A stretch of DNA of 63,877 nt, counting the filler, from Welwitschia mirabilis (lineage: Eukaryota): the NCBI GenBank assembly GCA_051453625.1. It is 6 parts of one record of this genome, joined end to end, with 100 filler letters (N's around TTAATTAATTAA, not from the genome) between each part and the next. Parts side by side here need not be neighbours in the genome. Positions count along the whole stretch, not along the records: positions 1 to 25,982 come from JBOZIK010000001.1; 5 more parts are not named here. One strand, 5' to 3'. A model generated the notes under the pieces. That model saw nothing but the letters and a program-made list of their open reading frames with translations. It made no database searches and had not been told where the DNA came from. Below are positions 1 to 63,877 of the stretch, piece by piece. Within the stretch, counting starts at the first letter, position 1. The number at the start of each line of letters is the position of its first letter. The translations under genes and the position numbers were made by a program.

Positions 1-1820
1 TATGTTTTCTTTATAATAATTGTAGATCTTTAGTCACATTTTGGAATACATGATAGAAGATAAACACAATTCCGTAGAAACCAACAATGGCAATGGAGAC
101 ATGGGGTAATGACATATAGCAGTAGCATCAGAAGACATATGTTAGAGGCATGTGGAGGTGGCAGTGGAGACATGTGGCAATAGCACTAGTTGGTGAAGGA
201 ATCCGACTTTAAAGGCCAAATGTTGGACTCATCATGATAAAGATTCCACCTAATGCTATATGATGACCTTCACTAAATGCTACATGATAACCTCCACCAA
301 ACGCTACAAGATACCCTCCATCAAACTCTAAATGACAAAGATTTTACCTAATGCTACAAGATAGAATCTTATCTACATAATGCTAAATTGCAAAGATTTT
401 ACCTAATTTTACAAGATGAAATCCACCCACCTCATCTACCACTATAAGACAAAGGCTTCTAACCACCTCAATTGCATCCTCTTCTATAAAAGGGCCTTGA
501 GTTCACATTTGTAAAGATTCTTTAATTTACAAAGTGCAATAGACATCTTGGAAATGTTAGAAGTTAANNNNNNNNNNNNNNNNNNNNNNNNNNNNNNNNN
601 NNNNNNNNNNNNNNNNNNNNNNNNNNNNNNNNNNNNNNNNNNNNNNNNNNNNNNNNNNNNNNNNNNNNNNNNNNNNNNNNNNNNNNNNNNNNNNNNNNNN
701 NNNNNNNNNNNNNNNNNNNNNNNNNNNNNNNNNNNNNNNNNNNNNNNNNNNNNNNNNNNNNNNNNNNNNNNNNNNNNNNNNNNNNNNNNNNNNNNNNNNN
801 NNNNNNNNNNNNNNNNNNNNNNNNNNNNNNNNNNNNNNNNNNNNNNNNNNNNNNNNNNNNNNNNNNNNNNNNNNNNNNNNNNNNNNNNNNNNNNNNNNNN
901 NNNNNNNNNNNNNNNNNNNNNNNNNNNNNNNNNNNNNNNNNNNNNNNNNNNNNNNNNNNNNNNNNNNNNNNNNNNNNNNNNNNNNNNNNNNNNNNNNNNN
1001 NNNNNNNNNNTTTACCTAATGCTATAAGATATAATCTTATTTACATAATGCTAAATGACAAAGATTTTACCTAATTTTACAAGATGAAATCCACCCACCT
1101 CATCTACCACTACAAGACAAAGGCTTCTAACCACCTCAATCGCATCCTCTTCTATAAAAGGGCCTTGAGTTCACATTTGTAAAGATTCTTTGACTTACAA
1201 AGTGCAATAGACATCTTGGAAATGTTAGAAGTTAACATGGCCTTATAAGTATCTTTNNNNNNNNNNGAACTTGTTTTAAGCATAGTTTGAGGAGTCCATA
1301 CCATCATTATCTCATTCCCTTGACATAATTTGCTATTTTTGATTTAATAGCAAAGAAGTTATTCACTTTTAATTTCAAGTTGCAAATAGATTTGTGCTTG
1401 TTATAGTTAAGTAAAAACTATATTATCAAGTTACATTATGAACTAAGTGAATTCTACAAGTTAGGTGGTTTAAGTTGGGTTAATACTAACATAATATTAT
1501 TCATCATGTAAGGATTGGTGAATTCAATAGTCACTTGGTAGTTTAAGTGATGTTTCAAGAAAGTGCAAGATATTATTGGAGTGAAAAGTTGCTATAAGAC
1601 AAATTGGGCTAAAACCTTGAAAGACATTCACTTCCCTACCTCTCTAATTGAAGTTTCATCACAACCCTCAACTCTAAATTTTCCCTTTCCTTGAATTGTA
1701 ATTGCAAGTTAAAAAAATCTATGTAATTTCTATTAAGACACTATAATTATCCCCATGGAAGAATGATACTAAGTATTCACCTAGTTTATTTTTGTTTAAC
1801 TATACTACTTAACAAACTTA
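1..1820 (+). repeat. Probable gypsy-type LTR fragment with an internal ~21-bp tandem repeat
   Basis: Degenerate tandem units like ccacctaatgctacaagat (about 245-430), TATA-like ctataaaagg (485, 1152), and an LTR-end-like tail (ccccatggaagaatgatac...tatactacttaaca) near 1750-1815. 340-567 is duplicated at 1011-1235 across the gap. Confidence 0.4.
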
Positions 1821-4399
1821 TATGAGAATGACAAATAGTAATACTTATATAAGAGTATGTAAAGTGGTTATCTACTCTATACTTGATTTAGAGGCATATA
1901 AGCTTTAGGATTTATAACTTATTTATTTAATACATTCATAAATAAGCTATAGGCTTGAATCAAAACACAAGAAAGGAAGCTACTATAATAATATTTGATT
2001 GAATTAGTTGTTACAAGGAAACAGATACTATACGTAATTTTTTTAGTAGAAAAGGCAAAAGGTAATTCTATTTTTGTTACTCCCAAGAAAAAAATGATTT
2101 ACCACATGCTACATCTTTGATCAATCATGAAGTGTAAGTTAAAATTACATTTCTGTGTCAATGAATGATTTTCTACGTATTGTTGTTCCATATGTTGATG
2201 TGGCCGATCCTTGATAACATTGCACTAACTAGTTCATATGGTATTAGGTAAATTTGAAATAACACATGATAACCCCCTACCTAGAATCAACCAAATCCAA
2301 ATTCCAACCCCTTCACCAAACTGCTCCCCCAACCCTTCTTCCCTCCAACCCACCCCAAACCTCCACCCCACTAATAGGAAGTACATATTATCAATATAAT
2401 AACTAACAATAAAATGAGATTTAGGTTACATCCATCCAACAACATCGATTAAATTATTCTAAGCATAATTGTAAACATTCAAACTACTAACATTAACATT
2501 GTTCATAAAAATCATATGAGATTTAGGTATATCTAAATCACAAAAACTTTGAAAACTCAAAGAAACATACCTAACAACTAGGTCCACTTGAATATTTAGA
2601 GCTCTTTTAAGAAATTATTGCAAATGTTAGTGTCTTACTTGATGATGTTATAAAATCTAGAAGATTTACAAGCAATACATCCTCAAGATTACTAAAAGAT
2701 GATAAATAATAAGGCCTTGAAATCTTTTTTAAAACATCTTACATAGAGGAAGAAAATATTGAAGTTAGCCTTTTCACTTAATAAATAGATGACTTAGCCT
2801 TTTCACTTAGTAGCATGCTGAAGAAAGGGTTTGAACCCCATGCCTTCAATCAACTAATTAACCATAACCCAAAACATTCAAGTCATTTTCAAGAGGAGAC
2901 ACAATAGGATTACTAGGTCTATCATTACCATCATCTTCAACTTTTAAGTAACTTGCATATCATCAAAGTATTTCAAAGAAGGATGTACATGCATGCAAGA
3001 AGATTCACCCTCTTGAGCCTTAGAGTATTGTCCATCAATGACATTAGATTTCCTTGTTCTTTCTTTTGAATTCTTTCATGCTTAACATCCATATTTTGTT
3101 TGGCTTCAAATTTGGAGATAGATCTTTTTAAATCATTATCATATTTATTATAAAAATAAAGTTTGAAAATCTTCTTACTGTTAAAATACTCTATCAATTC
3201 CTATTTTGTTTTTCATGCTAATCTAAATCACCCACAGACTAAGAACTTTTACTCTAGTACCATTTATTTGAAGAGCATAAATGCAAGCCCAAAATGGCTT
3301 TGATTAATATATGTGATTGGTTCAAATTATTTTTAGTTCATCAACAAAAAGTCATAGATGACAGTTTAAGAAATAATTAGAATAAGAATGTTCTATCTTA
3401 TTAACATAAGTATAAAATATCTAGAACATGATGCAATAGGTTAAAAATATTAGTTATTTTTATTATATTCTATACATATCCTAACACCTTATAGAAATTC
3501 AATAGCAATTCACCTAATGGTTATAATATTAGTTAATAAATTTGGGGAAAAAAGAAAGAATCAGTAAACAATCTGCTTTCTATGTAGAAGGAGGGTAAAG
3601 AAATNNNNNNNNNNNNNNNNNNNNNNNNNNNNNNNNNNNNNNNNNNNNNNNNNNNNNNNNNNNNNNNNNNNNNNNNNNNNNNNNNNNNNNNNNNNNNNNN
3701 NNNNNNNNNNNNNNNNNNNNNNNNNNNNNNNNNNNNNNNNNNNNNNNNNNNNNNNNNNNNNNNNNNNNNNNNNNNNNNNNNNNNNNNNNNNNNNNNNNNN
3801 NNNNNNNNNNNNNNNNNNNNNNNNNNNNNNNNNNNNNNNNNNNNNNNNNNNNNNNNNNNNNNNNNNNNNNNNNNNNNNNNNNNNNNNNNNNNNNNNNNNN
3901 NNNNNNNNNNNNNNNNNNNNNNNNNNNNNNNNNNNNNNNNNNNNNNNNNNNNNNNNNNNNNNNNNNNNNNNNNNNNNNNNNNNNNNNNNNNNNNNNNNNN
4001 NNNAGAAATTTATTATTTAGTAATATATCACACAAGAGATATGAGTACAAAGGTATTAACAAATAGTAGTAATAGATTTAAAGAGACTTCGATGAATTAA
4101 AAGAAGTCATATAAATGAAGAGCTATTAGATTAATTAGGAAATTTTATTGGATTTCAATTATAATTTTTTTAAAGCATATTATTCTAGAAGAAAAGCATA
4201 TCAATTATGAGATAAATTCAAAACTAGAATTACTTCTTGTAATACACATGATACTAATTATTATTTTACAATAGGGAATGAGTAAAGAAGTTGTTTCATT
4301 TTATAAACATCTAGATTTAACATATTCTAGTAATTACAAATGGAAGGTTAGACAAATTACTAAGATTGCCTACAGTTAACCTAGTATATTTCTTAATAA

Positions 4400-7300
4400 T
4401 CATGACTTTTAGATAAATCATTATCTAGGCATATATCTAATTGTTAATCATGTTTAATGTGGAGTTATACTAGGATGGATGGCCTTCTAAAAAGTTAAGA
4501 TAATTATGACAAGGTGTTAAGAGTATGTGTATCCTCATAAGAAAAGAATAGACTAGCATGATATGAGAGAAAGAACCTTAGGTTAAATTCTTATAAAATA
4601 TTTGGTAAATATCTCCTTTTGTAGATTCAAAGGAATGTTAAGTAGGGAGACTAAGTCCTTAGATTCTCAACAATAAATGTGTTTAAAATAATAACACTTA
4701 GTATGTGCTTTTTCTAGTGTTGACCATTCCCTTTGAATTACCCAAGTTCATAATAGCTCTATTTCTTAATAGCCATAGATTTCTAGTGAATTATTTACTA
4801 GGTACATAGTCCATACTTAAGCATGCTTAAAGTGATATATTAGGGGATTTTGACTTTTTGGAAAGTAATCCTAGTTATGAAGAGGTATTGGAATTGGAAA
4901 ATAAGGAGGTAGCATGAAATGTCCTAAGATTAAGTTCCTATGATTGGAAGAAGTACCACCTATCAAATACTCAATAGATAAGAGGATGAGTATTAAGTTC
5001 TTGTGATTGGAAGAAGTACCACCTAAGGATATTGAGTTCCTTAGGCTTATAACTACTAGTATGGCTAAAGTAGTAATGATTAATGCTTAGAACGTTGAGA
5101 AAGGTATTGACCATATTGCTAAGATAGCCTAACTATGCACATCTTTTATTTTCTAAAAATCATGGCTTTTGAGTAATTCATTAGTTAGGTGCATACTTCA
5201 TAATAGAGTATACTCAATGTGAACTAGTATTAATATGGGTGATCTTTATGTAAATGAGGCTAACTATGGGAAGCATTAAGAGTGTGGGGATCCTCTTGGA
5301 AAAAGATAGGACTAACATGGAAAGCATGTGTTTCTTTGCGGATTCTAAGATTTGTAAAAGCTTGATTTACATTAGAAATCATATTCAATAAAGAAGCTAT
5401 TCTATTCTAGGACATTTGAAGATAATTTTTTCACACTAATGTTGAACTAACTATTCTAGGTAGTTTTCTAGTGAGGGTTCTAGTTTATTAAATAAACAAT
5501 GAAGAAATATTAAAGATATGCAAAAACATATATATAATTTAAACCATGCTAATGTGATATTATACTTTTCAGGGTTTAGGTTAATTTCCTTAGAGAGTAC
5601 AAGTAATTTATGATTTTGTTGCATATGCTTAAAATGTTACGTACTCTAATATTAATAAAATTTTAAAACATATTTTCCTAACAATTAGAAGAAAATGTTG
5701 ATTACAGAAGATTTAATTACATGAATGAGATATTTCAAAGAAAGTTTTAATTAGGATTTTAAACAAAGATGATAGGCATACAAAACATAATACGAATTAC
5801 CCAAAGAATGTGGAAAATAATAAAGTTTTTAATTTTAATAACATTGAGGTAGAATTTTTAATTAAAAAAGAACACATTTAAATAATTCAATTTATTCCTA
5901 TTTTCAAGTCTAAATAGTAGAGCAATAATGTGATCTCATGACTCTAAAATTTAAATAGGACAATGATTTAAAATTCTTTAGGAGAAGTGTACATACAGAC
6001 TTTATATCTAAAATACTATTAAATATGAACATCATATTTTTTCTTCAATGTTTCAAAATTAAGAGAACAAGGAAAAATGCAAAATTTAAATCAAATAACT
6101 TTATTAATTTATTTTAACTATTAATTTGTTAGTTATGCCATGTAAATTTCTCTCATCTAATAGATCCATAAGGTCTTTTATAGCTTTAGTAAAGTATTTA
6201 GTTTTGATTCTACTTTGATGTTATTAAGGCTTTAAATATCATATAAAAACATGATAATGTAGGTAAAAAAACTAAACAAATATTAGCAAAATCATCTATA
6301 TTGTATTGTTTTAAAACTTAGTACAATTTTATGTTAAAAAACTATAGTACTAAAACACATACCAATTAAAATTATTTATATGTTATAAACTATGATATTA
6401 TTTTTAATAAAGAAAGTAATGGGGAAAATTACATATGAAATGAAACTTCATGTGTGATATATACTTAGCATTTTACAGATATAAAATTTTTTATTTTAGT
6501 TTGAGTATTGTAAAGGAATTTTATTGCATCCTTATATCTATTTAGTATTATAATCTAGATGGAACATAGAAATAATTACAAGCTTTTGTTAAAACATTCT
6601 TATCATGTGATTATTTATAATAATGATAGGGATTAAAAAATTCTAAGGTATGCCTAAACATTGATAATAAATAATATTTGTTATGGATTCAATGTTAGAC
6701 CTTATATGAAAAATCATTTACAAATAACATGGAGTTTTTGACAAGGTTTAATTGTTGCATAAATAAAAGCAAAGGCCAAAAAAGTTGGTGACTAATAGTG
6801 TTCATGAGAAAACCCATTTACAATAATAATACAAATCAGTACTATGACATTTAAGCTTTAAAGACATCTATCTCTGTATAATATTATAGGTTTAAGACAT
6901 TTATTTGTATGTACATGTATACAATAATGACTCTCATGATTCCTTTACTTATGAACTTTAATACAAGTTTTTCGGTTTAAGAATATTTGTATTATTTAAG
7001 TCATCATAAATCTGAAAATATTCAACTTCATTACACAATGGTATGATATTTGAGTGACATGTTTAGTTTTGTTAAAGAAAGTGTTTTATTTCATAGTTTT
7101 ATTAGTGTGAAATAAGGATTCCTTCTTGTTCCAACTTTGTTTAGATTATTTATTGATGAATTTCAAGATTGGTTATATAATTTGCCACCTAAGTATGCGA
7201 TCACAATTGGAGATAATCTTGTCAGACTTCTACTATATGCTAGTGATGTTATTTTAATTTAATCTCAAAATATGGATTGTAATAAACTCTGGATGCTGTA

Positions 7301-8403
7301 TATACTTTTGCTAGTATCTAGAAATGAAGTTAATGTATAATAAGCCAAAGTTATGGTGTGTGATACATGTAATAGTGAATATAGGTTTTCTATAGAAGTA
7401 TGCCTTTCAATATAATTTCCTATCATAAATGCCTTAACTTAGAATGCTCATGTAATTACAAATGGGATATGTACATTTAAAAAGAGTTGTAACTAGAATG
7501 AAATCCTTTTTTACCTTGAAAAGCAAACGTAAGAACGAAATATTCTTTTTCCTAGGAAATTTAAAAGTAACTCTTTCATGCTATTATTCAACTAATTATT
7601 TTTTATGGGTATATTGTTTAGGATGCTAGTGTAGCAAAAAATAGTAGAAAAATATAAAATAAATTCAAAAGTTATTCTTATTAAAGGAATACAAGGTAAA
7701 GAGAGAGACATAATATGATATTATGCTAATTGAAGTAAAGATAATGCTCTTATAAGTTGAAGTTATTTATCAATTCATAGCATACACTTATAATCTTTCT
7801 ATAGTCATAACAAATAAATACTCAAAAAGAGTGATGTTCATAAAGATGAAGGATGGTTTCATGATAGAGTCCCAAAGCTTAATAAATGAAATATATAAGA
7901 GCACATTTTTTATTGTGATCCTAAATAGGTTTACAAATGTGATAGAAAATGTGCTTTAAAATATTTAAGATTACACAAAAGAAAAGAAATATTTCTATCT
8001 ACATTAGAAGATGTTTTAATATAAAAATCAACTATTTAACAAATACTATTCGTCAACATTTATGGTGTATAATTAGCAGGGTAAAAATGAAAATCTTATT
8101 ATTTGAGAGTTGAAACAAGAAGATAACTTAAGATTCCTCAAGAATAACTAACCTATGAATTGCGTACTCAAGATATCATGAGAGATATGTACCACATTTT
8201 TCTATAGTGTCACACACCTAAGTACATAAGATACAAGTGGTACATTATAGTTAGTAGTCTAACTGATTTATTCAAAATTGTACCAAGAATGCTTGATAAC
8301 TTTCTTGATGATGTTTTTCAAATCTCATCATACATACATTTCAACTTTCCAATAGATCCTTAAGGTGCATGACATAATAAAATTTTAGTTTTAGTTTTAG
8401 TTT
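4400..8403 (+). mobile_element. Highly decayed RTE-like non-LTR retrotransposon
   Basis: SVK*GFLLVPTLFRLFIDEFQDW (about 7105-7172, cf. GVKQGCPLSPTLFGLFIDE), VRLLLYASDVILI (about 7220-7260, YADD box), a GDL(N)-like endonuclease motif (about 5238), an ET(G)R..KIP C-terminal motif (about 8110) and a (TTTTAG)n tail at 8383-8403. The 5' limit is approximate. Confidence 0.65.
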
Positions 8404-8989
8404 AAGATTACACACACATTTTAGGTAAGCTAATTCATTTATGTTTTTAAGATATGATAAATTTCATGTCTTCATTATTTAGAAAAGTATTTAATAACCA
8501 TATATATTATTTAATTTTTAAAATACACTCAAAGTTTTTATAGTTCCTCATAAACTACGTTTACCTTAAGTCTTTATCAGCGTAGTTCATATTTNNNNNN
8601 NNNNNNNNNNNNNNNNNNNNNNNNNNNNNNNNNNNNNNNNNNNNNNNNNNNNNNNNNNNNNNNNNNNNNNNNNNNNNNNNNNNNNNNNNNNNNNTTTATC
8701 TTAAGTCTTTATTAGCATAGTTCATATTTCTCGTAATATTTTTCATCTTGAAAACATAATACTATAATTTTTTAAATTTGATCTTTAAACTTTTAAATGT
8801 TATGTACTTAACCTTTTTCAAAAAACTATGGACTTTATCTCTAAAGAGACATCCTAAGGGTGAATCAATGCCCCTATAACCTTCTTCTTTAAGGCAAATT
8901 ATCTAAGAAATTTTAACCTCTTAAACTTTTATTATTTTTACTTAGTAGCTAATTTACCTTTTTTAAAAGAAAGGAAAATATATTAAACT

Positions 8990-9365
8990 AGGAAATTTAC
9001 ATGGATGGGGTGAAGATGCCCTAGCGTGATGGAAATAAGTAAATCGTTGACAAAAAAGAGAATATTCTATAGTAAACACAAAGATGGACTGAAAATAGGA
9101 CAAAATTGACGGTGCAAGCACCCCTAGGAAGGAGAACTAGCAAATACTAAACCTAAGCTAGGAAAATAACCAAAAAGGAATAGAGGATTTACATGGGGGG
9201 ATGAGATCGCCCTATCTTAATAAGGAAGTGTAAATTGCTTAACAAAAAGGAGAATATTTTGTAGAATACGCAGAGACGGACTATAAATAGAGCAAAATTA
9301 GGGGCAAAAGGATCCCTTGGAAGAAGAACTAACAAAAAATAGAACTAAACTAGGCAAGTAACCTG
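8990..9365 (-). repeat. Diverged tandem duplication (about 190 bp units) in the LINE 3'UTR
   Basis: about 8990-9171 (ggaaatttacatggatgggg...ctaggaaaataacc) aligns by eye with about 9185-9363 (ggatttacatgggggg...ctaggcaagtaacc); no gap between them. Confidence 0.7.
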
Positions 9366-9441
9366 AGAGGATTAAGGAATAGTATCTCCAACAAAAGGGG
9401 AAGAGGTTGCCATGATTATGCTCTAGCAAGAAACATCCCAT

Positions 9442-9600
9442 TTCGTTTGATAGCACCTCAAAAGCTTGATTAACCTCCTTAAACTCTTTAGCTCCTGCTT
9501 GATTCTTGTCTAAGTGCAGTTTAAGTGCTTTCTTCTGGTATCTTGACTTAATTACTTGTGGTAGAGCTTTATGAAAGATTCCCAAGGTCATAAATGGGTA
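9442..9600 (-). pseudogene. DnaJ/Hsp40 J-domain inside the 3' part of the LINE
   Basis: YPFMTLGIFHKALPQVIKSRYQKKALKLHLDKNQAGAKEFKEVNQAFEVLSNE fits the J-domain pattern (Y..LG......IK..Y...A...HPDKN......F..VN.A.EVLS). HPD reads HLD; the Leu codon TTA (9513-9511) is two C>T transitions from Pro CCA. Confidence 0.9.
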
Positions 9601-11039
9601 TCTTTTCAGCCCATGAATTGTGACGAGCATAACCTCCCTTTTTGTAGTGTCCATGTTAATGTCTTCCTTAGAATCATGCTACCTTTCTTTTAATGTAGAA
9701 TCCATGGTTGACTCTTGGGTGGGACTGGGACTACTCTCAGGCCTGGTCTCGTTNNNNNNNNNNTGCTTCCTTTGGTCCCGGGGCTTAGTTTAAGAATTCT
9801 CTTGAGCTATCTCTTTGTGCATAGGGATGAATTCGGCTTATCTGTCTGAGGTTCTGGGGATGAAGTTATCCTTCTTTGAGAGCTAGGGCTTACTTGTTCA
9901 ACATTTCCCTCAGAATAAGAGGCTTCATCTGTAGTGACCTTCCTCTTTGATTTTCTCTTAAGAGGGGTCTTCTGAGGGCGTTACCAAGGGGGAGGAGGGA
10001 CCTCTCGCATCCTCATCTTACTAGTTTCCCTCTAAAGGGCCAAAATTAATCCTAAGTACCTTGCAGTGTCTTNNNNNNNNNNNNNNNNNNNNNNNNNNNN
10101 NNNNNNNNNNNNNNNNNNNNNNNNNNNNNNNNNNNNNNNNNNNNNNNNNNNNNNNNNNNNNNNNNNNNNNNNTCATGGAATTGCTTCCTTTGTTCCTGGG
10201 GCTTAGTTTAAGAATTCTCCTGAGCTATTTCTTTGTGCATAAGGGATGAATTCGGCTTATTTGTCTGAGGTTCTGGGGATGGAGTTATTCTTCTTTGAGA
10301 GCTAGAGCTTACCTGTTCAACATTTCCCTCAGAATAAGAGCCTTCATCTGTAGTGACCTTCCTCTTTGATTTTCTCTTAAGAGGGGTCTTCTGAGGGTGT
10401 TACCGAGGGGGAGGAGGGACCTCTCGCATCCTGATCTTACTAGTTTCCCTCTAAAGGGCCAAAATTAATCCTAAGTACCTTGCAGTGTCTTTACACCGTA
10501 ATGCCTGAATGAAGAAGAAGGTTAGGTTAGTCTAGTGCCCTAGGTCTAGTGCTTTAAGAAATGTAAAGCACAGGCTTGATAGTTTTGAGTAGCAACCAGA
10601 CTGAACAAAATATTTGTCTATCATTTCAGCACCCAATCCCCATGGAGGCAGAAGCATCTTGTGGCTGATGTATTTACTAGGCAGCTTAGCAACAATACTA
10701 AGAAAAAAGTAGAGCACCTCTTGTTATACTTTGCTTCCAAGAAGAATTCTTTTACTGGTATCTAGGATTTCCAAGAGTTTAAAAAGAGAGTCTTTCGTGA
10801 TTTTGATGGAGATTCTCTTGAAAGTTATTCATTGCCCTCTCCATCTTCTATAGAATGGGGTAATATCAGTACCTGGTTCTCTCTTGAGCTTATGCAGGAG
10901 GACTCCCCACCCTATGACTTGTACCTTGTCCCACGACTCAGGGCATCCTTTAAACAGACTAGGAGCAGATGGTTCTATAGTAGGAGTTGCTCCTATAGCT
11001 GTTCTAATTTGTGAGTGATAATGTTTGATTCTCTTAGCA

Positions 11040-14000
11040 ATATTTATTGGGAATGGGAGGGGTGTTATTAAAAATCAAATCATTTCTTATACACCAAATC
11101 TACAAATAATTCAATCGAATCCCATCATTCTTGCATGCATCAAATGCGTTGCATAACTTATGGTAACTCTTCATAATTGTCATTAATTCATCATTCCACT
11201 TACATTAATGAAAAGGTGCTTAGCATCTTCAAGATAAGACTAGCAAATTGGACAAGTAGATTAGACTTGAAAACCCCTCTTATGTAGCTGGTCTCTTATG
11301 AGGGTTTTGTTATGATTCCTCAACCAGAAAAATATTTTGATTTTATCTAGGATTTGACCTTCTAGAATTTCTTAGAAGTATCCTCTTTTTCATGTCTTTT
11401 GAAAAGGATCTATTTGGTTGTGTCTTTGTTGCATATGCTTAAGTCTATCAGATTTCTCCTAGTTCTGCTAAGGTGTTTTCTCAAATAAGATTCTCCCTTG
11501 ACAGTGTTTCAATTAGGGTACTTATAATTGACCAAATCACTCCACGACCACCCTCCCTTGGAAATCTTTTTAAGGATCCAGTGAGCTCATGTGAGGAGAT
11601 AGTCCTCTAGCCTCTGGATACCCTAGCCTCCAAACTCCTTAGGATGAGCTATTATCTCCCATTTTTAGAGATGGATGCAATTTTGATCTTTGCCTCCCAA
11701 CCAGATAACCTTCAGAATTTTGTTAATTTTTTGAATGATGTTCTTTAGGGAGACGATAACGGAAGCTATGTATCTAAAATAAAAGATTAGACAAGAGTTT
11801 GCTAGGATAATCTTTACTTTGAAAGAGAGGAAGTTATTTTGCTAGGAATTGCATCATCTGTGAATAGATTCAAGAATGTAGTTTTAAGTAAGGGTTTTTT
11901 GCCAATTCCGTAAAGGGATTCCCAACTAGATATCTTGAAGATCTCCCATTTTGGGGTTCAATATTCTAGCGATTTCGCCCGCTTTGACACTATATTTACC
12001 CAAAGTATGAATTCTAGATTTACTCTAGTTGATATAGAGATCTGTAGCTTTTACAAAAAGATTCATGGAATTCTTAATGGCTCTTGCTTACTAACACAAG
12101 GCTTTAGTCATGATGATTGTATCACTTGCATAATCATTATTAATAAATGTTTGACCTCCTGTCTTGACACTAGATACTCCACTACTTTTTAAAAAGCCTT
12201 GTAAGACGTTCATGACAAATAGAAAAAGATATGGAAATAAGGGGTTTTCTTATTTGAATCCTCAGCTAGCTGAGAAAAATTTGGATTTGTGGTTGTTAAC
12301 TTTTACACTGAATTTAGCTGAAGCTTACATGTCTAACTATAGGTTGATGATGTATTGGTGAAATCCAATTTTTCTTAGAACACGATCTATAGCTTATCAA
12401 GTTATAGAATCATAAGCTTTTGCTGTCTCTAATTTAGCAATACGAAGGGGAAATTTACGCTTTTTAACAGGATGTATAATTTCATGAGTCAAGAAAATTT
12501 GGTCTTGAATATACTTGGATTAGATGAAGCCAACTTGGTTCTCAGAGATCACCATGANNNNNNNNNNNNNNNNNNNNNNNNNNNNNNNNNNNNNNNNNNN
12601 NNNNNNNNNNNNNNNNNNNNNNNNNNNNNNNNNNNNNNNNNNNNNNNNNNNNNNNNNGCTAAGAAAAATTTGGATTTGTGGTTGTTAACTTTTACACTGA
12701 ATTTAGCTGAAGCTTGCATGTCTACCTAGAGGTTGATGATGTATTGGTGAAATCCAATTTTTCTTAGAACACGATCTACATCTTATCAAGTTATAGAATC
12801 ATAAGCTTTTGCTATCTCTAATTTAGCAATACGAAGGGGAAATTTACGCTTTTTAACAGGATGTATAATTTCATGAGTCAAGAAAACTTGGTCTTAAATA
12901 TACTTGGATTAGAGAAANNNNNNNNNNNNNNNNNNNNNNNNNNNNNNNNNNNNNNNNNNNNNNNNNNNNNNNNNNNNNNNNNNNNNNNNNNNNNNNNNNN
13001 NNNNCAAATACCTAAAGGTCTGAAGTCTTTCAGTTTATTGGCATCCTGTTTCTTGGGAATAAGAGTAATCTTGGTTCTATTCATTTCCCTAGGGATGCAT
13101 TTATTGTGAAGAATATCCTACATGACATCTTATAGGTTCTTCTCCAAAATAGAGAAGTAAGATTTGAAAAGTTTGAGTGACCATCTGTCTGGTCCTAGAG
13201 CTATGTTATTATTCATTGACCTCACTGCTAATTGAACGTCTTCTCTACCCAGAGGTTTAGTAAGGTGGGCATTATNNNNNNNNNNNNNNNNNNNNNNNNN
13301 NNNNNNNNNNNNNNNNNNNNNNNNNNNNNNNNNNNNNNNNNNNNNNNNNNNNNNNNNNNNNNNNNNNNNNNNNNNNNNNNNNNNNNNNNNNNNNNNNNNN
13401 NNNNNNNNNNNNNNNNNNNNNNNNNNNNNNNNNNNNNNNNNNNNNNNNNNNNNNNNNNNNNNNNNNNNNNNNNNNNNNNNNNNNNNNNNNNNNNNNNNNN
13501 NNNNNNNNNNNNNNNNNNNNNNNNNNNNNNNNNNNNNNNNNNNNNNNNNNNNNNNNNNNNNNNNNNNNNNNNNNNNNNNNNNNNNNNNNNNNNNNNNNNN
13601 NNNNNNNNNNNNNNNNNNNNNNNNNNNNNNNNNNNNNNNNNNNNNNNNNNNNNNNNNNNNNNNNNNNNNNNNNNNNNNNNNNNNNNNNNNNNNNNNNNNN
13701 NNNNNNNNNNNNNNNNNNNNNNNNNNNNNNNNNNNNNNNNNNNNNNNNNNNNNNNNNNNNNNNNNNNNNNNNNNNNNNNNNNNNNNNNNNNNNNNNNNNN
13801 NNNNNNNNNNNNNNNNNNNNNNNNNNNNNNNNNNNNNNNNNNNNNNNNNNNNNNCGCTTGCTGGAAGAAAAACTTGGTGTGTTTATCCCCCTGCTTAAGC
13901 CACTTAATTCTTTAATGTTCTCTCCAGTAGTTTTTCTCATCTTCATTTATCTCTTGAAGTTCTATAAGACATTGATATTCCCTGTTACAGAAGCTGTCTT

Positions 14001-14860
14001 GGTCTTCTTCCTCTTCTTGCTTAGTTTGGATGCTCTAAATACCTTCCTCTAATTCCTTTTTGGATTTAAATCTTTCTTTGTTTTTCCTCCTCCAGTCCTT
14101 TATAAGAGCTTTTAAGGTGTTTAGGCCTCTATAGAAAAATGTTAATGGATGAGTACTGTCATACTGGCTTTGAATTTTTTCTATTAGAGTTCTAGTTTCT
14201 GTCATTATAATCTAGTAACGTTCCATTCGAAATGAAGTCCTCTAGGATGTTATTGCCTTGATTTTGTATTTGATTGGATGGTGTTCTAAAGTTATTTTAT
14301 TCAGCCCACAAGCTTTGATTAGGATCTTTGCTATGTCCTTTCCAGAAAAAATTTTGTTAATTCCGACATTATCAGATTGTTTTCTATCCTTCTATTGGAC
14401 TAGGTGTATTTACACCTAGCAAGTGGAATATCTAAAAGGGCATTTTCCCTCAACAGTGTAGGAATTAATTAAAACCCCTTACTATAAGCTACTTGGATTT
14501 GTCTATCATAATCCACTACAATTCCCCTAATGTGGAAGCTTTATTTTAATTATTTTGAGAGCTATAGATGTTTAGTTATAGTCCAATCTTCTTCCTTAAG
14601 AAAAATAGTTAAGTGGTTCTTACTACTGTTAACTAATTCTACCTCCTTATTTTTGAGAATCATGAGGCCTCTTGAATTTCCTTAAGCTGTAGAGGTAAAA
14701 ATGTTCCACTACTGCTCTAGATTCTCTAGTTCCATACCATTTCGCCTTTTTGTTTCTTGTAAACAAACTAATTTAATATTAAATTAACTGATAAGATTTT
14801 TTTGGGTCTTTTTCTTGTAGGAGGACCCTAATCCCCTATAATTCTAAGAGAGACAATCTA
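11040..14860 (-). pseudogene. L1 ORF2 core: APE endonuclease, reverse transcriptase, C-terminal CCHC (zf-RVT)
   Basis: Endonuclease: IVS*NYRGLG...LVCLQETK, GNSRGLMI. RT: NKAPGPD-like NIALGPDRW, MNRTKITLIPKKQDANKLKDFRPLGI, AKLEIAKAYDSI, GFK*ENPLFPYLF. C-terminal: STCPIC*SYLEDAKHLF (about 11210-11260) and IWCIRNDLIFNN (about 11065-11100). Confidence 0.87.
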
Positions 14861-15691
14861 TTAGGTTTGTTTTTGCCCCTTTCTAGGAGCTTGACCTTTT
14901 TTAAGAGTATCTTGGATNNNNNNNNNNNNNNNNNNNNNNNNNNNNNNNNNNNNNNNNNNNNNNNNNNNNNNNNNNNNNNNNNNNNNNNNNNNNNNNNNNN
15001 NNNNNNNNNNNNNNNNNNNNNNNNNNNNNNNNNNNNNNNNNNNNNNNNNNNNNNNNNNNNNNNNNNNNNNNNNNNNNNNNNNNNNNNNNNNNNNNNNNNN
15101 NNNNNNNNNNNNNNNNNNNNNNNNNNNNNNNNNNNNNNNNNNNNNNNNNNNNNNNNNNNNNNNNNNNNNNNNNNNNNNNNNNNNNNNNNNNNNNNNNNNN
15201 NNNNNNNNNNNNNNNNNNNNNNNNNNNNNNNNNNNNNNNNNNNNNNNNNNNNNNNNNNNNNNNNNNNNNNNNNNNNNNNNNNNNNNNNNNNNNNNNNNNN
15301 NNNNNNNNNNAGAGAGACAATCTATTAGGTTTGTTTTTGCCCCTTTCTGGGAGCTTGACCTTTTTTCAGAGTATCTTCGATGGTCGCTTGAAAACTATTA
15401 GCCACATTCTTTGTAGTTTTCCTTTCTTGGAGGGTTTTGTTGCTAGGCCTTCCTCTCATTTAAAGTTCCACGTCATTCAACTCTTCTGCGTTTAATGGAT
15501 TTTGGGGTTGTTGAGTATTCTCTTCCTCCATAGGTGATTGGAAGGAGNNNNNNNNNNNNNNNNNNNNNNNNNNNNNNNNNNNNNNNNNNNNNNNNNNNNN
15601 NNNNNNNNNNNNNNNNNNNNNNNNNNNNNNNNNNNNNNNNNNNNNNNCCTTCCTCTCATTTAAAGTTCCACGTCAGTCAACTCTTCTGCGT

Positions 15692-17237
15692 TTAATGGAT
15701 TTTGGGGTTGTTGAGTATTCTCTTCTTCCATAGGTGATTGGAAGGAGCTGTACTCTCTCTCCTTTTCTTCTTTTCCTTGTTTTCCTTGGTTTTCTTAGGA
15801 AAGACCATAGTGCTCTTCACCATTTTTTTCTTCTTCTGTTTATGCCGACAATTGCTCTGATTGTGCTCAATTTTTCTATAGAAAGAGCAAGTTTCTTTTT
15901 GTTTTCCTTCAATGTCAATAAGCCTTTTTCTNNNNNNNNNNNNNNNNNNNNNNNNNNNNNNNNNNNNNNNNNNNNNNNNNNNNNNNNNNNNNNNNNNNNN
16001 NNNNNNNNNNNNNNNNNNNNNNNNNNNNNNNCTTTTTCTATATTTTTCCATCACATGACCCATTCTCCCATAATGGAAACATCTTTTTTTCTGTAGAAAT
16101 GCATCTCTTTGAGATGTTTCTTGATTTCCCACAAATTTTACATAGAACCAGGAGGTTCTCATAGGTAACTTCAAGGTCACATATGCCCCATTTGGATATG
16201 GACTTTACTGATTGTATCTCATTTGTATCTTCTAAGCTCATCCAAATGCAAAATCTAGTGAGGACTAGCTTTGTCTACTTAATGGTTATTTTATCAAGTT
16301 TTATTAGTTCACCAAATTGAGATGCGATTTTCCTCAGAAGATCTTCGTCATAAAACTCTAGAGGAAACTTGTGAATCCGGATTCATATTGGTAGTTTCCT
16401 AAATAAGTTTGGGTCTGATTGCGTCCTCGACATTCNNNNNNNNNNNNNNNNNNNNNNNNNNNNNNNNNNNNNNNNNNNNNNNNNNNNNNNNNNNNNNNNN
16501 NNNNNNNNNNNNNNNNNNNNNNNNNNNNNNNNNNNNNNNNNNNNNNNNNNNNNNNNNNNNNNNNNNNNNNNNNNNNNNNNNNNNNNNNNNNNNNNNNNNN
16601 NNNNNNNNNNNNNNNNNNNNNNNNNNNNNNNNNNNNNNNNNNNNNNNNNNNNNNNNNNNNNNNNNNNNNNNNNNNNNNNNNNNNNNNNNNNNNNNNNNNN
16701 NNNNNNNNNNNNNNNNNNNNNNNNNNNNNNNNNNNNNNNNNNNNNNNNNNNNNNNNNNNNNNNNNNNNNNNNNNNNNNNNNNNNNNNNNNNNNNNNNNNN
16801 NNNNNNNNNNNNNNNNNNNNNNNNNNNNNNNNNNNNNNNNNNNNNNNNNNNNNNNNNNNNNNNNNNNNNNNNNNNNNNNNNNNNNNNNNNNNNNNNNNNN
16901 NNNNNNNNNNNNNNNNNNNNNNNNNNNNNNNNNNNNNNNNNNNNNNNNNNNNNNNNNNNNNNNNNNNNNNNNNNNNNNNNNNNNNNNNNNNNNNNNNNNN
17001 NNNNNNNNNNNNNNNNNNNNNNNNNNNNNNNNNNNNNNNNNNNNNNNNNNNNNNNNNNNNNNNNNNCTCTATCTCCAAACATGCACCTTTGTCAATATCT
17101 AAGATTAGAGTTTTTTCTTCCTTGGAGAAATGGGTCTTCTCCATTTTGAGGAACAAGCCACTCTTTAAACCCTAAATCAAATCAATGTAGAAGTAACAGC
17201 GAAGTTCCGCAACTTACTTGAGGTGTGTTTTTCTCAT
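15692..17237 (-). pseudogene. L1 ORF1 (DUF4283-like region + several CCHC zinc knuckles), disrupted
   Basis: RIHKFPLEFYDEDLLRKIASQFGELIKLD (plant L1 ORF1 WxR.xxLP.E...IG...G motif), LEVTYENLLVLCKICGKSRNISKRC (zf-CCHC_4-like), further knuckles CFHYGRMGHVMEKY and CSFYRKIEHNQSNC; stops, frameshifts and gaps. Confidence 0.8.
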
Positions 17238-17415
17238 GGCCGATACCGCCTATGCACGTTGTAGCTTTTTGAAACCGAAACCGCCCTCACTAATCCAAAG
17301 TCTTCCGAACCCTAACTCCCTTCTGTGCTCCAACCCTTCCAAAATCCTCAAATTCAATTTGCCACTGTGCATTGCTTTTAATAAAAGCAGTTGTTGAAGG
17401 TAGCTAGTCTACCTT

Positions 17416-17759
17416 GAATACTAATATCCTAAATTTTTTTCTTTTACTGAAGTTTAAAGATCCGACACTCTCATCATTTAAATATAAGTAATACGTAAAA
17501 ACTTAATACGTAAAAACTATGTCCAGTATAGTAAAGCCTTTGCGTATTTGTTTCACATACTTTTCGATAGACCGTTGCTGTGTATGAATATTTATCGATG
17601 ATTTCTTTTATCATGTGCTATCCCGTTACACCATCTATCGTAGAATTCGGACAAGGATAGCGCTTCGGAGAAGCTTTTTAAAGAGCAGACAATAATTACA
17701 GACCGGAATGAGACCGGAATGAGATAAGGATAGTGGAGCACAATAAACTGGGCAAGTCT
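17416..17759 (+). promoter_or_regulatory. Short pTAC3 proximal promoter/5'UTR between the LINE 5' end and the ATG
   Basis: CpG-retaining stretch; perfect tandem TAATACGTAAAAACT x2 (17489-17518, ACGT A-box core), AGACCGGAATG x2 (17700-17721), GATAAG I-box-like motif (17723-17728). Motif function is inference. Confidence 0.45.
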
Positions 17760-18206
17760 ATGGCGAATTCCTTCTGCTGCTGCCATGATGGCATTGGGAA
17801 TTCCGTTTCGCTATTGCTGCCCAACACCAGAAGCAGCAGAAGTAGGAATTTCGTCTTCAAAGTAAAATCCAATTTAGAAAACGGGCAAGCCTCAACTGCA
17901 AATGGCACTACAACGACAGTGAGAAGAAGCAGCACAAAAAGAAACGGACAAGTATTGTCTAAGTTTGTTCCTTCTCCTTATGAAGATGAGCCAGAGACGG
18001 TGAAGCCCCTGCCGAAACTTAAAGGCATCGAAGGAAACCTCAGAAGCAAAATCATGGAGGACCTTATGAAGTGTGCCGTTGAGGGTGATTACAGGGGTGC
18101 CATCGACTGTTTCCATGATTTGACTGCTGCAGGCCTCATGCCCGGCCCTCGTTCGTTCCATGGCCTCGTTGTTGCTCACACACTCGCTTTCGACGTTCAA
18201 GGCGCG
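17760..18206 (+). CDS. PTAC3: pTAC3/PAP1-like plastid RNA polymerase-associated protein, exon 1 (transit peptide + first PPR-like helices)
   Basis: ATG at 17760 gives a Ser/Arg/Thr-rich transit-peptide-like N-terminus (MANSF...), then LRSKIMEDLMKCAVEGDYRGAIDCFHDLTAAGLMPGPRSFHGLVVAHTLAFDVQGA. This matches the pTAC3 block as I recall it (LRLTFMDELM...DMIAAGLSPGPRSFHGLVVAHALNGDEQGA). GT donor at 18207 (GGCGCG|gtacat), phase 0; 447 nt. Confidence 0.9.
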
Positions 18207-18581
18207 GTACATTATCCTCCTCTTCCTCCTCTTCCTTCTTCTTCTTTATCATCAGAGTCACTTCTATTCTTAAATTCGTAACCAACTTTGATAGCAGTGA
18301 AGTCTTACAACTATGTTTCAAAGGGACATGTAACTTGAAATCATTGATAGCCTATAACGAGGCTTGTGGGAGAGTGCTACATTGTAAGAAATTTTCAGTT
18401 GCACGAAATAAAAACGCCTTGTTCAGCGAATTCAGCGAATGGCTGTACCTTCCACAATAAAACCTGAAGGACCTTCAGGTAGTTTTCTTATATTGTTCCA
18501 CAACATCCGTTCAAATTGACTTTGATGAATGCCATTGTCTTTGGATTGCAGCTTCTATTTGACGCCAATTTAAGGTGTCGC

Positions 18582-20755
18582 TGACACATGAGCATCTTTA
18601 GAATAGTCTAGAAGTTCCAAAAAATTCCAAGAAGATGTTATAAAGAATGCAAGCCCCTTTTTATTGTAACTCCTCCTTATTGTCATTATCATCTAGAAGA
18701 AGGTAAAGGAAAGTCTAAGGGGTTCTCTATAAAATATAGAGAGATGTCTAGATTCATTGAATTTAGGGTTTGATTACTTGTTTGTGAAGAAAGATCATGT
18801 ATAAATCAAAATGAAAGGTTAATAGAAAGGCATTGCCTACTCGTTTGCCTTAGTTTGGCAAAGGATTGGGAATCATTTTGCATTTCACACCTTTTATTCT
18901 AATGGCTTTTGATCTTTGAAATTAATAAACCCTCTTTATATCTCTCTGTTATGCTTGCTTTGTTACGTGACTCTGTAGCAGCTTTCTTTTGGCTGCGTCA
19001 NNNNNNNNNNNNNNNNNNNNNNNNNNNNNNNNNNNNNNNNNNNNNNNNNNNNNNNNNNNNNNNNNNNNNNNNNNNNNNNNNNNNNNNNNNNNNNNNNNNN
19101 NNNNNNNNNNNNNNNNNNNNNNNNNNNNNNNNNNNNNNNNNNNNNNNNNNNNNNNNNNNNNNNNNNNNNNNNNNNNNNNNNNNNNNNNNNNNNNNNNNNN
19201 NNNNNNNNNNNNNNNNNNNNNNNNNNNNNNNNNNNNNNNNNNNNNNNNNNNNNNNNNNNNNNNNNNNNNNNNNNNNNNNNNNNNNNNNNNNNNNNNNNNN
19301 NNNNNNNNNNNNNNNNNNNNNNNNNNNNNNNNNNNNNNNNNNNNNNNNNNNNNNNNNNNNNNNNNNNNNNNNNNNNNNNNNNNNNNNNNNNNNNNNNNNN
19401 NNNNNNNNNNNNNNNNNNNNNNNNNNNNNNNNNNNNNNNNNNNNNNNNNNNNNNNNNNNNNNNNNNNNNNNNNNNNNNNNNNNNNNNNNNNNNNNNNNNN
19501 NNNNNNNNNNNNNNNNNNNNNNNNNNNNNNNNNNNNNNNNNNNNNNNNNNNNNNNNNNNNNNNNNNNNNNNNNNNNNNNNNNNNNNNNNNNNNNNNNNNN
19601 NNNNNNNNNNNNNNNNNNNNNNNNNNNNNNNNNNNNNNNNNNNNNNNNNNNNNNNNNAAAGAAAAGGAAGATTGCGTGCAAGATTAGTAGAAGAAAAGAC
19701 ATGAAGGAGAAAAGCATGTTTCCAAGGAAGGAGACTTCGGCGGCTTGGAGAGGTAGCAGAGAAAAAGGCCATGAAAGTGAGGAGTTTGCCTTGTGTCGAT
19801 GACATGGTGTTGCAGCATTTTTCTTTTCGCTTGAGGACAAGCTCATTTTCAAGAGAGAGCATTTCAGGCAGGAGTGTCTTTGAAATAGGCTAGAAGTCCC
19901 CAAAAAAATTCTAAGAAGATGTTATAAAGAATGTGAGTCCTTTTTTATCGTAACTGCTTCTTAGTATAATGATTATCTAGAAAGGAGCTAAAGGGAAATC
20001 TAAGGGGTTCTCTACAAAATATAGAGAGATGTCTATATTCATTGTATTTAGTGTTTGATTACTTGTTTGTGAAGAAAGGTCATGTATAAATTGAAACAAA
20101 ATGTTAATGGAAGGGCATTGTTTGCTCATTTGCCTTTGTTTGGTAAGAGACTGAGAATTACTTTGCATTTCTAATTTTTTATTTTAATGACTTTTGATAT
20201 TTGGATTTAATAACCCCTTCTTTATATCTTTCTATTATGTTGCTTTATTGTGTAACTCTATAACAACTTTTCTTTTAGGCTGCATCAAATGGTATCAGAG
20301 CCAGAAAAGTTTCTGTGGAAGAAGCCATGTGGGGAATTTCTACTTGTTAAAGGATATAAGCTTGCTTTGAGGAAAAGGGACTTTTCTGGCTTAGAAAGAT
20401 GGTAAAGGAGACTATGAAAGCACAAAGTTTGCCTTATATTTGTTGGCATGGAAATCATGGGAGATACGCCAGCGAAGAGAGGTCCAATGGTGAAGTATCC
20501 AATGGTCTGCAGGAAGAGCTTGCCTACATGTGTATGATTGTGTTATCAGTGCAAGTGAAGCTCATTTTCAAGAAAGGGCATTTGATGCAAGAGCATCCTT
20601 TCATATGTTTCTCGAAATTGGTAGATGATATAGAAGTTGTAGGGTCTCAAAGAAAATGTTATAAAGGATGTGGGCCCTTTTGTTGTAACTCTTCCTTATT
20701 GTAATTATTATTTAGAAAGGAGGTGAAGGAAAGTTTAAGAGATTTTCTACAAAAT
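18582..20755 (+). mobile_element. Tandem array of a small non-autonomous LTR element (TRIM-like): LTR-internal-LTR-internal-LTR
   Basis: Three related ~420-bp repeats at 18582-19000, about 19864-20287 and 20583-about 20755 (truncated); ends TGAYGCA(G)...CTGCRTCA; PBS TGGTATCAGAGCC (tRNA-iMet) at 20290; internal region only ~295 bp and non-coding, with the same aagctcattttcaaga-purine tract before LTR2 and LTR3. Confidence 0.75.
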
Positions 20756-20894
20756 TGACGTGGAACAAATCTGACGCGGAATGATGTTACCCCCATAGTT
20801 TTATTTTTTTGCTATTCGGCATATATTGTTATTTTCATTTTTTTTCCTCCTTTAGTCCCACATTGTTTAGGGATTTCTATTGAAAGGACTTATG

Positions 20895-23800
20895 TGTTAG
20901 GATCTTAAAGACACCCTAGAGGGGGGTGAATAGGGTAATAAAAATTATTTTGCAATAACAAAGATTTTAGATTTGAAAATACATAAACAACAATAATAGT
21001 AATGATACAGAAAAAATAACTGAAAACATAAAACAAGTGCACCAGATTTTTATAGTGGTTCGGCCAAGCATACTCCACTTTCAGGGGGCAGCAAACAGCT
21101 ATCAGCTTCCTGGTTCCTTTAACCAGAGATCTTTTATAACAACTTCTTCACACAGAGTTCTTACGACTTACAGGGCACTACTCAAATCCTTGAGCCACTT
21201 ACAATAGGGAAATAAGAGAGAGGGGGAGAGATTTCTGATATAAGAGTGCCTATTTGAAGCTTAGATAATCCTTTATTGAAGATAGATAACTCAGATTAGT
21301 ACAGACAGCTTTCAGATTGTAAACAGCCTTTTCCAGAGCACTAAAAAATCTTTTTCAAATGTAAGCTTCTTTTTTGTACCACAATAGAGAAGAATATATA
21401 AGCACAAGAAGAATGGCTAGGTATTTGACCTTTGAATCATTAGCCCAACGCCCAATAAGAAGCCGTTGAAATATTAAAACCCGTGGGTAATGTCTATAAA
21501 CGACTATATTTCCGCGTCAACGAATATAAGCCTAGACGTCCCATCAAGGGGACTTGGATGTCCCGGTTTTTAATTTGCTTTCTAAGGAAACCGAATACAG
21601 GGTTGCACGTCCAGATTTCATAAGTCGGACGTCCCAATACAAAAATACTATGTACAAGGTCGGACGTCTCGATTTCACAGGGCGGACATCTCGGTATAAC
21701 AAAATCGAATACAAGTCCAGATTTCCCAGATCCACAGGTTGGATGTCCCAATATAATCAAACCAAAGATAATGCCAGACATCCCAGTTTCTTAGAGCGGA
21801 CGTCCCAGTATAGAAAACCGCATAGATAGTCGGACGTCCCGGTTCATAGGGTAGACNNNNNNNNNNNNNNNNNNNNNNNNNNNNNNNNNNNNNNNNNNNN
21901 NNNNNNNNNTCTCCCTTTTCAATGATGACAAACTTGAATGCGCTATTGAATTCAGAAGGCAAGATTACATTGTCATGTTTGGGAAGAAAAGAAATTGCTC
22001 CTCCATACTTTAAATAAATCTAGGAATGCATTGAAAACAACAAATTAATGGAGCTCTCCCCCATAATTCATTAGATTGGTACATGTTCTGTACAGAAAAT
22101 CTCAAGGTTCAATTGTTAGTAAAGACAAAAATTGTAAATTAATCGCATATTTTTCTCCCNNNNNNNNNNNNNNNNNNNNNNNNNNNNNNNNNNNNNNNNN
22201 NNNNNNNNNNNNNNNNNNNNNNNNNNNNNNNNNNNNNNNNNNNNNNNNNNNNNNNNNNNNNNNNNNNNNNNNNNNNNNNNNNNNNNNNNNNNNNNNNNNN
22301 NNNNNNNNNNNNNNNNNNNNNNNNNNNNNNNNNNNNNNNNNNNNNNNNNNNNNNNNNNNNNNNNNNNNNNNNNNNNNNNNNNNNNNNNNNNNNNNNNNNN
22401 NNNNNNNNNNNNNNNNNNNNNNNNNNNNNNNNNNNNNNNNNNNNNNNNNNNNNNNNNNNNNNNNNNNNNNNNNNNNNNNNNNNNNNNNNNNNNNNNNNNN
22501 NNNNNNNNNNNNNNNNNNNNNNNNNNNNNNNNNNNNNNNNNNNNNNNNNNNNNNNNNNNNNNNNNNNNNNNNNNNNNNNNNNNNNNNNNNNNNNNNNNNN
22601 NNNNNNNNNNNNNNNNNNNNNNNNNNNNGTGGTTTGGAAACCTTAACAAGTTCTTCATCCTTTTGAATGGCAAACTGATAATTTTCCAAAATTGCTGTAA
22701 TGAGGCCACTAAATGGAAGACTGAGATAACTGGCAACGAAAAACTGGCTGATGTAGAACATAATAAATTTGCCAAGGTTGATTCTGACACCTGTGCCTAA
22801 ACAAAATAAACTGTATGCATAAAGAGGAGAGACTTCATCTTTTTGCCGAGCTTGGGAACCAAATTGTGTGTAGAAATTTGAAACAAAACTCTGTAGAAAG
22901 GTTTGAGCTTGTTGGTAGGAATGTTGGCTCTCCAATGAAAATTTTTTCCAACATAATTCCGTGGTTAAGACATCCTTAGAAATGGCTTCTTGTAAAGCAT
23001 TGACAGATGTAATTTCACGGAAAAACCCTTCATTGAGGTAACTGGTGACGAGAGAGATGACTTCTAAATCTACTGCCACTTCTCTCTCATAAACTCTAGT
23101 GAAAATGACCCAAGAACAAGAATCAAAACAAGCATGACAATAAAATAGTCATTCCATTTTGGCAAAGGCCCATGTATCTGGGTCCAAAGCATTCATCCAC
23201 CCTTGCTCTTTAAATTTGTGGGCTATCTTCATCTCTCTCCTAACGGATTCGTAATCAATTCGGTATTTAGGAGCTATTAGCCTCTTATCTAGGCCTTCAA
23301 ACTAAGCTTTTTGGGCTGTTGGAGTAACGAACCATTCTTCTTCAGAAGCTTTGACCATGACTGAGACAAAGTAGATTCCAGAGAGTATAGGTGGCAAGAG
23401 GAAGGAGAGAAAGAGAAGAAAATGAAAAGAGCCAGAAGAAAAATGAAGGAGAGAATAATGTGAATAAAAAGACCCTGGCAGGAGTGCGAGCGTCTGCACC
23501 GCCTTACGCTTGGACGCCGGGAAAAAATGGAAGGACGTCTGGGTTTTTAAAAAAAAATGGATTCCCTTGTTTAAAAAGACGGATGTCCAGGAAAAAATTG
23601 AGATGTCCTGAAGACGAACGTCCGGGAAAAATACGGGACATTCGAACAAGAATAAACAAGGAAGATGAAGAATTTTGAAGAGATACAATTTCAGAAAAAT
23701 GTAATGGAGGACCTTCTTCCCAGATAATATGAAATTTAAGAATGGAGAATATTACCAAGAAACTCATACCTGAGAGGTATATGAGCCTATCCCTCAGTTT

Positions 23801-25982
23801 TCCCTTAGAAAAATGAAGCGCTCTTCATTCAGAGCCTTAGCCATGATATCTGCAAGTTGGTGATTAGTGTCAGTATATTCTAACTCAACAATGCCATTTT
23901 GTACCTGATCTCTGATGAAATGATGTCGGATATCAATATGTTTTATGCGAGAGTNNNNNNNNNNNNNNNNNNNNNNNNNNNNNNNNNNNNNNNNNNNNNN
24001 NNNNNNNNNNNNNNNNNNNNNNNNNNNNNNNNNNNNNNNNNNNNNNNNNNNNNNNNNNNNNNNNNNNNNNNNNNNNNNNNNNNNNNNNNNNNNNNNNNNN
24101 NNNNNNNNNNNNNNNNNNNNNNNNNNNNNNNNNNNNNNNNNNNNNNNNNNNNNNNNNNNNNNNNNNNNNNNNNNNNNNNNNNNNNNNNNNNNNNNNNNNN
24201 NNNNNNNNNNNNNNNNNNNNNNNNNNNNNNNNNNNNNNNNNNNNNNNNNNNNNNNNNNNNNNNNNNNNNNNNNNNNNNNNNNNNNNNNNNNNNNNNNNNN
24301 NNNNNNNNNNNNNNNNNNNNNNNNNNNNNNNNNNNNNNNNNNNNNNNNNNNNNNNNNNNNNNNNNNNNNNNNNNNNNNNNNNNNNNNNNNNNNNNNNNNN
24401 NNNNNNNNNNNNNNNNNNNNNNNNNNNNNNNNNNNNNNNNNNNNNNNNNNNNNNNNNNNNNNNNNNNNNNNNNNNNNNNNNNNNNNNNNNNNNNNNNNNN
24501 NNNNNNNNNNNNNNNNNNNNNNNNNNNNNNNNNNNNNNNNNNNNNNNNNNNNNNNNNNNNNNNNNNNNNNNNNNNNNNNNNNNNNNNNNNNNNNNNNNNN
24601 NNNNNNNNNNNNNNNNNNNNNNNNNNNNNNNNNNNNNNNNNNNNNNNNNNNNNNNNNNNNNNNNNNNNNNNNNNNNNNNNNNNNNNNNNNNNNNNNNNNN
24701 NNNNNNNNNNNNNNNNNNNNNNNNNNNNNNNNNNNNNNNNNNNNNNNNNNNNNNNNNNNNNNNNNNNNNNNNNNNNNNNNNNNNNNNNNNNNNNNNNNNN
24801 NNNNNNNNNNNNNNNNNNNNNNNNNNNNNNNNNNNNNNNNNNNNTACATATACTTCTTTAATTATAAAACCATTCTAGAAGGCACTCTTCGCATCCATTT
24901 GAAACAATTTGATTTTATGAAAACATGCAAAAGCCAATAACATGTGAATTGTTTCTAACCTGGCAACTGGAGCAAAAGTTTTACCATAATCTACACCTTT
25001 GTGTTGACTGTAACCTTGAGCAACCAGCTTTGCCTTATTCTGAATAATGTTGTGATTCTCGTCCTTTTTGATTTTGAAAACCTATTTTGTTCCAATAATG
25101 TGCTTCCCTTGTCAAGGAGAAACTAGGTTCCACACTTTGTTCCTCTCGAATTGATGAAGCTCATATTGCATGGCTAACATTTATGTCTCATCCTTTTCTG
25201 CCTCTTGAAAATTTTTAGGTTCTAAAGAAGAAAGAAAACATAGAAAGCTTGGACTAATATACTTACCACTTCTTATTGTAGTCCCTTGATTTGGATTACT
25301 TACTACCACCTCCATTGGATGATCACGTTTGGTTCTTTGCAGTAGAGAGTGAAAAGATTGACTTACTTCTGAAGATTGAATTGGAATTGTAGAAGGAAAT
25401 TCTGTCTCAAGAGATGAAGCATCATGACCACTCAATGAAACATCTGGAATAGAATCTACATCATTATTTGCGTTTAACCTGTTAGAACATACATCCAAAT
25501 CATCTATCTTAATATGAGCAGATTCCTCAATCTTGCCTAAGGATTTGTTGAAAACTCTATAGGCCTTGCTTGTTGAAGAATAACCAAGAAAAATTCCTTT
25601 GTTTGATTTTGAATCAAATTTATTTAAAGGACCTTTATCTTTAAGGATTCCACACTTGCTATCAAAAACTTTAAAGTAACTTACAATTGGACGCTTTCCA
25701 TACTAGAGTTCATANNNNNNNNNNATTTTCTTTATACCTGGTCGAAGAAATACTCTGTTGGAAATGTAGTAAGCCATGTTTACTGCTTCAGCCCAAAAAT
25801 GATGTGGTAGAGATTGTTCATTCAACATAGTTTGAGCCATTTCAATTAAAACTCTATTCTTCCTTTCTACAACACCATTTTGTTGTGGTGTTTCAGGAGC
25901 TGAAAATTGATGTCCAATACCGTTAGAATTACAAAACTCTTCAAATCTATTATTATCAAACTCACCTCCTCTGTCTGTTTGG
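20895..25982 (-). mobile_element. Sirevirus-like Ty1/copia element (3'LTR, PPT, env-like ORF, RNaseH, RT, integrase)
   Basis: LTR end tgttagg...agaggggggtgaatag; GGACGTCC repeat array; PPT ctccccttttcaatgatgaca (21910-21931); env-like ORF 22628-23360; RNase[16 protein letters not shown]...[24 protein letters not shown]...FAPVARLETI; integrase SAPETPQQNGVVERKNR. Confidence 0.9.
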
Positions 25983-26082
25983 NNNNNNNNNNNNNNNNNN
26001 NNNNNNNNNNNNNNNNNNNNNNNNNNTTAATTAATTAANNNNNNNNNNNNNNNNNNNNNNNNNNNNNNNNNNNNNNNNNNNN
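25983..26082. other. Artificial 100-bp scaffolding linker N44-TTAATTAATTAA-N44 (12-mer also at 34002, 56180, 60801, 62769)
   Basis: An identical 12-mer (stop codons in all six frames) is centred in N runs of the same length, five times. Confidence 0.95.
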
Positions 26083-26560
26083 CGATTACAATGGCAACAT
26101 AGAAGGGGGTGAATAGGGTGTTGAAAAAACTTTTAACTACTTATAGATTATGATTGAATAGGTCTAAAATAATGCTGAAACAAATAAAACCTATATGAAT
26201 CAAACAAAGAAAAAGACAAAATCAAGCAAAAGAGTGCACTAATTTTTATAGTGGTTCGGTACTATGCCTACTCCACTCTTAGGGGCAGCAACAACTTTTA
26301 GCCTCTTGGTTCCCTTAGTCTTTTTAAGCAACCTTACAACACCCTTTATCTCAAGGGTCACCAACTTCTTACAATGCTCTTTTCTCATGGGACTTAACAG
26401 CTTTGCTCATCCATGAGCGTACAACAAATCAGTACTAAAGAATTCTGATAATAGATGTGCCTTATCATGCATTGAGCACCAGCTTGGTCTTACAATGACT
26501 TAGCATGAACAAAGTTGAGCATTAATGTAAGGTAATTATTGTTTTCAAACCAAAATTTCA
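26083..26560 (-). repeat. Sirevirus-like LTR fragment
   Basis: agaagggggtgaatagggtg and ttttatagtggttcgg...ctactccactct motifs shared with the LTR at 20895. Confidence 0.7.
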
Positions 26561-26889
26561 TCCACGTAGCGTTCAAGTTTCTTGTTGCTTCTTCCAAACA
26601 TTGGAGATGTTCTTAGTCACCAATCCCTAATTTAGAATAACAAGCATAACTCATTGTGATCCATGATTTAAGAAATTATTGGTATGCAATGATTCATAGA
26701 TGAGAACATAAATATTTTTATTTAAGTTTGATTCTGAGTTTGCCTTTTGTATAGAAATTAAGTGTGACCAACCATCACAACCATCCTACAATTGTAGTAC
26801 ATAGGTTAAGATACATGTGTTGAATCTATTTAAAGTACCCGTTTTTCAAGTGCTAACATTCCTGTCTTCAGTGGTGTACAACCATCATA

Positions 26890-27345
26890 GATCTGACTTT
26901 TAACTTGTTCCAAAAAATAAAATAGATTAGCTATAAAACTTTGTGAAATATTTTGTTGGGTTCCCGCTTCTTCTAAATTCTGTTCATTAAATACTCAAGA
27001 AACCAAGGAGACAGCATTTCACTAAAGTCCTTGTGGACATCACTTTCATCTTAAGGACATCATTTTACATGAGATTCTGGGATAATTGTACTTTATGGGC
27101 CTACGGTTTTGTGAAAGCACTTTTAAGTTGTTCCAAAAAACAAAAGAGCTTTGCTATAGAAGTTTGTGAAATATTTTGTTGGGATCCCACTTCTTCTTAA
27201 TTCTGTTCATTAAACACTTAAGAGGCCAACGAAATCAGCATTTCACTGAAGTGCTTTTGGACATCACTTTCATCTTAAGGACATCATTTTACATGAGATT
27301 CCAGGATACTTGTACTTTAGGGGCCTATTGGTTTTGTGAAGTTGC
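26890..27345. repeat. Diverged ~230-bp tandem duplication in intron
   Basis: ttgttccaaaaa...cagcatttcact...ggacatcactttcatcttaaggacatcattttacatgagatt...ttttgtgaa occurs at about 26905-27115 and again at about 27128-27340. Confidence 0.8.
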
Positions 27346-27414
27346 TAACCCTGCAAAACCACTTCAAAAATGGACTTTGGGGAACACTTAGCCCCCAAAA
27401 TTGCTTTAAAGTTG

Positions 27415-28317
27415 GGGGACGAGGGGTGGAATTCAACAGATATTATCACAAATGAAATTTATTGAATAAATAACTATGATAAGGCGGATTAGAAAGTGTG
27501 CACCATACCAGCAGTTTATAGTGGTTTGGAAAACACCCTTGCTCCACTCTTGGTTGTCAGCTTGAAGCTTTAGCTGATTTGGATCTTTGTTCCTTTTCCT
27601 TCCAGGTTTCTAGGTCAACTTGCAATATTTACAAGTAGACTTTTTAAGGTGTAGTCTCAACCTTTACAGATTAACACATCTAGTGATGGAAGTGTGCCTT
27701 AGTGCATTAGCTCACCAACTCTAGTACAACAATGGCAAGCCCGATTGCTTAGAATAACAGTGACAAGTACAAGGCCTAGCTTATAATGGCAATACAAGTA
27801 TTTGGATGACCAACAAAGATATCAACAGTATGAAGTGCTTTTCAAAACAAAGGTGTGTTTGAAAGGGTCTTTTCTCCTCCTTATATAAGACAACTTTTCA
27901 ACACCCTTTTTCTAATTCTAACTTTCTAACAGTTATAGAGGCACTAAATAACGTCTAGATGACAACTCGAAAATTTAGTTTCCGCCATCTCTAGTTGACC
28001 TTTTGCAACCTCTGTTCGACCCGAGTAATTGCTGTCTTACAATCCACGACCCCTTGACTCACTTGGTCGACCTCAAGTTGATTGGCTTCTCAAACTGGTC
28101 GACCCCATTGGGAGTTCGGTCGACCGCCTTTGCCTAGGTCCAGTTGACCACACTTAGAACCTGGTCGATCCCTCTTAGGAGTGCCCAAAATTTTCCTTGG
28201 AATGCGAACTCTAATGTTTGTCTGCTCTACAAAGATTTACTATCCTATAGCTTTTGCAAAACATTAACTAAAAACAATATGTTAGTTTGACCTCAATGTG
28301 GCAACTAAACGCAACAA
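27415..28317 (-). repeat. Solo-LTR-like Sirevirus-type repeat of a second family (GGTCGACC motif array)
   Basis: gaggggtggaat start, tttatagtggtttgg...ctccactct motif, TATA (ttatataag at about 27881), repeated ggtcgacc-like palindromes 27990-28170, ends ...gcaaca. Confidence 0.6.
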
Positions 28318-28854
28318 ATTCATGGGTATCAAACCCATTTTTAAATTGGTGTTGGCCATCTAAAAACATTCTTGAAATGGTTTCATAGGGCCAAGCAGTT
28401 TCAGAAAACCACTAGGCCTCTAGAGTAAAATTGTCTTGAGATTCCAACCCTTTCTTCTCTTCTAAGGCAATTTGTTTTATGTCTTCATTTAGAAAGCAAG
28501 AAAATGTAATTCATGTTTTCTCGTTTAAGCCACCTCCCCAGCAAACAAACACGCACACACACAAACATGGGAGAAAAAATCACTTTGATAGTTCACATCA
28601 CAATCTCGTCATGTTTTATGTCCATGTGTGAGATTTTCATTTATATGATTATGTTTTGATTGAAAACATAAAATTTTATACAAGCCTCCTAAGTTGTCAC
28701 CCACTGTTTTGTTTTTGATGCTGTTTCTTGTGAGCTTTTGATAACATCCACAATGATGACTGCTTCATTGCACTTGGTACCGAAGGCATTAATTTTAATA
28801 ATTTGGTTTAATATTACAAGCATGTTGAATGCATATAATCTAAGCTGCCTCTAA

Positions 28855-29430
28855 CATCTTGAGTTGTTTTTAAGAATGTAACCATTTAATGTGTATCAAA
28901 GAAGTTAAATATTTTGAGTAGTGCCCACATAGATATACCTTTTTGGGTTTGTAAGTCCAACAACAATATATATGGCCATGTTTTGAATGGAAAAGTTTCA
29001 GTTAGAAGAAAAGTTGCAAAATTTTTAGTTAGTTTGCTTTGTGGGTTTCTTCTACATGTAATACTTTTATTTATACAGCGATGTGACCATTGTTATCCAC
29101 CATTTTGTTTGTGATGCTTGTTGATTCTCAGCTTTTGCTATTATTCCTGAATACCTCTCCTTCACCTTATTGGATGCCTAAGATTTAGATATTTACATGA
29201 GGTATTAATTTAAAGAATTGAGTTGAATATTAAGAGTAAGCCTTTAGTTTTCTGAGTTGTTTTTAAGAATGTAACCATTCACTTTGTGTCAAAAAAGCTT
29301 AATATTTTGAGTAGTGCCTGTGTTGATATACCTCTTTGGGTTCCTAAGTTCAACAACAATGTGTACAATGACCAAGTTTTGTGTGAAAATTTTTATGTTA
29401 CAAGAAAAGTTGCAAAATTTACTAGGTACT
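28855..29430. repeat. Old intronic duplication (~180 bp units)
   Basis: gagttgtttttaagaatgtaaccatt...aatattttgagtagtgcc...agaaaagttgcaaaattt at about 28860-29025 and about 29254-29420. Confidence 0.75.
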
Positions 29431-29495
29431 TGCATATTCTTTGTGCAACTGAATTATGTGTAGACAAACTCAATTCTTTTTGTTGATATTGACAG

Positions 29496-29556
29496 GAGGC
29501 ATCTGGAATTCCGGAGATAGCTATGAGTACATTTGAAGATATGTATTATGGTGAAG
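29496..29556 (+). CDS. PTAC3: pTAC3-like internal exon (61 nt)
   Basis: Pyrimidine tract + gacag acceptor; reads EASGIPEIAMSTFEDMYYGE+G, matching recalled pTAC3 ATCGIPEVAYATFENMEYGE; donor G|gtgcac at 29557 (phase 1). Confidence 0.88.
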
Positions 29557-30599
29557 GTGCACACTCTTCTCTGGAATTCTTTGAAACAAATACATTTACT
29601 TTTTGAGAATGCAATTCTTATATGGGATAATGGGGGGTCGGGAGGGAGTTGATACTAGGATTAACCATGAGGCTGGTCGGTGAATAGTGTTTTATCACTT
29701 GCATTCTGTTAGTCAAAATAATCTGGCTGGTTGCTATTCTAACGTTGCAGTTAAAGACACATATAAATAACAAAACAAAATGCAAAGAAAACAGCAAACA
29801 AACACAACCAATTTTATAGGGCTTCAGGTGCAAAGATATTACCTTACAACCACTCTTAGCTTTTAGTCATCAATTATTAAATTTGGATCATGTTCATTTA
29901 ACCAAAGGTTTTAAGGCTAACATCCAACCTTTAGAATTTGAATTTTAAGGTAGAATATGCAGACCAATCAGCTTCAGAAACAGGGTGAATGGCGAGTATG
30001 TGTAAGAGAGCTAATTCATTCCCAGATGGTTCAAGTGATAGCGTTTTTGCAAGATGTCAATTAGGTATGCTCAGAATTTAAGAGCCAGTGGGATACCAAA
30101 TGGTAGAATAGTGACTCGAGCAACAAGGAAGTAAGAAGAATTAATGGATGGGATTTGAAAGAAGTTGACCTTGTATGTCTTCTGAGTGATCCATAAACAT
30201 TTCGCTGGTGGTTATGGAACTAAAAGTTCACAGGTTTGAGATTGATCTTTGTTCAGTTTGCCCACGGCTAAAAAAATGACTTTTAAATCATGTTTGGTTG
30301 CCTGCATGTCATTTCCAGTTGCACTAATGAAGCTCTATTGCACTGATCAATCATTCCCATCACCAACTTGGTCAGTAAAACAATGTCACAATGTGGTGAA
30401 GGACTCGGTTAATTGAACCCATAAATGGGTGCAAATGAGAGGTTTGCCTTAATTAGCGCACTGGTCACCCACATGTGCAATTTTATGCAAAAATTAGTCT
30501 GACAGACTTTTTTAGGTCAATACCAATTCTTAGATATGGAATGTGTGAACCTAATTTAGTTAAAAGCATTATTTCATGAGATATGTGACATTAATGATG

Positions 30600-32406
30600 A
30601 ACAATCTTCCCCCTTCTCATTGATGACAACAATTGAACAATCCTTTAAAAATGTTATAAGAATTAAGCTCCCCCTTAATGGAAGACTTTCGGTTTAGAGA
30701 AAAGATACATGTGATAATATCAAAATGAAAAGAGGTACATTGCCATATATTCCTTCCAAAGCGTACATAAGCACAACACATAATGCCTTTGACTAGCACA
30801 ACAAATGCTAAACCATGTATGATAAGATTTAAAATTTTAGCAATTTGAAGTACAAATTGCTTTTAATCCAAGGCTTCTTAATGTTGAAAACAATCTATAT
30901 TTCTGTTGACATGAATGACAAAAAGGAAGGAGGATACATAAAAAAGAGGAATTGATAAGCTTCAGAGAGATGATTTTTCTTTAGATTCAGAAGTTGCTAA
31001 TTCAGAGGGGGATTGGTAAGGATTCCCACTGCCATTGGTATCTACAATGGAGTTCCACTTGTAATGAGAGCCCCTTTGTGCGGTGAGTTCTACACTTTAG
31101 ATCCTTTTCAAATTTGGCATCATGGTAAAGGCATTTGAAGTAGGCATTGATTTGGAAGGAGCTTTTGACATGGAAGAGGATGCTGCATTATCAAATATGT
31201 GCATTCTAATGAGAGTTGATTTATCAACGATTTGAAGGGATGTGAGGACCTCCTATTTAGACAAATGAGGCACTTGAAAGTGTTCATAAAGGTGAGTGAT
31301 AAGAATGGGATAGGGCAAGGCCCTTGACTTGTGATGTTCAATTGGTTTAGCATATACGTAGGGGCAATCAAGGGAGCATTAACAGACTTCTTCATGCGAA
31401 GACAATAGAAAAACTATATAGTTTGACAACTGATTCATGTGGCTTGCCAAAGGAAGAAGATTTTATCAAAAGATCTAACTTTGAAAGGAGAAGAGAGGGC
31501 TGAAAGGTATTCTTTCATCATCTTTGTAGCTTCATCCTTTTCTTCATAGTTATCTATTGGACTTCGACCCAAACCCTAGGAGTTGGGGTGCCCCTTCTGA
31601 GATTCACCAACTCCTCCCTTTATCCCACCATTCCTCCTACCTATGAAAGCTCACTGTAAAGGAGATTTCTCCTTGACTCTTTCCCCTTCACCTCAGTCTT
31701 TCATGCCTTGGGCGTGGAAATTGGATGCCCTTCTCCCACCATTTCCACGCTTAGGGTGTGGAAGAGGTCTCCTCCCCTTCCTAGCTTTTTGTCTAACTCC
31801 ACTTTTAGTCCAAGAACTCATCATTGTGCTCTGGGAATGATGGGGAAGGAGGTCACACTTGGAAGGTTACTTGTCCATTTGGGGGTCAAGAATTCCATGC
31901 TCTGGGCTTGGAATCCTTCTCTTGCTCCTTTCTTTAGGTAGTTGAGGGCCTCTAGTGGCATGAACCAATAGATCTTGAGACAAGTTCTCCTTGGGAAGAT
32001 GACAGAGTTCCAACAACCCCTCCTCTATTGACTTGGATCAGATCTAAGGTTCAAGGAATCCCTTCTCAGTTGATGGGGTTAACTTCAAGGTAGAAGGACT
32101 CCTAGTTGTTGAGCTTTCTTCCCTCCTCTCTCCCACTGCACCTCCTCTTTTACCTCTCCTTTCCTCCATCCTCTCTTCCACTCCACCTTCTCCTTCTTCT
32201 CTCCTACTCCACCCTTCCTCCACCCTTCTTCACTCATCCCAACCTCTCTTCACATCCAAGGTGTGAAATCCCAACCCTTTTCCAAGCTCCTGGGAATGCA
32301 ACCTCGTCTCTTCCATGACCTAGGCATGAAGATACCTCCCTCCACCTTCTCTTTTCAGCCCAACTCATCTATCCTTCCTTTAGAACTTAGCCTGACATCC
32401 TGCTTT
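30600..32406 (-). mobile_element. 3' region (PPT + decayed env-like/coiled-coil ORF) of another copia/Sirevirus-like element
   Basis: tcttccccttctcattgatgacaac PPT/IR motif at about 30605-30630 as in the other elements; E/K/R-rich decayed coding-like sequence on the minus strand; continues past the nested element to about 34370. Confidence 0.45.
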
Positions 32407-34250
32407 TGTTGGAAAAGTGAAGCCAAATTTTTCTTATTTATATTGTAATGTTATGTTTTAACATTGACCCCCCTTTTTAGTAATATTGTAAAAGGAGGTT
32501 ATGTTTTAACTGCTTGGGGTATTTAAATAAAAAGAAAAAGAAAGGAGGAAAAGGGGGAGGAAGTTTCTAGATTGTCTTGGCTTGAAACCTTTAATCTATT
32601 TAAAGATTGCTTGGGGGTTTGCTTTGTATGGTGATTCTTTTTGCTCCTTGAATAAGATTAAGANNNNNNNNNNNNNNNNNNNNNNNNNNNNNNNNNNNNN
32701 NNNNNNNNNNNNNNNNNNNNNNNNNNNNNNNNNNNNNNNNNNNNNNNNNNNNNNNNNNNNNNNNNNNNNNNNNNNNNNNNNNNNNNNNNNNNNNNNNNNN
32801 NNNNNNNNNNNNNNNNNNNNNNNNNNNNNNNNNNNNNNNNNNNNNNNNNNNNNNNNNNNNNNNNNNNNNNNNNNNNNNNNNNNNNNNNNNNNNNNNNNNN
32901 NNNNNNNNNNNNNNNNNNNNNNNNNNNNNNNNNNNNNNNNNNNNNNNNNNNNNNNNNNNNNNNNNNNNNNNNNNNNNNNNNNNNNNNNNNNNNNNNNNNN
33001 NNNNNNNNNNNNNNNNNNNNNNNNNNNNNNNNNNNNNNNNNNNNNNNNNNNNNNNNNNNNNNNNNNNNNNNNNNNNNNNNNNNNNNNNNNNNNNNNNNNN
33101 NNNNNNNNNNNNNNNNNNNNNNNNNNNNNNNNNNNNNNNNNNNNNNNNNNNNNNNNNNNNNNNNNNNNNNNNNNNNNNNNNNNNNNNNNNNNNNNNNNNN
33201 NNNNNNNNNNNNNNNNNNNNNNNNNNNNNNNNNNNNNNNNNNNNNNNNNNNNNNNNNNNNNNNNNNNNNNNNNNNNNNNNNNNNNNNNNNNNNNNNNNNN
33301 NNNNNNNNNNNNNNNNNNNNNNNNNNNNNNNNNNNNNNNNNNNNNNNNNNNNNNNNNNNNNNNNNNNNNNNNNNNNNNNNNNNNNNNNNNNNNNNNNNNN
33401 NNNNNNNNNNNNNNNNNNNNNNNNNNNNNNNNNNNNNNNNNNNNNNNNNNNNNNNNNNNNNNNGTTCGAAGTGCTTTTCGTTCAAAGCAGTAGGGTTTGT
33501 ACAAGATGGAATGCTTGTCAACGATAGACAGATTGGTTGGAGTCGAGAACTGGGGAAATTGGAAAACCCTGATGGAGGATATTCTTTTCTCAAAGGTTTG
33601 CGATGTTGTCCTCAAATCAAAGGGTGAAGCAAAAGCAACATTTGGATTATCAGATGCTGATTAGTTGAAGAAATACCCTGACGAAGAATGGAAAAAACTC
33701 AACCGAAAAGCTTTCACCACAATTTGTTTGTGTCTTGGCAATGATATACTTGGAACGTACAAAGGAGTCACCAAGGCGCATGTCTTATGAAAAACGTTGA
33801 ATGAAAGTTATGACCAGCCCACTAGAATGAATAAGTATTATATGATTAACAGGGTTTCCAAGATTAAAATGAATGAAAGAACGTCTTTGCAAAGTCATTT
33901 GGATGAGATGAATGGCTTGTTCGCTTAGATCGATGATTTGGGTATAACTTTCAAAGANNNNNNNNNNNNNNNNNNNNNNNNNNNNNNNNNNNNNNNNNNN
34001 NTTAATTAATTAANNNNNNNNNNNNNNNNNNNNNNNNNNNNNNNNNNNNNNNNNNNNCCCTAAACCTATTTAAAGGTTGCTTGGGGGTTTGTTTTGTATG
34101 GTGATTCTTTTTCCTCCTTGAATAAGATTAAGGGCTCTGCTTGCTTCCTATGGTTTTTCTTGCAAGGGTTTTCCACATAAATTTGTGTATTGTTCTTGTG
34201 CTCGCTGTTTTGTTTTCTTTAGCGTAGATTTCTAGTAAAGATTCGTAACA
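32407..34250 (+). mobile_element. Tork-like Ty1/copia element (both LTRs, gag visible, rest in gaps)
   Basis: Starts TGTTGG, ends GTAACA; TSD gcttt/acttt; LTR segments 32590-32662 and 34060-34132 nearly identical; gag EEWKKLNRKAFTTICLCLGND...KIKMNERTSLQSHLDEMN (33670-33950). Confidence 0.8.
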
Positions 34251-36139
34251 ACTTTTAGCTAGGGTTCCCTTCTAGCTACCTTTTATTGCCTGGCTCCTTT
34301 TGCCGAAGACCAATTCCTAATGCATTCCAAAATTCATCAACCCCTCTCCTCTAGCTTCCCGCTTAATGGGCATGTTCATCAAGCTTATATATATTAGACT
34401 GAGAAGAGTTCAAAGGTTGCATCAAGCAAGCATGCTCGTGACATTACACCATAAGGTGAGTACTAGCCTCATAACTAGGAAGACAACTAAAGTTCTTATA
34501 GGGTTATCCTCTCTAACACCTTTAAGGTCCAAGAGTTTCTCAATCTCTCAACTTCAACCTTCAAGGAGTTATGTTAGTATGGCCCAAAAGTAGTTTGAAG
34601 ACAACGTTGATATGTTATCTAAGCTTCTATCACTACAATCCCCTCCCTTTCTTCCATGTTGTTCCCTCTTCTCTTCTCTTAGCTTAGGAATGCATTCGCT
34701 CCCCTTCTCTCTTGTTTCTAGATCCTTGCATTTGGGAACTCTCATGTAGCTGCCACTGTAGTGTTGTAATGCTACTTTGTAACTAGAGGCTTCCCTTTTG
34801 ATGCTCAGATAATAGTCTTAGTTTTAATGAATGGCACTCTTCACAACTTGAGTTGGCTGGTGGTACATCTCATTCATGAAGAACCCCCTAAGAAGATATA
34901 TGGAGAATTCTTCTTTCTTTCAAAGCTTTCTTTAAAGGATTCATCTACGAGTTTTCCTTAAGTTTAAAAATAGTCGTTTCCCTTTCTATATATTTAGATC
35001 TTTCAGTTGCCTTCCGCTCTCCACTCTGGGAAGACCTATATATACTCTTCCCTTCCTTTCCTAAGAGGAATAGAGCAATGTTTTTATAGTCAAGAGTTTT
35101 TTAATTGCAGTAAAGTGTTCTTTTTATCTCATACTTTGGCACTTAAAGATAGTGCGAGGAGAACCTTGCTTAAGGAAACATCCTTTCTTTAAGGGAGAGA
35201 TACGCTTTGTTGTGTAAGCAGTAGAGGAGGACCACCCCTACGGTATACCCTTCTTCCCTTTTCTAAACAACTTTGCTTACCTATTTCCTAGCTTTGGGAG
35301 GAGATTTGGTTGGAAACTCTATTCCTGACCTTAAGACTTATTCCATTTTTCCTTTTTCATGGGAAACTTGGAGCAACCTAGAGGATAACGCCTTCCTTTG
35401 AAAGTCCTTTCCCTTTTTTACCCCTTATCCTCTTTCATTTTTCCCTTTTTTCCCCTTTTGACAAAGCCCTTTGTTGTATGAGGATTTCTCACTAGGCCTT
35501 GCTCGCGGTCTACGTCGTACCATAGTTACTTTGTACCTTGGGAGTTTATCTTGCATACCTAATTTCTAGTACATGTAAAAGACAAGTCCGAGTTTCCTCA
35601 ACATGGAAAGTGGACACTATTGTCCTTTCCATGCTTAGGGAAAAGAATTTACATCAACACGTCCTCTCTGGCACTAGGAGGGCCTAAGTTGGATAGCTAC
35701 ACTGACTCATCATTATGACATGTGTCTTAGAACTTTGCTGCAGAAGAAGAAAAAGGAAATTGAGGAGTCTCTTCACTCCTTCCCATTATTTGAGAGGTCA
35801 TCCTTCTCTGAAGATGCTTCCTTTGAGACTTTGTTTCCTGTCACACCACCTTCTCCTATCATAGATTGTCAATCAAAGACATCACCTTTTCCCACCCCCA
35901 TAACTTTTGTCACTTCTCCTCCCCCCTTACTTATCCTACTACCCAACCTATTACCTAGCCCATACCCAGTCCCAATCTAGCCCTTTCATATAGTANNNNN
36001 NNNNNNNNNNNNNNNNNNNNNNNNNNNNNNNNNNNNNNNNNNNNNNNNNNNNNNNNNNNNNNNNNNNNNNNNNNNNNNNNNNNNNNNNNNNNNNNCCCCT
36101 TACTTATCCTACTACCATTGCCAATCTAGCCCTTTCATA

Positions 36140-36560
36140 TAGTAGCAACAACCCTCTTAATTTTGCAATATACAATGCCCTTCCCCATAAACATGACAAG
36201 GTCCTATAAGCTAGGAGCCCTCATTTTTGCTTGGCCTCTAAAGATCATATCATCACTCTCATTAGAGGGTTTTGTTTCTTTGGGTGTCAATTAAGAGGAT
36301 GTCGGAGATCAATTGTTTCTCCTCTTATCTGAAGGGAGAAGCTGGGCTTTGGCATTTGTGACTTCCTGTAAATTCTATCAGCAGCTAAAATGGGCTCATC
36401 TAGGCTTTTCTTTAGTAATTCGAAGTTCAAACGAATTAGAAGACAATGTCTTAGTACTTTTCCACCATCGAGGAGGATCACATAGAGATATACAGATCAT
36501 TCAACAACCATTTTTAGATTATCTAATATCTATGATCATCTTCTTGGTTGATACAAGCCA
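36140..36560 (+). pseudogene. Gypsy retrotransposon gag remnant (Retrotrans_gag-like)
   Basis: With frameshifts reads EDVGDQLF...LKGEAGLWHL*LPVNSISS*NGLI*AFL**F, matching the LF..SL.G.A..W...LP..SI.SW..L..AF...F motif. Confidence 0.6.
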
Positions 36561-36830
36561 TCTTCCTTCTAGATCATGGTTTTGACATGTCAACCTTGGA
36601 TGGGATGACTTGTTTCTTCTTGGAGTAGAGATCCAATCTCAATAGCCTTTAAGATCTCACGAACGAGACCATTCCTTTGGAGAGACTAATGCTTGTTACC
36701 TTCCATGGTCATCCTAACCCTATCCATTTGAACCCTATCATCCCACCACCACCCAACATCACTCCTCTTCTTGTCACTAATACTTTCAATCGTGCCAATT
36801 CCCTTTCTTCTCAACTTCCTAGCTCCTAGC

Positions 36831-39800
36831 TATTAGGTTGTTGAATAGAGGATTTAAAAAATTAATTGCAAATAGCCTTAAGATCATAAAAGGAAATGCT
36901 AAAGATGAAGACACCAACATTTATAGTGGTTTGGCAATCAACCTGCTCCACTCTCAGGGGGTACCAACTGCTATCAGCCTACTGGTTCTATTAGCTCAAT
37001 AGATCTACACCATCTCCTCCTTTTTCCTCTTCACATCCAGGAAAGAGGTAGGACAATACAACAAAGCTCAACCCGGTGAGCAATCAGATCAGAAGTGTCT
37101 AAGAGAGAGGATTTGATGGAGAGGTGCCTTGACAATGCATAGTACATCAGCAATGTGGAATATACAAGAAGATGATAGCCAATTTAGCTCAGAATAGTTC
37201 CCTTTAAACATGAGATGATACAATGTAAGTACAGTTACATCAGATTTGATCTTCTATTTACACTTTTCCTACGAAGTAGATGTTGTAGTCTGTCTTGAAA
37301 GAGGTGATGCTTTAGAAAACACATTGCAGACCAATAGTGACCCTTTTTTGCATTGGAAAAACGCATTGGGCAGCCAAACGGATCTGAAGTTCTGCTATAA
37401 CATTCCTCTGGTCGGATGTTCCATATTAGGTGGGACGTCCCACATTTTTAATGTAGGAACTACTTGGACGTCTAGAGCTGAAGGTCAGACGTGCCAACTT
37501 TTTGATGTGAGAACTACTCGGACATCCCAGATAAAAAACTCAAACGTCCCTCTTTTGACTTCACTAAGGATAATAAGTTTGTTCACGGAACGTCCTAGAC
37601 CAATGTGTTGGATATCCCACTTTCAAAGCTATTCTGCTTATATCCGTGGATAGTATCGGACGTCCTAGTGGGAATGGTCGGATGTCCCAACATACATTGG
37701 TTCTTGAACTTAGCATTTTGTGCCTCTGATACTACTTCGTCTAATTCTACGAGCTTCTTGGTGTTCATCATTGGAACTTGTTTACTTTTGATATCTTCAC
37801 AACAGTCTTCCCCTTTTCAATGATGACAACAAGCTNNNNNNNNNNNNNNNNNNNNNNNNNNNNNNNNNNNNNNNNNNNNNNNNNNNNNNNNNNNNNNNNN
37901 NNNNNNNNNNNNNNNNNNNNNNNNNNNNNNNNNNNTGTTCATCATTGGAACTCGATTACTTTTGCTATCTTCACAACAGTCTTCCCCTTTTCAATGATGA
38001 CAACATGCTAAGATTATGTCAAAAAGTTTTTAAACAGGAGGTTGATAACAATTTGCTGGTCTCCCCATGAGTTGTATCCTTTAAAGTACTGTGGAGTTCA
38101 AAGACCGCAAGCATCGCAATCAACCTGAAGCACAAATTTATCTGCACTTGAAGTTTGTTAGACCACGGATAAATAATATCATAATAATTAAAAAAATTCT
38201 GATGATAATCATATTCAAACAGATATTTCTTTGCAAAGATTTGTAGACACAATTCAGAACAGGAATTTGCTTTCTATTAGAATGATGATTCATTACAAAA
38301 GATTGAGGGAGGATAAATAAAGTGTACAAAGTATAGATTGAGAACTTCTTCCCCTTTGTCATCATTAAGAAGAAATAAGTGTAGGAGTAGGAGAGTACAA
38401 AAAGATACGAGGAGAGGGTAGGTAATTAATCAGAAGATTCTGCATGAGAGGGACCCTCTACTTGGGGTGGTGGAGCCTGCTCTTCCTCTTCATCTGATCT
38501 AAGAGGAATATCAAAACCATAAGCTGATAGTCTGAATAAAATTCTATCCAATTTGCGATCTATTTTCTGCATGGTCTTAAGGAGTACTTTATTAGGTACT
38601 TCTGATGCTGTGGAAGTCTCATTGACCCTTTTTCTTTTGGAGGAGGCTGAAGGGCTAGACCAATAGTTTTTGAGAAAATATTCATCTTCTTTAATGAAGA
38701 TGCATCCAATGATTTCAATACTTTCACAAACTCTTCATCTTTATCAATAGAGAACTCCAAATTCATTAGAAGAGCAGTAACTAATCCTCCGAATGGCAGA
38801 CTAGCATTGTTAGCAATGAAGAACTGGCTCATGTATGTCATAATAAATTTGCAAAAATTAAATCCTACACCTTGTCTGATACAATACATAATATGGTCAC
38901 AAGCAGGAGAGATCTCATCTTTGTGACCAAACTTGGGAACTATACTATGTGTGCAAATCTGAAAAATTACTCTATAAAAAGGCTGGAGATGATTAGTAGG
39001 AATGTTTATTTTACATTCAACATGTTTTCCAAATAATTCATGATTCAAGTCATTGTTGGGAATGGCTTCTTCAAGAGACTGAATTGANNNNNNNNNNNNN
39101 NNNNNNNNNNNNNNNNNNNNNNNNNNNNNNNNNNNNNNNNNNNNNNNNNNNNNNNNNNNNNNNNNNNNNNNNNNNNNNNNNNNNNNNTTCTTCAAGAGAC
39201 TGAACTGAGGTTATATTGTAAAAACTACCAGCATTTGGGAAACCAGTAACCTCACAAATAATATCTAGAGTTATTTCTATATTTTTCCCATACACTATAG
39301 ATGTGACTTTATTATTATACCTATCTAAGTGACCATTGGAATAAAAAGGTCGTACGATTTTCACTGAACCTCTAGTATCTGAGTCCAAAAAAAGCATATT
39401 GCCACTGTAGAGCCTCGAATTTGTGGAATATCTAGTGTTCATGCCTAAAAGATTCCAAATCAATTCTCATCTTAGGAGTAAGGGGCCTCTTGGAGAAGCA
39501 GGTGANNNNNNNNNNNNNNNNNNNNNNNNNNNNNNNNNNNNNNNNNNNNNNNNNNNNNNNNNNNNNNNNNNNNNNNNNNNNNNNNNNNNNNNNNNNNNNN
39601 NNNNNNNNNNNNNNNNNNNNNNNNNNNNNNNNNNNNNNNNNNNNNNNNNNNNNNNNNNNNNNNNNNNNNNNNNNNNNNNNNNNNNNNNNNNNNNNNNNNN
39701 NNNNNNNNNNNNNNNNNNNNNNNNNNNNNNNNNNNNNNNNNNNNNNNNNNNNNNNNNNNNNNNNNNNNNNNNNNNNNNNNNNNNNNNNNNNNNNNNNNNN

Positions 39801-42800
39801 NNNNNNNNNNNNNNNNNNNNNNNNNNNNNNNNNNNNNNNNNNNNNNNNNNNNNNNNNNNNNNNNNNNNNNNNNNNNNNNNNNNNNNNNNNNNNNNNNNNN
39901 NNNNNNNNNNNNNNNNNNNNNNNNNNNNNNNNNNNNNNNNNNNNNNNNNNNNNNNNNNNNNNNNNNNNNNNNNNNNNNNNNNNNNNNNNNNNNNNNNNNN
40001 NNNNNNNNNNNNNNNNNNNNNNNNNNNNNNNNNNNNNNNNNNNNNNNNNNNNNNNNNNNNNNNNNNNNNNNNNNNNNNNNNNNNNNNNNNNNNNNNNNNN
40101 NNNNNNNNNNNNNNNNNNNNNNNNNNNNNNNNNNNNNNNNNNNNNNNNNNNNNNNNNNNNNNNNNNNNNNNNNNNNNNNNNNNNNNNNNNNNNNNNNNNN
40201 NNNNNNNNNNNNNNNNNNNNNNNNNNNNNNNNNNNNNNNNNNNNNNNNNNNNNNNNNNNNNTGTGACTAATCTTGGGAACTATATTGTGTGTGCAAATTT
40301 GAAAAATAACTCGATAAAAGCGCTGGAGCTAATTAGTCGGGATGTTTATTTTCCATTCCACATGTTTTCCACATAACGCATGAGTTAATTCATCTTTTGG
40401 AATGGCTTCTTTAAGAGATTGAACCGAGGTTATATTATAAAAACTACCAAAATTGGGAAAACCAATAACCTCAGAGATTATATCTAGAGTTATCTCTATA
40501 TTTTTCCTATAAACTCTAGATGTGATTTTATCATTATATCTGTCTAAGTGCCCATTGCAATAAAAAAGTCATACTATTTTTACTGAGGCTTTGGTGTCTG
40601 GGTCCAAAGCATATTGCCATTCTAGTGCCTCAGACTTGTAGAAGATCTAGAGTTCATGTCTTACAGACTCAAAATCAATTCTCCTCTCAGGAGTAATAGG
40701 CCTTTTGGAGAAGCAAGTGAGCCAGAATTTCTTGTGTTTGGGACCGAGAAACCAATCCTTAGAAGAAGAACTGGCTGCTTCCTTCCCTTTTAGTTGAGTT
40801 GCCAATTTAGTCCTTCCTATTGTAGATTGAAAGCTTGGAATGAGAGAAAGATGGAAGAATGCCATGAGAGATGGAGTATAGAGGAAGGACGAGGAGAACA
40901 AGAGGGAATGAGATTTTGAATTGAAGGAAAGGGTAAAAATCCTTTAAAGTAAGATAGATGGAGCACGGCGTCTTGCATCGCCTTAAAGGCCAGACGTCTG
41001 GGAGCGAGGGTTGGACATTTGAGCTTTAACTTGGTAAATTAGGCAATAAAAATCCAAACATCCGGGAAATGAAGTGGAACGTCCAAGCAAGAACTCGGGA
41101 AAATAGCAGATTGAGAAAGTCAGACGTCCGAGGACATATAGGGGGACATCCGAGAGTTAACTTTAAGAAAAATAAAACAAGGAAGCTCAGACGTCCGAAG
41201 AATAGAGATGAGACGTCCAAGAGTTAACTTGGTAGAAAAGGATATTCAGGCATAAAACAAAAACTTTTAACATAGAAATAAAACTTTACAGACTATTAAT
41301 ATCTACACTATCTAGATGTCGTACAGAAATGATCTGAAATCTTAAAGTCATAGCTCATGGGGATTTACCCCAATGCCCAGATTTTGTCTTAGGTCCTTGA
41401 ATCTTTCTTCATCTAGAGCCTTCGTCATAATAGTTGCAATCTGGCTATTAGTGGATATATAATCAAGCGTAACAGTATTATTTTGAACATGATCTCGTAT
41501 GAAGTGATGTCTTATATCTATGTGTTTGGTATGAGAGTGTTGAATCAGATTTTTGGTTATACTAATGCACTTGTGGTGTCACAAAACATCCTTATAGTTT
41601 CACTCTTTACATCAAAATCTGTTAACATTTGTTTCATGCAAAGTAATTGTGTACAAGATGCACTTGTTGCAATATACTCGACTTCAGCGGTTGATAAGGA
41701 GGTTGTATTTTGCTTGTTACTGAACCATGGGACTAAAGAATTTCCAAGATAGAAACATGGTCCACTAGTGCTTTTCCTGTTATCTAAACAACTAGTCCAA
41801 TCTGCATCACAGTATCCTATTAAATCAAGAGAGGTATCATAAGGATATAATAACCCATGATCTTGTATGTATTTGATATATCGAAAGATTCTCTTGACAC
41901 ACATCAGATGTTATTCTTTGAGATCTGATTGATATCTAGCACAAACTCCTACACTATGAGCTATATCAGGCTTGCTTATTGTCATGCATAAAAGACTTCC
42001 AATCATACCTCTATATAGTTTTTGGTCCACCCTTTTTTTCTCCTTCATTTTTTGATATTTTCACATTTGTGGAAGAGGGAGTTTTAATATCTTTCGACTC
42101 CATCATACCATATTTCTTTAACATGTCTCTAGCATACTTAGATTGGCTTATGAACATTCTAGATTTGGTTTGTTTGATTCGTAAACCCAAAAAGAAGTTT
42201 AGTTCTCCTACTAGACTCATTTCGAATTCTTGTTGCATCATTTCAGAGAATTTGTCAGCTAGAATCGATTTTGTTGCACCAAAGGCAATATCATCCACAT
42301 AAATTTGTACTATCAAAATATCCTTCTTATCTCGTTTAATGAAAAGAGTTGGATCTGCATTTCCTTTAGAGAATCCTTTTGATATAAGAAATGAGTTTAG
42401 TTTGTCAAACCATGCTCTTGGAGCTTGTTTGAGCTCATAGAGAGCCTTGTTAAGTTTGTATACATGGTTGTAAGTTTTGGATCTGTAAACCTGGGTGGTT
42501 GAGCAACGAAGACTTTTTCATTAATATACCCATTTAAGAATGCACTCTTAACATCCATTTGGTATAACTTAATCTTATGAAAACAAGCAAAGACTAGTAA
42601 CATCCGGATTTCTTTGATTCTTGTAACAAGAGCAAATGTTTCACCATAGTCAGCTTCTTCCTGTTGGCAATAACTTTGGGCTACTAATTTGGCTTTGTTT
42701 TGCACTATGAGGTGATGTTCATTCCTTTTGTTCTTGAAGACACACTTTATTCCAATAACATTTTTGTTTAAAGGGGCTAGAACTAGGTCCCAAACTCTAT

Positions 42801-43775
42801 TCCTTTCAAATTGATTTACTTTTTTTGTAGGACCATCATCTAGGCCTTATCATGTTCTGCCTCTTGAACGGTGTTGAGTTCTAACTTAGGAACGAAACAT
42901 AGAAAACTATGATTGATGTGCTTTTTGCTTCTTGTGGTTGTACCTTGGATTGGATTACTGACAACAATAGTTTCTGAATGATCTCTTCTTGTTCTGAGAG
43001 GGAGAGATGAACATCTATTTGTGCATTTCTCTTCGCTGTTGGAAGAGGATGGTTGGTTATCTGATCTAGCTTCTTCTTTAGTGGTTTCTATAATGCCTTC
43101 TTCTTCATTATCTCTTCTATGTTGTTTGGGAGGTTCTTGAGCACTCTCTTCTACTCTAACATGGGCTGACTCCTCTGCTCTGTTGGAGGCTTTGTTAAAA
43201 AGTCTGTAAGCTTTACTAGTTGAAGAGTATCCCAGAAAAATTCTTTCATTTGTTTTGGAATCAAACTTTCCTACAAGATGTTCATCTTTAAGAATACAAC
43301 ACTTACTCTCAAACACTTTAAAGTAATTCACTAGAGGTTTCTTGCCTTTCTAGAGCTCATAAGTGGTTCTTTTAGTATTAGGCCTAAGAAAAACTCACCT
43401 GCAGATATAGCAGGTAATATTAATTGCTTTAGCCCAAGGCTGTTGAGGCAAGGATTGTTAATTTAGCATAGTCCTAACCATTTCAATTAAAAGACGATTT
43501 TTACGTTCAACAACTGCATTTTGTTGAGGAGTTCTAGGGACTGAGAATTGATGATCTATTCCATGAGAGTCACAAAAGTTTTCAAACTTTTCATTGTCAA
43601 ATTCTCCTCCTCTATCAGAACATATAGATTTAATGTTATGCTCCTTTTCATTCTGGACCTTTTTGCCTATTTTCGGAACATGTCAGAAGTTTCATCCTTG
43701 CTAGTTAGAAAAGCTAACCAAGTAAATCTTGAAAAATCATGAACGACAACTAAGAAATCCCTTTTTTCTTCTTAT
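36831..43775 (-). mobile_element. Sirevirus-like copia element(s): 3'LTR, PPTs, env-like ORF, RNaseH, RT, integrase
   Basis: LTR with GGACGTCC array (37410-37690); PPT at about 37807; env-like ORF 38430-39500 and 40262-40825; RNaseH GYCDADWTSCLDNRKSTSG...SLSTAEVEY; RT YQMDVKSAFLNGYI, QIYVDDIAFG; integrase PRTPQQNAVVERKNR, IFLGYS. Confidence 0.9.
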
Positions 43776-43780
43776 GCTGT

Positions 43781-46700
43781 GACAAAGGTAATATGGTTAT
43801 GTTTAATAAAAATAAATGTGTTGTTAAAAATGTAAAAAAGTTATTTTAGTTGCCTCTAGAACAGGTAATCTGTACTCTATTGGAGGTAAATCACACAATG
43901 GGGAAATGTGTGGTTTCACTCAAGAAAGTGAAGAAAGGCTATGGCACAGAAGGATGGGGCACTTCACTGTTGAAAATCGGAAGACCATATCTTAATAGAA
44001 ACTGGTAAGAGGCTTAATGAAACTAAATTTTATAATTTTTGATTCTTGTGAGCATTTTCAAATAGGGAAAATATCAAAGTCATCATTTAAACTTAAAAGG
44101 GGTATCTAACAAAAGAACCATTAGATATGCTACATTTAGGTCTTGTGGGTCCTACAAAGGTAAGATGTCTTGGAGATAAGAGAGTCTTTATGGTAATTGT
44201 TGATGATTTCACGAGATATAGATGGGTTGAATTCCTATACTTAAATTCGGATGCTTTTAACAAGTTTTGTAGACTATGTAGGAAATTTCAAAATGAAAAG
44301 GGATGTGCTATAAAGAGAATTAGATCAGACCATTAGGTGAGTTTGATAATGAAAGCTTTATTAATTTTTGTGATAACTATGGCATTTTTCATCAGTTTTT
44401 AGCCCCAAGGATTCCACAACAAAAAGAGTTGCAGAAAGAAAGAATAGCATGCTAATAGAAATGGCAAGAACAATGCTTGGTGAGCCCAACTTTCCAAGAT
44501 GGCTATGGGAAGAAACCGTAAGCATTGCATGCTATATATCTAACAAAGTTTTCTTGAGATCCAATACTCAACTCACCTTGAGATCTGGTATTCAAAGCAC
44601 CCCTTATGAGCTATGAAATGGTAAGAAATAAATGGTAAGTTATTTTAAAGTTTTTGGAAGTAAATGCATTATATTGAATGACGAGAACCAAGCAAATTTT
44701 AGCCCAAATGTATGTATGGTATGTTTCTTGGCTATGTGGATATGTGAAGCCAAATTTATTCTTTTGTATAATCCCTAATGTTATGCTTTTATGTTGGCCC
44801 CACTTTAATATTGTAAAAGGAGGTTTCTATTTAAAACAATCCTTGGGGGTGTTAGGTAGAGATGGGACATGTGTCAAGAGAGGGATGGTCCCTTCTTTAG
44901 GGTTTTGGCTTGTAGCCCTAATTGGTTGTAATGCTTGGCCTATTTAAAGGTGGTGTGAGGGTTGTGTGATACAGAGTTGATAGAGTTCTGTGAAGCATTG
45001 TTGCTTGAAGGCTCTTGTTGGCTGGAAGCCTGTTCTTGGCTTATAACTTCTAAGATTGATAATAGAGCTCTGCATTGCTTTCCTGTGGTTTTCCCCCTTA
45101 TTGGAGTTTTCCACGTAACTTGTTACGTCTTTGTTTTCTCTTGCTGCATTGTTTAATCACTTTGCTGTTGTGTGTTTGTGTAAAAGGCTATTCTTCAAAG
45201 AGCAAAGCTTATAGGGTTTTTAACTCTAACACTAATAAAGTTGAAGAAACTATCCACATAAGAGTTTTTGGAATCTAATAGTGGAGACATGATTGATTTA
45301 GAAGGAGAAGATGATATCTTATTAGTTTATCCTAACACTAGTCAACCTCAAGCTAGCAGCGAAGATGCTTTAAGTAAAGAACTTGAGGAGGGTGACAATC
45401 GAGCTCTTAACTATTCTACTGTTCAAAAAAGCACAAATCTATGTCTTAGAACTAAAAGGGATCATCGAATGGAACAAATCATTGGAGACCTCAAATCTAG
45501 AGTACACAAAAAGAGTTATAAACAATGTTTGTGCACACTTTTGTTTTGTCTCTCACATTGAACCCAAGAACGTAGTTGAAGTTGAACAAGATGAGTAATC
45601 AATAGAAGCAATGTAAAGCGAGCTAAATCAATTCAAAAGAAATGGAGTATGAGACTTAGTCCCAAGGCCAAAAGGTAAACACATCATTGGTCTTAAATGG
45701 ATTTTTAAAAGTAAGCTGGATGAAATAGGTATCGTTATGCAAAACAAGGCTCAATTGGTGGCACAAGGCTCCAATCAGGAGGAAGGTATAGATTATGGTG
45801 AGACCTATGCCTTTGTGGCTAGGCTTGAATCTATTAGATGTTTGCTAGCTCATGTTTGTGCTATGAACATTCAATTATTTCAAATGGATGTAAAGAGTGC
45901 TTTTTTCAATGGGTACATAAAAGAAGTAGTGTTTGTTGAACAACCACCTGGTTTTGTTGATTCCAAATTTCCAACAATCTTGATCATGTGTTTAAGCTCA
46001 AGAGGGCACTATACGGACTCAAACAAGCTCCTAAAGCTTGGTATGAGAGGCTGTCCAAATTCTTAATAGGCCATGGTTTCAAGTGTGGTAATGTTGATCC
46101 TACTTTGTTCATTAACAAGTTTGGTAATGATGTACTTATCATTCAGGTTTATGTTGTGATATTGGAACTCTGACATTGGAATTTTCAAAGGCTACGCACA
46201 AAAAATTTGAGAGGAGTATGTGTGATGAACTTAATTTCTTCCTAGATTTGCAGATTAAACAACTTGATATGGCATATTTATAAGTCAATCGAAGTATGTT
46301 AAATAACTTCTCACCACATAGAAACTTGAGATGACCAAGAATGTTAGTAGACCCATGTCTAGATCAACAAAGATTGACAAGGATGATGCAAGTAAATTGG
46401 TAGATTTGAGGCTCTGTAGAGGTATGATTGGTACTTTATTGTATTTGACTTCAAGCTGGCTTGACATTGCTTTAACTATGGGAATCTGGGCAAGATATCA
46501 ATCCAATCGTAAAGAATCCCTCTTTACTGCTGCTAAGAGAATATTTAGATACCTCAAGCATGCATGTAATTTTGGCATCTAGTTTCCATGAGACACTTCA
46601 CTTGATATGGTTGTATATAGTGATGCAGATTGGACTGGATGCACGAATGATCAAAAGAGTACAAGTGGTGCATGTTATTTTTTGGGTAATTGTCTCATAG

Positions 46701-46880
46701 TATGGGTTCCAAGAAACAGAGTTCCACATCTTTGTCCACTGTAGAAGTTAAATATACATCAGCTAGAGCATGTTGAATGCAATTACTATGGATGATGCAT
46801 AGTCTACATGACTGTGCAATGGACATGAGAATGGCTCAATTATTGTGCGATAATACGAGTGCCACAAACATTTTTGCAAC
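43781..46880 (+). mobile_element. Sirevirus-like copia pol fragment (GAG-pre-integrase, INT, RT, RNaseH), decayed
   Basis: LWHRRMGH (about 43939), MLHLGLVGP...IVDDFTRYRWV...IRSDH, NKAQLVAQG...QMDVKSAFFNG, LYGLKQAPKAWY, YSDADWTGC...KSTSG. Confidence 0.88.
44735..45185 (+). repeat. Solo LTR (same family as the LTRs of 32407-34250) inserted into the integrase FLGYS motif
   Basis: Perfect 5-bp TSD GGCTA (44730-44734, 45186-45190); starts TGT; shares gtgaagccaaattt...taatattgtaaaaggagg with 32417-32500. Confidence 0.88.
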
Positions 46881-47598
46881 TGTGTATGTGCAGTTGGAAA
46901 TGCAAGGGTTGCCACAAGATTGAAGAAGAAACTGCTTTAAGAATCCAAAATTCCCGATAAAGGAGCTAGGGTAGAGATCACTAAATAGTATTGTCATGTG
47001 ACATGTCATATCAAAGTGTAATAGCAAATGTTGGCAAAGTACATGCACAAGGGCAGTGCATTCTTTCTTGTATCCATTAATAAGTGTGACTATAAAGAGA
47101 TCTCTGAGAGAGAAAGTCTTGTTGTGGCATGCCAGGGCTGTTCATAAGACTACTGACTGAAATGCTCCAACACTGAAGCAGCTAGTGGCACAAACTTGAT
47201 GCTAAAGTTGTTGGATGGAATGATGGCTAAATAAACTTAATTTGGAGCATCTTAATTCCCACGTGTTAAATGCATTCTGATCCAAGCCTAATTGGGTGAA
47301 TTAGGTTTCAAACTATAGGTTTTGAGTCCAGTGCAGGAAATCTTTGAAGGATCTGCCATTGTGCTAGGTCACGAAGTTATGGTTTCAAGTATTCAGAGCA
47401 ACTTGCCTTCAACACCACTCTAACCTTGAAAGTCTAACTTAGGATATTTTGGGTAATCATAGACCTATATTTTTTCTGTTTTTCAATTTCATTTAATATT
47501 TCCAAATCAAAATTAATTTGAACTACCGGTTGATAAAAATTTGTGTTTTTACCTTATTACATTTCTTTTTATTCAAATGACCAGTCTCTCTGTTGTAG

Positions 47599-47671
47599 AG
47601 TATATGAAGCCTAACACAGAGAGCTATAATTGGGTCTTCCAAGCTCTTGTACGAGATACATCACAAGATAG
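47599..47671 (+). CDS. PTAC3: pTAC3-like internal exon (73 nt)
   Basis: Acceptor ctctctgttgtag|AG; G+AG completes a Glu codon in phase with the previous exon; reads EYMKPNTESYNWVFQALVRDTSQD(R), matching recalled pTAC3 FMKPDTETYNWVIQAYTRAESYDR; donor AG|gtaatc at 47672. Confidence 0.9.
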
Positions 47672-48499
47672 GTAATCACAGTTGTAATAAAAAATGTCTT
47701 GAGATTTAGTGTTTATGGAATCCATTACTCAGTATATTCGCTTGAAATAGAATACTCAATATTGACAGCTCAAATAAAATGCTTCATGCCTTTGGAAGTT
47801 GTTTCATTTGATGTGTATCTAATTTAAAAATCAGATCTTTTTAGAAACTGACTTGAAGCTTAGTTTGTTTCTTAAATAAGCTGTTGCAATTTTCCTTTTT
47901 ACAGAAATCTTATTCTTTGCCTTATTCCAAAAAACTTCAAATGTAAACCTTTGAGGATGTCTTATACATTTCCTTAGGATATATTTATTAACTGTGCCCT
48001 CCCCTGTGTTTGCGTTCTTGGTGTGTTAAGTTATAATAAACTGATATAGTTATCAGACAAGAATATGGATCCTTAGAGAGAGGTGAATGCAGGTGACTAA
48101 AACTTTAATGAAATGACAATATGACGTTTGAGAAAATCAAACAAATAATGCCATGCAATCATAAATGTTGGTTTCCAGGTAGATAATAAATAACTTAAAA
48201 CAAATGAAGATTAAGAAGGTTGGCAACCATTCTGTAAACGATTGATTGGAACTACTATGAAATGTGCATAGAAGCACCGAAGGAAATAAAACACCAGAAA
48301 GGCAGATGACAAAAGAGCTACATGCTTCAACCTCCTCCTAGTGTACACCACTGGGAACTGTTGCATGGCTAGCTCTTATATTAACAGTTCAAAAGAAACA
48401 GCCAAGCCATAAATACCTCCAAATCATTTGGTAAACATTTATAACATTCTTCTGAACAAACCACATTGGATGTTGATGAATCCATCCCAAGACCCTTGT

Positions 48500-49230
48500 G
48501 TTTTCAAGATACTAAAAAACTGTAGAATGCGCTTTACAAACTATTGCCACTTTTTGATAGTTGATTGATCACATTGATTAAAATATTTGCTAAGGTGCTT
48601 TCATAAAAATAACCTTAGAAATAATGCCGAGATCACATCACAAATTATTTGGTATCATGGCAATAGAATTCATGATTTGTAGTTGCCACTGCCTTTGGTT
48701 AGGAAATTAACCAAGCTAGGTTGCAGGTGGATTTCATCAACTTGCAAGTTCTGGTTTTTAATGCTTGTTAAATGAAGTGAAAATAAATACCAGTATGCTT
48801 TGTTCTTGCATGAAATGTTACATTCTTGGCAAAGTGAACGAATACTTTTACACTTCCATGTACTCAGCCTACTTGAGATCAAGGCATACAAGAACACATC
48901 TGAACACTACTCAAGTAGACAATCTCTGTGTCTTCTTTGTTAAAGCAATATACTTAGCTTTTGTGTGAAGCGAATTCCCTTGGATTAAAGCCTAGGCATC
49001 AACTGAGAGCACCATCTCCAACAGTAAAAATGCAACTGTAATTAGATTCCTGAGTATCTGTGCAAGATGCATAGTTAGCCTCCATATAACCAGTGACATC
49101 CAAACAAGACCTTCCAAAGTACATAATCAAAAACTGCGAGCCTTTCAAGTATGTTAGAGCTTGCCTAGCTATTATTGGAGTGAAGCCAGCTTTTCCTTTA
49201 ATTTTCCCTTTCATTTGGTGACACACACAA
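48500..49230 (-). pseudogene. Copia RT/RNaseH remnant
   Basis: YLKGS...VTGYMEANYASCTDTQESNYSCIFTVGDGALS (GY.D.D.A...D.R.S..GY.F...GGAISW motif). Confidence 0.65.
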
Positions 49231-50460
49231 TTTGCTCATATCTTATAAAGTCATGTGCATTGAGATTAATTGAATTAGGTTAAAAAAAAAAAGGGCCAAT
49301 TTACTTTTGAGTCTCATCCCTCATATTCGGGTTTAATGTGAGTTAGGGATGTTTGTGGTTCAGGGAAGATGTATGGTTTAACGGTAAACCTATTTTGATC
49401 TCTTCACTTGAGTGATTGTTTTCCCTACTTAAGTTATTGGGGACAATTTAAGTCCTTGTGTTTTTTATTGAATAAAGTGCTCTACACTGTTCTGTGGACA
49501 CAAGGAAGAAAGTGCCTGTACTATCTTAAATTTCCATGTGTTGCTTGCTTTTTGCTTTTCATTCTTTGTTGTTTTGCTGTTATCTTTGTCACATTTTCAC
49601 AGCAACTAGTATTAGAGGTGTAGTGTTTGGTTTTGATGAGTAGTGTAGTAGCCATTGATGACAAATATTCTTAAACAAAAAGACCATGTGGATGCCTTGC
49701 AACCGACCAAGCCTTCTAGATTATTGGATGACGATTGCAGAAAGATGAAAACCAAAGCTATGTCATTTATTTGTCCCTATCTTAAAAATGTGTTATTGAC
49801 ATCCTTAGAAAATGAAAAGGATCTGGCTCCGCTTTGGAAGAGATCGAAGGATGGATTCTATAAGGCTCCTAGATTGAATCAATTTCATGTTTACTAGAAC
49901 ATCTTCAATGTGAAGATGAAAGAAAGGGTTACTCTATAGAAATCATCTAGATGAGATGGTTGGAGCCTTTGTGAAGTTTGAGGAATACGGAATCTCATTG
50001 AGCGACACTGTAAAACGTTATGTAGTTTTAAACTTTTTAGCTGAATCAAGGGGACTAAACACAACAAGAATTACTACCTCCATGAGTTCTTGTTCAGTTT
50101 TCTTTCATACAATGATCTTTGTGGCACACAGTGTAGAAAAGAAATTTCCATAGATAAATCCCTTGAAAATGTCTTGGCTGTTGGAGATTGAGGAAGTAGT
50201 AGGAGATGCGACTAGTCTAGGAGGAGTAGTAAGAGGAGAGGAACCTCTCATGGTAGGAATGCTGAGTGTTTGTTCTCCGAAGAAGGAGGATCATGTTAAA
50301 AATGGAATGAGAAGCCTTAAAGATATAGAAGTAGGTAAAAGAAGTTGTAGTGAAGAACTTGAACAATAAGATAACTCAAATTAGACAGATGAATATGCAA
50401 GTTTGGTGTTTATCTACTTTGATTCTCTTGCAAATATGTCTCAAGAGTTTGATGATGTTT
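49230..50460 (+). mobile_element. Tork-like copia 5'LTR + degenerate PBS + gag remnant
   Basis: LTR-like end ...cagca, then tagtattagag (degenerate TGGTATCAGAG) at about 49607; gag DDDCRKMKTKAMSFICPYL...LWKR...NVKMKE, similar to the gag at 33670-33950. Confidence 0.6.
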
Positions 50461-51049
50461 GTATCAATGAGTAAAATGTTGGCAAATTAAAATGTCGGCA
50501 GACATAAAAAGTTGGGTCGGGGAGACTTGTCGCCATTGTATTGGCAATATGTCGGAGAAAAATGTCGGCAATTATTTTTTTCCAAAAAAAACGCAAAGCT
50601 TATTAGTTTTACGAGATGTGCAATCAATCAATGCTAGAAAATGTTAAGAACAAGTATTTTAAAAAGCATTTGCTGTAGATAAAATCAATGATTAAAAAGG
50701 AGGCGACTAGTAGCCGATGAATTGAAACTGAATTTTTATTACATCCAAAGACCCAATTGAAACTGAAACTGAATTTTTATTACATCCGAAGACTCAAAGG
50801 ATCTATTGGACAGAGGAAATGATCATGTTATGGAATACAAAGATAGATTCAATAAAGTGGCCAACAACCATTGGATGCAACATGAAAAAATAAAGATATT
50901 TCTTATAATGATANNNNNNNNNNNNNNNNNNNNNNNNNNNNNNNNNNNNNNNNNNNNNNNNNNNNNNNNNNNNNNNNNNNNNNNNNNNNNNNNNNNNNNN
51001 NNNNNNNNNNNNNNNNNNNNNNNNNNNNNNNNNNNNNNNNNNNNNNNNN

Positions 51050-51411
51050 TGCAAACATCAACACACTAGATTTATGTGGAAAACCCCAATGTGGGGAAAA
51101 ACCACAGAAGCAATGCAGAGCTCTCTAGTAGAATGAAAAAGGGCAAGCACACAAGCCGTCCTCAATAGCCAATCTTATAACTTTTGACTCCCACACACCT
51201 AATGGCATCCCATATCTCTACTCTCTTTATATAGATTTTCTTTTAGGGTAGAAACCCTAACCCTAACTTTTGGAACTTTCTAGACGACCCCATTAGACTT
51301 TCCTTCTCCCTTTAATATTAAATTACAATAAGAAGGGGACTTTATAAAAATATATAAAGTCAAACTACAAAGGAATAAATAACATCAAGAGATTTAACTT
51401 CACTTCCAACA
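51050..51411 (-). repeat. Copia LTR fragment/solo LTR
   Basis: gatttatgtggaaaacccc...gggaaaaaccac motif typical of a reverse-oriented copia LTR, TATA (tttatatag), ends cttccaaca. Confidence 0.6.
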
Positions 51412-53450
51412 CTTTGGGCATGCTATTTCATCTTCTACTTTCGATTCTGAGATGACGTGAACTGAATCAAACTTTGCTTATAAGGTTGTGCGTCTTGATT
51501 GGAATTTTTGCTATGAGATAGTGAACTGGTGAAGCAAACTGATTATGGTGAATATGTTCAAAATAAAACTTCCTCTTGCCTTGTACATTTGTCCTTAATT
51601 TTATCAGGACATGCTACTTGATGAAACTAAGAATCTTGGTGGAATTGGTTTGGACATTCTCCTAAGAAATATCCCACTTTTCTAGCCATTGCATTCCCTA
51701 AAAATACCATCCTTTCTCTTTTGTAGCTTCAAGAACTGCTCTTGTTCTGCTGACACATGGCTTTAGCTTCAATGGACAAAAGATCACATTCTAACAGCAT
51801 TATAGGATCCANNNNNNNNNNNNNNNNNNNNNNNNNNNNNNNNNNNNNNNNNNNNNNNNNNNNNNNNNNNNNNNNNNNNNNNNNNNNNNNNNNNNNNNNN
51901 NNNNNNNNNNNNNNNNNNNNNNNNNNNNNNNNNNNNNNNNNNNNNNNNNNNNNNNNNNNNNNNNNNNNNNNNNNNNNNNNNNNNNNNNNNNNNNNNNNNN
52001 NNNNNNNNNNNNNNNNNNNNNNNNNNNNNNNNNNNNNNNNNNNNNNNNNNNNNNNNNNNNNNNNNNNNNNNNNNNNNNNNNNNNNNNNNNNNNNNNNNNN
52101 NNNNNNNNNNNNNNNNNNNNNNNNNNNNNNNNNNNNNNNNNNNNNNNNNNNNNNNNNNNNNNNNNNNNNNNNNNNNNNNNNNNNNNNNNNNNNNNNNNNN
52201 NNNNNNNNNNNNNNNNNNNNNNNNNNNNNNNNNNNNNNNNNNNNNNNNNNNNNNNNNNNNNNNNNNNNNNNNNNNNNNNNNNNNNNNNNNNNNNNNNNNN
52301 NNNNNNNNNNNNNNNNNNNNNNNNNNNNNNNNNNNNNNNNNNNNNNNNNNNNNNNNNNNNNNNNNNNNNNNNNNNNNNNNNNNNNNNNNNNNNNNNNNNN
52401 NNNNNNNNNNNNNNNNNNNNNNNNNNNNNNNNNNNNNNNNNNNNNNNNNNNNNNNNNNNNNNNNNNNNNNNNNNNNNNNNNNNNNNNNNNNNNNNNNNNN
52501 NNNNNNTCAATATTTTTCCAATTTCTTTCACTTATAGCTGGTCCACAAACTGGGCATCCATACAAAATAGTGAGATACACGATTGATTGAAAAACTTGGT
52601 TGTGAACTTGCTAAGCCCAACTCCCTAGTGAACTACATTATGCTATTCTCTCTTTATTGCATTTGTCCCATCTATGGCTATTAGAATAACAAGACTCAAG
52701 TATCAAAACGCTTCTACTATTTCAATTTTCTCCCTGTTGAATTTAAAATCAAATAGGGTATTCATGGTGCCCCAAATCATCAATTTATTCCCAATTTTTG
52801 AAGCATGTTTTTCATACTTGTTTCTGGAGTAGAAATCAAAGCTGCATCATCTGCATAAAGGAGCAATTGGACTGCCAATGATTCTATCTCAACAACATAG
52901 TAATTATGTTTTTTGCAGAGCCAATCTTGTAACTCATCAATGAAGAGACCAAAGAGTGTCGGAGAGAGGACATCCCTGTTTTACTCCTACCTTAGAGACA
53001 AGTTCAAAACATCTTTTTTNNNNNNNNNNNNNNNNNNNNNNNNNNNNNNNNNNNNNNNNNNNNNNNNNNNNNNNNNNNNNNNNNNNNNNNNNNNNNNNNN
53101 NNNNNNNNNNNNNNNNNNNGTTGGAGAGAGGACATCCCTGTTTTACTCCTGCCTTAGAGAAAAGTTCAAAACATCTTTTTTGATCAAAGTCTTTTATTTC
53201 AATTATAACCTTTTCATATAAATCTTGAATAGTAGCAAGAAGATCAGGAGGAATTCCAATATGATTAAGCTGCATCAATAAAACAAACCAAAAGTTTTTT
53301 GTTTAGCTTTTTTGCAAAATCCTTGAAATGCCTTAGCGTAAGCAAATGATCAATAGTGGAATGATTCTGGTGAAAACTTGGTTGGCAAATTATTCTGATA
53401 TTATTTGCTTTTGCCTTGAATTAATGAAGCTGACTTCTTTTGAGTCTTGC
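51412..53450 (-). mobile_element. RTE-like non-LTR retrotransposon RT region
   Basis: FHQNHSTIDHLLTL, GIPPDLLATIQDLY, GVKQGCPLS.TLFGLFIDELQDW, LLLYADDAALI (52835-52866), C-terminal SRHLRIES; related to the relic at 4400-8403. Confidence 0.82.
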
Positions 53451-54399
53451 AAACTTTTTCTAACGATTAATAGGCATCTAATAGCCAACTTCCCCCCCTG
53501 ACTTGTACCGACTTTTTGCCAAACAATCTCTTAAAAAAGTCTTTTTCAAATTATTTTTTTAATTTATTATGAAAATGCGAACCTAATCAAGTTGGTATTT
53601 GTTACTTTATGTAACAAAAACTAAATTACAAATGTTATGATTTTATAGTATGATATCATGTTAACTAATTCTTGGTTTTAGACTTATTTATGAAGAAATA
53701 TTTGTCACATAGTTTTTAAGATGATTGGAAACCTTATATTAAATTAAAAATCATAGTCTCTTTCAACGGAAAAACAAACACGAGTTCTCTTAAGTGGGCA
53801 TAAGCTTCTCATTCAAGAAATGAATTTACTCTCAATTTCTAGATCTAATTCAAGTCTATATTGTACTTTATGGGGGGAAAGACACAAAATTGAAGTTGTA
53901 TTGTGAGTAAAGAAATCCTAGATCTATGTTGTAGATGCAAATTAGAAATTTTTGTTGCGATCTTATTTAAAAATCAATCTTTTTATGTTATTCTTATAGT
54001 TTCATTGTCATAATTTAATTTCTTACATAGTGTTGTATGAGTCGTGTGCTTTACTGAGATATCGAATCTAGTTGGAGTTTTTGGAGAAAGTACTCTTTTA
54101 TTGGTCTTATGTTTTTACTATTGTTCTTTCACAATTTTAGAATGTTGGAAAAATAACCACAAAAAGGCATTTGATATCTTTTAATCATAAGATTCTAGTG
54201 TTCAATGTGTTTTAAGGTTGTTTATAATTGCCAAAGTTATGTTGTATTTGAAAAACATGATTTCTAATTTTATTTCATTATTGACTTTTTTGGCTGATAG
54301 TCTCTAACTCACCAACACGACCTTCATTTTTAAGGTTGCCAACTTTTTAAACACTGGATAAAATGAACACATATATTGCATTAAAATAGTGCCAACAAG

Positions 54400-55990
54400 C
54401 CAACGAGATGAAGAGCATATTAGCAAGCAAAAACATGAGGTGCAATCAATCTGTGGCTTTAGAGCCATTAGTACATGCTCCTGCTCGCATAACCTTCATC
54501 TTTCTCCTATAAATATGTGCCTTTGTGAATGCTTGTGGTGTCTCCTTTCTAGATGCAACAAAGTTTTTGGCATCCTCTTCAAGTATTAAGAGCTTCTTCT
54601 CAATAAGCCGATCATCATGACTAAGAACAAACTGCGCATCATCTCTAGTCATCCCTGTCTTCTCCTCTACTAAGTACTTCTCATCATTGGAGTCATGCCT
54701 GTGAATGGATGCCTTGACTACTCTAAGGGTGTGCATGTATAATAGGTGATGATTCGCGCAAGGAAACTTGAGTGACTTGTATTGGAGGCGGAGAAGGATC
54801 AGGTACATCCTCTGTAACCACTGTCAACCACTTAGAGAGAGGGTCTGCAACATGAATGTCGTCTAGATCGATCTCGTCTCCCTCTGAATATTTGTAAGAG
54901 CTACTGGCTATTAACACCTCTTTGTACTTCAACTTCAAGTTGTAGTCCACAAAGACAAAATCATTTAACTTCTCTGTAGTAAGTCTATTTCATTTCTTAA
55001 AGTGGATATGCTCAAAGACACTCTAATTTATTTCACATCCTACATTGATAAAATAATTGTATCAATAACTACGTGCACAAGTAAATGAATTGAACAAGGG
55101 AATGAGAAATTATTAAAATGCCACATTAAATTATTAACTAGCTTAAACCACTCCAAGGTTTAGTTAAAATTCTAATGGCTAGTTGTTGCAATGTGGGAAC
55201 ATATGTACCACACACAAACCACCAATCCTCTACAAATTCAAGTTAGTAGAATCTGTCAGTGAAAATGTGAAATGGCCAACTACTACTATTTTACGTAATC
55301 AACTAACATAGGAAAATGAAAACTTAAGATTGCAAAATGCAAACTAAGTTGGAGCCATCTTATCCTTTCCCATTTCAGCAGTAAAATGCAAGAACTATGG
55401 GTAGTTCTCCTTCCTATAATGATTGAGCTCATTAATAAGCTTCAAAATTCTCAGAGGATCACTCTCTAACTTGTGAAGAACATTTGTGACCCCTAAAGCA
55501 AGCTCTATATCTCCTATAAGAGATTTTCCATACCCAAATTTTGGGTTTAGAACATGTGCTACAACATGTAAATTAGAATGCAAATTTTCATTTCATCTTT
55601 TGTCAATTAAAGAAGAAATGTATGCCTAATCTGATTCTTCTCTCCTAGTTGACACACAAGCTTGGATGGCATTTTTGGCCCTTTCCATTGCCTCATATAC
55701 AACTCCCATTGATGCTTGCTCACCATCTATGATCCTTAGAACCTTTACCAAAGGCTTTGTGAAGTATTGAAAAAAATAAAATGACGTCAATAGCTACTCT
55801 TACAATAAATTATGTGTTAAAATGATAGACATAGCCTTTTAAAGGCAATAATGCATAACACCATAAGTAAAGCACTTGTGGATGAAAATATTTCAATGAT
55901 GCCAATAGAATGAAGTTTGATTCAAGAATATCGTCGTGTGCATGATCTCTATGCTCAACACCTTTTGTCAGAATGTGAGGAGGATCTAAA
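54400..55990 (-). pseudogene. hAT-family (DUF659/Tag1-like) transposase remnant with dimerization domain
   Basis: KVLRIIDGEQASMGVVYEAMERAKNAI, LHVVAHVLNPKF, GCEIN*SVFEHIHFKK*NRLTTEKLNDFVFVDYNLKL (cf. SGCERNWS.F..IH.K.RNRL...LNDLV.V.YNL.L). Confidence 0.85.
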
Positions 55991-56236
55991 AGTTGCTAAT
56001 CTTTTGGCTGGGTAAATAATTTTAATGATGGACATCTTCAATACTTCAGTACGTTGGACGTCCTCAATCAATAAAGCCTAGACGTCCCCTCTTCTTGCAG
56101 TCAGGTTATATGAAAGTAGCCTATTTACAAGGGCGNNNNNNNNNNNNNNNNNNNNNNNNNNNNNNNNNNNNNNNNNNNNTTAATTAATTAANNNNNNNNN
56201 NNNNNNNNNNNNNNNNNNNNNNNNNNNNNNNNNNNA

Positions 56237-59200
56237 TATGCACTCTCACACCAGAGGAATACGGCTGTGTTGTTCAGTGCACTACGACACAAGAAATATG
56301 GGAGACACTGAAGATAGCACATGAAGGAGGGACAAACACAGTTAAGAACACCAAGCTGCAACTTCTAGCCACCAAGTTTGAACATATATAGATGGAAGAA
56401 TCTAAAACGGTTGCCGAGTTTACCACCAAGATCACCAACACCACAAACAACATGTGGGAACTTGGTAAAAAGCTTCTTGAAAATAGGATCGNNNNNNNNN
56501 NNNNNNNNNNNNNNNNNNNNNNNNNNNNNNNNNNNNNNNNNNNNNNNNNNNNNNNNNNNNNNNNNNNNNNNNNNNNNNNNNNNNNNNNNNNACTTCTAGC
56601 CACCAAGTTTGAACATATATAGATGGAAGAATCTAAAATGGTTGCCGAGTTTACCACCAAGATCACCAACACCACAAACAACGTGTGGGAACTTGGTGAA
56701 AAGCTTCCTGAAAATAGGATCGTACGCAAAATTCTTGGAAGTTTGACAAAGAAATTCATACCTAAAGTGACAGCCATTGAAGAAAGCAAAGACATCGACA
56801 CCATCAAAATAGACAAGTTAAAAGGATCTCTCATTGCCTGTAAAGCCACCTATTAACAAAAGAAGAAACTCCAAAAAGGAGAAGCATAGCTCTCAAAGCT
56901 AATGAGGAAATCGAAGAGGACTCATCATTTGAAGAAGCTGAAGATAAGGACCTAGCGCTGCTCACTCGACATTTTAAAAAATTCCTGAGAAAGAAAAGGG
57001 AAGGAAAACCTCTCAAAAAGTTTTCAAAACGAGGAAATGAAAAGGGTAAGCAAACATCTAGCTCTATTTAATGTTTTGAATGTAGAGGTTTTGGTTATGT
57101 AGCCTCAGAATGTGCCAACAAAACAAAGGAACAAAGTTCAAAGGGCAAGGAGAAAAGGGCTCTAAAAGCAACATGGGATGACTCTGATGAAGAAGTAGGT
57201 AACTCAAATGATGATGATGAAGTGTTAGACTTTGGATTATTATCTTTCATTGATGAATTGAACTTTGGGCTCATAGCTACAGAAGAAGATCATAAGACGA
57301 TCAGGTATGTTTAAAAAGTGATTTTAAAGAATGTTTCGATTTAGACTATGATGATCTAATTGATGCTTATGAGAATCTATATAATGTTAGTATTGGATTA
57401 GGAAAGAAAAATGTTCTGTTAAGCAAACAGGCCAATGATCTTGAAACTAAGTTGCTTGAAGCAAATAAAAGAATTGAAGATCTTTCCAAAGACTTGCAGG
57501 ATGCGCAAAGGATCACAAAACGATTGACGCAGGGAAAAGAGAACTTTATCAAACTCTTAGGAAGTGGAAGATCTCCATTCGACAAATCAGGACTTAGTAG
57601 CATTCCAGGTTCATCTATTCCTTTTCATTATTATCACTCTAAAATAAGTTCTCAATNNNNNNNNNNNNNNNNNNNNNNNNNNNNNNNNNNNNNNNNNNNN
57701 NNNNNNNNNNNNNNNNNNNNNNNNNNNNNNNNNNNNNNNNNNNNNNNNNNNNNNNNNNNNNNNNNNNNNNNNNNNNNNNNNNNNNNNNNNNNNNNNNNNN
57801 NNNNNNNNNNNNNNNNNNNNNNNNNNNNNNNNNNNNNNNNNNNNNNNNNNNNNNNNNNNNNNNNNNNNNNNNNNNNNNNNNNNNNNNNNNNNNNNNNNNN
57901 NNNNNNNNNNNNNNNNNNNNNNNNNNNNNNNNNNNNNNNNNNNNNNNNNNNNNNNNNNNNNNNNNNNNNNNNNNNNNNNNNNGGACACATTGTTGGAAAA
58001 GGTTCCATAGCTGCAAATGAATACCACCCCACTATTCATGATGTCTACCTAGTGGAAGGGCTGAAACACAACACACTTAGCATTTCTCAAATCTATGATA
58101 GAGGGAACACTGTTTCCTTTACTAAAGCCAAACGTATTGTTAGAAATGCTATAGACAACAACATAGTCTTGACTAGTGGCAGGTCAACATGCATGTATGT
58201 TATTGGTCATGAGGATGTCTCAAGAGAAGGCTGCTACTTGGCTCGCACTGAAGAAATAATCCTATGGCATAGAAGATGAGGGATCACGAATTCAAAATAT
58301 CCAAGACTGAATTTTGGGCATGGGGTAAATCCCCGTGAGGTGTCTCTTTACTACTTACTTGCATCTTTTCGTACATATTGTAAATATTAAAATTTTTCTT
58401 TGATTTGTTATGGTTTTCTTCTTTTTCTTATTCTGTAAATCCTTTGATTTTTACTTTTCTTCTCTCTTTTCTTTTCATTTCCGAGTTCATGCTCGGACGT
58501 CCCAACTCCTATTCTTGGACGCCCGAATTTCTCAGATATGATTTTTTCCCAAGTAATATCCCAGATGTCTTGACATATTTATCGGACGTCTGATTTTCAC
58601 AGAGAGACTTTTTCCCGAGTATCAACTCGGACATCCCCCCTTCTTCCTCAAACGTCCGCTGACCTTTCTTCTTTTGTTACCGGGTTAAAACCTGGGCGTC
58701 CGACCCTTGTATTCGGATGCCCGACTTTTAAGGCAGTGCGGAATGCCAACGCTCCATCTGCCTTTTTATAGAGGGTTTTGACCCTTCTTCCTTCGTTTTC
58801 ATGTTTCTGCTTTCTCCACATGGATTCTGTACCCTCTTTCCACCTCAACGATCCATTCTTTTGCTCTCTCTCTCTCTCTCACACACACACATACACAACT
58901 CTGTCTTTTTCTTCAAGCCATGGGAAGGACAAAGCTGGCAGCTCAGAGAAAAGGGAAGGAACCAGCAGGCTCTTCATTTNNNNNNNNNNNNNNNNNNNNN
59001 NNNNNNNNNNNNNNNNNNNNNNNNNNNNNNNNNNNNNNNNNNNNNNNNNNNNNNNNNNNNNNNGACTTTGAATTCTTCTGGCATGAGCTCCAGATTTATC
59101 CAAAGTTTGAAGCTCTTCAGTGGCAGTATGCTCTGGACCCTGATACTAGAGCTTCGGTTAAAATGGTACGTTTGTTTTATTGCAATGGCCATCTAGACAG

Positions 59201-60756
59201 GTATAACGACAAAATCACGTCTAGAGTTTATGGTAAACCAATAGAAATTACTCTAGACGTGATTTTAAAGTTACCGGTTTTCCCAACGCTGGTAGCTTCC
59301 ATAATATTACTTTAGTTCAATCATTAGAAGAAGCTATTTCAAAAAAGGAACTGATAGATAAGCTTTGTGGGAGAGAAGTAGACTGGAAGATTAATATTCC
59401 ACCCAATCAACTCAAACCTTTTTATCGCGTAATATTTCAGATTTGTACACACAATATTGTGCCAAAGCTTGGGCAAAAGATGAAGTATCTCCTAGTTGCG
59501 TGTGTATTATGTTTTGTATTGAACGAGGTGTTCACTTCAATTTTGTAAATTTATCATGCTGTACATGAGTCAATTTTTGATTGCTACCAATCCGAGCTTG
59601 CCCTTTGGAGGTCTAGTTACAGCATTATTGATGAACTTAGATTTTCAGTCTTAAAAGAAGAAGAATTTGTAAAAGTGCCGAAACGCCTTGTCACTGAAAA
59701 AGATGAACATATTCTTAGNNNNNNNNNNAACTATTAGGCCAAAGCCGTAGCCGCCTCCTCTAAAATGAAAAAGAGTTAGTGAACCAGCTTCATCTTCTAC
59801 AGTTTCTAATGAAATTCTCTTGCAAACCATGCAAAAGATAGACCACAAATTAGACAGAATATTATTTGGCTTCTCTGCGTATGGTTTTGATATTTCTATG
59901 GGATCTGACGAAGAAGAAAAGCAAGCACCTCCAGCTCCAGTAGAAGGTCCATCCCATGCAGAATCATCTGATTGACTTTCTTCTTTTACTTTATTTTGTA
60001 TCTTATTTGTAGCTTTTCTTCCTATCTCTTGTTTTTCTTCTCTTCTCAATGATGACAAAGGGGAAGAAATAACCTAGCAGTATGATCTTCATTCCTATTC
60101 CTTTTTCCCTCAAATTTTGTTGTATGAATCATCTATTAATGGAAAGTACATTTTCTTTTTATATCTCTCTTTTTAACTTAGAAAATTGTGTGCAGATATA
60201 TCTATATCTATATATATATATTTGTTCAAATAAGGGGCTTTCACCATGTTAAATTTTTTACATATATTTGTCAAGTTTGCTTTTTTGATTACCATGATCT
60301 AATAATATTAAGTGCAGATAAAATTGTGCTTCAAACTGACAGAATTTGTTACAAGTTGATCTTTGTAGATTTCATAACAGGCATGGAATTCAGGGGGAGC
60401 TCAGCAAAACTATTATCAATCTCCTTATCAGAACTCTTAGGTCATTCAGATCAGATGTGTTGTCATCATTGAAAAGGGGGAGATTGTTGCGACAAATCAT
60501 GGATATCAAGAGGTTTCTACGGCAAAAAGATGGGATGTCCGACCACATTTTGGGACGTCCGACCAGATGAACGTTATAGATCTGTTTGGCCGTTCAACAC
60601 AGTTTTCCCATGAAGAAACGGATCTCTGCTGGTCGACACTACATTTTCCAATGCGGTTATTTTTCCGAGGTAGACTACAACAACTAGTTCTCTTTGAGTT
60701 GCTTAAATAGAGCAAACTCAATCAAATCTCTAGCACTGTAACCATTTTGAAAAATC
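56237..60756 (+). mobile_element. Sirevirus-like element with gag-protease + env-like ORF but INT/RT/RNaseH deleted
   Basis: gag QEIWETLKIAHEG...KVTAIEESKD, CFECRGFGYVASEC knuckle; VYLVEGLKHNTLSISQIYDRG; LWHRR then directly the post-RNaseH tract tgggcat(t)ggggtaaatcccc; env-like ORF 58920-59975; multiple PPTs; 3'LTR from 60485 (ggggagat|TGTTGC). Confidence 0.88.
58920..59975 (+). pseudogene. env-like ORF of Sirevirus-like element (most complete copy)
   Basis: MGRTKLAAQRKGKEP...VKMVRLFYCNGH...ITSRVYGKPIEITLDVI...IFQICTHNIVPKLG.KDEVSP...SLPFGGLVTALL...GPSHAESSD*; a few frameshifts. Homologous to the ORFs at 22628-23360 and 38430-40825. Confidence 0.8.
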
Positions 60757-61299
60757 NNNNNNNNNNNNNNNNNNNNNNNNNNNNNNNNNNNNNNNNNNNN
60801 TTAATTAATTAANNNNNNNNNNNNNNNNNNNNNNNNNNNNNNNNNNNNNNNNNNNNATCTTATGATTTCTCTTATGATTTGTGTTGAAGTTTAATTAATA
60901 CTATTTCCTAGATTAATTCTAAATTAGACATAGATCATAAGGGCTGAGTTGGATGATAACAACTTAGAAATTTGGTTATCATAGGATTGTATTTCATCTT
61001 ACTTTCCTACTTTGCATTGCACATTAGAATAATTATATTATCAATTTCTTGTTTGCATTATAAAAACACAAAAATTGATATAAATATTGGAATGAAATTT
61101 AAGTTACATCCTTTGTAATTTATGTGTTTGATTAGACTATTACCTTATGCTCTCCAGATTATGACATTCATTGGTTAATTCACTCTATACTAAGCCTAAT
61201 TGCAATTTCCCTATTTAGAGAATTAATTACTTTTAAAGTGCAAATTTAGGTAACCAACAATAACCAACACAAATCTTTTTTCTATAGGATTGGTAACTA

Positions 61300-62600
61300 T
61301 GAATGGAATGAATTCCATCTTTATATAAGATGTAAAGGCTAAACCATGCATAAATGTATGTCTAAATGGGAAAGCTTAGAAATCCTTAACCTTTACTATA
61401 GTGGAATATGTGGAGGACATTTTATTGGTTAAAAGACTGCCATGAAAAGTATTCACTCTAGTTTTTATTGGTTTATCCTTTTTAAAAACTCATTTGACTT
61501 TGTTAAAAGCTATGATGCTTATTAACATTATGGTAGCCTAATCCATTCTCAAGATATGCCAATGCTTGAATGTGAACCTTTTAATTATTAGGGGATTGAA
61601 TTTATCGGTCTTATTAAACAACCTTCTCATGACAAAAATTACATCCTCATGGTCATAATTATGTTACTAAGTGGGTCTAAGCTATTCCTACTACCAAGAA
61701 TGATGCTCAAATTGTTTGTAATTTTAGTTGAAATTATATCTTTTAATATTTTGGTTTTTCACAAATCATTNNNNNNNNNNNNNNNNNNNNNNNNNNNNNN
61801 NNNNNNNNNNNAAAACTTCTTTTATATATCGGAATTGAACATGGATATGCATGTGGTTATCATCCTCAAGCTAATGACCAAGCTGAAAATGTTAATAGAA
61901 ACATTAAAAAGATGCTCCCAAAATTAGTTTCTATCAATAAGAAAACTTGGTTTTCTAAACTCAGTGATGTTCTTTGGGCTTACTGTATTACTTGGTGCAA
62001 CTATCTAGGTTTCTCATCATATGAACTTATGTATAAAAATGTTTGTGTCTTGTCATTTGATGTTTGTTATAACTCCTATCAATCCACTCATCAANNNNNN
62101 NNNNNNNNNNNNNNNNNNNNNNNNNNNNNNNNNNNNNNNNNNNNNNNNNNNNNNNNNNNNNNNNNNNNNNNNNNNNNNNNNNNNNNNNNNNNNNGTTATA
62201 ACTCCTATCAATCCACTCATCAACTTAATCTTGTAAACTTGGATGATAATCTTAGACCTCAATTAGCCCAAATTGACCATTTAGATGAAAATCATACTTA
62301 TGTCACACATCGTCAACTCATTCATAAAGCCCAAGCCAAGTTCAAACATGATTAAAAAAATTCTTCATAAGCAATTTGAACCTGGTCAACTTGTCTATGT
62401 ATACAATATCTAGGTACATATTTTACATAACAAGTTAACCTCTAAATGATTAGGTCCTTATCTTATAGAAAAAGTACATTCTCATGGCTTAATTGAAATC
62501 TCTGATCTAAATACTAAGAAAATTTAAAAAGTTAGCAGATAAAGGCTAAACATTTATGAGTCATTTATTGATGAAACCTTGAACATGATAGAAGTACTTA
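61300..62600 (+). pseudogene. Gypsy (Athila-like) integrase remnant
   Basis: GICGGHFIG*KTAMK...FYW, GIEFIG, YVTKWV*AIP..NDA, YHPQANDQAENVNRNIKKML, WFSKLSDVLWAY, GPY at about 62453. Confidence 0.85.
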
Positions 62601-62823
62601 TTTTGTAAGCCCTTCTCAATGATGAGGACCTTCCTCTTATCATTATCTAAATTATTTTTTAACTCATTCCTTGGGTAGACATCATGCTATCACTTGAATA
62701 TTTTAAACTTGACTTATGTATTACNNNNNNNNNNNNNNNNNNNNNNNNNNNNNNNNNNNNNNNNNNNNTTAATTAATTAANNNNNNNNNNNNNNNNNNNN
62801 NNNNNNNNNNNNNNNNNNNNNNN

Positions 62824-62961
62824 NTCTCTTTATTGGCCCACTAAAATACCTACATTATTATGAATCATACTCATTCATTATCTTGCTATCCTAGTAATTA
62901 TTTCTCCAATTAGACAAAATAAAATGTAAATTTTGGGGTGTTACATTTTGGCATCAGAGCC
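62824..62961 (+). repeat. LTR 3' end plus tRNA-Met PBS
   Basis: ...ggggtgttaca followed by tttTGGCATCAGAGCC. Confidence 0.65.
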
Positions 62962-63877
62962 TAGGTTATGATTTACTAGGTATAATTGCTATTAAGCTGT
63001 TATAAGTTCCAACATTAGAGCTTCGGTTGCATATTTTGTGAAGGAAAATTTCTTAAATAAACCAAAAATAAATAAATAAATCAAAATTTATATATCATGT
63101 AATTAACTATAGGTTTAACTATTAAATGACTCCTTGACAATAAGATAACCTTAAGAGAAGTCAAAATGTATATTTAACCTTAGTGAAGCATAGAGTAAGA
63201 ATTTAGAAATGAATTCCATCTCAATTCCAAAATCAACAAATTTATTTTGGTTTCTTATTTGCAACACAGTTAAAATTAATTTGGCCTAGAGGCCATCCCC
63301 AGCCACTGAATTGTTCAGGATGGCATTACTCTTTTTTTTTTTAATTTTTTTTTAAAGCGAGTCTCATTTAATCAACATGCTTGCACTTAGAATTTGCAAA
63401 TTCCGATATCTTTCATCTGCGGTTCTTCTCGCTTTCACATACAGAAATGGCTTTAATGATCCACATACAGAAATGGCTCCTCTAACACATCGGCTCTGAA
63501 GGAAAGAAGGTTATGGTGTGGGATAAAGAAATGTAGAGGGATGGACAACCTCTCAGTCCTTGGAGCCAGGCAATGTTGAACCCTTCCTTTTACATTATAA
63601 TTCATGTCGTTTTTCACTTGCAATGACGATTTGACTTTTATGAACTTAAGCAATAACTTCCGGACGCTCTTCCCTTTAATCGATCTCTTTCTTACCTCAT
63701 GATAAGCTCTTTCATCTTGCATCTCTAGCTATTCCTTCAAAAAAGTAAGTTGTTTTTAATTAGAAGTCGATTTGTAGAAGTGTAACAAGGATGGACTTCT
63801 TAGATGGAGGAAAGCAAAAATTAAGCTTGAAGATCATTTCATTTGGCCAGAATTGCCATCTGATGTTCCAGATCTAG

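What the first reader, a model, noticed from the sequence alone, without database searches (positions are those of the whole stretch)
8945..17415. L1 LINE whose ORF2 ends in a DnaJ/Hsp40 J-domain (retrotransposon carrying its own Hsp70 co-chaperone module)
Seen: a clear J-domain (9442-9600) lies on the same strand as, and inside, a full-length L1 bounded by a 16-bp TSD (8945-8960/17400-17415), upstream of the 3'UTR and poly(A) remnant. From about 10860 the frame runs through ...FIQALRCKDTARYLGLILAL*RETSK...PPPP...KRKSKRK...SSPSPTQESTMDSTLKER*HDSKEDINMDTTK... into the J-domain, once the gap-flank duplicate (9764-10072/10173-10492) is collapsed. The 10-N gap preserves frame, and the interrupting stops are TAG/TAA, explainable as CAG/CAA C>T decay. 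Two or three single-base frameshifts link this frame to the zf-RVT/IWxxRN region. The HLD motif is two C>T changes from HPD. Established: J-domains stimulate Hsp70 ATPase through HPD; Hsp70/Hsp40 activate hepadnaviral RT; polyomavirus T antigen carries its own J-domain; plant L1 ORF2 normally ends at zf-RVT or RNase H. Inference: the ancestral ORF2 was APE-RT-CCHC-(RNaseH-like)-linker-J and recruited Hsp70 for ORF2 folding or RNP remodelling. I know of no described LINE family with this architecture.
Basis: partly seen in the sequence, partly recalled or inferred. Interest (0 to 1): 0.9.

Follow-up and report, generated by a model that had tools for sequence, protein, structure and literature searches.

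The report
Plant L1 family carrying a J-domain
A dead plant LINE (L1) copy carries a real Hsp40-type J-domain near its 3' end, and sequencing reads show that hundreds of related copies carry it too, so a whole retrotransposon family seems to have kept a chaperone-recruiting module, though probably as a small gene of its own and not as the tail of its reverse transcriptase.

Summary
A decayed full-length L1 lies on the minus strand (17399 to 8960) with ORF1 DUF4283, RVT_1 and zf-RVT, bounded by a 13/15 target-site duplication. A genuine J-domain (Pfam DnaJ, E 2e-10; HLD in place of HPD) lies 0.5 kb from its 3' end.

It is not a one-off capture. In contigs of three DNA runs (two species labels), about 100 distinct contigs cover each J-domain position. 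55 and 39 contigs (X1, X5) leave the element at the same 3' end (8959/8960) into unrelated flanks.

Diverged copies keep the J frame: 16 of 29 differences are at third codon positions. One set of 13 contigs reads H-P where the window has H-L.

The ORF2-J fusion is not shown:
- No RNase H is detectable, and ORF2 homology stops at zf-RVT (11198).
- A stop right after the PPPP motif is shared by both window copies (TAA) and a diverged subfamily (TGA).
- The one linker stretch I could compare with a diverged copy shows no codon-position bias.
- A Kozak-context ATG (9654) conserved in two lineages opens an intact 118-codon J ORF.

J, linker ORF and zf-RVT are nevertheless in one frame, so read-through is not excluded.

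Best reading: an L1 family with a selected 3' J-domain cistron. This would be a new variant of a known kind. No whole genome was available.

The parts
8945..8959 (.). Left target-site duplication (partner at 17400-17414).
   Evidence: 13/15 identical; 6 of 500 shuffles reach this. Family contigs leave the element exactly here: 55 (X1) and 39 (X5) loose ends at 8959 with unrelated AT-rich flanks.
8960..8965 (-). Poly(A) remnant at the element's 3' end.
   Evidence: The only A run of 6 or more on the minus strand between 11200 and 8940; one search places it at 8964-8959, so it overlaps the last TSD base.
8966..9297 (-). 3' UTR with a diverged tandem duplication (8967-9187 against 9155-9378, 71%) and a well-kept terminal 40 nt.
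   Evidence: Joints in other copies skip 227-328 nt here, so they have one unit fewer.
9298..9654 (-). Intact 118-codon ORF, from an ATG in aacATGG context to the stop. It encodes the J-domain.
   Evidence: 0 stops in 90 codons in this frame over 9654-9385, against 5 and 8 in the other two frames. The coverage peak at 9385-9742 lies over this ORF.
9442..9591 (-). J-domain (helices I-III with the H-L-D loop).
   Evidence: Pfam DnaJ E 2e-10; PDB J-domains; AF2 pLDDT about 90 and J-domains at the top of the Foldseek list.
9511..9513 (-). Leu codon TTA of H-L-D, at the position of Pro in HPD.
   Evidence: Most laid contigs have C at the first codon base (9513 A>G, 88 contigs in X1). A set of 13 contigs in X5 reads CC here, which gives Pro (hand translation).
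9655..9753 (-). Stretch before the J ORF. It holds a first ATG (9705-9703, aaccATGG) and an in-frame TAG (9681-9679).
   Evidence: E-D-I-x-M-D-T is kept in a diverged subfamily, while the three codons upstream of it are all replaced (hand translation).
9754..9763 (.). Placeholder gap (10 N).
   Evidence: A 285-letter X1 contig over 9695-9969 shows 10 more letters than the window. The family's loose-end consensus behind 9742 runs into the first 9 bases of contig 10173-12557.
9764..10072 (-). 309-bp contig (A2) that duplicates 10182-10491. It holds the linker ORF (PPPP, KRKSKRK, S/P-rich).
   Evidence: 95.5% identity; translation.
9981..9983 (-). In-frame TAA directly after PPPP(W). The same codon is 10400-10402 in contig B.
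   Evidence: X350. A diverged subfamily (13 contigs, X6) has TGA at this codon (hand alignment).
10173..11197 (-). About 340 codons after zf-RVT in the ORF2 frame, with no recognisable domain.
   Evidence: Stops: 12/340 in this frame against 29/342 and 24/340 (binomial 0.006). No RNase H.
11204..11380 (-). zf-RVT.
   Evidence: PF13966, E 1.4e-10. tblastn homology with plant L1 ORF2 ends at 11198.
11452..12555 (-). Reverse transcriptase, decayed (18 stops in 368 codons).
   Evidence: PF00078, E 1.9e-8; 13 plant L1 ORF2 hits at 23-27% identity.
13007..14861 (-). N-terminal RT part and the stretch between ORF1 and RT where APE should lie, broken by gaps.
   Evidence: tblastn with plant L1 ORF2s. 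Pfam found no Exo_endo_phos.
15692..16433 (-). ORF1: DUF4283 followed by zinc-knuckle-like CX2CX4HX4C stretches.
   Evidence: PF14111, E 1e-7; translation.
17400..17414 (.). Right target-site duplication. The element's 5' end is at 17399.

Best explanation
The window holds an old, dead, full-length copy of a plant L1-clade LINE. In this family the 3' region carries a J-domain coding module of the ordinary DnaJ A/B type. The module was probably captured once from a host DnaJ gene by a master element (inference). It then spread with the family's 3' end to hundreds of copies in two related species. Over that time it stayed under purifying selection, with HPD intact in at least one lineage.

The module lies downstream of a stop codon that diverged copies share. 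It begins with a conserved ATG in a good initiation context. I therefore read it as a small third cistron encoding a J-protein of roughly 100 residues. It would be translated from the L1 RNA by re-initiation, or possibly by read-through, since it is in the ORF2 frame.

Its likely job (inference) is to switch on Hsp70 at the L1 RNP or ORF2 protein, for folding, RNP remodelling or nuclear entry. The window's own copy has H-L-D and its L1 genes are broken, so it is inactive.
For: SHOWN
1. J-domain.
2. L1 identity and one insertion unit: DUF4283, RVT_1 and zf-RVT; tblastn; target-site duplication 13/15, reached by 6 of 500 shuffles; no internal poly(A).
3. Family level:
   - Contigs laid at 80% identity or more on 8695-10072: 2252 (X1), 2057 (X5), 639 (X6).
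   - Summed depth in X1 is 854-3041 over 9385-9706, against 3.6-40.6 in the flank 8695-8924.
   - At 9445, 105, 108 and 44 contigs (X1, X5, X6) carry the other letter.
   - 55 and 39 contigs end at 8959 with unrelated flanks.
   - Joints tie the 3'-terminal 40 nt to the stretch just 3' of the J ORF in other copies.
   - The loose-end consensus behind 9742 (22, 20 and 13 contigs) runs on into the linker contig.
4. Constraint:
   - Of the 7 shown positions in 9440-9700 where most contigs differ from the window, 5 are synonymous in the J frame, against 1 and 1 in the other frames and 2-10 of 25 in the 3' UTR.
   - I translated by hand three 30-nt loose-end consensuses from diverged copies. Over 30 codons, 29 differences fall 7/6/16 by codon position (third-position excess, P 0.013), and 19 of 30 residues are unchanged.
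   - One of them reads Y-R-K-K-V-L-R-L-H-P where the window has Y-Q-K-K-A-L-K-L-H-L.
5. Separate cistron:
   - A shared stop after PPPP(R/W): TAA in A2 and B, TGA in 13 X6 contigs.
   - A linker consensus from 20 X6 contigs shows no third-position excess (3 of 8).
   - ATG 9654 with A at -3 and G at +4 is present in the window and in the diverged consensus.
   - The 118-codon ORF is intact, although the ORF2 frame has 4-5% stops (Fisher 0.019).

BACKGROUND
Human L1 ORF2p co-purifies with HSPA8, HSPA1A and HSP90 (PMC5821459, Table 1, passages seen).
Against: - No whole genome was held, so I could not show that other copies join the J module to an RT. That link rests on this one scaffolded locus and its imperfect target-site duplication.
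- The element is assembled from short contigs, and gap-flank duplicates at 95-98% mean that pieces of two alleles or copies are mixed.
- The selection evidence is thin. It rests on 40 of 472 variant rows and 18 of about 1534 loose-end rows that the tool chose to print. The loose ends are places where the aligner gave up. The translations were done by hand.
- The contigs with H-P could in principle come from host DnaJ paralogues.
- Depth sums all contigs and is not a copy number.
- Most copies appear to have Leu (CTA). Copies with Pro are clipped by the aligner at this site, so the ratio is unknown.
- The J frame equals the ORF2 frame, and that frame is stop-poor right through the linker. This fits a fusion or read-through at least as well as a separate cistron.
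- No annotated protein anywhere resembles this J ORF beyond the generic J-domain: best 49.9 bits among 1.84 billion representatives.
Confidence: 0.45

Rival explanations
1. One reading: the ancestral ORF2 ran without a stop from RT and zf-RVT through a long linker into the J-domain, making one APE-RT-zf-linker-J polyprotein. A variant of this model has the J extension made by programmed read-through of the ORF2 stop.
For: - zf-RVT, the linker ORF and the J ORF are in one frame across about 2.1 kb (1 in 9 by chance).
- That frame has the fewest stops in every segment from 11449 to 10173: 12 of 65 stops after zf-RVT, P 0.006; 6 of 39 over 10850-10173, P 0.010.
- After the shared stop it is still open for 63 codons.
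- Precedent: insect R1 LINEs carry an extra C-terminal helicase domain in ORF2, after a spacer of more than 300 residues (PMC4686597, passages).
- The in-frame TAGs lie at CAG (CHG) sites, which decay quickly in methylated plant DNA (my knowledge).
Against: - The stop after PPPP(R/W) is shared by A2, B and a diverged subfamily with a different stop codon.
- The family's loose-end consensus has a further in-frame TAG between linker and J (hand reading).
- The linker shows no codon-position bias (3 of 8).
- No RNase H or any other domain is detectable in the 340 codons after zf-RVT.
- None of 13 related plant L1 ORF2 proteins carries DnaJ.
Confidence: 0.2
2. Passenger: a host DnaJ gene fragment or retrocopy was picked up by 3' transduction or template switching into the 3' UTR of one successful master element. 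It has been copied along ever since with no function for the element.
For: - LINE 3' regions often carry transduced host sequence (my knowledge).
- This copy and most laid contigs have Leu, not Pro, at the key motif.
- No RNA holder was found. The one RNA run laid gave 9 reads, all under 90% alike.
- GC is higher in linker and J (0.39-0.44) than in RT and zf-RVT (0.32-0.38), which would fit a foreign origin.
Against: - The third-position and synonymous excess is specific to the J frame.
- Residues are kept at about 33% nucleotide divergence.
- The initiation context is conserved.
- The J core is the best-covered part of the 3' 1.4 kb, while the UTR beside it is the least covered.
- The ORF is intact in an otherwise ruined copy.
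Confidence: 0.25
3. Artefact or coincidence: the J-bearing repeat is a separate poly(A) retroposon, non-autonomous or of another family. It only appears joined to this L1 because the draft scaffold strings together contigs of different repeats.
For: - There are 11 N-gaps in the element, and four gap-flank duplicates at 95-98%.
- The join between the J contig and the linker is a gap in the window.
- The J region is far more abundant than single-copy DNA, and I could not measure the abundance of the RT.
Against: - One contiguous contig (10173-12557) runs from RT through zf-RVT into the linker.
- An independent X1 contig bridges the linker and the J contig across the gap, and the family consensus does the same.
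- The two ends of the 8.4-kb unit share a target-site duplication, and the left one abuts the family's 3' end.
- There is no poly(A) between ORF2 and J.
Confidence: 0.1

Closest known systems
Plant L1 LINEs with an added Archaea-like RNase H domain at the ORF2 C-terminus (Smyshlyaev et al. 2013). I did not read that paper; I saw it only as cited in passages of PMC4686597 and PMC5203782.
   Same: Plant L1 clade with DUF4283 ORF1 and RT plus zf-RVT, and a foreign protein module added 3' of zf-RVT and kept by a whole family.
   Different: The module here is a J-domain, not RNase H, and RNase H itself was not detectable. It seems to lie behind a stop and not inside ORF2.
Insect R1 LINEs with a tobamovirus-like SF1 helicase domain at the ORF2 C-terminus (PMC4686597; abstract and passages seen).
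   Same: A LINE family that gained an extra domain at the 3' end of its coding region, separated from the LINE-specific part by a spacer of more than 300 residues with no known similarity.
   Different: A different clade, host and domain. There the domain is in an open ORF2. Here no open fusion is seen.
Orchid Ty3/gypsy elements with an acquired m6A demethylase domain (PMC9289625; search listing and start of the abstract only).
   Same: A plant retrotransposon family that fixed a host-type accessory domain which may help its own replication.
   Different: An LTR element, not a LINE, and a different domain.
J-domains of DnaJ A/B co-chaperones (dnj-12, DNAJA1, Sis1, Hdj1), and the J-domain of polyomavirus large T antigen (recalled, not tested).
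   Same: The same fold and helix II/III sequence pattern. As in T antigen, a mobile genetic parasite would bring its own Hsp70 activator.
   Different: The window copy has HLD, so by the accepted rule it cannot activate Hsp70. There is no G/F, zinc-finger or client-binding part. Activity is untested.
LINE 3' transduction of host sequence (recalled).
   Same: The likely way the module was acquired.
   Different: A transduction marks one copy or a small lineage and decays neutrally. This module is in hundreds of copies of two species labels and shows coding constraint.

Membership tests
L1-clade plant LINE | Reverse transcriptase of the LINE type (RVT_1), most similar to plant L1 ORF2. | tested here: met
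   PF00078, E 1.9e-8. 13 hits, all RVT_1-bearing; the 8 hits that carry a source name are from plants; 23-27% identity.
L1-clade plant LINE | zf-RVT (CCHC-type) region after the RT. | tested here: met
   PF13966, E 1.4e-10.
L1-clade plant LINE | APE endonuclease at the ORF2 N-terminus. | tested here: inconclusive
   tblastn with plant ORF2s matches 14861-14748 and 14406-13867, in the stretch between ORF1 and RT where APE should lie. Pfam Exo_endo_phos was not found. The region is broken by gaps.
L1-clade plant LINE | ORF1 of the plant type (DUF4283 plus zinc knuckle). | tested here: met
   PF14111, E 1e-7. CX2CX4HX4C-like stretches.
L1-clade plant LINE | Poly(A) 3' end and target-site duplication. 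| tested here: met
   A6 remnant. TSD 13/15, reached by 6 of 500 shuffles. The family's 3' end is at 8959/8960.
RNase H-bearing plant L1 subgroup | RVT_3 / RNase H domain after zf-RVT. | tested here: not met
   No Pfam hit at E up to 1. BLASTP against P0082 and P0080 matches only zf-RVT. An HMM built from three plant L1 C-termini scores -2.3 bits.
J-domain protein (DnaJ/Hsp40) | J-domain fold and sequence profile. | tested here: met
J-domain protein (DnaJ/Hsp40) | HPD tripeptide between helices II and III. | tested here: not met
   The window has H-L-D. H-P is seen in 13 diverged contigs of run X5 (hand translation), so the family, though not this copy, may meet it.
J-domain protein (DnaJ/Hsp40) | Stimulates Hsp70 ATPase. 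| not testable with these tools
   Needs a biochemical assay.
LINE with an accessory domain fused to ORF2 | The domain is in the same uninterrupted ORF as the RT in the family. | tested here: inconclusive
   The frame is the same. However, there is a shared stop after PPPP(R/W) and further in-frame stops. Intact copies could not be fetched.
LINE with an accessory domain fused to ORF2 | The domain is present in many independent insertions. | tested here: met
   About 100 contigs per J position in X1 and X5. 55 and 39 different flanks at the same 3' end.

The most novel reading that the evidence does not exclude
A plant L1 family encodes its own J-domain co-chaperone, either as a third cistron or as a read-through tail of ORF2, and has kept it under selection. 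The element would use it to aim host Hsp70 at its own RNP. A bolder variant is that the small J-protein interferes with the J-protein arm of plant methylation-dependent silencing: the host J-domain protein SILENZIO is recruited by MBD5/6 and interacts with HSP70s (PMC8616336, passage seen). That would make it a transposon-borne anti-silencing factor.
Probability: 0.4. Interest if true: 0.8.

Novelty: new variant of a known kind. Interest (0 to 1): 0.62.

Why it matters
LINEs are thought to rely wholly on host chaperones; human ORF2p co-purifies with HSPA8, HSPA1A and HSP90 (PMC5821459, passages). A LINE family that carries and conserves its own Hsp70 activator would be direct genetic evidence that chaperone recruitment limits retrotransposition.

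It would add a third kind of module, after RNase H in plant L1s and a helicase in insect R1, to the short list of domains LINEs have gained at their 3' end. It would also provide a natural system for asking how a downstream cistron is translated from LINE RNA.

Five full-text searches found no LINE or other retrotransposon described with a DnaJ or J-domain. Repbase and Dfam could not be searched, and the supplementary domain tables of PMC5203782 could not be seen.

Tried and rejected
- Whole-genome search: no genome is held for this window.
- Word-index protein searches for longer relatives of the J ORF and of the zf-RVT-to-linker read-through: no hits.
- Exhaustive HMMER of the J ORF against 1.84 billion representatives: 76 hits, all generic J-domains at or below 49.9 bits, none covering the stretch before J.
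- ESM Atlas: only generic J-domain clusters.
- Metagenome scans, with the protein (597 pattern matches, 0 confirmed) and with a 22-base exact pattern (0): nothing.
- Earlier findings of this scan: nothing relevant.
- Other copies inside the window: none by blastn or tblastn.
- RNase H: rejected.
- Internal poly(A) or old 3' end between ORF2 and J: none.
- Host single-copy gene at this locus: rejected, because the region is highly repeated.
- RNA: no RNA holder was listed. The one RNA run laid gave 9 reads, all under 90% alike.
- A2 against B as a test of selection: most of their 14 differences change the residue, but they are alleles or very recent copies, so this says nothing about the family.
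- I first read the variant table as showing that most copies have Leu at the motif. I withdrew that as a count, because copies with CC at 9513-9512 are clipped by the aligner at 9511 and never enter the table.

Full report
WHAT IS AT THE LOCUS

The finding lies in a gappy draft scaffold. There are 11 runs of N between 8945 and 17415. Four gap-flank duplicates at 95-98% identity show that pieces of two alleles or copies were strung together.

On the minus strand, from 17399 down to 8960, lies a heavily decayed L1-clade LINE:
- ORF1 with DUF4283 (E 1e-7) and zinc-knuckle-like stretches.
- tblastn matches to plant L1 ORF2s in the stretch between ORF1 and RT, where APE should lie. Pfam itself finds no endonuclease.
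- RVT_1 (E 1.9e-8).
- zf-RVT (E 1.4e-10).

The 13 nearest proteins found are RVT_1-bearing ORF2-like proteins at 23-27% identity; the 8 that carry a source name are from plants. None of them carries a DnaJ domain. The ends are flanked by GTAGCTA.T.TACCT, 13 of 15 identical, and 6 of 500 shuffles reach this. An A6 remnant is the only A-run on that strand between 11200 and 8940.

THE J-DOMAIN IS REAL

The longest open frame of the whole element (9298-9678, 126 codons) matches Pfam DnaJ at E 2e-10, above the curated cut-off. It also matches 33 solved J-domain chains, with dnj-12 and DNAJA1 best. With an alignment of 43 J-domain relatives it folds with pLDDT of about 90 over residues 20-75, and the Foldseek rows I read (top of the list) are J-domains or J-domain proteins, best E 4.7e-3. 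The key tripeptide is H-L-D. In 90% or more of the 43 relatives that column is Pro.

IS IT A ONE-OFF? NO

No genome is held for this window, so I used public reads. Contigs of three DNA runs from two species labels were laid on 8695-10072 at 80% identity or more:
- 2252, 2057 and 639 contigs were laid (X1, X5, X6). Most are under 90% alike: 1470, 1306 and 472.
- Summed depth in X1 is 3.6-40.6 in the flank (8695-8924) and 854-3041 over 9385-9706.
- At single J-domain positions, 44-108 distinct contigs are counted.
- 55 (X1) and 39 (X5) contigs leave the element at 8959, exactly at the target-site duplication, into AT-rich sequence that does not agree between contigs (agreement 0.45-0.46). This is the signature of many independent insertions sharing one 3' end.
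- Joints show other copies in which the terminal 40 nt are linked to the stretch just 3' of the J ORF, with one UTR repeat unit fewer.

The J-domain therefore belongs to a high-copy poly(A) retroposon 3' module. The 'one-off transduction' refutation fails.

IS THE MODULE JOINED TO THE L1?

In the window, the J contig (8695-9753) and the linker are separated by 10 N. Two results close the gap.
- A 285-letter X1 contig spans 9695-9969, which is 275 window positions.
- The loose-end consensus behind 9742 (22, 20 and 13 contigs) runs on for 30 letters, and its last nine match the first nine bases of contig 10173-12557 at 7 of 9 (my alignment).

That contig is one uninterrupted piece from RT through zf-RVT into the linker. 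Together with the target-site duplication and the absence of an internal poly(A), the order RT, zf-RVT, linker, J, UTR, poly(A) is well supported for this insertion. I could not test it in other copies, because the single read-laying run was used on the 3' 1.4 kb.

FRAME AND FUSION

With the true gap length, zf-RVT, the linker ORF and the J ORF are in one frame. That frame is stop-poor all the way:
- After zf-RVT (11198-10173): 12 stops in 340 codons, against 29 and 24 in the other two frames (binomial 0.006).
- Over 10850-10173: 6 of 39 stops fall in this frame (0.010).

Several results argue against a simple fusion:
- No RNase H or any other domain is detectable in those 340 codons. Homology to plant ORF2 ends at 11198.
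- Directly after PPPP(R/W) there is a TAA in both window copies (X350). In a diverged subfamily (13 X6 contigs) the same codon reads TGA (hand alignment). A stop kept through a stop-to-stop change looks like a real terminator.
- The family consensus has another in-frame TAG between linker and J. The window also has one at 9681-9679.

All of these could be decay at methylated CAG or CGA sites, so read-through or an ancestral open frame is not excluded.

CONSTRAINT ON THE J ORF

The tool printed 40 of 472 variant rows. Seven of them lie in 9440-9700 at positions where most contigs differ from the window. Five of those seven are synonymous in the J frame, against one each in the other two frames, and against 2, 7 and 10 of 25 for the 3' UTR rows in the three frames.

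I also translated by hand three printed loose-end consensuses from more diverged copies (13 contigs each):
- V-L-F-D-E-M-G-Y-F-L against the window's V-L-S-N-E-M-G-C-F-L.
- Y-R-K-K-V-L-R-L-H-P against Y-Q-K-K-A-L-K-L-H-L.
- N-P-Q-E-D-I-D-M-D-T against D-S-K-E-D-I-N-M-D-T.

Over these 30 codons, 29 nucleotide differences fall 7, 6 and 16 by codon position (P 0.013), and 19 residues are unchanged. A linker consensus from 20 X6 contigs gives 3, 2 and 3, which shows no bias.

The second string shows Pro at the motif in a multi-copy lineage. Copies of that kind are clipped by the aligner at 9511, so the variant table cannot say how common Pro is. It shows only that the first codon base is C in most laid contigs (CTA where the window has TTA).

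The third string shows that the ATG at 9654, with A at -3 and G at +4, and the codons around it are kept, while the three codons further upstream are all replaced.

The J ORF from that ATG is intact (118 codons), in a copy whose ORF2 frame carries 4-5% stops (1 of 152 against 18 of 368, Fisher 0.019).

READING

The most economical account is as follows.
- A master L1 captured the J-domain of an ordinary DnaJ A/B-type host gene into its 3' region (inference).
- The module then became a conserved part of the family (shown at the level of reads).
- It is most likely translated as a small cistron of its own downstream of the ORF2 stop. Read-through fusion is the main alternative.
- What it does is inference: activating Hsp70 on the element's own protein or RNP. 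This is plausible because human ORF2p co-purifies with HSPA8, HSPA1A and HSP90 (PMC5821459, passages).
- A bolder possibility is interference with J-protein-dependent silencing of methylated transposons in plants (SILENZIO with MBD5/6; PMC8616336, passage).

The window's copy itself is dead.

COMPARISON AND NOVELTY

LINEs are known to add modules at the 3' end of ORF2:
- RNase H in plant L1s (Smyshlyaev 2013, seen only as cited).
- An SF1 helicase after a spacer of more than 300 residues in insect R1 (PMC4686597).

Five full-text searches found no retrotransposon described with a J-domain. The main text of the 503-genome L1 survey (PMC5203782) does not contain 'DnaJ'. Its supplementary domain tables, Repbase and Dfam could not be consulted. 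I therefore rate this a new variant of a known kind.

LIMITS

- The selection evidence rests on the rows one tool call chose to print and on hand translation.
- Depth is not copy number.
- The contigs with H-P were not shown to be transposon copies and not host paralogues.
- The link between J and RT rests on a single scaffolded locus.

Noticed in passing
window 12269-12524 / 12658-12913; 14847-14917 / 15311-15381; 15448-15547 / 15648-15747: Three more gap-flank duplicates inside the element at 96.5%, 95.8% and 98% identity. The scaffold appears to place allelic or paralogous contigs on both sides of gaps, so lengths and frames across gaps in this assembly are unreliable.
   Followed up: partly
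window 8967-9187 / 9155-9378: The 3' UTR holds a diverged tandem duplication of about 220 bp (71%). Other family copies lack one unit (joints skipping 227-328 nt). The last 27 codons or so of the window's J ORF run into this repeat, so they are probably not part of the original coding sequence.
   Followed up: partly
window 9705-9682 and 9654-9631: Two similar starts 51 nt apart, M-D-S-T-L-K-E-R and M-D-T-T-K-R-E-V, both with ATGG and A at -3. This looks like a short duplication of the ORF's 5' end. The first is followed by the in-frame TAG.
   Followed up: no
window 8971-9016: The last 40 nt or so before the poly(A) are covered much more deeply (1477 and 1879 in X1 and X5) than the UTR beside them (49-242). 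This could be a conserved 3' recognition element for the reverse transcriptase.
   Followed up: no
window 41560-43349, 45653-46063, 25184-25702: Ty1/copia-type fragments: RVT_2 (E 5e-30 and 3e-27) and the SH3-like integrase-end domain (E about 1e-18, found twice).
   Followed up: partly
window 52810-53384 (minus strand): A second, unrelated LINE RT fragment, found by tblastn with P0090 and P0091. Pfam finds nothing in the single read-through frame I tried. No J-domain lies near it.
   Followed up: partly
window 17712-18278 (plus strand): An open frame of 189 codons begins 300 bp beyond the L1's 5' end. It has no Pfam match. It may be the first exon of a host gene, which would put the L1 just upstream of it.
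   Followed up: no
window 9300-10650 against 10950-12450: GC is 0.39-0.44 in windows free of N over J, linker and the stretch before the linker, but 0.32-0.38 over most of RT and zf-RVT (0.41 in the window 11400-11699), all within one insertion. Either the 3' part has a different origin or it has decayed less.
   Followed up: no
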